DNA of 60,531 nucleotides from a virus (IMGVR_UViG_3300044457_000011:1-60531), one strand, 5' to 3'. Counted from the first letter of the stretch, positions 1-60,531 are shown. Notes: a model not told the origin generated them from the sequence alone. Program-made: numbers and translations.

Positions 1-127
1 TACAGCGTGTTGAGGTCCGAGCGGCGGATCCGCCAGCCGCGTCCGGTCTTGATGGCGGGCAGCGTACCGTCTCGCAGGAACCCTTTTAGCGTGGCCACCG
101 GCAGCCCGGAGTACTCGGCGGCCGCGT
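1..127. repeat. Terminal direct repeat, copy 1 (circular-assembly overlap)
   Basis: Bases 1-127 are identical to 60405-60531; 127 is a common assembler k-mer length. Confidence 0.95.
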
Positions 128-473
128 CCAGGGTTAAGAACAGCGGTTGCGGCGCCGGGCGGGCGGCGGCCTGCAGGAAGTCGATCAGGGCGGGCAGCGT
201 ACCGGCAGCGGCGCGAGGCGCCATCAGGGCCGTTTCGTTCGATGGCTCGGCGGATCCGGCCATGACGAACGGTTTGGGCTGCGCGGTGGCCGCTTCCAGC
301 TTGGCGACGTCCTCCGGATTCAGGACGGGCATGGGCCGCCGTCCGGAGACCCGGACATAGGCTTGTTCCAGGTCGCCGCGGGCGATCATGCGATCGATTG
401 TTTTGGTATGGACGCCGAGGCGCTCTGCGATGGACGCTTTCGAGGGCCAATCGACGTGGGTATCTTTTCTCAT
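1..473 (-). CDS. Double excisionase-like (HTH_17/MerR-superfamily) DNA-binding protein, 157 aa; stop codon completed across the circular junction
   Basis: Absent from the ORF track. My translation from ATG 473 gives MRKDTHVDWPSKASIAERLGVHTKTIDRMIARG...LFLTLDAAAEYSGLPVATLKGFLRDGTLPAIKTGRGWRIRRSDLNTL. The TAG uses bases 2 and 1 plus 60404. Two HTH-plus-wing patterns. Confidence 0.85.
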   Translation of the reverse strand, partial: MRKDTHVDWPSKASIAERLGVHTKTIDRMIARGDLEQAYVRVSGRRPMPVLNPEDVAKLEAATAQPKPFVMAGSAEPSNETALMAPRAAAGTLPALIDFLQAAARPAPQPLFLTLDAAAEYSGLPVATLKGFLRDGTLPAIKTGRGWRIRRSDLNTL

Positions 474-488
474 GCCACCGATGGTACG

Positions 489-522
489 GGACACGTTTCG
501 GCAAAGTCCAGTGGTGTCTATT
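489..522 (+). repeat. Degenerate copy of the dispersed 34-bp motif
   Basis: GGACACG-TTTCGGC-AAAGTCC-AG keeps the 7+7+7 arm spacing but has a different spacer; 15 bp upstream of the double-HTH start. Confidence 0.5.
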
Positions 523-616
523 TGCTGTCCCGATCAGCGGCCGCTATCACACCAGAAACGGAACAAGCCGTCTAACTCGATTCGGGTCAACGCGATGCTC
601 CGCTACTTTTAGAGAC

Positions 617-3600
617 ATGGCAGATACGATCGGCACTGTTCCTGTTCCCGCGCCGACGCCAGCGGGGACGTTTCCTCTGATTCCCGATTACCCGCTCGGC
701 ACCCACATCGAGCCCGTTTTCACCATCCATCGGTTCCTTACGGCCAACGCCAAAATCGAGCAGCGGTTCAAGCTCGGGCGCGGCGTCACTGTCTGGCAGG
801 TATCGTTCCGCGAAGTGACCCAGACCGACATGGCGGCGGTCCGTTCGTTTTGGGCGGGGCACTTGGGCGCGTTCGTGCCGTTCACGTTTCTCGAGCCGCA
901 GGCCGATGGCACGACCGTTCCGCGGACCGTCGTATTCGCCGACCAGCCGCTATCGTTTGAGCAGTTGCGCGACTGGATTTCGGCCGGCACCTTAACCCTG
1001 GTGGAGTGGCCGACGACGTTCCCGACCTACACCGTTACCACCGTCGCCGATCGCTACCCGTCCGCGGCGCTGGAGACGGCGCTCACCGGCCAGGTGCAGG
1101 AGTTGGTGCAGTTGGTGACCATTCGGCCGCTCGAGGCCGGTTATCCGCCGATCTATTTAGCCGATCGGAAATGCACCTTGCACATACCGGTCACCGCAGA
1201 CGCCGCTTTCAACGCCCGGCTTGTCACCCATTCCGGATTGGGCCAGACGGTGGGCGGGTCGAGCGACTTCATTCGGCTGACGTTCGGCAATGCGGACCGG
1301 GTCATGACGAAGGTGGCCGAGTCCACCGACCTCTATTTGGCCGCCGTCCAGTTCTCGCTGTTCCACGTTGCCACCGGGACGATGATAGAAGTCTGGAAGG
1401 GGATAGTCGACAATTACCGGCCGGCCAATGATACCGAGTGGGTTCTCGAGTGCCTGGACGGCGCCGCCGATCTCGGGCAGCAGTACCCGATGCGGCGCCT
1501 CATGCCGCTCTGTGGAAAGAAGTACAACGACCCGCTCTCGGGCTGTCCGTGGTCGACCGCATCCGGCACGCTTGATTTGATTCACTTTCCGTCGGCGTCG
1601 TCGGCCACTTGCGATCGCGGATACGAGACGGCCAACGGCTGTCTTGCCCACGTGATGAAGCGCTACTTTGGCGGCGTACAAATCGACCCGCAGACGGTCC
1701 GGGTGAAAAACAACGAGACGGGTTGGTTCGGGTTCGGCCGGACGATGATCACGAGCACGTCCATGGTTTCCGATTCGGCGATGGGCCAGCCGTTGGCGAA
1801 GATCATCACCGACGTTCCGATTCCCGTACCGTGCCAGATGATCGCCGGCCGGGATGAGGGGGACTTTTACGAGGCGCTCGGCGTAGTGGGCGAAGGGCCG
1901 TTGACGTTCGGCCGCGGGTCTTACGATTCGGCCGGGAATCGGCGCATGCACACGCTTGACGGCCAGCCCAATCACGGCGATCCCGGGCCGCTCGGGTTGC
2001 GCGAGGTGACCGGCACCGAGCCGGCCGGCCCCTCCGATTGGTTCTCACTCGACCAATCTGGCAACCAGACCGGCGGGGATTGGCGGAAAGTGTTTTCTGG
2101 CAATTCGACTTATCTGGACAACTTCGTTTCGAAGGTCGCTTTCCTGGTGATACGCCGGGCCGACGAGAAGGGGTTCCAACTCACGACCCTGGACGAGCAC
2201 AACATGATCGCGATCGTCGCCGGCGGGCTGACCGGTCCGGGGTGGACGGCGCCCGGGTTTCGGACCACGGTCAGTCTCACCAACCCGATTTGGTTTGCGG
2301 TCACGTTGTGGCTCGAGGCCCACGGACTGCTCTTGGCCGACACCGCGACCCAGGAGAAGTTTCTCGACCTTCCGTCGCTGATCACGGCCGCGACGATCTG
2401 CAATACCCAAGTGCCGCGCCTGATCGGGACCGGTATGGAGACGCAGTTTAAGTTCATGGGCCTGTTGCGGGACATCAAACCGCTAAAGGATTGGCTGCAG
2501 GAAGTCCTGAATAACTGCCTCGGGGATTGGCTGATATCGAACGGAAAACTTAAGGTTGTCATTCGCCAGGACTCCGCGGCCGAGGCCAGTTTCACGCCGG
2601 GAAACATCGTTTATGGAACGCTGATGCTCGGTCCGATCCGGCCGGCGTTCAACCGGCTAACGGTCAACTTCGCCAATTCGGACTATGATTTCGTGGCCGA
2701 TGCGTTGCAGATCCGGGATAACGACAACATCGATTTGACCCGCCGTACCCGCGACGGCTATTTGAATCTCGCCGGTTCGGCCAGCAAGAGCCAGGCCGGG
2801 CGCATCGGGTCCGTTCGGTTGCGCGAGGAGCTCGGGGGGATAACGCCCGCCGAATGGAAGGCGGCCCGCGAGGGCGGGTTTAAGACCACCGTTCTGGCGC
2901 TCGGGATGGAGCTCATGAAGGGGCTATCGATTGACGATCCGGACGTGCCCAGCGGCCGCGGAATCTTCCGGTGCACCAATTGGACGCTCAACCCGGATAT
3001 GTCGCTCGACATTGCGATCCGGACCACCACCGATTCGATGTACGACCTGATAGTCGGGCCCAAGGCGGTAGACGTGCCATCCAACCCGTTGCCGGTGGAG
3101 TTCTACCCGTTTCCGCTCAAGTCCGCATGGTGTCCCAATCTGGAAACATACGGGGCGCTCGACCAGTATTTTTCCGAGGACCAGCGGACGTTCCGTCTCG
3201 AGTACGATTACCGCGACCAGGCCGACACCGGCAAGGAGGCGCTCGTTCTGGTGACCGGCGATTTCCCGGTGAACGATCCGCTGGCGTCAACGGTTCCGCC
3301 GAACATCACCGGCCAGTCGTTCCTCCACACTGGCGGCGCTCTGGACACCAGCCGGAACTACTTCTTTCAGGTGTGCTGCCGGGACGCCGCCGGCCGGTTC
3401 AGCCCGCCGTCCAATATTCGGCGGATCTACTTCGGCGGGAGCGTGACGCAGACCGGCCAGATTACCGCGGTCGATATCGAGTTGCCTGGCGGCACCTGGA
3501 CCAAAGCGGTGCTGTTCGTCGGTGTGACGGAGCAGACGATGTGCCAGCAGATGGAGGTCGACGCCTCGAGCGGCGTTCTGCCGGCCAGCATTACGTTCAA

Positions 3601-4390
3601 CGGGCCGTGGAAGCCGAGCACCTACAACGCGCCCTCGCCGGTGCATCGAAACGTCCGCATCAAGGTCAAGATGGCCGAACATGGGGGCGTCGTCGGCGCC
3701 CAGGTGGTAACCCTCGACCAGCCCGGGAACACGATTATTCTGGGCGGCCCGGTCGCCAACGATGCAAGCTGGATGGGCCGCGTCCTGTCCGTCATTGCTC
3801 GGGCTGACAATGGGCCAGTACCGCCGACCAACTTCGCTATCCTCGAGCACGATCCGGTGACCGGGGAGATGCAGTTGTATCCGCCTATAGCGCCAGATGA
3901 AATCGCCCTGATGGACCTGGTGTACATCCGGTGCATTCCGACCACGCTGACGGCCACCACGATCGGGGATGCGCGGTTCGTTAACGCCGTCTATCCGGAC
4001 GGCCTCGTTCCGGATGAAGAAGTCGGCATGCTGGTGCGCGGCATCAAGGGCGGGTATCCGCATCAACTTCGGACGATCATCAGCCACACCGAGACGGTTT
4101 ATACGGTCGACCGGCCGTGGGACATCTACCCGGACTATTTCACGGTGGAGCCGGCCGGATGGGACTACGTGAGCGACGGTTCGCAGTTCAAGGTTCCGCT
4201 GGTGGGTCCGCCTCAAACCATCGAATGCAGCATCACCAACTACGTCAACCAGCCGATTGTGATCGGCGGATTCTTGGTCGATCGCAACGAGAACGAAACG
4301 GACGAGGCGTGGGCTGTAATCCGCGACGGTTATATTTTCGGAGAGGCCGGCAATGCCAGCGGCTTAGAGGGGACGATCGCTTATGCCTGA
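617..4390 (+). CDS. Fused tail-tip protein (Dit-like + gpL/hub-like four-Cys domain + gpJ-like central tip)
   Basis: Likely start ATG 617 (MADTIGTVP). The N-terminus resembles ORF 59553-59963. Contains CGKKYNDPLSGC...CDRGYETANGC...YFGG, then a WLQEVLNNC...NRLTVNF pattern of tail-tip proteins. Lies between tape measure/Dit and the fibre. Confidence 0.75.
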   Translation: MADTIGTVPVPAPTPAGTFPLIPDYPLGTHIEPVFTIHRFLTANAKIEQRFKLGRGVTVWQVSFREVTQTDMAAVRSFWAGHLGAFVPFTFLEPQADGTTVPRTVVFADQPLSFEQLRDWISAGTLTLVEWPTTFPTYTVTTVADRYPSAALETALTGQVQELVQLVTIRPLEAGYPPIYLADRKCTLHIPVTADAAFNARLVTHSGLGQTVGGSSDFIRLTFGNADRVMTKVAESTDLYLAAVQFSLFHVATGTMIEVWKGIVDNYRPANDTEWVLECLDGAADLGQQYPMRRLMPLCGKKYNDPLSGCPWSTASGTLDLIHFPSASSATCDRGYETANGCLAHVMKRYFGGVQIDPQTVRVKNNETGWFGFGRTMITSTSMVSDSAMGQPLAKIITDVPIPVPCQMIAGRDEGDFYEALGVVGEGPLTFGRGSYDSAGNRRMHTLDGQPNHGDPGPLGLREVTGTEPAGPSDWFSLDQSGNQTGGDWRKVFSGNSTYLDNFVSKVAFLVIRRADEKGFQLTTLDEHNMIAIVAGGLTGPGWTAPGFRTTVSLTNPIWFAVTLWLEAHGLLLADTATQEKFLDLPSLITAATICNTQVPRLIGTGMETQFKFMGLLRDIKPLKDWLQEVLNNCLGDWLISNGKLKVVIRQDSAAEASFTPGNIVYGTLMLGPIRPAFNRLTVNFANSDYDFVADALQIRDNDNIDLTRRTRDGYLNLAGSASKSQAGRIGSVRLREELGGITPAEWKAAREGGFKTTVLALGMELMKGLSIDDPDVPSGRGIFRCTNWTLNPDMSLDIAIRTTTDSMYDLIVGPKAVDVPSNPLPVEFYPFPLKSAWCPNLETYGALDQYFSEDQRTFRLEYDYRDQADTGKEALVLVTGDFPVNDPLASTVPPNITGQSFLHTGGALDTSRNYFFQVCCRDAAGRFSPPSNIRRIYFGGSVTQTGQITAVDIELPGGTWTKAVLFVGVTEQTMCQQMEVDASSGVLPASITFNGPWKPSTYNAPSPVHRNVRIKVKMAEHGGVVGAQVVTLDQPGNTIILGGPVANDASWMGRVLSVIARADNGPVPPTNFAILEHDPVTGEMQLYPPIAPDEIALMDLVYIRCIPTTLTATTIGDARFVNAVYPDGLVPDEEVGMLVRGIKGGYPHQLRTIISHTETVYTVDRPWDIYPDYFTVEPAGWDYVSDGSQFKVPLVGPPQTIECSITNYVNQPIVIGGFLVDRNENETDEAWAVIRDGYIFGEAGNASGLEGTIAYA

Positions 4391-7300
4391 TATTCAATTC
4401 CCAGACGCGTCACCTTACAACCCGAACGTGAAGTTTGGCGAACGGCCGAGCGCGTTCGACTTCGTTCCAGATCAGTTTTGGGCCGGGATCCGGGCAGGGA
4501 CCGGGACCACCGACTTGACCGGGTGGGTGCAGGACGGTTTGGATTCCTTGGGCAGCGTGGGCGGTGGCATTCTGTATTTGCCGTGGGGCGTCTATCCGGT
4601 GAGGGACCTTGATGTCCCAGCGGGCGTAGAGTTGATTGGCGACGGGCGCCGGCGCACGTTCCTGCGGCGCCAGGCCACGCTCCCACCCGACCGCGGCCTG
4701 CTCAACTTCGCCGGCGATGGTTCGGCTGTTCGGAAGCTGGCGATCGACGGCATGGTGGTGACGCCGGCCGCCTATACTTACGCCGAGCTCACCGACCCGA
4801 TGGAGTACAAGCTGACGGTGGATACATCGATTTGGATCCACGGTGGCGCCAGCGATATCAGCATCGAGCAGACTCTGATTTACCATACGGGCGGCTATGC
4901 CATCGCCGTGGATTCCAGGACCGGCGACATCAGGCGCGTTCTGGTTTCCGACGCCGACTTTGAAAATAACCGGCCGAACCTGGCCGGGATGCCGGGCGAT
5001 CTCACCGCCGGCGGATGGGGTGGCGGGATCCATTACCAGGGCGACGGCGTCTCGCATGCCGTCAACGGCTTGCACGTTGATAAATCGCGGTTCCGGCGCG
5101 GCACCGGGAACCAGCTATGGGGCCATCTGTATGACTTCGGGAAGCTCCACACCGATATCAAAGCCACCGGCTGCCACTTCACCGATATCGGCCGGGACGG
5201 CATCATGCTCGGAGGCGTTTCCGGCGGCGTGGTTTCCGACTGCCACTTCCGGCGCATCGGCTATGTTTGCACCGACGACACGGCGCCGATCGGCACGCCC
5301 AAGTGGGTCAGCAACCAGTGGGCTGTGGGCCTGGACACGGCCGGGTTGGTCCGCGGCGTCAACTATACGAACAACACGTTCCTCAATTGCTTGGGCGCTT
5401 GCATGGACGGTGACGGCTATGCCGAGGGCACCGTATCCGGCAACATTTGCCGGGTGTCGAAACCGGACGAGCCCGAGTATGCCGAGGACAACGTGGCCGC
5501 GTGGCCGAAGGATTCAGAGAAACCATCTGCCTCGTACTGCTATGGGTTCCAGACCTCCAACTCGAACGGCATCGACTGGGCTGCCCGCGGCGCCAATATT
5601 ACCGGGAACTACTTTTATAACTTGGGCCTCGGGGCGATCCGGTTGTACTCGGCGCGGAAGTGCAGCGCGTGGGGCAATACAATCTGGCATCCGGACGAAT
5701 CGTTGGCCGTCCCGATCCTGATGGGCAATATCGGCGCCGGCGAGAACCAGCGGGCGCAGGACAACAGCATTGGAGAGAACACGGTCCATTGGAATCCGGC
5801 CGGCCAGAATCCGGTTGTATTCGAGGACAGGAATACATTCGCCTTCGCCAGCACGGATAAAAACTGGGTTGCCGGGCAGCGGATGTTCGGGACCGGCATG
5901 TACGAGTTCCGCAAGGACGCCGATACCGCCAGCATCACCGGCCGGGTGTATAGCTCAAACGTCGGCGGGCTGACCTCGCGCTCAGAGAACTACTTGCAAC
6001 GCGAGGACGGTTATCTCCGAATGTACGGCGGCGACGATGCGCTGTTCACGCTGCTCGACCAGCACCTCATCGCCAACGTCGGCGCCGGGACCACCGGCGG
6101 GCCGCTGTTCAACGTCTCACTCAATGGCGTGGGAGGTGTGATCACCACCGGCGGACGCACCACGGTGGTGCTGGACGACGTGATGGCCACCGGTGTCCTC
6201 TACGCCGATCAGTTCTTCGCCCTCACCTACGCCACCCCCTTCCTGGACGCCAAGGCGAACCTCTTTGACGCCAACACCGGCCTCATGCGCTACAACGCAG
6301 TGGCTAAAAAATTCCAGATTTCGACAGCCGGCGGTGCCGGGGCCGGGCCGCGCGTCTGGGTGGATCTGGGAGCTGGCGGGTCCGGTGCGCCGGGCGGTCC
6401 CGACCAGAGCGTGCAGTGGAACGACGGCGGGGTCTTCGGCGGCAGCGCGGATTTCTTGTTCAATCGGACATCCAAACTTCTATTGGTGACCGAAGCGATC
6501 GCCACCGGCACCCGCAGCGCTTTGCCCATCTCTGACGTGATGGCCACCGGCGTCCTCTACGCCGATCAGTTTCTCGGCCTCACTTACACCGCCCCGTTCC
6601 CGGACGCCAAGGCCGATCTGTTCGACGACACCACCGGCCTCATGCGCTACAACTCGGCGGTTAAAAGGTTCCAGATTTCCACGGCCGGCGGGGCCGGGGC
6701 CGGGCCACGGGTCTGGGTGGATATGAGCGCGGCGGGCGGCGGCCCGGGCGGTCCTGATCAGGCGGTCCAGTGGAACGACGACGGGATCTTTGGGGGCGAT
6801 GCCGATCTGGTGTTCAACCGGACCTCGAAAATCCTTCGATCCACCGTCGCGCTCTCCACGGGTGCCAGAGATTCCCTGGCGATCGCCGACATCGTGGCCA
6901 CTGGTGTGCTGTACGGCGATTGCTTTTTGTCGCTCACCAACACGACCTTCGATGACACCAAAGCCAACCTGTTGAACGACAACTGGGGCTTGCTCCGGTA
7001 CGACAGAACGGCTAAGAACTTCCAGGTTTCCACGTCCGTTTCAGCCGGTGCGCGGGTCTGGGTGAATACCAACTTGCAGCCCGTGACGCCAGGGTCCCCA
7101 CTCCAGAGCGTGCAATTCAACGACGACGGCGTGTTCGCCGGTAACGCTGAGTTTTCCTGGAACAAGACATCTAAAATGCTCGTGGTGGTGGGGGCGATAG
7201 CGACCGGCGCTCGTACATCCCTCCCCTTTGACGACTCGCTGGCCACGGGCGTGGTCGCGGCGGACACCTTCCTCTCTCTGACGGATACCGTCCCCGACCC

Positions 7301-10300
7301 AACCAAGTCCAATATCCTACCCGCCACCTACGGGCTGATCCGCTATCTCTCCGCTGACAAGAAGTTCCAGACATCCAACTCCGTCACCGGGTTCCCCGCA
7401 GTGCGCGTCTGGAATGACCTCTACACCGGGGCCGCGCCCGTTCCCGGCGCTCCTTTGCAGAGCGTGCAGTTCAATGACAATAGCGCCTTCGCCGGCAGCG
7501 CCAACTTCTCTTGGAACAAGACCTCCAACACGCTCGTGGTTGTCGGCGCGATCGGTTTGGGCGTCCGCACCGCCCTGCCCATGACGGACCTAATCGCCAG
7601 CGGCGTGATGTCGGTAGATAACTTTTCCACCTTCACCGACGGCACGTTCGATGGGACTAAAGCGAACCTGTTCGACGGCAGCTACGGCCTCATTCGGTTC
7701 GACAAAACGCTGAAGAAATTCCAGATTTCGACCACCGTCACCACCGGCCCGAATGCGCGTGTTTGGGTGGACCTCTACACCGGCGGGGCCGTCGTCCCTG
7801 GCGGGGTAACCAACTCGGTGCAGTACAAGACCGCCACCGGCACCTTCGGCGGGGACTCTCATATCACCTGGGATTCGGTGGCGCGGATTCTCACTGTCGA
7901 AGGCGATACCAATAACGCGGCGTCGATTTACTCATCCTACGGGTGGATTCAATCTGAACACGGCTTCTATTCGCCGATGCCGGTCAGTGACAACGTGGTC
8001 AATATCCCGAATGGCGGGGTCACGGCTCGCAACCTGATCAGCATCCGCGACGATGAGGGGCCGGCGCTGAAGCTGGCCCGCACCACCGGTTCCGGCGGCC
8101 AGTCCGCCGACTTCCAATGGCGCATCGACGCCATGGGCGCGATGGTCCTCAAGGACTCGAAGAACTCTCTCGACCGGCTGACGCTGGAACAGAACGGCAC
8201 GTTTAGCTTCTCGGGGGGAGACACGAATTTTGTCGATATCTCCTCGACATCCGGCTTCGTCCTCGCCAGCACCTCCGTGAGTGCGCCGCTGCTCCGAGCC
8301 AGCAACGCAAACGATACCGCCATCCAGGCGACCGCTGGCGGCATCCAGGTGAAGAGTGGGGCGCAGGTCGGTCAAGCACTCTACCTGAAAGCCTATCCCG
8401 ATCCACTGGCCGGGCTGAATAATCCACCCACCACGGAGTTCGGGGTCGCGGCGACCTTCGGCGGGCTGGCCTATAAGAGCGGCACGCAGTACCGGGTCTG
8501 GAATGGGAGCGCCTGGACAACCGTGGATTTCGCCACCGTGGGCGGCGGGGTCACCAGCATCACCGGCACGGCCAACCAGATCGCCGCCACTCCGGCGACC
8601 GGCGCCGTCACCCTCACCCTGCCGCAAGACATCGCCCCCATTTCCAGCCCGACCTTCTCCTACCTCAACGTCACAAACGTGCTGTACGTCCGCAATGTGG
8701 CCGGGGATATGGCGAACTACCTGCGCCTGTTCGCCTATGCCAATACCTTTTACATTGCCGCTGTATCGAGCGCCGGCGCGGGAGTGGGTAGCGCCCTCAG
8801 TTTCCGCACCGCACCCGCGCAAGGGGATGAGATCGACAGGCTGCGTATCGGACCGACCGGGACGGTGTACATCTTCCCTTTCTACCAGGACGACAACAAT
8901 AGCGGCGCGATCCTACAAGTTACCGGCTCGGTCACCGCCACGACCGGTTTTAACGCGCTTACCAACACCGCCCCAGACGCAATCCAGGCCAAAGGCGGCG
9001 GCGTTTGGGCCAAAAAACTTATCGGCGACATGGCGCTCTATATGCTGGGCAACGCCGCCTCATCAAGTCTCAATAATCCATCGGGAACGTATGGTGGGCT
9101 GGCCTACAAATCCGGCACCGAGTACTGGCTTTGGAACGGAGTCGCCTGGGTATCGATCAACTTCGCGACGGTGGGCGGCGGGGTGACATCGATAACCGGC
9201 AGGGTCAACCAGATCACCGCCAGTCAAGCCACCGGAGCCGTCCAACTGACACTGCCGCAGGACATCGCCACCACCTCTACCGTGACCTTCTCCAGTGTCT
9301 ACGTGACCGAAAGCGTCTATGTGGGCAACACGGGCGGTGACCTGAATACCACCTTCCGTCTGGACGGCGCGGGCGGCAATGTGTATCTCATCGCCGAAGG
9401 CAACCTCGCTTCCGCCGGGGCCGGGATCTTCTTCCGCACCACGGTTCCGGGCGGGACGACGGGCGTCGACCGGGTCGCCATTAATCCTTACGGCCAATTT
9501 CTGATTAATACCACTGGGGACGGTAACGGCCTGAACACGACGCTCCAGGTAGGCGGGTTTATCTCGACCGATTCCGGCCTGTTCACCAAGAGCGCGGCGA
9601 CCGCCCCGGCGGCGGTCCCGGTTTCGACCTATGGCGGTCTGGCCCACCGCTTTGGCACGACCTGGTGGGTCACCAACGCCTCGAATGTCTGGACGATTGT
9701 GGATCTGGCGGGCGGCTCACCCGGCGGCCAAAACGGGGCGGTGCAGTTCAATAGCAACAGTGCTTTCGGCGGCGACGGCAACCTCCTATGGTTCGATGTT
9801 CAAAAGGGGTTGAGCGTTGGCAGTGGAGTTATGCACACCGATGGCCGCCTCAGCGCCAGCGGGATTGTCTACATCGGCAACGGCGGCGATTATCTGTGCC
9901 TGTACCAGCACACCAACGACCTCCTCGCCATCCAGACGGTCATCGACAACCGCAACATCAGCAGCTATTTCAGTGGAGACGGAGGAGCCGAAGCCAGTAA
10001 CGTCCTGGTGCTGCAACCTTTCAGGGGACACGTTCTTATCACCACCACCGTCGCTTATGACAGCGCACGGCTTTCGGTAGCGGGTTCGGGTTACTTCTGG
10101 AGTCAAAATCCGGCGCAGGTCGCGCTTAACATTCGCGCCGCCAGCGGGCAGACGGCGAACCTCCAGGAATGGAAGAACTACGGCGGAACCCCGCTGACTT
10201 GGGTGGCTCCCACGGGCATCACCACCGCTCCCTCGTTTTCCGCCGTCACCTACCAAACTCCCGGCGTCAGCGTTACGATCGGGCAGTACTATGCGCGGGA

Positions 10301-11573
10301 GATACGCTTCGCCCAATATACTGGCGAGGAGCCTAACGCGGGCCTGATCTCCTACCGGACGCTGGCCACCGACGCGCTGGCCCTGGTTGGCGCTGGCGCA
10401 TCCGCCGCCGGCCGCCTCATCCGGCTGTATGACGATGTAGTGGTTGCCCGTAATATGGCCGTCGATGGCACTTTATCCGCAGCGGGCGGGTTCGGCACGA
10501 ACGCCCTGCGCGTCATCAACGGCACGATGAATACCCAGGTATTCATCGGGAACGTCGGGCCGCGCCTATCCTTGGGGAATAACACGGACCACGCCACCTC
10601 AACCATGCGCTTGAACCTCGTCCTGGCGACCGGCCCCGGCGCGCAATACGGCCTCGCCAACGGGCATGCGTGGCTGTTCCTGGAACAAGCTGGTGGCGCG
10701 ATCAATATCGGGGTGCATCCAAACCAGACCATGCGAATCAGCGCCGGGAATGTCCTGATTACCGGGATCACCGCTGCCAACGCGGCGCTTACAATCGCCA
10801 CTGGATATATCGATTCGGGCGGGGGCTTTTATAGCGGGTCACCGGAGGCCGACTCGGTGCAAACAGTTGGTGGTTTCAAGGGAGCCAGATACACCTTCAC
10901 TAAAATCGCCTCACCGGGCGGGTCCGCTGTGAACGAGGCGCACATCTTTACCGATGGCGCGGCCCTCTGGGCATCGGTAAATGGCGGGACGCTGGTTAAC
11001 CTGATGTTGGCGGGCAGTGGCGGGGGCGGCGGGGCCGTCTCATCCGTGTCCGGCGGCACTGGCGTGACAGCGACCCCGACCACAGGCGCGGTGGTTGTTT
11101 CCATTGGCCAGAACGTGGCCACCAATGCCAATGTCACATTTAACGCTGTTACCACTGCGGGCGTCCATCAGTCCCAAGCCACGGGGACGAACGCCACATT
11201 CCAGAACACCAATTTCAACTTCAACGTGAATGGGAACGGAGCGGTAAGCGCCGTTGGAGCGATCAACTCCAGCACTGGCTTTAACGTCAAGAACAACGCG
11301 ATCATCTACCTGAACGGCACGACGAACGTAGAGATCGTCTCTAACAGGTACGCCTGTTATGGCAACCTCGCCGACGCCAGCATTTACTCCGACGGCGGGA
11401 TCACCTCCAACATGAACATGTACGCGAAGCAATTCGTTGTCAGGCTGGCAAATGGCACAACCCTGCCGGGTGTTGAGGACGAAGAGATTGAGATTCCAGG
11501 GGGGTTTCTGGTTCGGGGGGTACTCAGAACGAAGTTCCGAGTAAGCGGCGGGTTAGTAGTGAATGTCAATTAG
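4383..11573 (+). CDS. Large tail fibre/tailspike with N-terminal pectin-lyase-like beta-helix and repeated fibre modules
   Basis: 2396 aa. YLPWGVYPV...LIGDG beta-helix cap and Asn-rich rungs; repeated SVQ(W/F)ND.G.F.G modules; G/T/A-rich; overlaps the tip gene stop. Confidence 0.85.
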   Translation: MPDIQFPDASPYNPNVKFGERPSAFDFVPDQFWAGIRAGTGTTDLTGWVQDGLDSLGSVGGGILYLPWGVYPVRDLDVPAGVELIGDGRRRTFLRRQATLPPDRGLLNFAGDGSAVRKLAIDGMVVTPAAYTYAELTDPMEYKLTVDTSIWIHGGASDISIEQTLIYHTGGYAIAVDSRTGDIRRVLVSDADFENNRPNLAGMPGDLTAGGWGGGIHYQGDGVSHAVNGLHVDKSRFRRGTGNQLWGHLYDFGKLHTDIKATGCHFTDIGRDGIMLGGVSGGVVSDCHFRRIGYVCTDDTAPIGTPKWVSNQWAVGLDTAGLVRGVNYTNNTFLNCLGACMDGDGYAEGTVSGNICRVSKPDEPEYAEDNVAAWPKDSEKPSASYCYGFQTSNSNGIDWAARGANITGNYFYNLGLGAIRLYSARKCSAWGNTIWHPDESLAVPILMGNIGAGENQRAQDNSIGENTVHWNPAGQNPVVFEDRNTFAFASTDKNWVAGQRMFGTGMYEFRKDADTASITGRVYSSNVGGLTSRSENYLQREDGYLRMYGGDDALFTLLDQHLIANVGAGTTGGPLFNVSLNGVGGVITTGGRTTVVLDDVMATGVLYADQFFALTYATPFLDAKANLFDANTGLMRYNAVAKKFQISTAGGAGAGPRVWVDLGAGGSGAPGGPDQSVQWNDGGVFGGSADFLFNRTSKLLLVTEAIATGTRSALPISDVMATGVLYADQFLGLTYTAPFPDAKADLFDDTTGLMRYNSAVKRFQISTAGGAGAGPRVWVDMSAAGGGPGGPDQAVQWNDDGIFGGDADLVFNRTSKILRSTVALSTGARDSLAIADIVATGVLYGDCFLSLTNTTFDDTKANLLNDNWGLLRYDRTAKNFQVSTSVSAGARVWVNTNLQPVTPGSPLQSVQFNDDGVFAGNAEFSWNKTSKMLVVVGAIATGARTSLPFDDSLATGVVAADTFLSLTDTVPDPTKSNILPATYGLIRYLSADKKFQTSNSVTGFPAVRVWNDLYTGAAPVPGAPLQSVQFNDNSAFAGSANFSWNKTSNTLVVVGAIGLGVRTALPMTDLIASGVMSVDNFSTFTDGTFDGTKANLFDGSYGLIRFDKTLKKFQISTTVTTGPNARVWVDLYTGGAVVPGGVTNSVQYKTATGTFGGDSHITWDSVARILTVEGDTNNAASIYSSYGWIQSEHGFYSPMPVSDNVVNIPNGGVTARNLISIRDDEGPALKLARTTGSGGQSADFQWRIDAMGAMVLKDSKNSLDRLTLEQNGTFSFSGGDTNFVDISSTSGFVLASTSVSAPLLRASNANDTAIQATAGGIQVKSGAQVGQALYLKAYPDPLAGLNNPPTTEFGVAATFGGLAYKSGTQYRVWNGSAWTTVDFATVGGGVTSITGTANQIAATPATGAVTLTLPQDIAPISSPTFSYLNVTNVLYVRNVAGDMANYLRLFAYANTFYIAAVSSAGAGVGSALSFRTAPAQGDEIDRLRIGPTGTVYIFPFYQDDNNSGAILQVTGSVTATTGFNALTNTAPDAIQAKGGGVWAKKLIGDMALYMLGNAASSSLNNPSGTYGGLAYKSGTEYWLWNGVAWVSINFATVGGGVTSITGRVNQITASQATGAVQLTLPQDIATTSTVTFSSVYVTESVYVGNTGGDLNTTFRLDGAGGNVYLIAEGNLASAGAGIFFRTTVPGGTTGVDRVAINPYGQFLINTTGDGNGLNTTLQVGGFISTDSGLFTKSAATAPAAVPVSTYGGLAHRFGTTWWVTNASNVWTIVDLAGGSPGGQNGAVQFNSNSAFGGDGNLLWFDVQKGLSVGSGVMHTDGRLSASGIVYIGNGGDYLCLYQHTNDLLAIQTVIDNRNISSYFSGDGGAEASNVLVLQPFRGHVLITTTVAYDSARLSVAGSGYFWSQNPAQVALNIRAASGQTANLQEWKNYGGTPLTWVAPTGITTAPSFSAVTYQTPGVSVTIGQYYAREIRFAQYTGEEPNAGLISYRTLATDALALVGAGASAAGRLIRLYDDVVVARNMAVDGTLSAAGGFGTNALRVINGTMNTQVFIGNVGPRLSLGNNTDHATSTMRLNLVLATGPGAQYGLANGHAWLFLEQAGGAINIGVHPNQTMRISAGNVLITGITAANAALTIATGYIDSGGGFYSGSPEADSVQTVGGFKGARYTFTKIASPGGSAVNEAHIFTDGAALWASVNGGTLVNLMLAGSGGGGGAVSSVSGGTGVTATPTTGAVVVSIGQNVATNANVTFNAVTTAGVHQSQATGTNATFQNTNFNFNVNGNGAVSAVGAINSSTGFNVKNNAIIYLNGTTNVEIVSNRYACYGNLADASIYSDGGITSNMNMYAKQFVVRLANGTTLPGVEDEEIEIPGGFLVRGVLRTKFRVSGGLVVNVN
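6131..7860 (+). repeat. About five tandem ~118-aa modules in the fibre
   Basis: GGPDQSVQWNDGGVFGG-type motif starts at 6393, 6747, 7092, 7446 and 7800 (period 345-354 bp), each preceded by ...GL(M/L/I)R(Y/F)...FQ.S...RVW. A further copy of the motif is at ~9723. Confidence 0.9.
8454..9720 (+). repeat. Second fibre repeat family (GGLAYKSGT.Y..WNG..W...FATVGGGVTSITG..NQI.A..ATGAV.LTLPQDIA)
   Basis: Full copies at ~8454 and ~9087; partial copy at ~9627. Confidence 0.85.
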
Positions 11574-11586
11574 GAGCGCACAACCA

Positions 11587-11928
11587 ATGATTACAATGCC
11601 CATTCGCGCGAGGCTCAACGTCTCCGCCATCGTCGGCCAGCAGAAGGTCAGCATGACTGACCTGCATGTACTGAACGACCTTTCCAAGAAAGTCACCGTG
11701 CCTGATGAGGTGCGCGAGACGATTATGCGGGATCTCGGCAATGGCCAGGCGATCCTCGACGCCGAAGCGATGAAAACCATACCCGATGCCGAAATCGCCC
11801 TGGAGAAAGCGGAGATCCGCAAACTGAAACAAGTCTTGAAGGACTGGACCCAGTACGGGGCGGCCGACTTGGAATGGCTTGATCCGCTTATGAAGCAATT
11901 GGAGGAGCCCGCCACCGTCACACAGTAG
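11587..11928 (+). CDS. Hypothetical protein, possible fibre assembly chaperone
   Basis: AGGAG upstream of ATG 11587; small helical protein directly after the fibre gene. Function inferred from position only. Confidence 0.6.
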   Translation: MITMPIRARLNVSAIVGQQKVSMTDLHVLNDLSKKVTVPDEVRETIMRDLGNGQAILDAEAMKTIPDAEIALEKAEIRKLKQVLKDWTQYGAADLEWLDPLMKQLEEPATVTQ

Positions 11929-11937
11929 ACTTATGGA

Positions 11938-11972
11938 AGCCGCCGCGGCGTGGGTCAAGCGGCGGCTCCTTC
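11938..11972 (+). terminator. Hairpin closing the tail operon
   Basis: AGCCGCCGC...GCGGCGGCT stem just after the stop codon; weak U-tract. Confidence 0.45.
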
Positions 11973-12081
11973 ACGAATCGGGTCTGCGTTCAACCGCCGG
12001 CAGGGGACGACCCAACGGCATGGGACCTGGCGGCGGCTATCAACGCTCGGGCCTCTGCCACCGGTTGAGCGCAGACCTCGT
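11973..12081 (+). ncRNA. Candidate structured RNA or DNA hairpin element, unassigned
   Basis: 16-bp outer stem GGTCTGCGTTCAACCG/CGGTTGAGCGCAGACC, inner stem GGCAGGGG/CCTCTGCC, and two small hairpins; mismatches read as G-U pairs on the + strand. Confidence 0.4.
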
Positions 12082-12087
12082 ACCTAG

Positions 12088-12315
12088 CTAGTGTCGGCGC
12101 GGCCGCCGAGGCCCACGATCGGACGCGCGGTTGGTGGCGTCCTGCAGCGCGCGCTTCATGGTGTCCAGCCCGGCCAGCGCGGACGCGTTGTGAATACTGA
12201 CGAGGTAGTTACGGCGATCGTTTTCGGGTTCCGACCGGTTCGGCATGCTGGTGAGCATTTTGAGCTCGGCCCGCTCGGCATCTGTCAGCGATCGGTAGCT
12301 CGTCGTTTTCATCAT
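12088..12315 (-). CDS. Hypothetical protein
   Basis: 75-aa ORF with plausible composition; no motif recognised. Confidence 0.5.
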   Translation of the reverse strand: MMKTTSYRSLTDAERAELKMLTSMPNRSEPENDRRNYLVSIHNASALAGLDTMKRALQDATNRASDRGPRRPRRH

Positions 12316-12450
12316 GAGAGTGCTGGCCTCGCAGCCATTCTAGCCGCTTGCGATGGTGCGATTCGCTATACTGACGCGAGCCAACTTCCGGGTGCGGGTT
12401 TCCCTAAAGGCCCGCGCTCCAATAACTAGAGCGTTCCTACCCGAACGCCA

Positions 12451-12486
12451 AAGGGGCGGGCCTCTACCGCCCCTTAGTTTTTTTTT
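12451..12486 (+). terminator. Rho-independent terminator
   Basis: AAGGGGCGG-loop-CCGCCCCTT followed by AG and T9. Confidence 0.8.
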
Positions 12487-12643
12487 CGGCCGGCGGGAAA
12501 CATTCGCGAAGCGTCGAAAATTTTCCGGGTTCGTGGCTCCTCTCTCGCCGACCAGGGCCAATACGGATGCGGAAGGCCGCGGTTGGACGAGATCGCGGGC
12601 TGGATGGCCCTTCGATTGCCTACCCCCACCCACCCCCCCTAAC

Positions 12644-12790
12644 GGGTCCTTCCCCGCCCCCCGGGTCCTTCACGGGTTTCACCTCTGCGAAGTCGCGGTA
12701 GTTAGCTGACGATTTTTCTGGGTTGTCAAATTGGTGGGTTGACAACCAGTGGGTTTACAAAATGGCCCAAATCGCAGGTTTGGGTTGACA
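12644..12790 (+). other. Candidate lambda-type cos region (cosQ-like GGGTCCT, cosN-like segment, four direct repeats)
   Basis: GGGTCCT at 12644 and 12663; CACGGG...CGCGG; TGGGTT(G/T)(A/T)CA at 12719, 12735, 12750 and 12781; apparently non-coding region. Confidence 0.5.
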
Positions 12791-13017
12791 CGCCGGCGCA
12801 GGCGCAAAACGGCGCGGAATGAGGTCGCCGCCAAGGGTGAGGGGGTCACCCGATTCGCCTGGCCTGGCTAGGCGGCTAGATTTCAGCATGCCGCGTCCAG
12901 GCGGTGCGATGCAACGGAAAAGTGACTAACACTTTGGTCTAAAACGCTCTCTGCGTACGAACGGCGCCGCTCTCCACCGTGCCATGCTGATCCCGAAGGA
13001 GAATGAAAGGTGTACCA

Positions 13018-13479
13018 ATGAGCAAATTTGTGAGCCCTGAACCGGACGAAAACGCAACCGTCCATGACGCAGAAGTGCTGGTAGCCCAGCGCAGTCTGGT
13101 AAGTTTGCCCTACTATGGCATCTGCGCCGTGGGAGGCAACCAGATCATCGACCAAGACGACTTCGCCGCTAACGGGATCGACGGCAGCGAAGCTGTTAAC
13201 GTCAACATTCGCATCGTGCCGCCTCCCGACAATCCGACCTCCGCCTCGGTGAGCGGCTTCGGCGGGTACATCAACGTGGGCCGTACGGTTAAGGAACTTG
13301 GTGAAGCTCCGAGCATCCGGCAAGGGGTCATCGCTATGATCGAGAACGAGAACAACCAGATCGGCGTGGTCTACCATCCAGGGGAGGCTGAGGCCAAAGT
13401 GAACAACACACCGGGAGTCTGGGATGCCGCGGACGTGGCATTCGAGGAAGCCTGGGTCAAAGCTGGTAAGAACGCTTAA
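13018..13479 (+). CDS. Hypothetical protein
   Basis: GAAAGG upstream of ATG 13018; 153 aa, acidic, phage-typical codon use. Confidence 0.75.
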   Translation: MSKFVSPEPDENATVHDAEVLVAQRSLVSLPYYGICAVGGNQIIDQDDFAANGIDGSEAVNVNIRIVPPPDNPTSASVSGFGGYINVGRTVKELGEAPSIRQGVIAMIENENNQIGVVYHPGEAEAKVNNTPGVWDAADVAFEEAWVKAGKNA

Positions 13480-13564
13480 CCAACGCGGCACCTGATCGCA
13501 CCGTGGGCGGATCCGCCTCCGCCCCGATGCTTTCCTGGGTGCCCGAAGTCGTCACAGGTTAACC

Positions 13565-13819
13565 ATGACGCCAGCCTGGGTCCATCTAGTTGATCTGTCC
13601 CTTGCCGCGGCGATCGCGGCGGCCGCCGGGTATGGGATGTTTCGGTTGTTCGCCTCCACCGAAGAGGCGCGGCGGGCGCAAATGACCGAGTTCGTAAAGA
13701 TCCTGATTGACCAGATGGTGAAACGGCAAGACGAACAAGCGGCGGCAATCAGCGAGTTGAAGGACGCGGCTCTCTCGCTACGTGACGAGATCCGCTTCGG
13801 CCGCAGGGAGAACGGATGA
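13565..13819 (+). CDS. Single-TM coiled-coil membrane protein, holin-like
   Basis: N-terminal hydrophobic helix LVDLSLAAAIAAAAGYGMF followed by a charged heptad region. Confidence 0.5.
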   Translation: MTPAWVHLVDLSLAAAIAAAAGYGMFRLFASTEEARRAQMTEFVKILIDQMVKRQDEQAAAISELKDAALSLRDEIRFGRRENG

Positions 13820-13986
13820 CGGCCGCGATCGCCTATTGCCGGGCTCAGCAACTTCGGGCGGCCGGTGAGATTGTTGAGTTTGGATGGAACGAGCGCGGCG
13901 CCGTCCTCGGGATGGCGGATTACTTCGCCGAGGAGTTCCTTCTCGAGCAGGGTCTGGCGGCCGATCCTGAGCTCGTGCCGCGATAG
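13816..13986 (+). CDS. Hypothetical protein, 56 aa (below the ORF-track cutoff)
   Basis: ATGA overlap with the upstream stop; MTAAIAYCRAQQLRAAGEIVEFGWNERGAVLGMADYFAEEFLLEQGLAADPELVPR. Confidence 0.6.
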   Translation: MTAAIAYCRAQQLRAAGEIVEFGWNERGAVLGMADYFAEEFLLEQGLAADPELVPR

Positions 13987-13995
13987 CGCGGATCT

Positions 13996-14029
13996 GGACA
14001 TATGCCGCGAAAGTCACGACTGTCCAGAT
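13996..14029 (+). repeat. Dispersed 34-bp motif, copy A
   Basis: GGACATATGCCGCGAAAGTCACGACTGTCCAGAT. Confidence 0.9.
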
Positions 14030-14057
14030 CCGCTATCGCGGGAACCGTCCCGGTTAG

Positions 14058-14672
14058 TTACTTCGGACTGGGCGTCGGCGGGCCCGAAGGCAGTTGCGCC
14101 GGCCGCAGGCCGAAGTCGGGGCCGATCTCGGGGATCCAGATCCAGATGGGCTGGGTGGGTTTATCGCCGCCGCATCCGCCGCCGGTGACCGGGACGCCGT
14201 ACGACGGATCGACCGGCACCCAGTGGCCGGGCAAGGAGTTATCCGGCCGCGCCGGGTTGACTGGCACGCCGAAACCGGGATCGACCGGAAGCCAGCCGAA
14301 GACCGGGGGCAAACCGTAGCCGGGATCGACCGGCACCCAGCTTCCCGGGTAACTCGGCAGGTGGGAGGGGCGCAGGCCGCCGACGCCCCATTCCGGATCG
14401 ATGGGGAGGATGGGGACGCCGGGGGGTTTGATGGGATGAGTGGGACGCAGGCCGCCTTGGCCGTAGCCGGGGTCGACCGGGAATCCGCCGCCAGGGGCGA
14501 TGGGGTGAGAGGGGCGCAGGCCGCCCTGGCCGTAGCCAGGATCGACCGGTAATCCGCCGCCAGGGGCGATGGGATGAGCGGGGAAGCCTTCGTCAATGCC
14601 CCAGCCCGGGTCGACCGGACCGCCGGGGCCGCTGGTGTCACGGACCCAGCCGATAATTCTTCTCCAAGACAT
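14058..14672 (-). CDS. Pro/Gly-rich repeat protein (PVDPG[WYF]G and P[AST]HPI repeats)
   Basis: AAGGAG upstream of the ATG; seven P(V/I)DP.(W/Y/F)G units and a ~60-bp DNA period. Confidence 0.8.
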   Translation of the reverse strand: MSWRRIIGWVRDTSGPGGPVDPGWGIDEGFPAHPIAPGGGLPVDPGYGQGGLRPSHPIAPGGGFPVDPGYGQGGLRPTHPIKPPGVPILPIDPEWGVGGLRPSHLPSYPGSWVPVDPGYGLPPVFGWLPVDPGFGVPVNPARPDNSLPGHWVPVDPSYGVPVTGGGCGGDKPTQPIWIWIPEIGPDFGLRPAQLPSGPPTPSPK

Positions 14673-14747
14673 GATGGTAAATCTCCTTACTTCTTAGGCG
14701 GCACATCGTGCGCCGCCCGTCCGCTATTATGCGGTTTGGACATGTTG

Positions 14748-14781
14748 GGGCATTTGCCGCGCGAGTCACGATTGTCTCGAT
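14748..14781 (+). repeat. Dispersed 34-bp motif, copy B
   Basis: GGGCATTTGCCGCGCGAGTCACGATTGTCTCGAT. Confidence 0.85.
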
Positions 14782-14849
14782 GGCGCATAAACGTCTCACG
14801 GAAAAGGCAGAATGTCTCATCGAAACGCATAATCGTGTCTGAGGAACGC

Positions 14850-15086
14850 ATGAACATGAATACTGACCGCGATTGGTTGTTGAAGAAGGCCGAGCAAGAG
14901 GATGGATGCGTGGTTTCCGTGGGCGGACTTGTCACCGCACTGGCTATTGACGGCGGTCATATATGGGAAGGCCGGTTGAACTTTTCCATGTGCCGAGTCT
15001 GCGGAATCATACGAAGGCGAGACGATAAAAACTCGCCATGCAAAGGCCCTACACGACTACGGTCCATGGAATCCGCCGAGGGTTGA
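14850..15086 (+). CDS. Hypothetical protein with H/C cluster (possible Zn binding)
   Basis: GAGGA upstream of ATG 14850; H.W...CRVC...C. Confidence 0.6.
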   Translation: MNMNTDRDWLLKKAEQEDGCVVSVGGLVTALAIDGGHIWEGRLNFSMCRVCGIIRRRDDKNSPCKGPTRLRSMESAEG

Positions 15087-15106
15087 GTTACGGCGGGAGG
15101 TTTGCG

Positions 15107-15523
15107 TTGAAACGACTTAAGCGGCTGTGGTGCTCATGGTTCGGCCATCATCCGTATGTTGGCGACTTTCTGAAAGGGCGTTGCCTGTTTTGCGGAGATT
15201 CGTGGGAATTAAGGTGGACCCCACCGCCGCCACCGCCACCGCCGCCGCCGCCGCCGAGACCTTCAAGCCAACGCAGCAGGTATACTCCGGTCATACGTAA
15301 ATTCACAGCGGTGATGCAAAACGGCTCACACATTAAGTACGTACAGATCGAAGCGAAGAATCTTTCGTCGACTCCGCACGGCGTAACCCTGCATACCGAA
15401 GATGACGCGCAAGTTGCCTTCTTTCCATCGGGCAACCTACTGGGCGTTTGGGATGCCGATTTGGAAGTCAAGCAGGCGGCCGCGGCGTATCCACCGCCAA
15501 CGAGATCCAGTGTGGTCGGTTAG
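15107..15523 (+). CDS. Hypothetical protein: N-terminal C/H zinc-knuckle-like segment, 12-Pro linker, beta-rich C-terminal domain
   Basis: GGAGG upstream of TTG 15107; LWCSWFGHH...CLFC; poly-Pro at 15221-15256. Confidence 0.65.
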   Translation: MKRLKRLWCSWFGHHPYVGDFLKGRCLFCGDSWELRWTPPPPPPPPPPPPRPSSQRSRYTPVIRKFTAVMQNGSHIKYVQIEAKNLSSTPHGVTLHTEDDAQVAFFPSGNLLGVWDADLEVKQAAAAYPPPTRSSVVG

Positions 15524-15573
15524 ACATTCTGGCGGCCGATCCGAAAATGTGCAGCGCGAGTAACAATAGCGGG

Positions 15574-15831
15574 ATGGCTAATCCCAAACGGTTATTGATG
15601 GCTGAGCAGTGGAATCTGTTCTCGAGGGCGATCGGACTCGCTGACAAGTCGGCAACGCAGCGCCGTGAAATGAGGCGGGCGTTTTATGCGGGCGCCCAGT
15701 GCATTTTGTTTCGGGTGATAGCGAGCTTCGCGCCGGAGGCCGAACCAACGGATGAGGATCTCGCGGTCATGCAAGGCATTGAAGATGAGCTTTCCGAATT
15801 TGCGGAGCTAGTGAAAAACGGCCGGGCCTGA
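15574..15831 (+). CDS. Hypothetical phage protein
   Basis: 85 aa containing QRREMRRAFYAGA, a pattern I associate with small phage hypotheticals. Confidence 0.7.
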   Translation: MANPKRLLMAEQWNLFSRAIGLADKSATQRREMRRAFYAGAQCILFRVIASFAPEAEPTDEDLAVMQGIEDELSEFAELVKNGRA

Positions 15832-15842
15832 ATCCGACTCGC

Positions 15843-16394
15843 TCAGTTCGGTACGCCCAGTGACCGGTTGAATAGCTTTGATGGACCGCTATACTCGTGC
15901 GGGCTGAAGAACACCTCTTCGCGGTTGCCGAGGACGATGCGGCCGTCCCGGCGATCAAACCTCTGGATCAGCCATATACAGCCGGCCGCCGATTCCGCGG
16001 AAACGGAGATGGCTTGCACACTTCCCTTCACATCGTCTTGTTTGACGGCCTCTTCGGACATTGTTCGGATTAACTTCTCGGGGTTATATGCGGGCGTAGT
16101 TGTTCCTTCGCAGTAGGTGATTTCAGTTGCTATTACTATCGCCGTCGCGCACAGTTCTTTCACTTGATCGGCCATGAAATCATAAAACCTGTGTACGGTG
16201 TCCCGGCTGGATAGCAGTAAAAATAGCGTCCGGTGAGGGAGATCAAGGAGAGCCGTCTGATTACCTTTTACCAGTTGAACTACGGGCCGCATGGGGACAT
16301 CAGTAGCGATCGGCACTTCGTCCTCCAGGCACACGAGCATCAAGTAGGCCAACTCGCGCAGATCATCTGGTCCTGGTGGTTCGGTTTGTTTCAT
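15843..16394 (-). CDS. Hypothetical protein
   Basis: 183 aa; GGAG upstream of the ATG; globular composition. Confidence 0.7.
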   Translation of the reverse strand: MKQTEPPGPDDLRELAYLMLVCLEDEVPIATDVPMRPVVQLVKGNQTALLDLPHRTLFLLLSSRDTVHRFYDFMADQVKELCATAIVIATEITYCEGTTTPAYNPEKLIRTMSEEAVKQDDVKGSVQAISVSAESAAGCIWLIQRFDRRDGRIVLGNREEVFFSPHEYSGPSKLFNRSLGVPN

Positions 16395-16412
16395 CGCTCC
16401 AGTATAGAGGCC

Positions 16413-16452
16413 AAGAAAAAGGGGCCACGTTCTGTGATACGTGGCCCGTTTT
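16413..16452. terminator. Probably bidirectional intrinsic terminator
   Basis: A-tract, GGGCCACGT-loop-ACGTGGCCC, then TTTT. Confidence 0.7.
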
Positions 16453-16564
16453 GCCGTTGGGTGTGGGCCTCATGCCATTAAGGGTGAGGTGACCGTGCCG
16501 CGCGCCCCTCTAATATCTCATGGCTCTCCCGATCCGGGTCCACATTGTTAGCCGGTTTAAGTAC

Positions 16565-16598
16565 GGACATTTACCGCGATTGTCCAGACTGTCTGGAT
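16565..16598 (+). repeat. Dispersed 34-bp motif, copy C
   Basis: GGACATTTACCGCGATTGTCCAGACTGTCTGGAT. Confidence 0.85.
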
Positions 16599-16668
16599 TA
16601 TGTGGTGGTTCCGGTAAGCGCCATTATCGGAAACCCGCGTTCTCAGTGTTTTCAACGGGTTGCGTGGT

Positions 16669-17046
16669 TCACGCCGCTTTGGGTTTCTTTTTCTTCCGTT
16701 CTGGCGGAGGCAACAGGGCGGCGCCGAGTATATGGCTGGTGCAGACGGGCGTGCCGGGGATATGGATCTTGGCGGACGGCCGTAGGGTGTACGTGGACTC
16801 CTCCATGACGCAAAAGCTCCAGCGCTGCGTCCACATCACTTTTCGGCGTCGGCCGCATTCGGCGCATGGCACCGGTTTGGAGTAGCGGATGAATGAAGTC
16901 GCGCGGTGCTGCTCCTCCGTAAAAAACGGGTTTGGTTTCGGGGGAAGGAATTCAACCAGCAGAGTCAACTCCTGCAGATCGATGCCGCTATCGTCGGCCG
17001 TGTGGTTTAGCTTTGTAGGCACTTTTTCTCCCTTGGTTTCGGTCAT
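16669..17046 (-). CDS. Hypothetical protein with CxxC...CxxH (possible Zn finger)
   Basis: CAEC...CTSH and a basic C-terminus. Confidence 0.65.
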   Translation of the reverse strand: MTETKGEKVPTKLNHTADDSGIDLQELTLLVEFLPPKPNPFFTEEQHRATSFIRYSKPVPCAECGRRRKVMWTQRWSFCVMEESTYTLRPSAKIHIPGTPVCTSHILGAALLPPPERKKKKPKAA

Positions 17047-17051
17047 GGTTC

Positions 17052-17085
17052 GGACATATGCCGCGAAAGTCTAGAGTGTCTCGAT
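17052..17085 (+). repeat. Dispersed 34-bp motif, copy D
   Basis: GGACATATGCCGCGAAAGTCTAGAGTGTCTCGAT. Confidence 0.9.
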
Positions 17086-17102
17086 TCCATACAATCAACG
17101 GG

Positions 17103-17693
17103 CTAGAGTCGAGTACTTCCCTTCCTTCGACTAGATTTGGCATGGGGAAGTAGGCGACACTCCCATGCTTCTTCCTTCATGGTTTGGCCAGCGGCCCAGT
17201 TTGGCCGTGGAGATCCGCTAATTACCCAACCAGGGCAAACTCCAATTCCGTTCGCACGTAGCTCCTTCTCATCATGGCTTACGAACCTCCGTAGCCGGGC
17301 GTCCTCTTGAAAGCCTTGTCCGTGCCGGAACACAAGAACGCTGATAATCCAGACGAGGCCGAAATTACGCGCGTAGTCGGTGGAGATCGAGTAACCGCAC
17401 ACTTCACCTCTCCATAGGCTGAGCAGGTCTTTAGTGTTGGGAAATACATCGACCATGAATCCATACCCGGGCAGTTCTCGCTCTCCGTGCCAGATCGCCG
17501 TCTTTCCGCAGGCAGTCTGGTAGAAGCGGCTTAGTTCGGCGGCCGGCAGCGGCTTTGGGACGTAGTAATAGCAACCCGGCCCGTCCGCGATAGTAGGCTC
17601 AATTAAGGCCATTCGAGTGTCCCTCACATTCGATTGGTTTGGGCCCGGTCGATTCCAGCCGGCCGGGCCACACCCAGGATAGTGGTTCGGCAT
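17103..17693 (-). CDS. Hypothetical protein (alternative start 17612)
   Basis: The only long ORF between motif copies D and E; no motif recognised. Confidence 0.6.
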   Translation of the reverse strand: MPNHYPGCGPAGWNRPGPNQSNVRDTRMALIEPTIADGPGCYYYVPKPLPAAELSRFYQTACGKTAIWHGERELPGYGFMVDVFPNTKDLLSLWRGEVCGYSISTDYARNFGLVWIISVLVFRHGQGFQEDARLRRFVSHDEKELRANGIGVCPGWVISGSPRPNWAAGQTMKEEAWECRLLPHAKSSRRKGSTRL

Positions 17694-17718
17694 AGGGACG
17701 GCAATAGGGTCCAGATCT

Positions 17719-17752
17719 GGACTTATGCCGCGAAAGTCCAGTCTGTCTAAAT
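17719..17752 (+). repeat. Dispersed 34-bp motif, copy E
   Basis: GGACTTATGCCGCGAAAGTCCAGTCTGTCTAAAT. Confidence 0.9.
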
Positions 17753-17795
17753 TCCACGTCCAGAAGAAAAGGGTCTTTCCTTTGTTTGGAGTATC

Positions 17796-18695
17796 GTGGC
17801 GGATATGTCAACCGGCCCGTCGAAAACGTTGTGCTGGACCTGTGGCGGCATTGGGACCATCGCCGGCAGCGTAAATTCAAGCCTTGATCTGCCGCCGGAA
17901 CAATTTCACGCAGAGTTAGAGGCGGCGAGGAAGCCCTGTCCGGAGTGCGGCGGGTCATCGGCCGCTTTACTGCCAGATAGTGCCTGCAAACTCTGCAAGG
18001 GAACCGGCTGGCTCACGGCCGAACGCCGCGGCTTTACCGGGTCACAACTGTGTGAGTGTCAGTTTCCGAAATTCCGGAAGGAGAATCTCGGAGCAGCCAA
18101 TATCCCGCCTCTTTACGAGCGCGCTTCCTTCGACAGTTTCAAGACCAGTGGGCTCCAGTCGCTGTCGAACGTATTTTTTTTGGTCAAAGAATACGCGGAG
18201 AGTTACCTTCAACTGCCTGACCGGCCTGGCCTTTTGTTGATGGGTCAATGCGGTACCGGAAAGACTCATTTAGCTGTCAGTGCACTTAAGCGGATGATTC
18301 AGATGGGCGCTTCCGGCATGTTCGTGGACTATCACGAGCTACTGGACGACATCATGCAAAGTTTCAAATCGGACTCGGGAGAAAGCGACCAAGACATCTA
18401 TTCGAGGGCTAAAAATGCGGAAGTTCTCGTTCTCGATGACCTCGGATCGAACAGGTCGACCGAATGGATCGTGGATTCGGTAACCAGCCTCTTGACCTAC
18501 CGCTGTAATCACCGCTTGATTACAATCGCCACCACCAATTGCCTTCAGGCGCCGCCCATTGACGCCCCGAAAGACAGGACCATTGTGGACTACATAGGCG
18601 ACCGCGGCTGGTCGCGTATCAAGGAAATGTGCACGATTGTAGACGTTCCTTACGACGTGGCCGACTACCGCTGCCGCTCCGTTAAGTTCAGGTGA
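17796..18695 (+). CDS. DnaC/IstB-like AAA+ ATPase (helicase loader) with N-terminal Zn motifs
   Basis: Walker A GQCGTGKT, Walker B VLVLDDLG, TTN, RGWSRIKEMC; three CxxC and one CxC. Confidence 0.92.
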   Translation: MADMSTGPSKTLCWTCGGIGTIAGSVNSSLDLPPEQFHAELEAARKPCPECGGSSAALLPDSACKLCKGTGWLTAERRGFTGSQLCECQFPKFRKENLGAANIPPLYERASFDSFKTSGLQSLSNVFFLVKEYAESYLQLPDRPGLLLMGQCGTGKTHLAVSALKRMIQMGASGMFVDYHELLDDIMQSFKSDSGESDQDIYSRAKNAEVLVLDDLGSNRSTEWIVDSVTSLLTYRCNHRLITIATTNCLQAPPIDAPKDRTIVDYIGDRGWSRIKEMCTIVDVPYDVADYRCRSVKFR

Positions 18696-18698
18696 TAT

Positions 18699-18732
18699 GG
18701 ACATTTGCCGCGCGAGTCCAGACAGTCCCGAT
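18699..18732 (+). repeat. Dispersed 34-bp motif, copy F
   Basis: GGACATTTGCCGCGCGAGTCCAGACAGTCCCGAT fills the gap between two convergent stop codons. Confidence 0.9.
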
Positions 18733-19181
18733 TAGCCTGGATTCAACCGCTTACGGGCGGTACTTACCTTTTTCCCCCTCGATTTGAGGGCCGGCGGCCG
18801 CTCCTGCAGCGGGTAGAACCAATGCACGATTTGGCCTTCGAACGGCAACGTGTTGTTCTCGAGCCAGAAGTCGTACATCTCGCGAATGTGGCTGAAGCCG
18901 TCGGCGCGGGCGAGTTGGTCGGCTTCGCTGTCGTCCAGCCGGCGGCCGTCGATGGCGATCGCCAGGCGGAACGGCGCCGTGTCCAAGTCGATCGCGACGT
19001 CCTCGACGCTCCGGGCGGTCGTGTAGCCGATGAACCGGCGTCCCTTCGTTCGCATCGAGACCCACAAAAACAGCGCATCGCCGGCGCGGAATCGCCGTTT
19101 CCGGTTGCCACGGATAGTGTGACGCTTGGTTCCGGCGTGAACCGGTTGCTCAAAACGCGGTTTGAAGCTCAGTCCTGGCAT
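18732..19181 (-). CDS. ASCH/PUA-like domain protein
   Basis: LSFKPRF...GTKRHTIR...GD.L...ARADGF, the ASCH GxKxxTxR motif. Confidence 0.85.
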   Translation of the reverse strand: MPGLSFKPRFEQPVHAGTKRHTIRGNRKRRFRAGDALFLWVSMRTKGRRFIGYTTARSVEDVAIDLDTAPFRLAIAIDGRRLDDSEADQLARADGFSHIREMYDFWLENNTLPFEGQIVHWFYPLQERPPALKSRGKKVSTARKRLNPG

Positions 19182-19365
19182 CTCACCAGCTTAGACGTTC
19201 GAATTGCGCCAGTACTTCGGGAATGCTGGGCGCTCCGGCTTATGTTGTGGGCGTCGCTTGCCATCAGTTAGGAGGCAGGCTTAGGATCCCAATCCTCCGC
19301 TGAACGACGCCCTCAACAACATTTCCATTTAACCACAGACCCCGAGAATACTGCTCGAAATCTTG

Positions 19366-20361
19366 CTAACCGAGTGCCTTCTGCAGCGGGTTATGCTTCC
19401 AAATCGTAGCGGGCCGGACATACCGTGCGACGCTCGCTAAGCTCTTGTGACCGCTCAGCTTCATGATGACGCTCTCGGCCGTGCCGCCTTCGATGGCGGC
19501 CGTGATACACCCGGAGCGGAGCGAGTGCGGCGCGTAGCGGGTGGCATCCAGGCCGATCGATTCCGCCGCGTTTTTGACTACTTTCCAGATGCTGCGGTCG
19601 CCGAGACGTTTTCGAGCCTTGGTTTTGGTGGCGTTGGGGCTCAGGTTTGTGAAGAGTGGCCCATTTTTATGCCCCCTGATTGCCATCCACTTCTCCAGCG
19701 CCGCCACCGGACAAGAGCTCGCCTTGGAGCTCCGAAATACGCCGATTATCCGTCCTTTGCCTTCCTGGTCGGTCTTGCTCCTTCCGATTTGAACTCGCAC
19801 GCCTTTCGTCAGGATGTCGAGATCGTCAACGTCCAGGGCCGAGAGCTCTGACCTGCGCATTGCGGAGGCGAAACCGAACAGCAGGATAGCCTTATTACGG
19901 ACGCCAACATCGGTCTTTGGCTGCTTGGCGATCATAGCTCGGAGTTGTTCCGGAGTGATGGCGTCTTTTCCGGCCGCACGGGTTCCCTGCTCGCGTCGCG
20001 CGCCAGCCAGGATGTTAGATATCTGGCGGTCATCGGTAGGTGTCGCCAGCTGCTGCTCCAGATGTTTGTGCCGGATCGCCGCCACACGGCGCTCGGCCGT
20101 GCCAACGCGCATAGTTTCGAGCACCTCCGCCAGATAGAGCGCGACGGTGGCCGGTTTCGCCGGCAGTGACTCTCGCCCGGCGTCCGTGCACCAAGCGCTG
20201 AAGGACCGCCAGTCGCTATCGTAGGCGCGAATGGTCGCCTTGGCCCGGCGGCCCGCGGTAATGCGGTCGATGGCCTTAGACAATCGGCCCATATCGGGTC
20301 CGGTTTCGAAAAGCGATAGTTGCTCCGGCTCTGGGCCGTCAGCGGATGGTACCCATGGCAT
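19366..20361 (-). CDS. Tyrosine recombinase, Cre-like (core-binding and catalytic domains, no arm-binding domain)
   Basis: TIRAYDSDWRSFSAWC; catalytic R (MRRSEL), K (SKTDQ), HSLR, GH and Y (ARY). Confidence 0.95.
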   Translation of the reverse strand: MPWVPSADGPEPEQLSLFETGPDMGRLSKAIDRITAGRRAKATIRAYDSDWRSFSAWCTDAGRESLPAKPATVALYLAEVLETMRVGTAERRVAAIRHKHLEQQLATPTDDRQISNILAGARREQGTRAAGKDAITPEQLRAMIAKQPKTDVGVRNKAILLFGFASAMRRSELSALDVDDLDILTKGVRVQIGRSKTDQEGKGRIIGVFRSSKASSCPVAALEKWMAIRGHKNGPLFTNLSPNATKTKARKRLGDRSIWKVVKNAAESIGLDATRYAPHSLRSGCITAAIEGGTAESVIMKLSGHKSLASVARYVRPATIWKHNPLQKALG

Positions 20362-20525
20362 AGGTCACGGATCATCATCGCACAACTTGTCGAAACGGTT
20401 ACAACAACCTGCTAATATGACTTCTCAGAGCCATTGGTCGGGCGCGCCGCTATGTTACTTTCTAGGTTCCATGGCCGCCCGATTGGTCGCTAAACCCATG
20501 CCATGGGTACAACCTAGGAGTTCGC

Positions 20526-21737
20526 ATGAGCCGTTACGCGGAACCACCGCGCGTCAACAAAAACCCGCCCGAAGAGGCAAAATCCGGAACCTGTAATATA
20601 TGTTATCGGAACCCGCATATCGGCCAAATTGACCGGTTTCAGGCGGTCCGGGCTGTCGCTCGTGGATTGAACGAAGTGGAGCTCAAGGTCATCATAGAGC
20701 TCGCCGAGCTGGCGGTCAACAATCCGGATTTTTGTTGTTCGGTGAGCTCGCGCGAGCTTGCAAAAACAACGGGTTGTGCACGGTCAAGCGTTAAAGAGGC
20801 GCTCGAGGCTCTAATTGCGAAGTGCATTATTGCTAGTCGTACTGGGGGGCCAAAGTCGGCGACGGTGTACATGGCTAATTTCCTAAAGACGTTTATTTTC
20901 GCCTCGTATTCGGGTGGACCGGAATTCGGTCCACCCCCCATCAACGTAGACCTGAAGGTGGACCGGAATTCGGTCCACCCCCCCGTCCCACGCATACCCG
21001 AAGGTGGACCGGAATTCGGTCCAGGTGGGCCGGAATTCGGTCCACCCCTCAATCCGGAACCTATTGATTCTGCTCAATCTGGCACTTTGGCCAAAAACGT
21101 GCTTTTCGATCGATTAGAAGTATCTACTAATAGAGAAGTATTCGATCGAACGCGTGCGCGCGGGATTACTCCTGTGGAAAATCCGGTCCAAGACGCGCTT
21201 TTCGATGGTTCCGTCCGGCTTGTGGATGCCTTTAAAGATCGAGGAGCAGAAAACCCGATCGAATCCATGCTGAAAGCGAATCCGAAACGCTTCTCCCGCG
21301 CGGAGATAGATTTGGCGAAGCGGTGGATGTACAGCCTGGCCATGAAGCTGAGGAGAGAAAAACCCAAAGAAGCGCCGGACGACAAAATCGTCGCCCAGTT
21401 CCTGGGGATTGCTCCCTGGCCGCGGTTGCTCGCATTTTTGAACGACATCCAAATCGAACGGCTGGAGGTCGGGTATAGCTACGGCTGGTATCTGACGGTG
21501 GCTCTCCAAAGAATCTACGGGATCGAGTGGAGTCCGGCCCGCCAGCGGGCCGCTGAGCGGGAAGCGGCGCAACTGCGAGTCGTATCTCGACCGGAACCAC
21601 CGCCGCCGGCGCCCCCGGAGCCGTTAGTCCAGAGCGGGCTCGACTTCCCCGCCCCAGATATAGACCCGGCGGAAGGCCGGGATTTCGCGGCCGATCTGCT
21701 CGATAAGCTGAAACGGGCGAAATCCGGATTCAAATGA
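20526..21737 (+). CDS. Putative replication initiator (N-terminal wHTH, internal iterons)
   Basis: AGGAG RBS; SSRELAKTTGCARSSVKEALEAL HTH; central DNA repeats as in lambda O-type genes; DnaC-like gene nearby. Confidence 0.75.
   Translation: MSRYAEPPRVNKNPPEEAKSGTCNICYRNPHIGQIDRFQAVRAVARGLNEVELKVIIELAELAVNNPDFCCSVSSRELAKTTGCARSSVKEALEALIAKCIIASRTGGPKSATVYMANFLKTFIFASYSGGPEFGPPPINVDLKVDRNSVHPPVPRIPEGGPEFGPGGPEFGPPLNPEPIDSAQSGTLAKNVLFDRLEVSTNREVFDRTRARGITPVENPVQDALFDGSVRLVDAFKDRGAENPIESMLKANPKRFSRAEIDLAKRWMYSLAMKLRREKPKEAPDDKIVAQFLGIAPWPRLLAFLNDIQIERLEVGYSYGWYLTVALQRIYGIEWSPARQRAAEREAAQLRVVSRPEPPPPAPPEPLVQSGLDFPAPDIDPAEGRDFAADLLDKLKRAKSGFK
20912..21046. repeat. Four palindromic iteron-like repeats (putative replication origin)
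   Basis: GGTGG(A/G)CCGGAATTCGGTCCA(CC) at 20913, 20957, 21003 and 21024. Confidence 0.85.
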
Positions 21738-21803
21738 GTTCGTGGCGCGAATAATCCTAAACGACCATGCATTTGGATGCTAAAGTGCTAAGACTTTCCA
21801 AAA

Positions 21804-22142
21804 ATGCTCCAACTTCGACAGATTGATGCGCTGCTGGCGGTGCGCGCTGTCTCTCGTTTCCTAAACGAGCAGGAGTTACGGGTGTTGATTGAGTTGTCGT
21901 GGCGCGCCTACGCGGATCCCGAATTTTATTGCGAGGTAGACCAGGAAGACCTTGCTTTTTCAACAGGTTGCAGTGAGGAGACGGTGCAGCGAGCGATTAT
22001 GCTACTGGCGACGAAGCGTCTACTCGTCCCGTACTCGGGAATGTTCAGAGAGGATCTCTCGTTCCACCTCATTTTTCTGCGCGAGTATGCTTTCACCTGC
22101 AGTCTTTCTGGATGCGCGTGCGAGTCACTTCGTCCCAGCTGA
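21804..22142 (+). CDS. Stand-alone wHTH paralogue of the initiator N-terminus
   Basis: QIDALLAVRAVSRFLNEQELRVLIEL...PEFYCEV aligns with QIDRFQAVRAVARGLNEVELKVIIEL...PDFCCSV. Confidence 0.75.
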   Translation: MLQLRQIDALLAVRAVSRFLNEQELRVLIELSWRAYADPEFYCEVDQEDLAFSTGCSEETVQRAIMLLATKRLLVPYSGMFREDLSFHLIFLREYAFTCSLSGCACESLRPS

Positions 22143-22161
22143 ACTTGACGCCGCCGGGACG

Positions 22162-22614
22162 TTAGCTTGGCTCGGACATGGAGAAGCCAGCGATTTTGCC
22201 CTCGCCTAGCGTCGGAGGACTAGGAAGCTTAGGGTTCGCCGGTTTTCTTGTTCGCTTCGGGCTCTGTCGCTTCTTCTGCGGGCGGGTTCCTTTTTCCTTC
22301 GGTCGGCTTCTCTTCGTCTTCGGTGTCGGCCCTTTGACATCAGAGATGTCTTTAGCTGGTGCGCCATCGATCACGACCAGCCACTCTAATGGAAACCATT
22401 GCGGGTCACCTGGCGGAAGGGGTACCTTCGCTTTGCGACGTTGTAGACGAATTACGTTGTCGACGATCCCTTCGACCCGTTCCTCTGTCCCCTCTGGCAA
22501 GAGAACAATTGCATATTTGCTGGTGGGTTGAACCTCATGAACTGAGCCGACAAGCCCGTTGTAAACGCTGGCATTGCAATCAATCCGAACGGTGGAGTTA
22601 GCAGTAATTTCCAT
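22162..22614 (-). CDS. Hypothetical protein, SH3/KOW-like N-terminus and basic tail
   Basis: AAGGA upstream of ATG 22614; TVRI...YNGLVGSV...AIV. Confidence 0.55.
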   Translation of the reverse strand: MEITANSTVRIDCNASVYNGLVGSVHEVQPTSKYAIVLLPEGTEERVEGIVDNVIRLQRRKAKVPLPPGDPQWFPLEWLVVIDGAPAKDISDVKGPTPKTKRSRPKEKGTRPQKKRQSPKRTRKPANPKLPSPPTLGEGKIAGFSMSEPS

Positions 22615-22646
22615 GTGAATATTCCTTGGAAGGGTGCAGCGCCTGG

Positions 22647-23309
22647 CTAGAGCAGAGCCTGACAAAACGTTTCCTCGCTGATGATTGAGATCGGCTTTGA
22701 TTTTTGGAGCTCCATAGCGAGCTCGATCTTTCTTCCCCACGGCGAATGAATCCAATCGCGCGATCCCATCGATCCGATCACTAGGTAATCGACGCGGCGC
22801 GTGATGGTGTTCTCGCAGATCCCGCCCCTGAGCATCGTTTGCTTGAAGCAGTCGTTTCGAGTCCCGCTTGCGAACTTGCCGGTGAAAACGAAAACTTTCT
22901 GATAGAAAACGACCTTGGGCGCGGGTCTAGACAGCGGCAGTGCGGTCGATGGAATGCATCCAACCTGGGCCGGCGGCGTTCTCGCTTCACCCACCTCGCC
23001 TACTAAATCGGTCAGCAGGAACCGAAGGTTATCGAGCTCCTGCGGCGTAACGATCCCATCTTCGTAGATATGAGCCAATAGGCCGACGATTGGACCAATC
23101 GGCCACGTCCCCGTCTCATCGCCGTTGGCGGTGCACCAGTTGGCCAGTACTTCACATTCCGCTTTGCAGACTAAACCGTCGGCTAGTATTCCCTTGACCA
23201 AACCGACAAGTTCATCTAAATTGCGCCCTTCCCGGCGCTTTTTATTAAAGTAAAAATTCAGCGGTTGTCCATCAGCGCCCAGCTGAATGTTATTTTCTAG
23301 ATTTTGCAT
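22647..23309 (-). CDS. BRCT-domain protein with helical N-terminal domain
   Basis: FVFTGKF...R...RGG...VDYLVIG...WG.KIELA is a ligase-type BRCT pattern; N-terminal LVGLVKGILADG. Confidence 0.88.
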   Translation of the reverse strand: MQNLENNIQLGADGQPLNFYFNKKRREGRNLDELVGLVKGILADGLVCKAECEVLANWCTANGDETGTWPIGPIVGLLAHIYEDGIVTPQELDNLRFLLTDLVGEVGEARTPPAQVGCIPSTALPLSRPAPKVVFYQKVFVFTGKFASGTRNDCFKQTMLRGGICENTITRRVDYLVIGSMGSRDWIHSPWGRKIELAMELQKSKPISIISEETFCQALL

Positions 23310-23812
23310 TTCCTGCCCTTCAAACTGATCTGGGTGCCGACTTGTCTTCCCTCAAGCGCGATTTGCTGTTCGCCCGGTACGGCTGCAGCGCATGTATGGT
23401 TTCCCTCACGGCTGTTTCCGGAGATTTCGGTACGCCTGACTCATCCATCGGCAGAATAGTTGTAAAGCTGTAGTGCTAAGCCCGCAGCCGACGCGGTGAA
23501 TTTTGCCCGGATTCGGCCCTCAGCGCGTTTCCAGGCGATCAGATGGCCTCGTTTACCCATCCGCGTCGTTTGGGCGCGTCCCGGGCCGTTTCTCGGCGAG
23601 TACAAGCTCTAACATGCAGGCGGTTTGTTAAAGCTTCACTTTTACCGCCGAATAAGCGAGTGGCAGCTGCAATTGCGACCCGACGAAGGTACAGCGGCCG
23701 TCGGCGGGCGGGCAGAAGTGTCGGATTTTGGCAAGACGCTGGGCGTGGCTTCCTATTTGGTGACACAACCCTGACACATCGCGAATATTTCGGCTGGCGC
23801 TTCGTTTGTGAC

Positions 23813-24241
23813 CTAATCAGCCGGCTGGAGGGCCGCTCGGACTTCATCCAAGTCCACTGCCACGATCGCGCCGGCGGTGGCTAACACCCTGGCGGTAAGT
23901 GCGCGTTGTCCGCGGCAGATTTCGATGTGGTTCTCAGCCGTTAGGATTGCCACCGGCGCCGTGCCGCCACGCATCACCTCCTGCAGCCGCTTCCCAGTTG
24001 AAGGGACCGAGCCGCGGAGCGCTTGGCGCAGGCGTGGAGTGGTCACCGCCTTCCGGGCGAACAGGGCAATCATGCCCACGACGGCCGCTTGGTCGGAGGA
24101 ATACACGCGATCGTGGCCGACGATTTCCGGCCGGACCAGGTCGGTCTCTGCCCAATACTGCAGTTGCCGGCTCGTTACCCGAAACATGCGGCCGAGTTCA
24201 ACGGAGCCGAACTGGCTATCCTGCTTTTGTCCGCGTGGCAT
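23813..24241 (-). CDS. MerR-family HTH regulator
   Basis: ELGRMFRVTSRQLQYWAETDLVRP...HDRVYS. Confidence 0.8.
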   Translation of the reverse strand: MPRGQKQDSQFGSVELGRMFRVTSRQLQYWAETDLVRPEIVGHDRVYSSDQAAVVGMIALFARKAVTTPRLRQALRGSVPSTGKRLQEVMRGGTAPVAILTAENHIEICRGQRALTARVLATAGAIVAVDLDEVRAALQPAD

Positions 24242-24267
24242 CAACCCAATTTGCCACAAGCGCCCGG

Positions 24268-24516
24268 CTATTTGCCTGTGGAAAACTTACCTCGGCACCG
24301 ACCGAGGTGAACCTTGCCGTCGCTCGTATACGGAGCCATGGCGCCTGTTGCTGAGTGCCGGATCCAGTAGATCGTTTCGTTGCACGGTAAGGGACATCGG
24401 TCGACACGCCCTATTCGCCGGATCAAATCCTGGACGAAAATACGCCACCCTTCTGAACACGTCACGAGGGGAGGATGGGGATTTCCACAGTCTAGGCATT
24501 CGGGTTCTTTGGCCAT
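24268..24516 (-). CDS. Small Cys/His-rich hypothetical protein
   Basis: CLDC..H...C and CPLPC...IYW...H..C; overlaps the upstream gene. Confidence 0.6.
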   Translation of the reverse strand: MAKEPECLDCGNPHPPLVTCSEGWRIFVQDLIRRIGRVDRCPLPCNETIYWIRHSATGAMAPYTSDGKVHLGRCRGKFSTGK

Positions 24517-24938
24517 AGCAACGTGATTCGATGTTCGGGTGTTTGCCCTTGTCGAACCTCTCTCGCTTTCTCTACCAGCCAGGGACCATTGTTCACTCGC
24601 ACGGCGTCATCTCTGAGGACTTTTGCTTTGACGAGGGCATCGAGCAATGTTGTGATGACGCCGTCGCGATCTTGCGCGTCGGTCATATGAAGCGACCAGA
24701 TGATTGTTGGGTGCTCGACGGGGTGGTTGAGAGACCATTGCAACTCAAGAATCGAGACGACCGCCTTGATTTGAGCTTTGCAATTTGCCTTGTACACGAG
24801 CGGCGTTTTGCTCCCGGCGCTCGAAGGTCGCATCAAGTTCTTCTTACTCGGCGTGAGCAGCGGAACGGTCAACTCGCAGCAAAGCCAATCCTCGCCAGGC
24901 AGAACCGCCGTCCGGAGTTCCACCGGCCCGACGGTCAT
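24492..24938 (-). CDS. RusA-like Holliday junction resolvase
   Basis: PSKKN...DRDG...LLDAL...VLRDD matches the RusA acidic residue layout. Confidence 0.7.
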   Translation of the reverse strand: MTVGPVELRTAVLPGEDWLCCELTVPLLTPSKKNLMRPSSAGSKTPLVYKANCKAQIKAVVSILELQWSLNHPVEHPTIIWSLHMTDAQDRDGVITTLLDALVKAKVLRDDAVRVNNGPWLVEKAREVRQGQTPEHRITLLWPKNPNA

Positions 24939-24958
24939 GGGAATCTGTTTCTTGAGGA

Positions 24959-25915
24959 TCAGTGGACTTGCTCCCGGTTCTTCGGACCGCGGCGGCCGGC
25001 GCCACGTTTTGCGGGCGGTAGTCCGGAGGCGAGTTCCTCATCCCGTGGAGGAGGCGGCGGCATGACGGTGACCTTGGGCGCTCCGTTGGACACCGGCGAT
25101 CCGTCCGGTTCCTTCCGGAGTCCGGGCGCGTAGGTGAGCAGCCAGTCCATCAGCTTGGCCGAAGCCTGCAGCATCGGGACGCTGTACCCAGGCTCCTGAT
25201 CCTTGAGGATCGTGATCAGCAGGCTCCCGGCCGCTTCGATCGCCAGCATGCGCTCGGTCACCCACGAACTGCCGTTGGTGTCCACAATCATGGCCGCGGC
25301 CGGCGGCATACCGGGTCCGGTCCAGGTGAGCGACCAGCCGTAGTACCAGCGCCCTGTCTCCTGATTGTGGTGCAGCTGGACCGACGCGCGGAGCTCGCCC
25401 TTGCGTCCGACCTCGGAGTGGAAGTCGAGCGTCGCCAACTTGGCCGGTTCCGCCGGCGTTCCGTCGTTCCCGTCAAATAGACTCCCTTGGGCGTCGGTGA
25501 CGGTAATGTCGATTTCACTCTTCTTTATGAGGAGGAGTTGCCGCAGGACCTCGAGCACGCCATCGTCATCCGTTTTGGGCAGGTGGACGCGCATTGACAT
25601 CATGACGTCCTCTTTATCCTTCGTCACGCGAATGTGAGCGACCTTGGCGGCCTTGAAGCTCATGTTTCCCTGCCCGCTTCGGGTCAGGAAAGCGACCTCG
25701 GGTCCGGATAGCTCTCCGTCCGCGACAACGGTTCCAGAGAAGGGGTTGAGGTTGCCGTGGTCGTCAAACAGCCATCCAAGGCCGACGATGTCGGCCTTAT
25801 CGGCGTTGCAGATGGCCTCGGCCAGGAGTACGACCGTCACACCGTCATTGGTATTTGTGAGGTCGATCTTTTCCACCCGGCCGCTCTCTAGGGCCAGTGG
25901 CTTAAGGAGGTGCAT
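24959..25915 (-). CDS. Hypothetical protein
   Basis: 318 aa; AAGG upstream; part of the leftward operon. Confidence 0.75.
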   Translation of the reverse strand: MHLLKPLALESGRVEKIDLTNTNDGVTVVLLAEAICNADKADIVGLGWLFDDHGNLNPFSGTVVADGELSGPEVAFLTRSGQGNMSFKAAKVAHIRVTKDKEDVMMSMRVHLPKTDDDGVLEVLRQLLLIKKSEIDITVTDAQGSLFDGNDGTPAEPAKLATLDFHSEVGRKGELRASVQLHHNQETGRWYYGWSLTWTGPGMPPAAAMIVDTNGSSWVTERMLAIEAAGSLLITILKDQEPGYSVPMLQASAKLMDWLLTYAPGLRKEPDGSPVSNGAPKVTVMPPPPPRDEELASGLPPAKRGAGRRGPKNREQVH

Positions 25916-25920
25916 GTTCG

Positions 25921-26364
25921 CTACCTTTCCGCCACGCTGGTGGCGATGTCATTGGCCACGTCATTGGCCATACGGCTGAGGGTATCGAGTTCACCGCCGG
26001 CGTGAATCGTGAGCAGAGACCGAATTAGGGAACCGAGTTCCTCATTCGAGAATTCGCGCAAGTCGCCGAGGTCCTCCCGTAAGAGATCCAGGAGCCGGGC
26101 GCGGAGAGCGGCCCTGGCTTCCGGGGGAAGTTGGGCGTCGACAATGGCGGCCAGGCCGGCGAGGAGTTGGTTTTCCGACCTGGCGACAATAAGGCAGCCG
26201 CGGGCGGCGCCGGCGGTGTGTACCGTATCGGCGTACCGCAGCACGTCGAGCAGCACCGGGTGCATCGATCGCCGGTCATCATGCAGTTTCCGCACGGCCG
26301 ATCGCAGTACGTCAATCAACACCGCAAGACGTGCAAACTCGTTAAACGAAACGTTGGTGATCAT
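25921..26364 (-). CDS. Hypothetical helical protein
   Basis: 147 aa; GAGG upstream; operon-like spacing. Confidence 0.65.
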   Translation of the reverse strand: MITNVSFNEFARLAVLIDVLRSAVRKLHDDRRSMHPVLLDVLRYADTVHTAGAARGCLIVARSENQLLAGLAAIVDAQLPPEARAALRARLLDLLREDLGDLREFSNEELGSLIRSLLTIHAGGELDTLSRMANDVANDIATSVAER

Positions 26365-26545
26365 AGAGACCTCGAGTGACTGATGCCGGTAAGCATCAGG
26401 AAGTTGGCCCGGCGAACGGGTATTGACGCCGGATAAGTGCGACGGGAGCGAGTCCCGCCGCCACCTTCAACTTAACTAGTCCGACAGTGTCGGCGTTGTT
26501 TGCGCTTGGCCGAATTCTCAGACTCGGTCACGTTCGCTTCGTTCT

Positions 26546-28249
26546 TCATGCCCGCGTTCCGTTCGCCTTCGCTCTGGCTTTGGCCTTCTCCTTCTTCTTC
26601 GCCTTCGCTTTGGCCGCGGCCCGGCGCCGTTCGAATTCCGATTGCATCCGGGTGGCGATCGTTTCGGCGAGTTCGGCGCCATTGACGCCGTAGGAGGCGG
26701 CCAGCGCCTTCAAGTCATCCATCCGGCTCTCTCCGGTTTCGGCGACGGCATCGGCCATGGCGAGGGCGATCGTCATGCGGGCCAGGTCGCCAGCGGCCGG
26801 TGTGCCAGGCTGGGCGCCGATGTATTTGTCGAACAGTTCGCGGGCGACCCCGTTCCCTTTCACGGTGTCCAGGTCGACATACTCCAGATTGGCGCACGCC
26901 AGGGCTTCAGAGTTGCCGTGCGGCACCAGCGACCAGGCGATACACTGCAGCGCTCCATGCGGGAAGCATTCGGATCCGTTGGATACCTCTCGCAGGACCG
27001 CCCGGAGGATTTCGCGGCGTTGTTCCCAGGAGATCTTTGACGGTAACGCCCGGGCGCGATCGGCCCACAGATCGCCCGACTTGCCAGCCCGTTCCGGACT
27101 TTGCCAGAAGGTGCAATCGGCGCAGCGCTCACTCCTGTGGATGACGGCCCGGCAGATGCGCGTCGACTTCCCGACGGTGGAGTCGGCAAAGATGGCCGGT
27201 TCCGAATGTGGGCACTCTTTCGCTTTCGGGACTTCGGCGTAGTCATGGGAGCCGATCGTGTTTGCCGCCAGGTGTTGCGGGACGGACGAGGATGCGCTGA
27301 TCTGGACGAGCGGCGTGCCGGCCGCGTCGGCGATCGCGACGGCGGCCGCCAGGTGAGCGGCCTGTTTCGCCGCGAAGCAGTTTCTATCCAGGCACCGGTC
27401 CTTCTTACCGAGTTCGATGGCATCGAACAGGCCGGGCGAGGCGCCGGTCCGCTTGGGGCATTGGCTGCAGGCGCCGGCGGCCGGGAGGAGGTCCGGGTCC
27501 TTCAACTTCCACGGCGCCGTAGATAGCTGCAGCATGTACTCGCTTCGCACCACCTCGGCGAGTTGCGAAACGGTAATAAGCGACTTCTCTTCTTCCCCTT
27601 TCTGGCGGTTCCAGGAGGTTCGCTCGAGGTGATTCTCGGCCACGTCGTTTTGGATATCGGCCGGCAGGGAAGCCAGCAGTGTGGCGTGCCCGATGTTGAT
27701 CACGCCGGAATAAAACATCTCGTAAATCGGTGTATCCAGCTTCATGAACTCCAGGCGCTGGCGGACATAGTTATCGGTCCGGGCGGTTTTGAGGGCCAGC
27801 GTGTGGATGTCATACCCGTCGAACTTCAGCAGTTTCTCGTAGGTGTATGCCTCCTCGAGCGGGTGGACGTCTTCCCGGTGGGCATTCTCCATAAGCTGCA
27901 TTTCGATGACTTGGGCGTCGGTCAGGTCCACAAAGTGGGCCAGGATAGTCGGCAGACCGAGCCGATCGTGCGCCCGGAGGCGGCGGGATCCGACGACGCA
28001 TTCAAACTGGACCCCTTTCCGGGTCCGCACCTTGGGATTCCATTTCCGGATGACGATCGGGCTGATCACTCCCATGGCGCGGATGGATTCAACGAGTTCC
28101 TGGAGTTTGACTTCGTCATATCGTTTGCGCGGATTCGTGGGGGATTCCGCGATCAGTTTCAATTCGACCGCGCGGACCGATTGCATTTCAATGGGCGCGG
28201 ACGGAGGTGGCAGGTTAGGCGGGGGAGTACTAGTCTGCGGGTGTGCCAT
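26546..28249 (-). CDS. ParB/RepB/Spo0J-family protein with Cys-rich central domain
   Basis: NPRK...LVESI...GVISPIVIR...VVGSRRLRA...ENAHREDVHPLEEA, an HTH, then CSQCPKRT...CLDRNC. Confidence 0.92.
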   Translation of the reverse strand: MAHPQTSTPPPNLPPPSAPIEMQSVRAVELKLIAESPTNPRKRYDEVKLQELVESIRAMGVISPIVIRKWNPKVRTRKGVQFECVVGSRRLRAHDRLGLPTILAHFVDLTDAQVIEMQLMENAHREDVHPLEEAYTYEKLLKFDGYDIHTLALKTARTDNYVRQRLEFMKLDTPIYEMFYSGVINIGHATLLASLPADIQNDVAENHLERTSWNRQKGEEEKSLITVSQLAEVVRSEYMLQLSTAPWKLKDPDLLPAAGACSQCPKRTGASPGLFDAIELGKKDRCLDRNCFAAKQAAHLAAAVAIADAAGTPLVQISASSSVPQHLAANTIGSHDYAEVPKAKECPHSEPAIFADSTVGKSTRICRAVIHRSERCADCTFWQSPERAGKSGDLWADRARALPSKISWEQRREILRAVLREVSNGSECFPHGALQCIAWSLVPHGNSEALACANLEYVDLDTVKGNGVARELFDKYIGAQPGTPAAGDLARMTIALAMADAVAETGESRMDDLKALAASYGVNGAELAETIATRMQSEFERRRAAAKAKAKKKEKAKARAKANGTRA

Positions 28250-28266
28250 GGGGGTTGGTGTCTCCT

Positions 28267-28467
28267 TTACGAGCGGCGGTTGGTTGGTTTAACCGGAGCC
28301 TTGGCGCACTTGGCGGCGAGAATCCGATTCACGTATAGGTACAGGGGGAGGGCTTCTAATGCGGCGAGGCTTTTAAGCTGGCGCATCAAATCTTTTGGGA
28401 CCGGAATATTCAACCGGACCGCGTCGGGATCAGCCACGCCATTTGGATGTTGTGCGAGGTCGGTCAT
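28267..28467 (-). CDS. Ribbon-helix-helix (Arc/CopG-like) regulator
   Basis: VRLNIPVPKDLMRQLKSLAA...LYLYVNRIL. Confidence 0.7.
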   Translation of the reverse strand: MTDLAQHPNGVADPDAVRLNIPVPKDLMRQLKSLAALEALPLYLYVNRILAAKCAKAPVKPTNRRS

Positions 28468-28574
28468 TGGCTGGAAGTGTAATAGGTTTGAAAGTAGTCT
28501 CGTTTCTTCACGGTGTTGAATTTAGACAAGATGTTTAAGTTATTGTCATTGCGTCGTTAAATTTCGGAGGCCAT
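28468..28574. promoter_or_regulatory. AT-rich divergent promoter region
   Basis: Separates the leftward and rightward operons; much more AT-rich than its flanks; contains a GACAA...TTGTC inverted pair. Confidence 0.55.
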
Positions 28575-28754
28575 ATGGACCAAGCACAGATTTCGGAATT
28601 AGAAAGGAAAGCGGCCATTAGCACGCTGGAATCCTTTGCTCGGTGGCTGGACGCACAGGCGGATCCGTGCGAAGCGCCCGACGAATTACGCCGGCGAATC
28701 GTGGCGTTGCAGAGCGTTGGCGCCAGCCATACGGCCGCTGGCACCACATGCTGA
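28575..28754 (+). CDS. Hypothetical protein, 59 aa (not in the ORF track)
   Basis: GGAGG RBS; MDQAQISELERKAAISTLESFARWLDAQ...; ATGCTGA overlap with the next gene. Confidence 0.6.
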   Translation: MDQAQISELERKAAISTLESFARWLDAQADPCEAPDELRRRIVALQSVGASHTAAGTTC

Positions 28755-29275
28755 ACGGACATTTAGTCGAACAAGTGGGCCGCGATCAGGAGACGATTTC
28801 ACTGATAAAGGAGCGGGCGCACCAGCCGGAATATCTGGCGGTTATGCGTCATATTCTTGCCGGGACGGTGGAGACATTCGAGGAAACGTTCCGAACTTTG
28901 AAGGAAGTTTCCGGCGACGATTTCTATCGCGATTGCATGGCATTCCAGGTCCAGGAGGCCGACCGGTCCGCGGCCGCCGGTCATGTCGAGCGGCGTCCCA
29001 ACGGGTTACTTCGGGCCGTTTGCCAGGAGGTCGATAGCTATGGCCTGGACCGGACTTTCACCACGCGGGACCTGGTTTGCGCGGTTGAGAAGCGCGGGTT
29101 CTCATTTGTCAGCCGGGTGCCGCGGCAGAGTGTGTATTTTGCCCTGCGTTCGCTCGAGAAGGCGGGGCGCGTCGAAATTGTCATCAGGGGCCACGGGCGT
29201 CTGATGAATATCTACCGGGCTATCGAAGGCCCGCAGTCCGTTCTCTATATGGAGGAGGTGTTACATGCCGGATGA
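28748..29275 (+). CDS. Hypothetical protein with C-terminal wHTH-like region
   Basis: FTTRDL...RQSVYFALRSLEKAGRVE...IYR. Confidence 0.65.
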   Translation: MLNGHLVEQVGRDQETISLIKERAHQPEYLAVMRHILAGTVETFEETFRTLKEVSGDDFYRDCMAFQVQEADRSAAAGHVERRPNGLLRAVCQEVDSYGLDRTFTTRDLVCAVEKRGFSFVSRVPRQSVYFALRSLEKAGRVEIVIRGHGRLMNIYRAIEGPQSVLYMEEVLHAG

Positions 29276-29465
29276 AGAAGAAGACACCCGCCGGTTGACC
29301 GGCGGCGACGTCATTGATATGCGCCAGCTTACGGAGGCCCGCCGCCGCCGCGCTGGTGTAGATACGAGGAAAAAGGCCGGGGGCGAACTGAAACCGCAAC
29401 CCGAGCCGGGCGTTGTACAGAAGCCGGAAACGAAGAGCGCGGAAGAATCCGAGCCGCGGGAATAG
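29265..29465 (+). CDS. Small charged hypothetical protein
   Basis: GGAGG RBS; 66 aa. Confidence 0.55.
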   Translation: MPDEEEDTRRLTGGDVIDMRQLTEARRRRAGVDTRKKAGGELKPQPEPGVVQKPETKSAEESEPRE

Positions 29466-29480
29466 GGAATACTTACCTCC

Positions 29481-30785
29481 ATGGCAAAATCCCCCACGCC
29501 GGCGGCGCCGCCCGTTGCCGGCCGATATGAGTATTGGCCCATCGCCAAACTGAAGCGGTTCAAGGGAAACGCGAAGATTCACCCGGAGGCGCAGATTGAC
29601 GATCTGGTGCGCTCCATCCAGCGTTTCGGTTTCGTCATGCCGATCCTGGTGCGGGCCTCGGGGGAGATCATCGCCGGCCACGGCCGTCTCGAGGCGGCCG
29701 AGCGGCTAGAGATGGCCGAGGTGCCCGTCCTGGTGAACGAGGCGCTGACGCCGGACCAGGCCCGCGCCTATCGCATCGCCGACAACAAGCTGTCGGAGGG
29801 TGGGATTTGGGACCACGAGCTCTTGGCGCGGGAGTTGCAGCACTTGGAGCTCGCCTTCGCCGACGAAGGTTCCCTCTCGAGCGTTCTTGGTTTCGATCCG
29901 GAGGAGTTGGCGATCCTGTTGTCGACGGTGGTCCGGACCAAGGACGAGACCGATCCGAAGACGCCGAACGCGGCGCCGGAACCGCCCGTCACGCCCGTCT
30001 CGCGATTGGGGGACCTGTGGGTGTTAGGCCGACACCGGCTGTACGTCGGGGACTCGCTCCTGTCGTCCACCATTCCCACGCTCATGGGCACGCTGAAGGC
30101 CGACCTGGTGATTACCGACCCGCCCTACAACGTGGACTATCAGGGCTACACCGAGGAGGAGTTGACGATCGAAGGCGACAAGATGCCGTTGAAGGAGTTT
30201 AAGGAGTTCCTGTTGCGAACTTTTGAAGCGTACCGGCGGACCATGAAGCGGACGGCGTCGTTGTATGTGTTCCATCCCTCGAGCTTCCAGCGCGAATTCG
30301 AGAATGCGTTGGTCCGCAGCGGCTTCACTGTCCGGTGCCAGATCATCTGGGCGAAGAACACCTTTGCGTGGGGCCACGGCCGCTACAAGTTCCAGCACGA
30401 GCCGTGTTTCTACGCCTATCAGAGCGGCGAAAAGGACCGCTGGTACGGCGACAAGGCGCAGTCGACGCTCTGGGAGTTCCCCAAGCCTTCGGCCAACCGG
30501 TTGCACCCGACCGCCAAGCCGGTGGAGTTGATCGAGCACGCGATGTTGAACAGCAGCCGGCCCGATGACCTGGTGCTCGACCTGTTCGGCGGATCCGGAT
30601 CGACGCTGATCGCGGCCGAGCGCCAGAAGCGGGTGGCTCGGATCGCCGAGTTAGATCCAAAGTACGCCGACGGGATCGTCAAGCGCTGGCAGGAACTCTC
30701 AGGAAGGGAGGCATTGCTTACCGATGGCGCACAAACATTCGCAAACGTCGAAGCGGAACGACTCAACGCAGCAGCAAATGTCTGA
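29481..30785 (+). CDS. ParB-N domain fused to an N6/N4 DNA methyltransferase (beta class)
   Basis: IIAGHGRLEAA...RIADNK; DPPY; HPTAKP; DLFGGSGST. Confidence 0.95.
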   Translation: MAKSPTPAAPPVAGRYEYWPIAKLKRFKGNAKIHPEAQIDDLVRSIQRFGFVMPILVRASGEIIAGHGRLEAAERLEMAEVPVLVNEALTPDQARAYRIADNKLSEGGIWDHELLARELQHLELAFADEGSLSSVLGFDPEELAILLSTVVRTKDETDPKTPNAAPEPPVTPVSRLGDLWVLGRHRLYVGDSLLSSTIPTLMGTLKADLVITDPPYNVDYQGYTEEELTIEGDKMPLKEFKEFLLRTFEAYRRTMKRTASLYVFHPSSFQREFENALVRSGFTVRCQIIWAKNTFAWGHGRYKFQHEPCFYAYQSGEKDRWYGDKAQSTLWEFPKPSANRLHPTAKPVELIEHAMLNSSRPDDLVLDLFGGSGSTLIAAERQKRVARIAELDPKYADGIVKRWQELSGREALLTDGAQTFANVEAERLNAAANV

Positions 30786-31266
30786 GTGGATTGCCGAACA
30801 AATGAATGATCCAGACTTTGCGGCCCGGCTTAGTGATATTGCTGCCCGCAGCCGTGCCAGCGAGATTCAACAAAGGAAGGACATGGAGAAGTTGCGGGCG
30901 TTATGTGCACAACTCGACGCGCGTGATGGCTTTTGCACAGCGGCCACTGCGGTCCGAGAATGGGCCGCGGAAATATTACTGGAGGAGTGTGCTGAACTCG
31001 ACAGCGCTTGTGGCGCCGGCACAGCGGCCGAGATAGGTGGCTTAGACGCCGAAGAATGGGTTCAGCACCTAAAGGCTGAGGATGCCGCTATTCGTGATCT
31101 GGTTCCCGGCACACCGGCCGCGATCGCAAAAGCGGCCGAGATTCGGCTAGGAACCTTAAAAATAGAGTTCCGCTATGCGGTTAAGGACTTCGAAGACGTT
31201 TACGGCGTCACAGCGGTGGAAGAGATCCTGCGTCATCACCAGCAAAGCAAACCGCCCACAGATTAA
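30778..31266 (+). CDS. Hypothetical protein
   Basis: Overlaps the methyltransferase stop; helical composition. Confidence 0.65.
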   Translation: MSEWIAEQMNDPDFAARLSDIAARSRASEIQQRKDMEKLRALCAQLDARDGFCTAATAVREWAAEILLEECAELDSACGAGTAAEIGGLDAEEWVQHLKAEDAAIRDLVPGTPAAIAKAAEIRLGTLKIEFRYAVKDFEDVYGVTAVEEILRHHQQSKPPTD

Positions 31267-31291
31267 CCGAATGTTCCACTTATCGCTACCT

Positions 31292-32251
31292 TTACGCGAG
31301 AACCTCCAACGCGGAGCGGTCGGCGTCCGCTCCCAGTTCGGGGATCGTAACGTCGCGCGGCGGGGTCAGTTCGCCCGGGAATTGGTGATACTCGAGTCGG
31401 CGGCCGTTCGGTTCCACCAGCCAGGGGCGGCGGCCGGGCAGCGCGGCCGAGTCCTGTTTGTAGAAGAAGGCGCACCCGGCAGCGGCGGCGCGATCGCGGA
31501 GTTCCCGCGCCCATTCCGGCTTCATTTTGCGGTACCCGCCGCCGCTCTCGCCGCCAACGATGATCTGGTGGATCCAGTTCAGGTTCAACGGCCCGAGGAG
31601 CAGATCGGCTTCGGCATCCGTCAGGCTCTCGAGCAGCGGTTCCATCGAAACGAACCGTACCAGCGCGGGCGAGTTTCGGAGGTACTCCATGCGCCACTTG
31701 GTGATCGGGTGGCCAACGCTGGTGCCGAGCCAGACGTTTTCCGGCCAGCCGTTTCGTGCCCACCGGCCGGTACTCCGCGAGGCGCGTTCGATGCGCTTGG
31801 TCAGGACCATGTAGATGTGCGGGGACCGGCGCATCTCGGCGAAGGCTTCGGCAATGTAGGCGTCAGGGACGAGGTCGTGGAAGAGGTCACCCATCGAGCA
31901 GACGAAGATGCGGTTGCGCTGCGATGGCGGCAGGTCCACCGGCTTAACGGGCAATTTGGCCCATTCGGCCATTCGGTCTGGGTGCAGGCGCACGTTCTCA
32001 CCGGCATGGTCCTCGAGCCACGGTTGGTTCGTGAATTTGTAGCGGTGCGAGATCGACTCGGCATAGCAGCGGATACATTCCGGGCTGGTGCCATGTTGGC
32101 GCCACTTGGTGAAAAGGCGATTCGTCCGGAGCGCCGCCGGCAGGGAGTCTTTGAGCAGGCTCCAGCCCTCCGGTGGGAGCGCGGCCGGTTTGCTGCAACC
32201 CGACACGATGTTCGAGGAATGGGTGGCCCAGGCGATTTTCGTCTTTTGCAT
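31292..32251 (-). CDS. DUF5131 (phage Gp37/Gp68) radical-SAM-like protein
   Basis: TKIAW...GC...SPECIRCYA, IFVCSMGDLFH, LTKR, NVWLGTSV, SMEPLL, IVGGESG, FFYKQ. Confidence 0.93.
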   Translation of the reverse strand: MQKTKIAWATHSSNIVSGCSKPAALPPEGWSLLKDSLPAALRTNRLFTKWRQHGTSPECIRCYAESISHRYKFTNQPWLEDHAGENVRLHPDRMAEWAKLPVKPVDLPPSQRNRIFVCSMGDLFHDLVPDAYIAEAFAEMRRSPHIYMVLTKRIERASRSTGRWARNGWPENVWLGTSVGHPITKWRMEYLRNSPALVRFVSMEPLLESLTDAEADLLLGPLNLNWIHQIIVGGESGGGYRKMKPEWARELRDRAAAAGCAFFYKQDSAALPGRRPWLVEPNGRRLEYHQFPGELTPPRDVTIPELGADADRSALEVLA

Positions 32252-32283
32252 AGCTCCACGATCATAGCCGGGTGGCTCCTGTG

Positions 32284-32877
32284 ATGGCCGCGGTGGAGTG
32301 GGTGTCGGTGGACGAGTGGGCCGCCCGCCACAAGATCACTCGCCAGGCGGCGTACAAGCGAATCAAGGATCACCAGATCCCGGTGCGGAACGGGAAGTTG
32401 AACGCCGACGAGGCCGATCGGATCTGGTTTGCGTCCTACAACCCGAGCAAGCAGAACGGGGGAGTGGCCGGCGGCCAGGCGGCAGCCGAGGCGCGGTCCG
32501 AGGCGCAGCCGACGCTGTTCGAGACGGACGACAAAACGAACGGCTTCGAACAGCTTCCCGATGCGCCCGAAGGGATGCGCGGCCGCTTGCCGCAGACGGC
32601 GCTCGGCCGGGTGCAATTGGCCCGCGATTTGGCCCGCGCCAATTGGGAGCGGATGCGCCTGGACCGGGAGCAAGGGAAGCTCGTTCCCATCAATGAGGTC
32701 ACCCGGTTCTATACCGAGATGCTGTTACGGGTTCGCGATGAACTATCGTCGGTGGGCGCCGAGACGATGAACTCGCTTGCCGACACCAATGACGCGATTG
32801 AGTGTTGTGAGATCGTGGACCGGCGCATCGAGAAGGCGCTCCGGTCAATATCTGAATGGAGGCCAGGACCAAAATGA
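32284..32877 (+). CDS. Terminase small subunit (Nu1-like)
   Basis: N-terminal HTH (WAARHKITRQAAYKRI) and C-terminal coiled coil RLDREQGKLVPINEV; upstream of the large subunit. Confidence 0.75.
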   Translation: MAAVEWVSVDEWAARHKITRQAAYKRIKDHQIPVRNGKLNADEADRIWFASYNPSKQNGGVAGGQAAAEARSEAQPTLFETDDKTNGFEQLPDAPEGMRGRLPQTALGRVQLARDLARANWERMRLDREQGKLVPINEVTRFYTEMLLRVRDELSSVGAETMNSLADTNDAIECCEIVDRRIEKALRSISEWRPGPK

Positions 32878-33425
32878 ACAATTACCGACTGCCAGCAGCC
32901 GCGATTTTTAACGGAAAGGACGCCGACCAGACGAAGCGGTTCTACTCGCTCCTGGAAACGTGCGGACCATTGGGCGCGATCGCGGTGAACGTGTTCCGCG
33001 CCTGTAAGAAGTCGACTCTCGCCAAGGTGTACCGGGGTGGAGACCGGCACGGTTCGTTTAAGGCTCAATCCTATGACCAGAAGCAGTGGGCGCTCGACCA
33101 ACTCTGCAAAACGCTGTTGGTTCACGGCCACGCCAAAAAGGTTATGTGGGGATGGAAGGAGGACCGCGCTGTTCTATTCGGGGAGGCCTCGAGTTGGGTC
33201 CTGTACCTTGATCTACCGTTCGGCAAGAACGAGGCCAAGCAAATCGTCTATCAGCAGGTCAGCTATCACTCTCCCAAGCGGGGCGTCGGCCCGGACTATG
33301 CCGGCGAGTGGGACGGCCGGCATGGCATGAGCAACCAGGTGGCGGTCGACTTCGCTGAATTCGTTTTGCAGCGGTCCGAGGAAAAGGCGGAGGCGAAAGC
33401 CGCGAAGGCGGCCGTGACACCATGA
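32874..33425 (+). CDS. Hypothetical phage protein
   Basis: ATGA coupling; LYLDLP...QVSYH...YAGEWDG. Confidence 0.75.
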   Translation: MNNYRLPAAAIFNGKDADQTKRFYSLLETCGPLGAIAVNVFRACKKSTLAKVYRGGDRHGSFKAQSYDQKQWALDQLCKTLLVHGHAKKVMWGWKEDRAVLFGEASSWVLYLDLPFGKNEAKQIVYQQVSYHSPKRGVGPDYAGEWDGRHGMSNQVAVDFAEFVLQRSEEKAEAKAAKAAVTP

Positions 33426-33721
33426 GAAACGAGGAGTCCCAATTGAGGAACCTATGGAGCCGAATCGAGGACCACGTCCTTCGCTTCATTCAAAAGCGCT
33501 GTGAGCATCCGGGCCATATGGTCGCCTTAGACATCCTGGAAGGCGGCGCCGATGGCTTTGCGGTGACGTATTGCAATCGCTGTGGGTCAGTGAGAACGGA
33601 TTGGAAGTTGGCGCACGGGTTTCGCAAGTACGTTGACCCGGCCGTTAGTTGGCGCACGCCAGATCCGTTTCTATGGCGTGAGACAGGGTGGCTGGCGGCG
33701 TCGTCTAAACCGAAGCAATGA
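33422..33721 (+). CDS. Hypothetical protein with CxH...CxxC
   Basis: ATGA-coupled on both sides. Confidence 0.65.
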   Translation: MRNEESQLRNLWSRIEDHVLRFIQKRCEHPGHMVALDILEGGADGFAVTYCNRCGSVRTDWKLAHGFRKYVDPAVSWRTPDPFLWRETGWLAASSKPKQ

Positions 33722-35658
33722 CGCCGGGGGGTGATTACGGGTACCACCCGGCGCTGCTCGAGTTGATGAAGTGTTTCGCGCCGAAGGAGCGGCCGGCAAT
33801 GGCCGCGTGGGCCGAGGAACACTTCCGGCTGTCATCGTCCTACTCGGCCGAGACGAACCTGATCACGTTGGACCCGTTCCAGGTGGAGCCGTGCAACGCG
33901 TTCAGCGACCCGCGGGTCCGCCAGATCACGCTGATGAGCTCGACGCAGCTTTTCAAAACCCTACTCATGCAGATCGGCATGGCCTGGGGTGTCGTCAACG
34001 ATCCCGGGCCGATGTTGTTCGTGGGTTTCAAGGATTCCGACGTCGAGAAGTTTTCCAAGGAACGGTTTTCGCCGATGATGCACGACATCGAGCCGTTGGC
34101 GGCCGTCTCGATTCCGCTCAAGGGCCGCGAGTCGGGAAATACGATCGACCAGAAGCTGTTTACGAACGGCGCGTCGATCGACTTCGTTGGCTCTGGATCG
34201 CCGGCCAATCTCGCGCGCCGGACCATAAAGTTCCTGTTTTGCGATGAGGTGGACAAGTGGGAAGTGGACCGCCGCGAAGGGGAGCCGCTCGACTTGGCCC
34301 GCGCCCGCCTGGCGAGGTACTTTAACCGCTCTAAGCTCGTGGTCGCGTGCAGTCCCACGCTCGAGGGATCCAGCCGGATTGCCGCCGAGTTTGAGCAGTC
34401 CGACCAGCGCTATCCGTATGTAGCCTGTCCGTTTTGCCAGGAGATGCAAATTCTTCGCTGGCATAACGTGAAGTTCGACTCCGACTTGCCGCCGCGGGAG
34501 GCTGGCGCCGGCGCCCGCATTATCTGTACCTCGTGTAAGCAGCCCTGGACGGACCAGCAGCGGCGTTGGGCCTGCAAGCACACGCACCAGTGGCGGGCGC
34601 ACCGCCCGTTCGAAGGGCACGCCGGGTTTTGGATTTCGCACCTGAACAGCACGTTGCCGGTGCATTCGCTCGAGGAGATGGTGGTCGACTGGTTGCGGGT
34701 CAAGGACGATCCGACCAAGCGCATTGTGTTCAAGAACACCCGTCTCGCCGAGTTGTACACGCTCGACGGAGAACGGCCGGACCACACCTCGCTGCGGGAC
34801 CGGGCCGAGCCGTATCACATCCGGGGTGTCGATCTGGTGTTGCCCGAGGGCGCCGAGGCGATCGTGGCCGGCGCGGACGTCCAGGCCCGCCGCATCGAAG
34901 TCCAGACGCTGGGCATCGGCCTTATCGACGGCAATCTGCATATTTGGGTAGTCGATTACAACACCATCGAACTGCTCGACCACAACAACATTTCGACGGT
35001 GACTTCGGCGGCCGCCTATTGGACGGAGATGAAGCGACTACTCCATCGGACGTACCGGACACCGAGCGGCGTCCGGCTGCCGATTCTCGCCATGGCCGTC
35101 GATTGCGCTCACCAGGCCGAGGAGGTCTATAAGTTCAGCCAGTCCGAGAATCGACCGCTCCACAGTCAGGTCGGCGTCCTGATCAACTCTCCGCGCACGG
35201 TCGTTTGTATCCGCGGCTATGACACCGAAGCAATGACGCCCATTCACGGCGTCAGCGATCGCGAATCGGCGCGAATGCGGAAGGGCGCCGGCCAGGACAT
35301 CCCGATCGTGACGCTGGGGACGGGATATCTGAAAACTGCGTTATATGGCGCTCTGCAGAGCCCGACCAGCTCGTGGCGGATTCACTTCTCCGAGGACCTT
35401 TCGCCCGACTACTATCGCGGCCTCGCCAGCGAACGCCAGATTGTTTCAAACGGAAAGATTAAGTGGGATCCCGTCTATCCACGCAACGAGCCGCTCGACA
35501 CGTTCGTGTACGGCATGGGCGCGATGTATTTGCTCCGGATTGACCGGTGGCCGCAGGCTGATTGGAACACCTACCGGCGCAAGTTCGGCTTGAGCAGCGA
35601 GAAGGCGCCGGCTGTCGCATCCCAGTCGTTTCAATCCCCATACATTTCCGACAAGTGA
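33718..35658 (+). CDS. terL: Terminase large subunit, lambda GpA family
   Basis: SSTQLFKT, FCDEVDK, CSPT, SDQR...CPFC, GADVQ, AVD, RNEPLDT. Confidence 0.95.
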   Translation: MTPGGDYGYHPALLELMKCFAPKERPAMAAWAEEHFRLSSSYSAETNLITLDPFQVEPCNAFSDPRVRQITLMSSTQLFKTLLMQIGMAWGVVNDPGPMLFVGFKDSDVEKFSKERFSPMMHDIEPLAAVSIPLKGRESGNTIDQKLFTNGASIDFVGSGSPANLARRTIKFLFCDEVDKWEVDRREGEPLDLARARLARYFNRSKLVVACSPTLEGSSRIAAEFEQSDQRYPYVACPFCQEMQILRWHNVKFDSDLPPREAGAGARIICTSCKQPWTDQQRRWACKHTHQWRAHRPFEGHAGFWISHLNSTLPVHSLEEMVVDWLRVKDDPTKRIVFKNTRLAELYTLDGERPDHTSLRDRAEPYHIRGVDLVLPEGAEAIVAGADVQARRIEVQTLGIGLIDGNLHIWVVDYNTIELLDHNNISTVTSAAAYWTEMKRLLHRTYRTPSGVRLPILAMAVDCAHQAEEVYKFSQSENRPLHSQVGVLINSPRTVVCIRGYDTEAMTPIHGVSDRESARMRKGAGQDIPIVTLGTGYLKTALYGALQSPTSSWRIHFSEDLSPDYYRGLASERQIVSNGKIKWDPVYPRNEPLDTFVYGMGAMYLLRIDRWPQADWNTYRRKFGLSSEKAPAVASQSFQSPYISDK

Positions 35659-35739
35659 ACTCGCCGGTTTTCATTCCCACTACATTTCCCCTCTGATACG
35701 TTTCAGGACTCGGGCGTTCATGAGTACACTCCGGGTTAT

Positions 35740-35994
35740 ATGGCGACCGACCCGACAACAGACATCAATTGGTGGATCACCCGGCGGGCGGCTCTCTACA
35801 AGGCCTATACCAGTGGCGTGAAAGAGGTCCGATTCGAGACCCGGGTGGACGTCTTTAGATCCATGGACGAATTGGCGCAGGCCATCAGCTATTGCGACGG
35901 GATGATTGGATCAATGGGTGGGACGCCATTCCCGCCATTTGCCTACCCGGCGGCCGGTCGAGTTCGAACCACGAGGGTGGATATGTATGAGTAA
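35740..35994 (+). CDS. gpW-like head completion protein
   Basis: AYTSGVKEVRF...FRSMDELAQAI; between terL and portal. Confidence 0.8.
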   Translation: MATDPTTDINWWITRRAALYKAYTSGVKEVRFETRVDVFRSMDELAQAISYCDGMIGSMGGTPFPPFAYPAAGRVRTTRVDMYE

Positions 35995-37576
35995 TAGCGT
36001 TGAAAAACCGGGCCTCACTAGCCGGATAAAAGGCGCCTATCGGATGCTCGTGTCCGGGTCGCCGGATACGATGGCGACGGGTTTCGATAGCGGCAGCCGG
36101 ATGGTGCAGCGCATCAAGAATTGGGTTCCGCCCACCAACGAAATCAACGCCGCGATTACGAGCGACGGCCAGTTGATGCGGAACCGCAGCCGCAAGCTCA
36201 TTGTGGAGAATCCTTGGGCATCGGCGGCACTCGACCTGTTCGTTTCCAACGCGGTATCGACCGGACCGATTCCGCGGCCGTTCCATCCGGACGCCAATAA
36301 ACGCCAGCAGATGATTTATCTGTTCGACCGCTGGAGCCGGGTGTGCGTCAGCAACAGCTCCATGGACTTTTACGCGCTGTGCGCGTTGGCGGTTCGCGCC
36401 CAACGCAGCGACGGCGATTCGTTCACCCGGATCCGGTACCGGCGGACCGAGGACGGCCTGCCAGTGGGCATGCAGTTGCAGCCGCTCGAGGCGGACTTTT
36501 GTCCGCTCAATAAGCATGAGCTCCTGCCCACCACCGGACACCGGATCGAGGCGGGGATCGAGTTCGATGGGATTGGACGGCGGTCCGCTTATTGGATGCA
36601 CAAGGCCCATCCAGCGGGGTCGAACCCAGGAGCCCGCGACCTGGAGTTGTTCCGGGTGCCGGCCGACGAGATCGTACACATGTTCGAGGTCAAGCGGCCG
36701 GGCCAGGAGCGCGGCTATCCGTGGCTCACGCCGTCGATCATCGCGCTGTACGACTTGAAGCAGTTAATGGACGCCAGTTTGATGCGGTTGAAGCTGGCGA
36801 ATCTCCTTTCCATTTGGATTAAGAAGGGTCCGAACTCCAACGGAATTCTCGGCGAGACGCCGGTGGCCGGGGTCCAGGGGACCGTTCCCACGCCCGCGGC
36901 CGGTACCACCCAAGGCCGCTATGAGACGAGCTTCGCGCCCGGCTCGGTGAACTACTGCGAGGAGAACGAGGAGCCGCACTTCCTGATTCCGCCCGATCAG
37001 GGCAACAACTTTCAGGCGTTCGTGAACTTCTATCTGCGTTCGATCGCGCGGGCGCTTGGGTTGACCTACGAGCAGTTGTCGGGCGACCTCACGGGCGTGA
37101 ACTTCGCCAGCAGCCGCGCCGGCATCCTGGAGATGCGCCGGCTGATGGAGATGTGGCAATACCACGTCATGATCCATCAGTTTTGCCGGCCGATTTGGGA
37201 CAAGTGGATCCGGGAGGCGCTGCTCGAGGGGCGTCTGTGGCGAGGAGCCGAGTCCGAGTTCGCGGCCAACCCGGCCTACTTTGCAGCCGATTGGGCGCCG
37301 CCGGCCTGGCCGTGGGTGGATCCGGTGAAGGACCTGCAGGCGGCCCGCGACAGGATCCGAGCCGGCTTAGGTTCCCGCCGTAAAGAGTTGGCCCGGCTGG
37401 GCGAGGACATCGAGCAGATCGATCAGGAGAACCACGACGACAACGAGCGGTCCGACGATCTTGGTCTGATGTACGACTCCGATGGGCGTGTGGCGCTCGG
37501 GGCCGGCCGGAAGCCGGCCGAGGAAGAAGAGGAAGAAGAAGATCCGGCCAATCAGCCGGCGAAAGGGGGGGGCTAA
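35987..37576 (+). CDS. Portal protein, lambda family
   Basis: RSRKL..NP, GIEFD, RPGQERG, YEQLSGD..VNFASSRAG, WVDPVKD. Confidence 0.95.
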   Translation: MSNSVEKPGLTSRIKGAYRMLVSGSPDTMATGFDSGSRMVQRIKNWVPPTNEINAAITSDGQLMRNRSRKLIVENPWASAALDLFVSNAVSTGPIPRPFHPDANKRQQMIYLFDRWSRVCVSNSSMDFYALCALAVRAQRSDGDSFTRIRYRRTEDGLPVGMQLQPLEADFCPLNKHELLPTTGHRIEAGIEFDGIGRRSAYWMHKAHPAGSNPGARDLELFRVPADEIVHMFEVKRPGQERGYPWLTPSIIALYDLKQLMDASLMRLKLANLLSIWIKKGPNSNGILGETPVAGVQGTVPTPAAGTTQGRYETSFAPGSVNYCEENEEPHFLIPPDQGNNFQAFVNFYLRSIARALGLTYEQLSGDLTGVNFASSRAGILEMRRLMEMWQYHVMIHQFCRPIWDKWIREALLEGRLWRGAESEFAANPAYFAADWAPPAWPWVDPVKDLQAARDRIRAGLGSRRKELARLGEDIEQIDQENHDDNERSDDLGLMYDSDGRVALGAGRKPAEEEEEEEDPANQPAKGGG

Positions 37577-38923
37577 ATGGGCGACGAATTGGAACTTATG
37601 GTTCAAGGGACCGGGACCGTTTTTGGCGGCGATCCCGGCTTCACCTGGAGTCCGAAGCTAGTTAAACCGGTGGGCGAGTTGGGGCCGTGGGCCTCAGCCG
37701 ACAGGTACCGGCGGGAGTTGATGGCCCGGGCCGGTAACAAGCCGGTGTTGTTTTCCGCCGACGCCGGGTGGCCGGTGACCAGCCAGCAGCGCAAGCCCTA
37801 CGCGGTCCAGAACCGGGTGGCCATCATCGAGATCTCCGGGGTGCTGTCAAACGATCCCTGGTATTGGGACGAGACCGGGTACGGCCAGATTCAGCACGAG
37901 GTCCGGTTCGCCGCCCAGGACGCCGACGTGGACGGGATCCTGCTGAAGATCGACTCACCCGGCGGCTATACCGACGGCGCCTACGAGACTGCCGACCTGA
38001 TCTACAAGGTGGGCAAGACCAAACCCATTTGGGCGGCGGCCGCGCCGATGGCCTATTCGGCGGCGTACCTGATCGGCAGCCAGGCGGCTAAGATTTTCAC
38101 GCCCGATATTTCGGGCGGCGTTGGTTCGATCGGGGTCTACTGCCTGCACATGGATATGTCGGAGGCGCTGAAACAGTACGGCGTCAAGGCGACATTCATT
38201 CAAGCCGGTGAGGGCAAGACCGACGGCAATCCTTACGAGCCGCTTTCGGATCGGGCGCGGGAGGACTTGCAGGCCGACGTCAACCGTTTATATTCCGCGT
38301 TCGTTTCGCGTGTGTCGCGAGGACGCGGATTGAAAGAGAGTGAGATCATCGCCTTGGGCGCCTTCACGTACGATGGCGCCCAAGCGGCGATCGCCGCAGG
38401 TCTGGCGGATAAAACCGGCACGCCAGAGGCCGCCATCGCGGCTATGTCCAAGACCAAGGACGGCAGGTTGATGTTCGAAGAGCCGTTGGCTGATGCCGGC
38501 GGAGTGAGGAGCCTTTCTATGAGCACAGAACCTACCGGTCAGGCACAGCCCCAAGCACAGCCGCAAGCAACGCCGCCGGCACCACAGGCCGCAGCACCAC
38601 CCCCAGCCGCGCCGCCGCCCGTCGTCAATCCCGCGGGCAGCGATGCGATGACCAAACTATTGGACGAACAAGAGCAGGTTCGCGACCTTTGCGAAATAGC
38701 CGGTAAGCCGGCGCTTGCTCTCGACTTCCAACGACGCAACTTAAGCGTGGCGCAAGTCCGCGCTGAACTGAAAAAGGCCCGGGTAGATGGGCAGGCCGGC
38801 GAAATCAACCCCACCATCAGCGGGTTGGCCGGCCTCGGGAAAGAGAATCGGCAAAGCCTGGCGGCCCGCATGGTCCAGCATCTGCGCCGCAACGGCAAAG
38901 TGCCGGTAGAGAGGGGGGCATAA
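37577..38923 (+). CDS. S49 capsid maturation protease (gpC-like)
   Basis: IDSPGG, AYSAAYLIGS, GSIGV, K.DGNPYEPL. Confidence 0.93.
   Translation: MGDELELMVQGTGTVFGGDPGFTWSPKLVKPVGELGPWASADRYRRELMARAGNKPVLFSADAGWPVTSQQRKPYAVQNRVAIIEISGVLSNDPWYWDETGYGQIQHEVRFAAQDADVDGILLKIDSPGGYTDGAYETADLIYKVGKTKPIWAAAAPMAYSAAYLIGSQAAKIFTPDISGGVGSIGVYCLHMDMSEALKQYGVKATFIQAGEGKTDGNPYEPLSDRAREDLQADVNRLYSAFVSRVSRGRGLKESEIIALGAFTYDGAQAAIAAGLADKTGTPEAAIAAMSKTKDGRLMFEEPLADAGGVRSLSMSTEPTGQAQPQAQPQATPPAPQAAAPPPAAPPPVVNPAGSDAMTKLLDEQEQVRDLCEIAGKPALALDFQRRNLSVAQVRAELKKARVDGQAGEINPTISGLAGLGKENRQSLAARMVQHLRRNGKVPVERGA
38519..38923 (+). CDS. Nested in-frame scaffold protein (Nu3-like)
   Basis: GAGGAG 7 nt before the in-frame ATG 38519, followed by a Pro/Ala linker and helical tail. 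Confidence 0.6.
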   Translation: MSTEPTGQAQPQAQPQATPPAPQAAAPPPAAPPPVVNPAGSDAMTKLLDEQEQVRDLCEIAGKPALALDFQRRNLSVAQVRAELKKARVDGQAGEINPTISGLAGLGKENRQSLAARMVQHLRRNGKVPVERGA

Positions 38924-38925
38924 CC

Positions 38926-39465
38926 TTGCCACGATACGACGACCAGCACAAAGAAGAAGTTAAGCCGTTTGGCGATCCCAAGGGAGGCCACAACGCGCCA
39001 AAAGGCAAGACCATCGAGCCGATCGCATCGACAGACGGCACCGTTTCGACGCAGCAAGCCGTTGTGGCGGCCCGGGCGGCGGGCGGAAACACGGCGCCGA
39101 TCATCGACCGGCACCGCAGGCTGAGCGATTGGCTCGGCGGCGAACCGGACTATCCGCCTTACTTCGGCCGCGACGAAGTGGCGGTGGTGGCCGGCGAGGA
39201 GATGTGGACGGGGACCATTCTCCAGGCTGCCGGCGCCGGCGAGGTGCAGGCATGGGTGGCCGGCCAGACACCGGTGGGCATCCTGATCAGCGAGTACATT
39301 CCCGGTGAGACCACCGCGCCTTATCTCGCTGTTGCCCTGATGCGCGGTCCGGCGCATATCAAGGACATGGGCATTCTGTGGCCGGACGGCATTACGGCGC
39401 AACAAATCGAGGCCTGCAAAGTAGCCTTTGCCGCTAAGCAGATCGTTTTCCGGGAGACGGCGTAA
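38926..39465 (+). CDS. Head decoration protein (gpD-like)
   Basis: RDEV.V..G...GTIL...GIL...RGP...LWPDGIT; between protease and capsid genes. Confidence 0.8.
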   Translation: MPRYDDQHKEEVKPFGDPKGGHNAPKGKTIEPIASTDGTVSTQQAVVAARAAGGNTAPIIDRHRRLSDWLGGEPDYPPYFGRDEVAVVAGEEMWTGTILQAAGAGEVQAWVAGQTPVGILISEYIPGETTAPYLAVALMRGPAHIKDMGILWPDGITAQQIEACKVAFAAKQIVFRETA

Positions 39466-39495
39466 GCCAGAGAAAGAAAAGAGGAATAGAACACC

Positions 39496-40524
39496 ATGCC
39501 TGGCTTACTCACTGATGTTTTTAACAGCGACGCATTCTCGCTCACCGAACTGACCGATGCGTTCAATATCGTGCCGAATACGTTCGGAAAACTGCGGCGC
39601 ATGAACCTGTTTCCGGACAAACCCGTCCGGAGCCCGCTGGCCACGTTCGAACGCCGGACGTTCAGCAACAACCTTCTGCCCTCCGTCCAGTGGGGCGGCC
39701 CGGCGTCCCAGGGCAGCTTGGGCGGGCGCGACCTGGCCCGGATCCCGATCCCGCACTTCCCGCACGAGGACATCGTCCACGCGCAGGATGTTATGGGCGT
39801 TCGGGCCTTCGGCAGTACCGACTCTTTTGCCGCGATCCAGGACCTCATCAACGAGAAGCTGGAGACCATGGCCGGCAAGCACGACATTACGCGCGAGTTT
39901 ATGTCGTGGGGCGCGTTGAACGGGATCGTCATGGACGGCAACGGCGTCGTCATCGCCGACCTGTTCGAGGCATTCGGCCGGACGGAGAAGGTCATCGATT
40001 TCGACCTCGACAACCAGGCGACCGAGCCGCTCCTGAAGGTCATGGAGATGAAGCGGTACATCGAGTTGAACATGGAAGGCGAGCAGTCCACCGGGGTCTG
40101 GTGCCCGGTTGCTTACGACTTCTTTGCCAAACTCGTTACGCATCCGAATGTGAAGGCCGCCTACAACACCTATTTGCAAGGGCAGCAGCCGTTGCGTGAG
40201 GACTTGCGGACCGGATTTAACTACATGGGCGTAATGTTCGAGGTCGAGGAGGGCTATGCCACGACCGCGGGCACACCGACGACGGCGCCGGTGACGCACC
40301 GGTTCATTCCGGACGGGACGGGGCGGGCGGTTCCGCTCGGCACCGATTCGTTTGGGACGCTGCTGGCGCCGGCCGATTTCATCGAGACGGTGAACACGCC
40401 GGGACTGCCGCGTTACGCCAAGCAGTTTATTGATAAGTTCGACCGCTTCGTGCAGCTGCACACGCAATCGAACCCCATGCCGTACTGCAAGCGGCCGCAG
40501 ATTCTCGTTAAACTCCTGATGTAG
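39496..40524 (+). CDS. Major capsid protein, lambda gpE family
   Basis: FSLTELTDAFN, PHFPHED, TREF..GAL.G, APADF.ETVNT.G.P.YAK, QSNP.P...RP. Confidence 0.95.
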   Translation: MPGLLTDVFNSDAFSLTELTDAFNIVPNTFGKLRRMNLFPDKPVRSPLATFERRTFSNNLLPSVQWGGPASQGSLGGRDLARIPIPHFPHEDIVHAQDVMGVRAFGSTDSFAAIQDLINEKLETMAGKHDITREFMSWGALNGIVMDGNGVVIADLFEAFGRTEKVIDFDLDNQATEPLLKVMEMKRYIELNMEGEQSTGVWCPVAYDFFAKLVTHPNVKAAYNTYLQGQQPLREDLRTGFNYMGVMFEVEEGYATTAGTPTTAPVTHRFIPDGTGRAVPLGTDSFGTLLAPADFIETVNTPGLPRYAKQFIDKFDRFVQLHTQSNPMPYCKRPQILVKLLM

Positions 40525-40556
40525 CTCGGGCCAGCTACGTTTGCATACCATCTACC

Positions 40557-40594
40557 CGGCCGCCCTTACCCAAGAGAGAGGGCGGCCGTTTTTT
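40557..40594 (+). terminator. Intrinsic terminator after the capsid gene
   Basis: CGGCCGCCCT...AGGGCGGCCG followed by T6. Confidence 0.8.
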
Positions 40595-40719
40595 ATGGTC
40601 CGGAGGGGGGAAGTCAGCCATCCTGGAGGTGTCCAAGCGTTAATGCTGTCCTGCATTGACCTTGTTAAGGCCCGTCTGGTTTGTCCCGGACGGGCTGTCC
40701 TTTTTGTAGCCTGTGGATC

Positions 40720-41433
40720 ATGCCAGACGATATCGATCTCCAGGCCGAGCCGGCCGCGTCCGCGACATGGTCCGTCCCGCGCGAGTGGGCTGGCGACACG
40801 GCGTTCCTTATCGGTGGGGGTCCTTCGCTCCGGGGTTTCCCCGTCGATCGCCTCCGCGGCCGCGGGCGCGTCATCGTTATCAATCGCATGGTGTTGCCGT
40901 GCGAGGAGTGGCCGGGCGTGCCGTGGGCCGATGTCCTCCACTTCTGCGATTGCAGTTTCTGGGTCAGCTTCCGCGACCAGATCCTACCGCTCTGGCAGGG
41001 CGGCCGGATCACCACGCTGTGCAACGGCTACATGGTGGAGGCCGGCGCGGTGGTGGCGGCCCGGATGTACCCGGGCGACGGCCTGTTGCGCTTGGCCCGG
41101 GCGCCGCGGTTGGGGTTGAGCAACGATCCGCGCCGGCTGTCCCACGGTTCGAGCTCGGGCTACCAGGCCATCAATCTCGCCTATCTGTTCGGCGCCACGC
41201 GCATTGTTCTGTTGGGTTTCGATCTGCAGTTCGCGGGCGATCGCACTCACACCCACGCCGGGTACGGGATCCGGCAGGCGACCCTGTCCCACCAGTTGGG
41301 GGTTCATGCGTCCGCGTTCCCGTTCCTGGTGGAGCCGCTCGAGCGCGCCGGTGTGGAAGTCTTGAACGCCAGTCCAAATTCGGCGCTTACGTGTTGGCCG
41401 AGAATTCCGCGCGATGAGACTCTGTCTCTATGA
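40720..41433 (+). CDS. Maf/DUF115-like (sialyltransferase-type fold) putative glycosyltransferase
   Basis: LIGGGPSL...VIN...SSGYQAINLAYLFGATRIVLLGFD...H.H...NAS..S.L. Confidence 0.75.
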   Translation: MPDDIDLQAEPAASATWSVPREWAGDTAFLIGGGPSLRGFPVDRLRGRGRVIVINRMVLPCEEWPGVPWADVLHFCDCSFWVSFRDQILPLWQGGRITTLCNGYMVEAGAVVAARMYPGDGLLRLARAPRLGLSNDPRRLSHGSSSGYQAINLAYLFGATRIVLLGFDLQFAGDRTHTHAGYGIRQATLSHQLGVHASAFPFLVEPLERAGVEVLNASPNSALTCWPRIPRDETLSL

Positions 41434-42011
41434 TTCCAGAGGTTTCGGTGGCTATTCCGGTCCGGGCCGGGGAGACGACCATGCCGGTGCTCAAGTCGTT
41501 AGGGCGCCAGGAGGGTGTCCGGCTGCAGGTGAGTATCTGTCACGACGTCGACGGCCGTGGCGCCAATTGGGCGCGGAACCAGGCGGCCGCGGTGGCCCGG
41601 CATCCGTTTCTCCTGTTTAGCGACGCCGATATCGAGTGGGAGCCGATGGCGCTGTTGCATCTGGTGCGGACGCTCGAGGCCAACCCGGGCGCCGCCTACG
41701 CTTACGGCAGCTACGAGATGGCCGGGCGGATCCAATGCACCGAGCCGTTCAGCCCGTCCCGGTTGCGGCAGCGTAACTTCGTATCGACCATGAGCCTGCT
41801 ACGGCGCGAGACGTTCCCGGGGTTCGATGAGTCGATCGGCCGTTTCCAGGATTGGGACCTATGGCTCACGATGCTCAAAAAAGGCCACATCGGCGTGCAA
41901 TCCAATCGCCTGCTATTCCGGACGCGGTTGCGCGACGGGATCACGCTGAACGGCCCGATTTCGGCCGAGGACGGCCGCGCCATTATCCGGCGAAAGCATA
42001 ACCTCGTTTGA
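41430..42011 (+). CDS. Glycosyltransferase family 2
   Basis: VSVAIP, GANWARN, FSDAD, FDE...QDWDLWL. Confidence 0.9.
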   Translation: MIPEVSVAIPVRAGETTMPVLKSLGRQEGVRLQVSICHDVDGRGANWARNQAAAVARHPFLLFSDADIEWEPMALLHLVRTLEANPGAAYAYGSYEMAGRIQCTEPFSPSRLRQRNFVSTMSLLRRETFPGFDESIGRFQDWDLWLTMLKKGHIGVQSNRLLFRTRLRDGITLNGPISAEDGRAIIRRKHNLV

Positions 42012-42012
42012 T

Positions 42013-42732
42013 ATGAAAGTCGCCATTTACACGCTCACCCGGGACCGGTTGGAGTACACCCAGCGCAGTTTCGAATCGCTCCGTGAACGCGCCGGTTACG
42101 AGTACAGTCACCTCGTGATCGACAACGGATCCACGGATGGGACGGTCGAGTGGCTGAAGGAGGAATCCAATGCTTCGCGGCTGCAGGTGGCATTCGCCAA
42201 TCGGAATCTCGGTATATCCGTCGCGTCCAATATTGCCCTGGAAGTCATCGGCAACCGTTCGCCGCTCCATCGGCCGGACCTGATCGTGAAAATGGACAAC
42301 GATTGCATGATTAAGAGTCCGGACCTGTTGCGGCGCGTGGTGGAGTGTTTCCAGGCGTCGGAGCAGCGGATATTGGGACCGGCCTTCCTGTTGTCGCCGG
42401 CGGTCATCGGGATTAACAAGCAGCCGCAGGTGGCCCGGCATACCCGGTTGGGGGAGTACCAGATCAATCTGACCGCGATCGTGGGCGGGTTGTTCCACGT
42501 GCTGCCGGCGACCGCGTATCTGCATTACCGCTATCCCGAGAACTTGCCTTATGCCAAAGGGCAGGACGACGCTCTCTGCAACTACTGGAAACAGCAGGGC
42601 GGCGAGGTCGGATACATCGACGCTCTGATGGTGGAGCACATGGACGGCACCGACGCGCAGGCAGAGAAATACCCGGAGTATTTTCAGCGCAAGTGGTTAG
42701 AAGAAAAGCAAATTCCGCCTTCTGACGACTGA
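42013..42732 (+). CDS. Glycosyltransferase family 2
   Basis: IDNGSTDGT, NLGISVASN, MDND, QDD. Confidence 0.92.
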   Translation: MKVAIYTLTRDRLEYTQRSFESLRERAGYEYSHLVIDNGSTDGTVEWLKEESNASRLQVAFANRNLGISVASNIALEVIGNRSPLHRPDLIVKMDNDCMIKSPDLLRRVVECFQASEQRILGPAFLLSPAVIGINKQPQVARHTRLGEYQINLTAIVGGLFHVLPATAYLHYRYPENLPYAKGQDDALCNYWKQQGGEVGYIDALMVEHMDGTDAQAEKYPEYFQRKWLEEKQIPPSDD

Positions 42733-42765
42733 CCGCGCCCGGCGCTCTCTGCTTATACTTCCGTT

Positions 42766-43917
42766 GTGAATCTCCACTACTTACTCGCTGACAACATAGC
42801 TAAAGGCGAGCGTTGGCTTGAGCAGCAACACGAGGCCGGATGCTACTTCGCAAACGAACACGACCGCGGCATCCAGCCGACAGCGGCCGCGGCGCACTAT
42901 TGGGCCTGGGCGGCGGCGATAAAAGTGGGCAAGGATCGCGGCTACCTGAACCACGCGCGGGCGGCCGCCGACTGGATGGCGGGTTACTGGGAAGAGAACG
43001 AGCGGCGATTGCCCGATCCGGGATCTGGCACCGAGTACTTCTTTGACCTGGGATGCGCTGCCCGGGCACTGTTCGCGGTGTATCGGGCGACCGAAGTTGA
43101 GCGCTATGCAGATGTTTCGGTGCAGATGGTGGCCCGGATGAGCGACTTTGCCAACGCCACTTATCCCGGCCGGTTCCACGCCGTTATTGAACTCCCGGGT
43201 GCAGTCACCTACATTGACCCCGACGCGCCGCCCATACCAAACGGCCATCCCGCCTGGCGGCAAACGTTCGGGCCGCACCAGCGGAAGGCGGCCGTTGCTC
43301 TCCGCTTGTTTAATCGCCCGCTTTATGACGTGGTCGACGTAGCCCTGATGGACTACGCTGTCTACTTCACAGCAGAGACCGGAGTGGACCCGGATTTACC
43401 GTTAGCTGCGGCCTATGAGCAGGAGGACCCGGCCAAGCGCCAGAAGCCAACCGGTAAGGTCGCCAAGGAGATAGCGGAGTTCACGCGGCGGTGCGCTATC
43501 CGATCGGCCGAGCACGACGCGGTGCGCTGCCAGATCGAGGCGTATTCGGCCGAGGCGTTGGTATTGGGGCAGTATTCGCAACAGCGGGCGCGGCAAGTGA
43601 TCGAGCAGTTGGGCGTGCTGATCGCCCAGTCGCCCATCCTGCGAACCGACGCCTATGGGCAGTGGATCCGCTTGCGGTTGCTCACCGGCGCTAAACCTTC
43701 GTTTCCGCTGATCGACATCGAGAAGCTGTGCCAGGCGCAGACCCCTTCCGGCGGGTGGCAGACGTTTATGGCCCATCCGGATCCGGCGACCTGCATTGAG
43801 TGTTCGGTGGAGGCGACGGTCATCGCCATGCAGACCTTGGGCATCTACGCGGACAGGAGCGATCGCACCGCGTTCCCGCACGGTCCGCTCGGTAAGCGCG
43901 AACTGGTGATCATATGA
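42766..43917 (+). CDS. All-helical protein, possible (alpha/alpha)-toroid with a QW-like motif
   Basis: YLNHARAAADW, YFFDLG..ARALF..Y.AT...Y, QAQTPSGGW...VEAT..A.Q.L. Confidence 0.55.
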   Translation: MNLHYLLADNIAKGERWLEQQHEAGCYFANEHDRGIQPTAAAAHYWAWAAAIKVGKDRGYLNHARAAADWMAGYWEENERRLPDPGSGTEYFFDLGCAARALFAVYRATEVERYADVSVQMVARMSDFANATYPGRFHAVIELPGAVTYIDPDAPPIPNGHPAWRQTFGPHQRKAAVALRLFNRPLYDVVDVALMDYAVYFTAETGVDPDLPLAAAYEQEDPAKRQKPTGKVAKEIAEFTRRCAIRSAEHDAVRCQIEAYSAEALVLGQYSQQRARQVIEQLGVLIAQSPILRTDAYGQWIRLRLLTGAKPSFPLIDIEKLCQAQTPSGGWQTFMAHPDPATCIECSVEATVIAMQTLGIYADRSDRTAFPHGPLGKRELVII

Positions 43918-44726
43918 GCCCGGCCACCCAGGAGAGTCCTATCGGTTGGTATGCGCCGCCGGCGCGGGTGATGAAGCCGCAGGTGATTGTCACGTCCTAC
44001 CGGCGGCCGCTCTACCTCGAGCAATGTCTCGGTTCGTTGCGGCAATGCGACATCGAGTTGTACGCCGTCGACGGCGGCGATCGCGACGAGGAAACCACGC
44101 GAGTCCTGGACAACTATTGCGACAAGTGGCTGGGATTGACCGGCAATCCGGGCGCCGACGTGGCGCGGAACGCGGGTCTGAAGGCGTTTGTCACCGACCC
44201 GGTGTGCGTCTTTTCTTCCGATGACTACGTGTACCCGCGACGGTGGGCCGCCGAACTGCTCGACCAGTGGTACTCGCTCCGCGGACCCAAGAGCGCCGGC
44301 GCCAGCCAGTGGGGGATGATCGCCTGTCCAACGGAGGAAGTGATCCGGATTCATGGGGACTCGGGCGATCGCGCCTATCAGCAACCCGATTTGTTCTCCA
44401 TCAGGAAGATGTGTCTGGTGGATCAGATCCCGGGCGCCTCTGGCGTGCTGATCGATACGAACCTTTTACGCCGGATCGGCGGGTTCCCGGTCTATGGGCG
44501 GTTTGGCCATGGACTCGCCGCGCTCTCGATTGAAATGTCGAGCCGCAATATCCTACGCGGCTACTCCGACGCGCCCGTCGTCGGTCACCCGGGGGTCTAT
44601 CTCTACCCGGAGCACAGCGATCGCCGGGCGGCGGTGGCCGGCTGGCGGACCGAGGCCGCGGCCCATCGGCCCGGGGAGCGATGCGGGAATATATGGCCGG
44701 GCGACCTCCCGGGGGATGCGCTGTGA
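43914..44726 (+). CDS. Glycosyltransferase family 2
   Basis: IVTSYRR..L..CL.SL, VDGG, NPG..ARNAG, SSDD, RIGGF. Confidence 0.85.
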   Translation: MSPATQESPIGWYAPPARVMKPQVIVTSYRRPLYLEQCLGSLRQCDIELYAVDGGDRDEETTRVLDNYCDKWLGLTGNPGADVARNAGLKAFVTDPVCVFSSDDYVYPRRWAAELLDQWYSLRGPKSAGASQWGMIACPTEEVIRIHGDSGDRAYQQPDLFSIRKMCLVDQIPGASGVLIDTNLLRRIGGFPVYGRFGHGLAALSIEMSSRNILRGYSDAPVVGHPGVYLYPEHSDRRAAVAGWRTEAAAHRPGERCGNIWPGDLPGDAL

Positions 44727-45262
44727 AGGAGGCCGGGCCGCGGTTTATGAATATCTGCGCCGGCGATCGCGTCTTTCCCGGATGGGAATCGACCGACATC
44801 GCACCCACCGATCCGCGCGTCCTGATGGCTGACGCCACTTCCCTGCCCTACGCCGACGCCACCGTCGACGTCGTCATGATGAGTCACGCTTTGACGAACC
44901 TCGACCGGGTCAAGAACGGATGGCGGCGCTGTTTTGAAGAGGTGCACCGGGTGTTACGGCCGGGCGGCTGTTTCCGGATCGATGACGCGCCCGAGCGGTG
45001 GTACGTGACGGACGAGCAAGGCATGCCCATTATCGAGCCGGACTTCGCAGCCTACGCCAAGCCGCGGGGTTGGGTGGTGCGGGCGCTTTATATGTCCGGC
45101 TTCAGCGAAGTGTTTTCGGTGAATCCCGCGACCACCTCTATTCCCGCGTTGCTCGACACCTTCACCTACAGCGCCGAGGAACGGTGGCAACTCGAGCACG
45201 GTCTAATCGGCAACAAAAGCTGGCACGTATCTTTCACGCTCGAAGCGGTGAAGGCGCTGTAA
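44723..45262 (+). CDS. Class I SAM-dependent methyltransferase
   Basis: NICAG, TDI, DATSLPYADATVD...SH.L, EVHRVLRPGG; GTGA coupling. Confidence 0.88.
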   Translation: MKEAGPRFMNICAGDRVFPGWESTDIAPTDPRVLMADATSLPYADATVDVVMMSHALTNLDRVKNGWRRCFEEVHRVLRPGGCFRIDDAPERWYVTDEQGMPIIEPDFAAYAKPRGWVVRALYMSGFSEVFSVNPATTSIPALLDTFTYSAEERWQLEHGLIGNKSWHVSFTLEAVKAL

Positions 45263-45280
45263 TCGGGACAGTCCGGACAA
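45261..45280 (-). repeat. Half copy of the dispersed motif (right-hand arms only)
   Basis: Minus strand reads TTGTCCGGACTGTCCCGATT. Confidence 0.5.
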
Positions 45281-45290
45281 AGGAGGAAAT

Positions 45291-45914
45291 ATGTCTGTAT
45301 CAGACGAACAACACGGCCCGCTCATTTTGGACCTGGACGACTTCACCGGCGAGGACCAGCAGCTTAACGAACTCGACAACTTACGCCAGCTGTTCGGCGA
45401 AGAGTTCCAGGTCACCTTGTTTACGATCCCCGGCTTGTGCGGCCTAAAACGCGCCGAGACCGTCCGGCGGGAGTTTCCGGGGATGGAGATGGTTCCGCAC
45501 GGTTTTCTCCATCCGGACGCCCACGAATGCAGCCGGTGGACGGGGCCGATGATGGAGGCGTACCTGGATGAGATCGCGGGCCTCTTATTCGAGAAGGGGT
45601 TCAAGGCGCCGGGTTGGCAGATCACCGATCCGATGTATTGGGTCCTGCTCAAGCGCGGTTATTGGGTAGCCGACCAAATCTACAACCGGCCGCGGCGCCC
45701 GGCCGAATTGCTGGCCTACGAGGTGGACGAGGCCCGGAAGATCCACGGCCATATGGGGCACTTGGGCGGCCACAACATGAACGAGTTGACCCTCATTCTG
45801 CCCGTTCTTACGAGCCAAGTGCGCTTCCTGGAAGAACGGCGGCAAGCGGGCCTCTACAAAGGCACGCTGTTCGGCTTGTGCGGGAACGAGTTACGGCTCA
45901 CCGGGGAGGCGTAA
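45291..45914 (+). CDS. Polysaccharide deacetylase-like (NodB/DUF2334-type) protein
   Basis: LDLDD, VTLFTIP, PHGFLH, GFKAPGW. Confidence 0.8.
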   Translation: MSVSDEQHGPLILDLDDFTGEDQQLNELDNLRQLFGEEFQVTLFTIPGLCGLKRAETVRREFPGMEMVPHGFLHPDAHECSRWTGPMMEAYLDEIAGLLFEKGFKAPGWQITDPMYWVLLKRGYWVADQIYNRPRRPAELLAYEVDEARKIHGHMGHLGGHNMNELTLILPVLTSQVRFLEERRQAGLYKGTLFGLCGNELRLTGEA

Positions 45915-46633
45915 TGGCCCGCTACGACATCGTGATTCCGCATTGGGGCGAGGGTGCCCTTACGGACATTTGCCGCTTGTGTCTGGACTCGGTGGCCAAC
46001 GCCGGCGGGGACTTCCGGTTGATCCTGGTGGACAACGGTTCGGCGGACCCGCGCCGGCTGCAGCCGCAACTGGACCGCATGGACCACGTTGTCATTCGCA
46101 ATTCTGAGAACCTTGGATTCATCCGGGCGACGAACCAGGGCATTCAGTTCTCCACGGCGCCACTCGTGGTTCTGCTGAACAATGACACCCTGGTTCCGCC
46201 CGGGTGGTTGCAGCTGCTCGAGCAGCCGTTTCGCGAGGTTCCGAACGCTGGACTCTCCGGGCCGCTCACCGACACCACGGCCAGTTGGCAGGGGCAATGG
46301 AAGAAGCGCAACAACGGCGGCATCGTCACGTTGGCGCCCGGGCGGATGCTGGCTTTTTTTTGCGTCATGATCCATCGCCAGGTGATTGACGAAATCGGCT
46401 ACCTGGACGAAGCGTATGGCGTCGGTTTCGGCGACGATGATGAGTACTGCCGGCGGGCCGAGGAAGCCGGTTACAAGCTCTGTCTGTGTCAGGACCTGAA
46501 AGTGGCGCACCGTCACCGGACGTCGTTTCAGGTTCGCTACACACCGGAGGAGATCACCAAAATGCAGAGCGATGCGATGCGTCGTTTCCGATTGAGCAAA
46601 GGAGTTTTCGATGGCCTACGTTCCAAGTCTTAG
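45914..46633 (+). CDS. Glycosyltransferase family 2
   Basis: DIVIP, VDNGS, NLGF..ATNQG, LLNND, IGYLDE...GDDDEYC.RA...H. Confidence 0.95.
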   Translation: MARYDIVIPHWGEGALTDICRLCLDSVANAGGDFRLILVDNGSADPRRLQPQLDRMDHVVIRNSENLGFIRATNQGIQFSTAPLVVLLNNDTLVPPGWLQLLEQPFREVPNAGLSGPLTDTTASWQGQWKKRNNGGIVTLAPGRMLAFFCVMIHRQVIDEIGYLDEAYGVGFGDDDEYCRRAEEAGYKLCLCQDLKVAHRHRTSFQVRYTPEEITKMQSDAMRRFRLSKGVFDGLRSKS

Positions 46634-46901
46634 CCAGATCTGTACCGAAGCAGCCACATTGGCGAAGGTGGATTTTAACGATCCACGGAAGCTGATCACT
46701 GCTTTGGCCCGTGTTCTATATGACGCCTACCGGGCGAAAACCGGCGGGGTATCGCTGGCCAGCGGCGCTGCCATTCCGGAGTGGGACGCTTTGCGGCCCG
46801 ACATCCAGGAGGCGTGGGAGGCGTCGGCCACCGCCGCTCTGGTCTATGCCAACACCAGGTTCGATGTGACGGTCCACGTGGGGTTCCGCCGTGGCGTGTG
46901 A
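46611..46901 (+). CDS. Hypothetical phage protein
   Basis: AAGGAG RBS; YDAY...GG.S...G..IPEWD.L...Q.AW. Confidence 0.7.
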   Translation: MAYVPSLSQICTEAATLAKVDFNDPRKLITALARVLYDAYRAKTGGVSLASGAAIPEWDALRPDIQEAWEASATAALVYANTRFDVTVHVGFRRGV

Positions 46902-47466
46902 AGGACGATGCAGCGGTTGCGCTTTGAAGCCCGGCGGCAAGGCAAACCAGGAAGTGACCAACCGGCTAACGGCGCTGTTCTCGGCGCTCGGCGGGACGCC
47001 GTTCTACTGCCACGATAAGTTCGGATGGACCGACGACCGGCCCGACTATCCGGGCGGCATGGGCCGGGTGAGCAACACGATTGTGAATCTGATGACGGCG
47101 CCAACGCTGATCCACAACTCACCGGAGGTCGGCAATGCCATTTCCGACGCAACGGCCACCGGGGTTCCGCCGAGTATGTTCGACAGCGATCGGGCGGCGT
47201 TGGGCAAACATCCTCACTGCAAAGGGTGGCAGGCGGCTGTGGCGCGTCTACGGGATGGGGGTTGGTTCCAGGACCCGGCCCGGCGCGTGATCCGCCGCGC
47301 GATCGCCAGCATGGGCCTGTTGGCGCTCGAGCGTCTGGGGACGGAGAAGGCACCCGCCAAGCGTCGGGCGTGCATCGCCGATATCAAGACCGCCATGCGC
47401 CGGTTTACGCAGGAGTTGAAGAAGGACGGCGGCCGCGTCCATTTGAGCGACTTAGAGTCTAATTAG
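46891..47466 (+). CDS. Hypothetical Cys/His protein (CxxC...FYCH...CxGW)
   Basis: Likely metal-binding pattern; overlaps the upstream gene. Confidence 0.65.
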   Translation: MACEGRCSGCALKPGGKANQEVTNRLTALFSALGGTPFYCHDKFGWTDDRPDYPGGMGRVSNTIVNLMTAPTLIHNSPEVGNAISDATATGVPPSMFDSDRAALGKHPHCKGWQAAVARLRDGGWFQDPARRVIRRAIASMGLLALERLGTEKAPAKRRACIADIKTAMRRFTQELKKDGGRVHLSDLESN

Positions 47467-47671
47467 AGTGCCCGACATCGATGTCGTCTTTTTCCTGGTT
47501 TTCCTCGGGGCGTGCCTGATTCGGGTTTACGTCGAGCGCGATCGCCGAAAGCCGCCGCCGGAATCCGGAGACGGCGTCTGATCCTGGCCGTAAAACCGGG
47601 CGATAAATATTCAGGTAAACACTGATATCATTGGTGTACATCTATAAGCTGTCACGGTAACCTGAACACGT

Positions 47672-47872
47672 ATGAAGTTTCGGGATCTCACCAAGTTAAT
47701 TGAAGCGGATGGATGGCAGTTGGCCCGTCAAAAAGGTTCGCACGCACACTACACCCACCCGGTGAAACGAGGTTCGGTGACTATCGCTGGCCACCCTGGC
47801 GATGATGTACGGCCCGGAACATTAGCTTCGATTTGCGAACAAGCCCAGATACCGAAACCGAAAAGGAAATAA
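47672..47872 (+). CDS. hicA: HicA toxin (mRNA interferase)
   Basis: LIEADGW..RQKGSH...HP...VTI..HP..D...GTL.SI. Confidence 0.95.
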   Translation: MKFRDLTKLIEADGWQLARQKGSHAHYTHPVKRGSVTIAGHPGDDVRPGTLASICEQAQIPKPKRK

Positions 47873-47876
47873 ACAG

Positions 47877-48104
47877 ATGACATACGCAATCGTCATTGAG
47901 CCAACCGGAACCGGGTATTGCTCATACGTTCCAGACTTGCCGGGCTGCGTCGGCGCGGCCGCTACGCTGCCGGAATTGAAGGTTCTTATGGCCGAGGCCA
48001 TTAAGGGCCATATCGAATTCAACCGGGAACTAGGAGAAGAGATCCCGCCGCCCACCACCCTAGTGGCTTCCGTCGAAGTTGAGCTGGACTGTGTTGCCCA
48101 GTAA
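47877..48104 (+). CDS. hicB: HicB antitoxin, short form without DNA-binding domain
   Basis: YAIVIE...Y..VPDLPGC...EAI.......GEEIP.P. Confidence 0.93.
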   Translation: MTYAIVIEPTGTGYCSYVPDLPGCVGAAATLPELKVLMAEAIKGHIEFNRELGEEIPPPTTLVASVEVELDCVAQ

Positions 48105-48315
48105 ATTGGCGGCCACGGCCGCCCAGCGGGGCAGCAAAGGCGGCCGGGCGCGAGTTCCCAAAGGGGTAGCAGTCAGCGCCCGCGCCGACGAGATCCGCGC
48201 CATGGCCGTGGCGGCTCGGTCGATTCCTAAGCCGTGCCCGCGCTGCGGGGTGCCCTGTGCCAGCGGACGAAAAGCCAAGGCGCATTGTGCCGGGACCGAC
48301 CAGCGGCCGCTGTAG
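48079..48315 (+). CDS. Small basic protein with GSKGGRAR and CPRC...HC (start uncertain)
   Basis: KGG-like motif and possible Zn finger. Confidence 0.5.
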   Translation: MSWTVLPSKLAATAAQRGSKGGRARVPKGVAVSARADEIRAMAVAARSIPKPCPRCGVPCASGRKAKAHCAGTDQRPL

Positions 48316-48324
48316 ACTCCGGGG

Positions 48325-48819
48325 ATGGCCGATTTCGCCACCGCGTTTGACGATTCGCCGTCGTTGTTGATCTGTGGCCAGCGGAAGAAGTGGCGCCGTT
48401 GTGCTCATTGCGGCCGCCGCACGTTTCATTTGTGCGATTGGCGGATGCTGAAGACCAGGCCCACCAAGGTCTGCCGCCTGCAGCCGGGCATGCCGGTCAA
48501 GGGCTACGAGCACAACTTCCTCCCGTTGGACGGCGTCATTCTCTCTGTCCGCCCATTGAATCGAGAAGACTTCCAGGGCTTTAGCGACAAGGGGTGGATT
48601 GTATACCGGGGCGCGTTCAAGCGGCAGATAGAAATCGAGGTCGAGTATTACGGCAACCGCCCACAGCCAGCCAGCAAGAGGCCCGTATTGATCATTCGAC
48701 CGCACGTGAAGGACCGACTGCCAATCATCCGGCCGGGCCGGTGCTCGAAACCATGCTGTGTTCGTTGCCGGCGGACCGTGGCGCCAGGCGTCGACTATTG
48801 CCAGGACCATTGGCTGTAG
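48325..48819 (+). CDS. Cys-rich hypothetical protein
   Basis: CAHC...LCDW...CSKPCCVRC...DYC..H. Confidence 0.65.
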   Translation: MADFATAFDDSPSLLICGQRKKWRRCAHCGRRTFHLCDWRMLKTRPTKVCRLQPGMPVKGYEHNFLPLDGVILSVRPLNREDFQGFSDKGWIVYRGAFKRQIEIEVEYYGNRPQPASKRPVLIIRPHVKDRLPIIRPGRCSKPCCVRCRRTVAPGVDYCQDHWL

Positions 48820-48920
48820 AGAACGTGTCGCCGAAATCTGCCTGCAGCGCGTAAACGCGCCGCGATTGTGTTTGCCAGCATATGGGCGTGGGATCCCCCA
48901 ACGCCGTAGGAGGCGACACG

Positions 48921-49763
48921 ATGAAAGTGGTTGACGTCCAAATAGGAAAGATTGACTTTAGCAATAGGTACCGCAAGGAGCTTGGCGACATCGCCGCGTT
49001 GGCCGAGAACATCAGGGAGTGCGGCCTGCTGCAGCCCATCGGCGTTGATCAGAATTTCAAACTGATTTGCGGAGAGCGGCGGGTGTTGGCCTTTATCCGG
49101 CTGAATCGGGAAACTATTCCCGCAGTCATTTTAAAGCTCGATTCCCTTATTGCCGGCGAGTACGCGGAGAACGAGTTTCGGAAGCAGTTCACGCCATCCG
49201 AGCGTGCTGCTATCGGCAAGGCGCTAGAAGCAGAACTTGGAAACCGCAAGGGCGCCAATCAGCATACCCGTAAAAACGGGGACCCTCACGGAGAGACCGT
49301 CGATATCGCCGCTAAGCGGGCCGGGTTTAAGAGCGCGGAAACTTTTAGGGCCGCCCAGAAGGTTACCGAGCGTGGATCCGAGGAATTGGTTGCTGCAATG
49401 GACGAAGGAAAGGTGTCTATTGCGGCGGCCGCCTCTATTGCCAGCCAGCCGAAGCCGGACCAGAATCGCATCATCGAGCTTCCCAAAGAGAAGCAGCGGG
49501 CGGCGATCAGTCTGATCCGAAAGTCGAAGGCCGACCGCGAGGCCAATGAGCGAAGAGCCCGGGATATCTATCTGTTCCGCGGCCTGTACAACGCGGTGAA
49601 GTTTATTGCTGAATTCAACGAAGGCACCAGAGAAACCTGGGATGGCCTATGGCGGGTCAGCGCATACGATTTCAGCGATCACTTGAACCGGGCACTGGAG
49701 TATTTGCCCAAGTTGAAGAAGGAGCACCCAAATGCCGCCAAACGGCCTTTACAAGTATCGTAA
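48921..49763 (+). CDS. ParB N-terminal domain protein
   Basis: AGGAGG RBS; RYRKELGDIAALAENI..GLLQPIGV...LICGERRV.A...EN..RK.FTPSE. Confidence 0.88.
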   Translation: MKVVDVQIGKIDFSNRYRKELGDIAALAENIRECGLLQPIGVDQNFKLICGERRVLAFIRLNRETIPAVILKLDSLIAGEYAENEFRKQFTPSERAAIGKALEAELGNRKGANQHTRKNGDPHGETVDIAAKRAGFKSAETFRAAQKVTERGSEELVAAMDEGKVSIAAAASIASQPKPDQNRIIELPKEKQRAAISLIRKSKADREANERRARDIYLFRGLYNAVKFIAEFNEGTRETWDGLWRVSAYDFSDHLNRALEYLPKLKKEHPNAAKRPLQVS

Positions 49764-50289
49764 GGAGTTTAACGATGCCATGCGTACTTCGATCAGCGCC
49801 TGTGCATTAAAGACTGGGAAACACGATGTAACCACCATCGTGGAATACATTGTGAAGCAGTATGCCGCCTTGATCAAACCACTAATTGACCATTTCGTGG
49901 CGGCACATATTGGAGAGCTCGTTCGGTCGGAATTACGCCGCTGCACCGTTTCGCTCGATGTCGCGCAGCAGGAAGCGCTTCAGGAGGCGCTCCAACTAAG
50001 ATTGGCCTTCTACGACATGGATGAGTTCCGTGCAGTCGACCGTGCCATTTTTGTCCTGGACGAAAACAACAAGAGAGAGCGTGTGGACTATCACCGATCC
50101 ACTGAGGCGCAGCGGAACTCCAGCATTACGATCAAGTCGGTGCAGATCGACGCGGACCAAGCCAAGCTGGATAGAGATCGGGCGGCGAACGCATGGCTTC
50201 ACGTTTTGGTCGAAAAGTATGGAGATTTAGCCGCCGAGGAGTTGGTGCGGTTATGGCTCCTAGAAAAACAGAGCGCAAGGGTGAATTAG
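49732..50289 (+). CDS. Hypothetical protein
   Basis: AAGGAG RBS; overlaps the ParB-like gene. Confidence 0.65.
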   Translation: MPPNGLYKYRKEFNDAMRTSISACALKTGKHDVTTIVEYIVKQYAALIKPLIDHFVAAHIGELVRSELRRCTVSLDVAQQEALQEALQLRLAFYDMDEFRAVDRAIFVLDENNKRERVDYHRSTEAQRNSSITIKSVQIDADQAKLDRDRAANAWLHVLVEKYGDLAAEELVRLWLLEKQSARVN

Positions 50290-50337
50290 GTACGACGCGT
50301 CGGAACGCGCCCGCCTACAATTCGCCACAATAACCGC

Positions 50338-50631
50338 ATGCCACTTACATTAGAAGAATCCGCCGCCCTGATGAACGACCAGACGATGAAGGGCAAAGCT
50401 AAAGTTGCAATGTTGCGCTATTGCGACACGATCCTCATCGAAGCTGATAGCACTTTGGGGCACACCAGCCGCGTTAGGTGGGCGCAGCAGGCAATGCAGC
50501 AGCCGGAAATCTGGGTCAACCAGCTTTATCCGAATGTGATCATGGACCCGGCGATCCAGGAAGCTGGCGCCGCCGCCACCGACCAGCAAATCCAGGCCGC
50601 GACGGAAGCGGTCATAAATAAGACGGTTTGA
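50338..50631 (+). CDS. Hypothetical helical protein
   Basis: 97 aa with phage-typical codon use. Confidence 0.7.
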   Translation: MPLTLEESAALMNDQTMKGKAKVAMLRYCDTILIEADSTLGHTSRVRWAQQAMQQPEIWVNQLYPNVIMDPAIQEAGAAATDQQIQAATEAVINKTV

Positions 50632-50817
50632 CCCGTTTCAACCCAGCGTTTATGAGGGTTGCCGCTAAAACGCCAGCCCTCGCGTTCCGGTTGAATGGAA
50701 GGGTCCGGCCGTCCGATCTGTTGTGTTTCCTGCGGATCGCGGTTTGGTTGTCTCGGGGGAGACGCCAGCTAGTTTGGCTCAGCCAGCCAGCGGCCGGACA
50801 CCGACGAAGGAGCCTGC

Positions 50818-51510
50818 ATGCTGTCCCTGATCACACCAACCGGCGGCCGCCCGAACGCGTTCCGTCTGCTCGAGGGCTACATCGCCGCCCAGAGCTACCG
50901 CGGCATGGTGGAGTGGATCGTGGTCGATGACGGGCCGAAGCCGACGACTTGTTGTCAGGGCCAGACCGTAATCCGCCGGCAGCCGTACTGGACACCGCAG
51001 CACGGCCCGTCGCTGGTGGCGAATCTGACGGCCGGTTTGCGGGAAGCCCGCGGCGAGAAGATCTTATTTATCGAGGACGACGAGTGTTACTTGCCTTTCT
51101 ACCTGGCGCGGATGGAGGAGGCGCTCGACCGGCACGCTCTGGTGGGCCAGGCGCCGGCCCGGTACTACAACGTGAAGACCCGGAGCTATAGGGTGATCTC
51201 AAACGCCACGCACGCCAGCTTGGCTCAGACCGCCATGCGGCGGGAGTTGGTGCAGCCGTTCCTCGATATCCTCGCCGCGCAGCCGTCGCCGTTTGTGGAC
51301 CTTCCCTTGTGGCGCAGCTACGGGTCGGCCGGGCTGTCGTTCAGTTGCGCCGATGTCGTCTCTATCAAGGGGATGCCGGGACGGCCCGGTATCGGCGCCG
51401 GACACCGGGCCGGTGGCGTGTCATGGATCGGCGATCCGGATTGCGTCACGCTGCGGTCCTGGATTGGCGATCGCTACTTGTCCTATCTCCCGTACTGCCA
51501 GCACGCGTGA
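50818..51510 (+). CDS. Glycosyltransferase family 2/GT-A
   Basis: AAGGAG RBS; SLITPT..RP, WIVVDDG, FIEDDE. Confidence 0.88.
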   Translation: MLSLITPTGGRPNAFRLLEGYIAAQSYRGMVEWIVVDDGPKPTTCCQGQTVIRRQPYWTPQHGPSLVANLTAGLREARGEKILFIEDDECYLPFYLARMEEALDRHALVGQAPARYYNVKTRSYRVISNATHASLAQTAMRRELVQPFLDILAAQPSPFVDLPLWRSYGSAGLSFSCADVVSIKGMPGRPGIGAGHRAGGVSWIGDPDCVTLRSWIGDRYLSYLPYCQHA

Positions 51511-51552
51511 TCACCTTTCCGTTTTGGGTCCGCAGCGCGGGACGGCGGCCGC

Positions 51553-51912
51553 GTGCCCGGTGCTAACCTCGCGGTTGTGAGAGAGTTCGAAAGTCCCGAC
51601 CCGGCATGCCTCGACCAGTACGGGGAGCCCGTGGTGTTCACGCCGGCCGACGGTGGAGGGCCATATGAAGTCACGATGATCGTTTCGTCCTCCGGTCCCT
51701 ACGCCGACGTACAACCGGCGCCCATCCTGGTGTTGTTCGGCACGTTGGAACTCTCCGGGTTTATCGCTGCCGGCGCTCCTCTCCCGCTCCGCGGGGACTT
51801 CTTTCACGTCGACAACATTCTCTATGAGTGCTACCTCGTGAAGCAGGACCGAGCGGGTGGCACGCCGGGTACCAACGGCACCTGGTGCTATCTGACGCAG
51901 GGTGGTGGGTAA
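51553..51912 (+). CDS. Head-tail joining protein (gpFII-like)
   Basis: YGEPVVFTP..G...P.RGD.F.VD...Y.....D..G; position before the tail genes. Start uncertain. Confidence 0.65.
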   Translation: MPGANLAVVREFESPDPACLDQYGEPVVFTPADGGGPYEVTMIVSSSGPYADVQPAPILVLFGTLELSGFIAAGAPLPLRGDFFHVDNILYECYLVKQDRAGGTPGTNGTWCYLTQGGG

Positions 51913-52373
51913 TGGCGGTCACGGTTGTCGATCCGTACGAGTTGCTGTCCCTCTATCAGGCGACCTTGATGGGGGTTCCCGAGGTTGTGGCGCTGGTGGA
52001 CGGCGTGCCCGGAAACATAAAGCTGCTCGACCGCGAGAGCGACTTATCCGGCGAGATCGAGAATCTTCGGCCGCCGGCCATTTTGATCTATTGGGACGGC
52101 ATCACACCGTCTCGCTTTCCGAGCCGATTCAAATACGGAGTCGGCATCATCCTGCGGGTCAAACAGGCGGCCCGCATGTTTCAGGCGTTGTGCCAAGGCA
52201 GCTCAACTTACACAGGGAGCGATGGCCTGCCGATGCTTGTCTCTACTATCCACCCGCGCTTTGACCCGATGGAGATGCCATCGGTCGAGCGGCTGCAAAT
52301 CGCTTTGAGCGATCGCCGTTCCTTTGAGTGCATGGTCATGAAATCAGGATTTCTCGACCGTGGGTCCAACTAA
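51912..52373 (+). CDS. Putative tail terminator/completion protein
   Basis: TAATG coupling; PAILIYW; immediately before the tail tube gene. Confidence 0.55.
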   Translation: MAVTVVDPYELLSLYQATLMGVPEVVALVDGVPGNIKLLDRESDLSGEIENLRPPAILIYWDGITPSRFPSRFKYGVGIILRVKQAARMFQALCQGSSTYTGSDGLPMLVSTIHPRFDPMEMPSVERLQIALSDRRSFECMVMKSGFLDRGSN

Positions 52374-52391
52374 CACTCAAAAGGAGCCTAC

Positions 52392-53456
52392 ATGCCGGCA
52401 CGCGATATAGAGCTAGTCGTAGCCACTTCATTTCGAAAGCAACCGGGGACCGGCTTGGAAACCACCACGGCAGCGCAACTCCAGACGCCGTTGGCCGCCG
52501 GGTTCTGGGTGCCTAACATCACCGCTTTCAACGTTCCCATTCCGACCCTCAATTTCGAGGACGATAGCGAATTCTACGGGAAGGGCTTCGAATGGGTTTC
52601 GCAGCTGTTCCCGACCTCAGCCGACTCGGCGTGGGAATGGCCGAGCTTCCTGACCTCCCAGAACTTTGCCCAGGCGATTGTGTTTGCGCTCGGCAAGTAC
52701 ACCGAGACGCCGGCGTCCGGGGCCGTCACCTATGTGGCCACGCCGATGGATGCGCCGGTCAACGGCGTCAATCTTCCGGCGATGACCGTGCTGGCCGGGA
52801 TCCGGCAAGGGACCGCGGGTAAGATTCTGGACGTCCAGGTTCCCGGCCTCTGTTCAAACGGGTTCACCCTCAATGTGCAGCGCGGCCCGGGCCTGCAAAA
52901 CACGAACCTGACGCAGCGGTATATCGGGTGCGGAAAGTTTGTCGATTCGGCCGGGGTTACCTACCCGCCCAAAACCCAGGAGAATCGCTTGGGCGCCGGC
53001 CTGTCGACCGCCATCCGCATCAACGGCGTCGACTACCTGGCAAACGCCCGTTTCGTAGATTTGAACTACGAGTACAACAACAACATCACCGGCGACAACG
53101 GTTTCTATCCGGGATCCGGCTCCCAAAACGGATTCGATATCCGCGGCCGGATGCGCTACGGCAAGCGGACGCAGACCTTGTCCTGGCAGGTGGAGTTGGA
53201 GAAGGACTCCATCGAACTCCAAAACCTCTTAAACGGGGTGGAGGGTCCGGCCGAGTTGGAAATCACCGGCGGCGCGATCGGGTCCGAGTTTCACAAGGCG
53301 CAGATCGAATGGCCGCGGACGCGGCACAAGGGTTGGTCGATGACTTCGGTCGACGGTTTCGTGACGGCGCAGGTCGAAACCGCGATCATGAACTCCGAGA
53401 CCAGCGGTTCGGTAACAGCGACGGCGGTCACCGACCTCGCCGGAATCGGAAGTTAG
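52392..53456 (+). CDS. Major tail tube protein
   Basis: AAGGAG RBS; 354-aa beta-rich protein upstream of the frameshifted chaperones and tape measure. Confidence 0.7.
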   Translation: MPARDIELVVATSFRKQPGTGLETTTAAQLQTPLAAGFWVPNITAFNVPIPTLNFEDDSEFYGKGFEWVSQLFPTSADSAWEWPSFLTSQNFAQAIVFALGKYTETPASGAVTYVATPMDAPVNGVNLPAMTVLAGIRQGTAGKILDVQVPGLCSNGFTLNVQRGPGLQNTNLTQRYIGCGKFVDSAGVTYPPKTQENRLGAGLSTAIRINGVDYLANARFVDLNYEYNNNITGDNGFYPGSGSQNGFDIRGRMRYGKRTQTLSWQVELEKDSIELQNLLNGVEGPAELEITGGAIGSEFHKAQIEWPRTRHKGWSMTSVDGFVTAQVETAIMNSETSGSVTATAVTDLAGIGS

Positions 53457-53542
53457 AAAACGCCGTCTGGCACGGCGAACCAACGCGCCCGGTCTTGTTA
53501 GCATGGCCGGGCGCGTACTTATTTCCCCCACTAGGAGTTGCG

Positions 53543-54118
53543 ATGAACCTGCAGGAACCGTTTTGCATTGAGATTGTCGGCCCGGCGGGCACGGCCACAT
53601 ATCGTCTGCCGTACCCCGATGAGGCGTTTTGGTTGGAGCGGGCCAAACGGCAGCGCCTGGAAAGGACCAGCAAAGCGCAACAGGTGCGTTTCAAGGTGAC
53701 TCCATGCCGGGAGTTCGACTATAACCAGGTGCTCAACACGGCCACCGAGAAGCCCGAGGAGTTTGATGAATACGACGCCGAGTTTGTGATTGCCCGGTTG
53801 GCGAATTGCGATATTGTGTCGCACGAGCAGACCACCCCTTCCACCCATAAATTCGAGTTAAGGGGATTCAACGGCGAGGAGTTGGCCGTTGTTCTCGCCT
53901 ATCCTTCGCGGCGCCAGGTGGTGACTTACCGGGAGGCCACCAGCGACTCCTACAGCACCAAGGGCGGCGGCACGACGATCCTGAGCTTGAAGCCGTGCGT
54001 CACGCTGTTCCAGGTGTTGTTGAAGGACACCGTGGGCTATGAGGGCGGGCAGGTGCCGGTCCCGCACATGGACACCTACATTCAGCAGTTGCTGGACATC
54101 GTAGACCCAAACGGGTAG
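53543..54118 (+). CDS. Tail assembly chaperone (gpG-like)
   Basis: AGGAG upstream of ATG 53543; ends in the slippery heptamer C CCA AAC. Confidence 0.7.
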   Translation: MNLQEPFCIEIVGPAGTATYRLPYPDEAFWLERAKRQRLERTSKAQQVRFKVTPCREFDYNQVLNTATEKPEEFDEYDAEFVIARLANCDIVSHEQTTPSTHKFELRGFNGEELAVVLAYPSRRQVVTYREATSDSYSTKGGGTTILSLKPCVTLFQVLLKDTVGYEGGQVPVPHMDTYIQQLLDIVDPNG

Positions 54119-54136
54119 AGCCCGGCGATCCGGGCT
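54106..54136 (+). promoter_or_regulatory. Programmed -1 ribosomal frameshift signal
   Basis: X XXY YYZ = C CCA AAC (54106-54112), 6-nt spacer, hairpin AGCCCGG-CGAT-CCGGGCT; the -1 frame is open to 54399. Confidence 0.8.
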
Positions 54137-54399
54137 ATATCTTGGTGGAGCAACTCCGGGACCTCGGTCTGAACGGCGAGGTCCTGAATCCGACTCCCGA
54201 GATCGAGTTGCTGATCGAGTTGGAGACCGAACTGGAGCTCGGCTTGACCATTACGCGGGACGACATCTCCGAGCGGCAGTTTCAGGCGTTGATTATGGTG
54301 CGCCGGTTCCGGAGGGAGCGCGACCAGTCGCAAGCCAAAGCCCGGCAGGCTGAGGCGTTCCACCAGGCGGCCGCGGCCCGCTCCCGCAGCGCGATTTAG
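54106..54399 (+). CDS. gpT-like frameshift extension (C-terminus of gpGT)
   Basis: -1 frame relative to gpG reads ...RVEPGDPGYILVEQLRDL...; no convincing start of its own. Confidence 0.7.
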   Translation, partial: PKRVEPGDPGYILVEQLRDLGLNGEVLNPTPEIELLIELETELELGLTITRDDISERQFQALIMVRRFRRERDQSQAKARQAEAFHQAAAARSRSAI

Positions 54400-54402
54400 G
54401 CG

Positions 54403-54481
54403 ATCGGGACTCTCGGGACAATCGCGGCTTATGTCTCGAAACGGGGAATCGGGACTCTCGGGACAATCGCGGCTTATGTCC
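54403..54481 (-). repeat. Two tandem inverted copies (G, H) of the dispersed motif
   Basis: An exact 33-bp repeat ATCGGGACTCTCGGGACAATCGCGGCTTATGTC at 54403 and 54448 matches the reverse complement of the motif. Confidence 0.9.
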
Positions 54482-54499
54482 CGACTTCATAATTCTCTT

Positions 54500-54949
54500 A
54501 TGGCGAAACCGTTCGAGACGAAGCACCAACGCGTCCGCTTCCGGACCGATGGATGGACGCCGCAGGAGATGGCGGAAGCTGCCAATGGCTTTATCAAGAA
54601 CGGGTTGCTTCCACGTCTGGCGGCGGGCTTAACTACCTCGGACATGCCGGCGCCGCCGCTCAAACCGGAGTATGCCAAGCGGAAGGTGCGGAACTTTCGC
54701 GCGAAGCCGATCCGCGATTTGAACCGGACGGGGAGGACCATCGGTTCGATCAAGGTCCTTTCGGCCGGCGCCAATATCGCCAAGATCGGTGCGACCGATG
54801 CGCTGACCAACGCCCGGATTCATATCAACGCACGAATCGTCCGCCAGTTCGGTGTGTCGCCGAACGACCAGAACGTCATCGGGGAGGAGTTCGGGAAGCT
54901 CCCAAGTCCAATCAAGATCGTGAAGACGACCAGCGGTAAGAAGGAGTAA
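54500..54949 (+). CDS. Putative virion morphogenesis/tail completion protein
   Basis: Basic protein with PL.PEYAKRK...RDLNRTG....SI. Confidence 0.6.
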   Translation: MAKPFETKHQRVRFRTDGWTPQEMAEAANGFIKNGLLPRLAAGLTTSDMPAPPLKPEYAKRKVRNFRAKPIRDLNRTGRTIGSIKVLSAGANIAKIGATDALTNARIHINARIVRQFGVSPNDQNVIGEEFGKLPSPIKIVKTTSGKKE

Positions 54950-54953
54950 CTCC

Positions 54954-57900
54954 ATGCCCGAACAAAAAGAAATCATCAGCCTGGAGGCCGTGGACAAGAC
55001 TGGCCCGGCCACTAAGAGCGCGAACAAAAACATCGGGTCGGTGGAGAAGGCTGCGGATGACGCCAGCGAGGCAATCACCGGAACGACCGCGGCCGCTACA
55101 AGAAAGGCGGTGGCGGTCACCGATGCCGGGCTCACGTCGATCAAGCGGCTAGTGGAGAAGGCCGAGCGGGACGCCGAGCGAGTGACCATGACGAAGGTCG
55201 AGCAATTGCAGGCGCACAAAGCCCGGCAACTCGCCTTAGTCAGCCAGGATGACACCAAGTCGTCTAATCGCATCGCGGCCGCCTACGACAAGATAATCAC
55301 CCAGGCCAAGGCAGCCGAAGAGGCGACCCGCAATGCCGCCGCCGCCAGCCAGGTGAGCCAGGTCAAGGCGACCGGGGCCGCCACCGCGATCAACGCCCAA
55401 GCGGCGGCTTACGACAAGGCGGCCGTCGCAGCGCAACGTCTGGCCGTGGCCCAGGATGCCGGCGCCGGTGGCATGGAGCGCTTTCTGCGAACGGCGAAGT
55501 CGTTCCAGAACATCACGTCGTCATTGGGTCAGTCGCTTACGGTCGGTCTAACGTTGCCGATCGGACTCGCCGCCAAGGCGACCATCGGAGTCGCCGAGCG
55601 TCTAGACCAGATCGATAAGTCGATCACGACGATCCTCGGTTCCCAGGCGCTATCTGGCCTCGTGCAGAAGGAGTTGCGGGACGCCAGCGCCGCGCCTGGT
55701 CTGACCTTCGAAGGCGCCGCGCAGGGTTTCCGCCGGATCGTCTCCGCCAGGCGGGACATTAAGCTGGCAACCGAAGCGGTGAAGGAGTTCGGTAACGCAT
55801 TGGCTTTAGCCGGCGGAACAGAAGAGGACCTGCAGGGCGTCAGTTTGGCGCTCACCCAGATTCTTTCCAAGGCCAAAGTATCGGCCGAGGAAGTGAATCA
55901 GCTGGCGGAACGCATCCCAGCAACAAGGCGGATGATCCAGGGGGCGTTCGGAACTTCAGACAGCGAGGCGATCGCCAAGAGGGGCATTACACCGGATGCG
56001 TTCGTTCGCGGGATCGTAGAACAGGCCAAGCTGCTGCCGCGGGCGCCTGAGTCGATGACGAGCCAGTTGAAGAACGTGCGCGAGGACTTCCGGGCGGCCA
56101 TGGGCCTCATTGGAAAGGATGTCGCCGCCGTACTTCTGCCGCTGCTTAAGAGCGCGACGGCCGCGCTCCGTTCGTTTGTCGATGGTTTTGCCCAGTTACC
56201 AACGTCCATTCGCCAGTTCGCCGTGGTGTCGGCGCTCCTGGCCGCGACCCTCGGTCCGTTGCTAGTGACCTTGAGCGGCATTGCCCGGGTGGCCTCAACC
56301 GTGGCGCAGGTAATGGTCGTATTGCAGGCATCCCACGCCCGGGCCACGACGGCCGCGGTGGCGAACACGGCCGCGGTGACGGCCGAGGCGCGGGCCTACG
56401 ACGCATTAGCTGTCTCCGCCGGGCGGGCGTCGGCGGTTCAGGGCGGCGGCACCAGCACAGCGCTTGCTCGAAGCGGCATCGCGTTCACCGGCGGTACGGC
56501 TGAACTAACCACTATGGTCTCCGCCACCCGCACCGCGACGGTTGCTGTCGAGGCCTATTCCGGGTCCGTCGCCGCCGCCACCGCCGCCGGCGCCTATTTC
56601 CTCACCATTCCCTTGGTCGGTTATCTGCAGGGCGTGGGCCGGGCGTTCGGTGATCTCATGCAGTCGACACACTCGGCGATCGTCTTCAACGAGAATCTTG
56701 GCACCACGTTCGATGCGACCGGGAAGCAGGTTGAGAAGTTCGGCGATCGGGTGAATAAGATCAGCGGGACGCAGGAAGGCGGTTTAGTAAAGATCTTGAT
56801 GGCTGCGGCGCGGGAGGCACGCGACCTCGCCACCGCTCTGGCAAAAGATTTGTTCGAACCGCAGCGCGTGGGGATGAAGGCATGGGCGGACCTGATCGGC
56901 CCGACCTTCGATTCGCTATCGGAGCGTTATAACGACTTTGTCGACAGGGTGTCCAAATCGCAATTCGCGAAGGATTGGTTGCTGCCGTTACAGGAACTTA
57001 TCGACGCGGGTAAGCGCCGGCTGACCGTTGAAAAACTGGGCGAGGACGCGATGAAGGCGGCCCAGACGTTGAGCGCCAAGGGCGACCGGGAACAGGCCGA
57101 GCGGGCCGGCGCACTGAAAAAGCGCGGGGAAGAAGACACCAAACGGTTGGAGGAGGACGCCAAGATTGCCGCCCGGCGGGCCGAGTTGACTCGCGACTTG
57201 CGCTTGGAACTCACCAAGTCCACCACCGAAGCCGAACGCGCCGGCAAAGAAATCTCGGAGGTGCAGCGCGTTGCCGCCGATCGCGCCCAGGAGCGGGTGA
57301 ACATGATCGAGCGCGAGGGCGCCGCCGTCGGTCACCTCCAGAAGAAGTTGTTCGACATGGCGACCACCCAGAAGATCCTGGAAGCCGACCGGAAGAATTC
57401 GCAGGCCCGGATGGCCGAGGCCACCAAGTTCCGGGATGCCGCGATGGAGAAGGAGTTGACCGGCCTGGCGAAGATCGCCGAACAGCGCCGGCAGGCCGTG
57501 GCCGCGCTCGGCACGGACCTATCGTCTGCCGACCGGACCAAGGCGATGGGAGTGATTGATGCGGGGACCGCCGCGCTCACCACCAAGTACATGGACCAAC
57601 TGCTCAAAGAGTCGACGGACTTCTTTAACCAGTCGGTCAAGATCGCCGGCGAGGGTTACGACAAGCTCGAGGAGCAGCGTCGGGAGTGGCTCGAAAAGGT
57701 GAAGGCGTCGCCGGATGCGGTCAAGCAGGTGACCTTGGCGATCGCCGCACTGGAGAACAAGCTCACTCGCGACCTCGAGCGCGAGTATGCCGCCCGGGAA
57801 GCGGCGCGTGGGCTACGCGGTTTGGACGCGCAGCGCGACTCCTACTTGCGCCAGCTCGAACTGCAGCACGCCCGGGAGATGGAGATCGAGACCTCGTACG

Positions 57901-59543
57901 GGCACGAGAACATGAACCGCCGGATCCAGTACGAGCAGGACCGCCTGGCGGTGGAGCGCGACTTCGCCGAGCGGCGCATGCAGATGGAAATCGAGGCGAT
58001 CGAGAAGCGGCGGGATCTTGCGATCAAGGAGGCTGTCACCGACAAGCAGAAGGACGACATCCGGCGCAAAGCCGGGGAGGACACCAAGGACACCCGGCAA
58101 CAGACGCAGATCGACATCGACGCCAAGCGCCAGCAGACCGCCATCCGCCTGGAGGAGATCATCCGGGCCGAGAACCAGAAGACGTTCGACGCGTTCAAGC
58201 GCGGTTACGATGACGTATTCGACGCGCTGATCCTCCGGACGAAGTCCTTTAAGGACGTCATGAAGTCCATCATGATCGCCACGTTCGTGACGCCGATCAA
58301 GGAGGCGACGGGGAACATATTCGCGAAGGCGATGACCGATATCTTCGGCGTGAAGCGGGGCGGCGCGGCCAGGATCCAGAGCAAGCTGGAGCTACCGAAC
58401 CGGATAGGGGACATGCAACTCCAGGGCGGCGCTATCCCGGTGGTGATTATGGGTACCTCGCCGCAGGCGGCCAGCCAGATTGCCGCGCCGACATCGACCG
58501 CCCTGTCCCGGTTGGGGAATCTGGGCGGGTTCCTCGGTGGGTTAGGTACGCTCCGGGGCACACCGCCATTTGTCCCTGGCGGCACGGCCACTTCGCAGAC
58601 GATCGATTACGGCGGCGGAAAGATTTCGCTCGGTGGGGTGTCCTACCCGGGCACGCCGCCCATTCAACCGGAAGGCGGCGGCGCCGGTGGCGGCATTACC
58701 GGCGGTTTGACCGGCGCGTGGAAGGGGATGCTTGGGGACATCACGAAGCTCGGCAATATCGGGCAGGGCGCCGGCGGCGCGGCCGCGAAGGGAGTGGGAG
58801 GTTTAGGTGGCGGCTTGATGACGTTGGGCGGCGCCGGGTTAATAGCGGCCGGCATGTATAAGGGCGGGTGGAGTGGCGTTGGCATGACCACGGCCGGCGG
58901 GGCTTTGATCGGGGCCAAGTTCGGCGGACCGATGGGCGCAGCGATCGGCGGTGCAGCCGGTTTCGTGGCGGGCATGATTCGCAAGCAGTTCAAAGGAAAG
59001 GACGAGCAGATTATCGCCAAGGTAAAGAGCATGTACGGCGTCACCCTGGATAAGAAGTTCGCCATGGACCCGATCGGCGCGATCGTGCAGTCCAAGTACG
59101 GCGGGAATCTGGACGTGGGCCTGCGCTCGGCCGAGGTCCGCGACCTGGTGAACCTGTACGGCCGCTCGACCGGCCAGGCATACGGGATTGCTAACAAGGC
59201 CTTTGGGGTGGGGTTGGAGCAGACCGGCGGCGTACTCAGCCAGTACGCGGCCCGCGCCGACGGCTTGAACGTCGCCTACAGCGGCGGTTCGCTCGGTCTA
59301 TCGGGGCCCGTGGACAAGCTGGTGACCTCGACCGTGGGCGACACCAGCGGCATGGCGCAAACCATCAACGTTCAATCGTTGCAGCTGCTTGTGAACGGGC
59401 AATCGGCGGCGGCGGCGCTCTCAGCCGGCGTGGTGGAGAATCCGGCCGCGGTGGCCCAGGCGACCTTGACGGCGAACCGGCGCGGCATCAATCGGCGGGA
59501 GAACGTAAGCGTGCAGCAGACGCCGGGCCTGCTGATGTCATAG
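54954..59543 (+). CDS. Tape measure protein
   Basis: 1529 aa, Ala-rich and helical; ALTQILSK.KV.AEEVNQLAER; Gly-rich hydrophobic C-terminal region; AAGGAG RBS. Confidence 0.93.
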   Translation: MPEQKEIISLEAVDKTGPATKSANKNIGSVEKAADDASEAITGTTAAATRKAVAVTDAGLTSIKRLVEKAERDAERVTMTKVEQLQAHKARQLALVSQDDTKSSNRIAAAYDKIITQAKAAEEATRNAAAASQVSQVKATGAATAINAQAAAYDKAAVAAQRLAVAQDAGAGGMERFLRTAKSFQNITSSLGQSLTVGLTLPIGLAAKATIGVAERLDQIDKSITTILGSQALSGLVQKELRDASAAPGLTFEGAAQGFRRIVSARRDIKLATEAVKEFGNALALAGGTEEDLQGVSLALTQILSKAKVSAEEVNQLAERIPATRRMIQGAFGTSDSEAIAKRGITPDAFVRGIVEQAKLLPRAPESMTSQLKNVREDFRAAMGLIGKDVAAVLLPLLKSATAALRSFVDGFAQLPTSIRQFAVVSALLAATLGPLLVTLSGIARVASTVAQVMVVLQASHARATTAAVANTAAVTAEARAYDALAVSAGRASAVQGGGTSTALARSGIAFTGGTAELTTMVSATRTATVAVEAYSGSVAAATAAGAYFLTIPLVGYLQGVGRAFGDLMQSTHSAIVFNENLGTTFDATGKQVEKFGDRVNKISGTQEGGLVKILMAAAREARDLATALAKDLFEPQRVGMKAWADLIGPTFDSLSERYNDFVDRVSKSQFAKDWLLPLQELIDAGKRRLTVEKLGEDAMKAAQTLSAKGDREQAERAGALKKRGEEDTKRLEEDAKIAARRAELTRDLRLELTKSTTEAERAGKEISEVQRVAADRAQERVNMIEREGAAVGHLQKKLFDMATTQKILEADRKNSQARMAEATKFRDAAMEKELTGLAKIAEQRRQAVAALGTDLSSADRTKAMGVIDAGTAALTTKYMDQLLKESTDFFNQSVKIAGEGYDKLEEQRREWLEKVKASPDAVKQVTLAIAALENKLTRDLEREYAAREAARGLRGLDAQRDSYLRQLELQHAREMEIETSYGHENMNRRIQYEQDRLAVERDFAERRMQMEIEAIEKRRDLAIKEAVTDKQKDDIRRKAGEDTKDTRQQTQIDIDAKRQQTAIRLEEIIRAENQKTFDAFKRGYDDVFDALILRTKSFKDVMKSIMIATFVTPIKEATGNIFAKAMTDIFGVKRGGAARIQSKLELPNRIGDMQLQGGAIPVVIMGTSPQAASQIAAPTSTALSRLGNLGGFLGGLGTLRGTPPFVPGGTATSQTIDYGGGKISLGGVSYPGTPPIQPEGGGAGGGITGGLTGAWKGMLGDITKLGNIGQGAGGAAAKGVGGLGGGLMTLGGAGLIAAGMYKGGWSGVGMTTAGGALIGAKFGGPMGAAIGGAAGFVAGMIRKQFKGKDEQIIAKVKSMYGVTLDKKFAMDPIGAIVQSKYGGNLDVGLRSAEVRDLVNLYGRSTGQAYGIANKAFGVGLEQTGGVLSQYAARADGLNVAYSGGSLGLSGPVDKLVTSTVGDTSGMAQTINVQSLQLLVNGQSAAAALSAGVVENPAAVAQATLTANRRGINRRENVSVQQTPGLLMS

Positions 59544-59552
59544 GAGCGAACG

Positions 59553-59963
59553 ATGGCGATTGGCAATGTGCAGAACGCGGTTCCAACAGGTGTATTCCCC
59601 CACGCATTAGCGCGGCACTTCGTCCGCTCGAGTTCGTGGTTAGGCCGGGCCAATCGCTACGCCGACGGCAGCCAGCAGGGCGTGTCCCTGGTGGCGACGG
59701 CCCGCGAGTTGTGGGAGCTCGAGTACGGGATGCCGGCGGCGCTGGCGACGGTCATGCGGGAGTTCTACGTGGCGCATGGCGGCCCGATGGTGCCCTTCTA
59801 CTTCTACGACCTGGTGGAGACGCAGCCGCGCTATAAGACCGACCCGACCGGCGCGTCCACCTTCGGCCGCTACGTGTGCCGGTTTGATTCGCCGTGGGAC
59901 CAGCAGATGGGCGTCGGTTCGCTCCGCATCGGCGCCGGCATGCGGATCATCCAGATCGCCTGA
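59553..59963 (+). CDS. Distal tail (Dit/gpM-like) protein
   Basis: Follows the tape measure; YADGS.Q...R..W.L...FY..H.G...PFYFYD...CRFD. Confidence 0.7.
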   Translation: MAIGNVQNAVPTGVFPHALARHFVRSSSWLGRANRYADGSQQGVSLVATARELWELEYGMPAALATVMREFYVAHGGPMVPFYFYDLVETQPRYKTDPTGASTFGRYVCRFDSPWDQQMGVGSLRIGAGMRIIQIA

Positions 59964-59966
59964 TTT

Positions 59967-60200
59967 TTACAGTTTCTCGATGTCGCTTCTACGGATCCGC
60001 AATCCGCGCCAGTCGGTAACCTCCGACAACCGGCCATCGCGCAGGAGGGTTCTCAAGGCGCCCACTGGGAGTCCGGAGTATGCAGCGGCCGCAGTCAGGT
60101 CGAGAAGGTCCTCGTTTTCATCCTGGCCTGGTGCGGGTTCCCGCTGATCTCCGTGGATGGGTTCTTTCTTTTTCATCACTGCTGTCAGCATATGGAACAC
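59967..60200 (-). CDS. Excisionase-like HTH_17 protein, paralogue of the C-terminal HTH of the junction gene (start uncertain)
   Basis: LLDLTAAAAYSGLPVGALRTLLRDGRL....WRGLRIRRSDIEKL. Confidence 0.75.
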   Translation of the reverse strand: MFHMLTAVMKKKEPIHGDQREPAPGQDENEDLLDLTAAAAYSGLPVGALRTLLRDGRLSEVTDWRGLRIRRSDIEKL

Positions 60201-60230
60201 CTAATACATTTGGCAATCAACCGCTGATCC

Positions 60231-60264
60231 GGACTTTTGCCGCGAAAGTCCAGACTGTCTCTAA
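60231..60264 (+). repeat. Dispersed 34-bp motif, copy I
   Basis: GGACTTT-TGCCGCG-AAAGTCC-AGACTGTCTCTAA, with perfect 7-bp arms. Confidence 0.9.
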
Positions 60265-60314
60265 CCGGAGTTTGCAATCATGGAGACGCTTCGACATCTC
60301 CTGGCGTCGAGGGA

Positions 60315-60402
60315 GCGGGCCGGCACCCATTGGGTATCTTTTCCCGGCCCGCGCAACAGTCCCGGTGCTTTCCCGCCTACCTATTCCCACCGGGACTGTT
60401 GC
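60315..60402. repeat. Two adjacent inverted repeats
   Basis: GCGGGCCGG/CCGGCCCGC (60315-60352) and a perfect 15-bp GCAACAGTCCCGGTG/CACCGGGACTGTTGC (60353-60402). Confidence 0.8.
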
Positions 60403-60404
60403 TC

Positions 60405-60531
60405 TACAGCGTGTTGAGGTCCGAGCGGCGGATCCGCCAGCCGCGTCCGGTCTTGATGGCGGGCAGCGTACCGTCTCGCAGGAACCCTTTTAGCGTGGCC
60501 ACCGGCAGCCCGGAGTACTCGGCGGCCGCGT
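60405..60531. repeat. Terminal direct repeat, copy 2 (circular-assembly overlap)
   Basis: Identical to bases 1-127. Confidence 0.95.

Follow-up and report, generated by a model that had tools for sequence, protein, structure and literature searches.

A three-armed motif of 34-38 bp, which adjoins small accessory-gene units in a temperate, siphovirus-like phage genome, marks points at which this genome is reshuffled, and a phage protein probably binds there. The genome is the complete 60.5-kb record of an uncultured soil phage, and the whole stretch analysed (60,531 nucleotides) is referred to as the window. The chances are about even that the motif is a regulatory module that is bound by a phage protein upstream of accessory genes, and that its repetition drives shuffling by ordinary recombination, as proposed for the PeSL modules of T4-type phages. 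According to this explanation, the motif would be a composite site of ~38 bp that is read by a phage DNA-binding protein as a common operator on the 5' side of almost all accessory genes and small operons, and the best candidates for the reader would be two HTH_17 (Xis/BldC-like) paralogs. Recombination inside the motif would delete, insert, duplicate and swap gene-plus-motif units, and the crossover would be homologous rather than site-specific.

A sequence-only reading of this DNA had claimed nine full copies of the motif, a half copy at 45261 and a degenerate copy at 489. The features are listed in Table 1. A degenerate 30-nt pattern, with up to three mismatches allowed, matches exactly nine sites in the window (on the - strand, it spans 54407-54436 at copy H and 54452-54481 at copy I). 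It matches none in 100 dinucleotide shuffles, and the reversed pattern, used as a control, matches none in the window. A weight matrix recovers the same nine sites with 46.8-58.9 bits, whereas the highest score elsewhere is 11.7 bits. The half copy is real, because the right half of the motif (arms 2 and 3) is present without mismatches; with the right-half pattern, 15 matches are obtained where 2.07 would be expected. The degenerate copy, which was recognised by eye and lies below the matrix threshold, keeps three arms at a period of 10 bp and has lost the GCCGCG core. All nine full and both partial sites are located between called genes, as the sequence-only reading had stated.

The arm of the motif is the 7-mer GTCYNGA, which is present once in inverted and twice in direct orientation, and the arms surround an A/T-rich tract and a GC core, WTWW-GCCGCG. 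The direct arms 2 and 3 are spaced at 9 bp in all copies, and further arms 10-23 bp apart are present at B, E and 489. Over the genome, there are 114 occurrences of the 7-mer arm, compared with an expectation of 66 ± 8.7; of these 114, 32 are intergenic, although intergenic DNA accounts for only ~8% of the genome. The extra arms are concentrated between B or E and the neighbouring gene starts. Arms 2 and 3 are found without the rest of the motif at 45262 and, in the related contig L067, at the position of E, suggesting that the direct-repeat pair is a separate module. A recombinase site would also be compatible with the arm-7 bp-arm geometry, with the invariant GCCGCG and with the presence of a Cre-like gene nearby.

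Table 1. Motif copies, the units between them, and the genes of the candidate readers and the recombinase
Feature	Position	Strand	Context
Copy A	13996..14029	+	Convergent stops 13986 (+) and 14058 (-); inside an inverted repeat with ~20-bp arms
Copy B	14748..14781	+	Divergent gap: - gene start 14672, + gene start 14850; further GTCTCR arms at about 14793, 14814 and 14837
Copy C	16565..16598	+	170 nt upstream of - gene start 16394; past the stop of - gene 16669-17046
Copy D	17052..17085	+	Between two - genes; 5 nt from ATG 17046, or alternatively 29 nt from GTG 17022 (Shine-Dalgarno sequence AAGGGAG)
Copy E	17719..17752	+	Divergent gap: - gene 17103-17693 (homologue-supported start 17612), DnaC-like + gene 17796; extra arms 17709 and 17758
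Copy F	18699..18732	+	Between DnaC-like stop 18695 and ASCH gene stop 18732
Copy G	60231..60264	+	43-55 nt upstream of small HTH_17 gene; downstream of two-domain HTH_17 gene
Copy H	54403..54436	-	First of 45-bp tandem pair; directly after stop 54399 of + gene
Copy I	54448..54481	-	18 nt upstream of ATG 54500 of the gene before tape measure
Right-half copy	45262..45278	-	Between stop 45262 and ATG 45291
Degenerate copy	489..533	+	GGAC, GTCCAGT, GTCTATT, GTCCCGA; 15 nt upstream of two-domain HTH_17 start 473
Two-domain HTH_17 gene	3..473	-	157 aa; stop codon spans record ends
Small HTH_17 paralog gene	59966..60188	-	Similarity to the 157-aa protein
Simple tyrosine recombinase	19366..20361	-	Phage_integrase and SAM-like N domain
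Unit A-B cassette gene	14058..14672	-	Gly/Pro-rich, no family
Unit B-C	14850..16394	mixed	Three + ORFs, one - ORF (15843-16394); no family matches; relatives share only the first ~30 codons of 14850-15086
Units C-D and D-E	16669..17693	-	Two genes, no family match for either; L066 homologue of the second (63% identity over 156 aa)
Unit E-F	17796..18695	+	DnaC-like helicase loader

Turnover of cassettes at the motif is evident from comparison with close relatives, seven metagenome contigs of which contain the motif, because homology breaks at motif edges, two relatives differ by a single 285-bp unit, and a single motif replaces a motif-gene-motif arrangement. The earlier proposal that the motif bounds cassette-like units is thus supported, and more strongly than the sequence alone could show. 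L057 and L066 are 96.8-99.3% identical and differ by one clean unit of 285 bp, which in L066 consists of a - gene for 79 aa with a Shine-Dalgarno sequence and one motif, and sits in the F slot. The two alignments of these contigs overlap by the 38-bp motif. With the window as outgroup, this difference would most simply be an insertion. In L053, the sequences to the left of A and to the right of B are connected by a single motif, and the gene 14058..14672 is absent; the same slot contains different genes in L052 and L066. At the site of the H and I tandem of the window, L064 has a single copy. L067 and L068 share 97% identity as far as the final base of a motif copy, after which they are unrelated. 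When HSPs of at least 93% identity are considered, five of six internal ends are no more than 3 bp away from the edge of a motif. Of the 60 internal ends of all HSPs of at least 150 bp, 15 fall at a motif and 45 elsewhere, while the share of each sequence that is this close to a motif is 0.5-9%. Recombination probably occurs within the motif, because it is the sole sequence shared by otherwise unrelated neighbouring genes. The recombinant motifs of L066 (F'/F'') and L053 are identical or too similar for the crossover point to be placed. The assembled contigs of the runs contain no recombinant joints, which speaks against action of the recombinase on the motif; no phage gene for general recombination is recognised in the genome, which speaks against the preferred explanation.

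PeSLs are described as sigma-70 promoters combined with stem-loop terminators, conserved over ~100 bp, in lytic myoviruses (PMC2839356; PMC4122927). ORFans flanked by PeSLs are replaced by a single PeSL in a sister phage (PMC2839356), and recombination between modules is the proposed mechanism of shuffling, for which mini-circles have been shown physically (PMC2839356; PMC4122927). The motif resembles the PeSL in that it is a repeated intergenic module in a variable region, upstream of genes without known homologues, that two modules with a gene between them correspond to a single module in a close relative, and that indels are bounded by the module. It differs in that it is 34-38 bp long with three short arms and a GC core, has no promoter consensus or conserved hairpin, lies in a temperate siphovirus-like genome beside a Cre-like recombinase, and is known here from assembled contigs.

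At nine of the eleven window sites, a start codon lies at a distance of 5-170 nt on one side or on both. The exceptions are A and F, which do lie between convergent stop codons, as had been claimed. In these two slots relatives carry a cassette with a gene that starts beside the motif, and in L066 and L052 + genes begin just right of the copy A orthologue. Six copies cluster beside the replication genes, and G, H, I, 489 and 45262 are located within the tail and accessory regions. The genes of the array are of mixed orientation and have their own Shine-Dalgarno sequences, and the orientation of the motif in the array is constant regardless of gene orientation in both the window and L066. All six window sites that are crossed by co-directional genes are antisense to those genes. 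This rule is also followed by L066 F'' and L064, but is broken, with crossing in the sense direction, by L066 A', L066 B', L053 and L052. The motif is not the central immunity operator, because the main divergent control regions (20362-20525, 23310-23542 and 28468-28642) contain no copy.

Stoperators of cluster A mycobacteriophages are described as 13-mers that are bound by a monomer, number more than 20 per genome and are strictly oriented (PMC9283540). The motif is similar to them in being an asymmetric site in short intergenic gaps (9/9 full copies) and in that its orientation in the window follows transcription at the sites crossed co-directionally (6/6), but it is a composite site with 9-11 copies, most of the genome is free of it, and its orientation is broken at the four sites in relatives. 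BldC is reported to bind 9-bp direct repeats head to tail, with a protomer repeat of AATTXXXX(C) (PMC5859096), and Gp36 of phage D29 is reported to be a small MerR-like protein that binds direct repeats and represses downstream genes (PMC12266134). The candidate readers are likewise small HTH_17/MerR-like proteins without a dimerisation domain, and the direct arms are at 9 bp; the motif differs from the BldC and Gp36 sites in its unrelated arm sequence, the extra inverted arm and the conserved GCCGCG core. The 157-aa protein matches HTH_17 (excisionase/MerR-like) at 4e-15 in two stretches. The small paralog and the C-terminal domain of the 157-aa protein share 57% identity over 46 aa, and the paralog scores 22 bits for HTH_17, below the cut-off of 27. 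No sequence match to solved BldC/Xis structures is obtained (best E 0.6). With regard to the operator network proposed by the sequence-only reading, a motif copy precedes both HTH_17 genes (G and 489), the arms are at 9 bp and extra arms lie upstream of genes, but a strict stoperator orientation rule fails in the relatives. An operator network read by the HTH_17 proteins fits better than a recombinase acting on the motif.

It is rather unlikely that the motif belongs to a dedicated site-specific system, in which the Cre/Xer-like recombinase would bind the inverted arms, cut on both sides of TGCCGCG and either excise or integrate gene-plus-motif circles, with accessory or directionality functions for the third arm and the HTH_17 proteins, in the manner of an integron or FRT on a phage. 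Phage-borne integron-like capture, by which the Cre-like recombinase and the Xis-like HTH_17 proteins would move single-gene circles at a 34-bp three-armed FRT-like site and build the array beside the recombinase gene, is doubtful to the same degree. Sites of the FRT/loxP type have inverted arms around an asymmetric spacer; the arms of lox and FRT are 11-13 bp long, and FRT has a third direct arm. The recombinase belongs to the simple Cre/Xer type and lacks an arm-binding domain, and since its best solved match is Cre (2e-11), followed by XerD (2.3e-9), its earlier designation as Cre-like is fair. Copy F ends 634 bp from the recombinase stop, in agreement with the ~630 bp given previously. The parse into arm, 7 bp and arm with a third direct arm resembles FRT, the putative 7-bp spacer TGCCGCG is the same in six of nine copies (the inverted pair H and I differs at the first base), the array orientation is constant, and the latest indel, between L057 and L066, which is most simply an insertion, is exactly one unit at the recombinase-proximal end. 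The presence of multiple sites near a simple tyrosine recombinase, bounding units of one to a few genes, is also reminiscent of FRT/loxP, attC arrays and shufflon sfx. However, the symmetry of the arms extends over only 4-7 bp, much shorter than in lox/FRT: only TCNGGAC/GTCCNGA, which this parse places 13 bp apart, are firmly symmetric, and in the right arm the inner 3 bp are free to vary (AAA, CGA, ATT, CTT, CGC, AGA). The half copies retain arms 2 and 3 instead of arm-spacer-arm, and the half-site junction of L067 lies at the edge of arm 2, outside the spacer. Inverted and direct copies coexist, and the inverted copy of L064 has the common spacer, so that the tail operon could be inverted. 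The array is 19-41 kb away from G, H, I, 489 and 45262. The motif is present in none of 24 loci with distant relatives of the integrase (27-41% identity); 18 of these loci contain no dispersed repeat, and in two inspected of the other six the repeats are compositional noise. The recombinase scores 19.6 bits on the integron integrase model TIGR02249 (NCBIfam), the cut-off of which is 265, and the array further differs from an integron in the lack of an attC-like fold, the mixed gene orientation and the ribosome-binding sites of its genes.

We consider it improbable that the motif is a composite of the PeSL type that itself supplies each cassette with a host-type promoter and/or terminator. Its location upstream of accessory genes and the cassette turnover are as in PeSLs, and copy A, between convergent genes, folds far better than shuffles (z -7.5, with 0/200 shuffles as good). 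However, the folding of copy E is marginal (4/200 shuffles), the other seven copies fold like shuffles (10 to 177 of 200), and the bases that pair are not the same from copy to copy, so that the earlier term 'structured' is not supported if a conserved hairpin is meant. The region 12500-20600 contains three sigma-70-like promoters against 2.8 expected, none of them at the copies, which is a weak test, because the promoter consensus of the host may differ. The gap between motif and start codon is only 5-29 nt at 45262, D, I and 489. The regulatory role of the preferred operator reading rests on position, because the motif has neither a sigma-70-like promoter nor a conserved hairpin; the sequence is not found in any RNA run searched. 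A set of sites for a structural phage protein, forming a centromere, silencing or roadblock array, is a comparably slight prospect. Other DNA-binding candidates are encoded, namely three ParB-N-domain proteins, for which the copies would be scattered sites of the KorB or Noc kind, and HTH_36 initiator-like proteins, and among the products is a 567-aa ParB/Noc-like protein with an HTH; the position of six copies near replication genes and the quasi-palindromic arm frame GTC-NN-GAC agree with such a role. However, a ParA partner is not recognised, the whole site is not a simple palindrome, and the copies follow accessory gene boundaries instead of forming one centromere-like block. We likewise give little credence to the idea that the motif is a selfish miniature repeat, or serves purely as a recombination linker, and that its single copies would be functionless. 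Decayed copies (489, a weak copy common to L066 and L068, and L052 b), the tandem duplication of H and I, and four copies in the L066/L057/L067 lineage that are identical over 34 bp are consistent with it. A host repeat is not supported, because none of 185,579 reference genomes (species) has more than one match; a search of IMG/VR gives no real match. The lack of host-genome copies and of any motif-only insertion with contiguous flanks argues against a selfish repeat, as does the conservation of ~24 of 34 positions between copies amid unrelated flanks, which also extends to phages whose flanks are 11-25% different.

The nine full copies of the motif listed by the sequence-only reading are real, because a pattern search gives nine matches in the window and none in 100 shuffles. 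A weight matrix scores these copies at 46.8-58.9 bits and the next best site at 11.7. The half copy, in which arms 2 and 3 match perfectly, is likewise genuine, and the degenerate copy at 489 retains the arms without the core. When three left bases are included, the layout of a copy is TCNGGAC - WTWW GCCGCG NNN - GTCYNGA - NW - GTCYNGA(T), in which one 7-mer arm is present three times, once inverted and then twice in direct orientation with a 9-bp period. This arm layout is similar to that of FRT, with which the motif is compared, but the symmetric arms of the motif are much shorter. The arm 7-mer occurs 114 times in the window, against 66 +/- 8.7 expected, and 32 of the 114 fall in the intergenic ~8% of the genome as delimited by our own gene calls. 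Additional arms are present after copy B (at about 14793, 14814 and 14837) and on either side of copy E (17709 and 17758), before the adjacent starts. Copies H and I (54403-54481) constitute a 45-bp tandem duplication of the motif plus 11 bp.

The alternative that the motif is a repeat of the host chromosome is not borne out, because a loose 30-nt pattern gives at most one match per genome among 185,579 species representatives, where the 18 single-match loci belong to mixed phyla. A look-alike in an archaeal MAG (L033, the same as L074; 3186-3215 (-)) scores 40 bits on the matrix, which is about what chance gives over ~1.2e12 positions. Its similarity extends to the flanking bases, and a second copy is not found. 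The strict pattern has no match in IMG/VR, and the two loci matched there by the loose pattern are not similar to the window, and neither is a real match; queries with the DnaC-like and initiator proteins also find no relatives in IMG/VR. The metagenome collection yields 28 loci, seven of which (L052, L053, L057, L064, L066, L067 and L068) contain the motif in full and can be aligned with the window as mosaics, at 74-89% identity. L066 carries seven copies, six good and one decayed, which are co-oriented throughout like those of the window's array (copies A-F).

The claim that the motif bounds cassette-like units holds, because gene content changes at motif edges in these related contigs. L057 and L066 share 5.3 kb at 96.8-99.3% identity and differ by a single 285-bp unit at the F position, which consists of a leftward 79-aa gene with a good Shine-Dalgarno sequence and one motif copy. 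The alignments on either side of this unit have the motif's 38 bp in common, and the unit is missing from the window as it is from L057. In L053, the left flank of A meets the right flank of B via a single motif, and the gene at 14058-14672 has no counterpart; the same A-B slot holds unrelated rightward genes in L052 (one) and L066 (two). L064 has a single copy at the position of the tandem H and I. L067 and L068 are 97% identical through the final base of a motif copy and unrelated past that base, and the 95% identity between L066 and L068 begins at the first base of a motif. Two of the contigs L066, L067 and L068 have a record-name prefix in common with three others, so that one assembly probably contains two cassette variants. 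When the relatives and the window are compared (HSPs of at least 150 bp), 15 of the 60 internal HSP ends are inside a motif copy or no more than 10 bp from one, while only 0.5-9% of each compared sequence is that close; the proportion is five of six when the HSPs have at least 93% identity. These alignments show the motif to be the common island at which units of gene plus motif are exchanged, duplicated, gained and lost.

The remaining 45 of the 60 ends lie away from the motif, many of them in the motif-free 19-24 kb region. Several recur at 14931-14937, which is a second recurrent breakpoint, within a gene. Within 14782-14937, repeats of GTCTCR and of ACGCATAA-like sequence are present in the 70 bp past copy B. 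Both this stretch and the initial ~28-30 codons of the ORF at 14850-15086 are conserved in L052, L053, L066 and L068 (72-81% identity); in all four, homology ends at 14931-14937 and the remainder of the ORF is different. L068 contains two paralogs of this ORF family in neighbouring units.

A start codon is located 5-170 nt off at least one side of nine of the 11 window sites. Copies A (13996) and F (18699) are situated between convergent stops, as noted before, and their slots in L066 and L052 hold cassettes whose genes begin beside the motif. All six window sites crossed by co-directional genes are antisense to those genes, while crossing in the sense direction is seen at four sites of the relatives (A' and B' of L066, and one each in L053 and L052). 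Motif orientation does not follow from transcription in any simple way. It is constant in the array irrespective of gene orientation, an arrangement that would survive repeated recombination between direct copies. An inverted repeat with ~20-bp arms (13975-14050; -32.5 kcal/mol, z -7.5) surrounds copy A between convergent genes and may be a bidirectional terminator at that one site. Between copy C and the start of the gene at 15843-16394 is a strong hairpin (16422-16447) that has an A-run as well as a T-run; TATACT follows it.

Coordinates of genes and motif sites in the window, with the basis of each gene assignment or the distance from each site to the adjacent start codon
Feature	Coordinates	Strand	Basis or start codon
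Tail genes	617-11573		family scans
DnaC-like loader	17796-18695		family scans
ASCH gene	18732-19181	-	family scans
Tyrosine recombinase	19366-20361	-	family scans
HTH_36 initiator-like gene	20526-21737		family scans
ParB/Noc-like protein, 567 aa, with HTH	26546-28249	-	ParB-N domain
ParB-methyltransferase fusion	29481-30785	+	ParB-N domain
Small and large terminase, portal, protease	32.3-38.9 kb		family scans
ParB-like nuclease type	48882-49763	+	ParB-N domain
Tape measure	54954-59543		family scans
Copy 489	489		15 nt off GGAC side
Copy B	14748	+	75 nt off GGAC side, 68 nt off other side
Copy C	16565	+	170 nt off GGAC side
Copy D	17052	+	GGAC side, 5 nt, or 29 nt to GTG with Shine-Dalgarno sequence
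Copy E	17719	+	GGAC side, 25 nt (106 to homologue-supported start); other side, 43 nt
Half site	45262-45278	-	12 nt off GGAC side
Copy I	54448	-	18 nt off GGAC side
Copy G	60231	+	43-55 nt off GGAC side

The reading to which an even chance is given is that the motif is a regulatory protein-binding module, probably read by HTH_17 proteins, at which homology-driven crossovers occur. Binding of a protein would account for the facts that about 24 of the 34 positions are kept from copy to copy despite unrelated flanks and that arms 2 and 3 stand alone at two places. The two HTH_17 genes each have a copy in front of them (G and 489). Their products are a protein of 157 aa, which contains two HTH_17 stretches (4e-15 in a Pfam scan), and a small paralog with 57% identity to it over 46 aa. 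These proteins are the candidate readers; their family includes Xis and BldC, and there are precedents for such binding. BldC binds head-to-tail on 9-bp direct repeats (PMC5859096), and D29 Gp36, a small MerR-like phage protein, represses genes downstream of its own direct repeats (PMC12266134). The crossovers would be homology-driven as proposed for PeSLs, the T4-type regulatory cassettes (PMC2839356). PeSLs are the closest known system in their working, turnover at a repeated boundary module being common to both. That the motif itself is a promoter/terminator of this type is improbable, since neither of their two defining sequence features, a sigma-70 promoter and a stem-loop, is found in it: a consensus scan gives no sigma-70 promoter, although the host may use another consensus, and no single-strand RNA or DNA fold or hairpin is conserved across copies, copy A alone folding far better than shuffles. 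Sigma-54 and ECF-type spacings, as judged by eye against the consensus, also do not fit. Stoperators share with the motif the repetition in intergenic gaps (PMC9283540), but their strict orientation is broken at the four sense-crossed sites of the relatives. A site set for a ParB-like or HTH_36 protein has a similarly small chance; no ParA is recognised in the window despite three ParB-N-domain proteins. A selfish repeat or recombination linker is about equally improbable. Erf, RecT and Red-beta type recombination genes are not recognised among the proteins scanned with Pfam and PHROGs, many ORFs being without a family.

A dedicated cassette system, in which the adjoining recombinase acts on the motif, is unlikely, though less so than these three. 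The recombinase has a Phage_integrase and a weak SAM-like N domain, and its description as Cre-like stands, because among solved structures its sequence is closest to Cre (2e-11, residues 49-316) and then to XerD (2.3e-9); no NCBIfam model, that of the integron integrase included, reaches its cut-off. Against such a system, and for homology-driven crossovers with 38 bp of identity to use, are the facts that the half sites disregard the putative core, that inverted copies coexist in the same genome, and that relatives of the recombinase lack such arrays. The motif is in none of 24 IMG/VR loci with integrase relatives (27-41% identity), and a de novo 30-mer search, which recovers the window's own array, finds no dispersed repeats in 18 of them. 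The signals at two of the other six (L031 and L032) are compositional on inspection, and the remaining four (L014, L017, L026 and L028) have a single local repeat cluster each. Beside the recombinase, nothing like an attP is found beyond a 13-nt palindrome at 19277-19296. Relatives have ~97 extra bp exactly at the recombinase stop codon (window 19366; L057 900-997; L066 4316-4413), possibly a different attachment-site region. In the probable source sample, Logan contigs are colinear with the window across the six array copies, but assembled contigs cannot reveal rare excision; two apparent joints are cross-matches to other motif copies, not deletions. A look-up of RNA runs that contain the sequence lists none. 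The sole break of these contigs within the array is at a (CCG)n tract (15216-15265), which encodes a proline run.

Most phage genes without known function reside in variable regions, and to our knowledge their movement between genomes is poorly understood beyond the T4-type PeSL case. The motif is rated as a boundary module prone to recombination, belonging to a hyperplastic region in a new phage lineage; its three-arm architecture is distinct, and a simple recombinase adjoins it. The motif is a second case after PeSLs, structurally different and from an uncultured temperate soil phage, with natural variants in which one-gene units are added or lost exactly at the 38-bp motif. One motif, one simple recombinase and two candidate HTH readers make up this compact and clearly delimited system. 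Should the recombinase prove responsible, this would amount to a gene-capture device of a new type and possibly a multi-site recombination tool.

The window is rated 100% complete at 60,531 bp, is the entire IMG/VR virus record, and has the layout of a temperate siphovirus-like phage in family scans. Positions 1-127 are the same as 60405-60531; this repeat is an overlap of a circular or permuted assembly and not a gene boundary, because the two-domain HTH_17 gene continues from one end of the record to the other, with a stop codon that straddles the junction. No cultured relative is found by DNA, the array region being without a DNA match, and terminase identity to any of 50,697 phage records does not exceed 31%. 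An ORF with a HicA toxin domain (Pfam 3e-22) is located at 47672-47872, amid glycosyltransferase-like genes.
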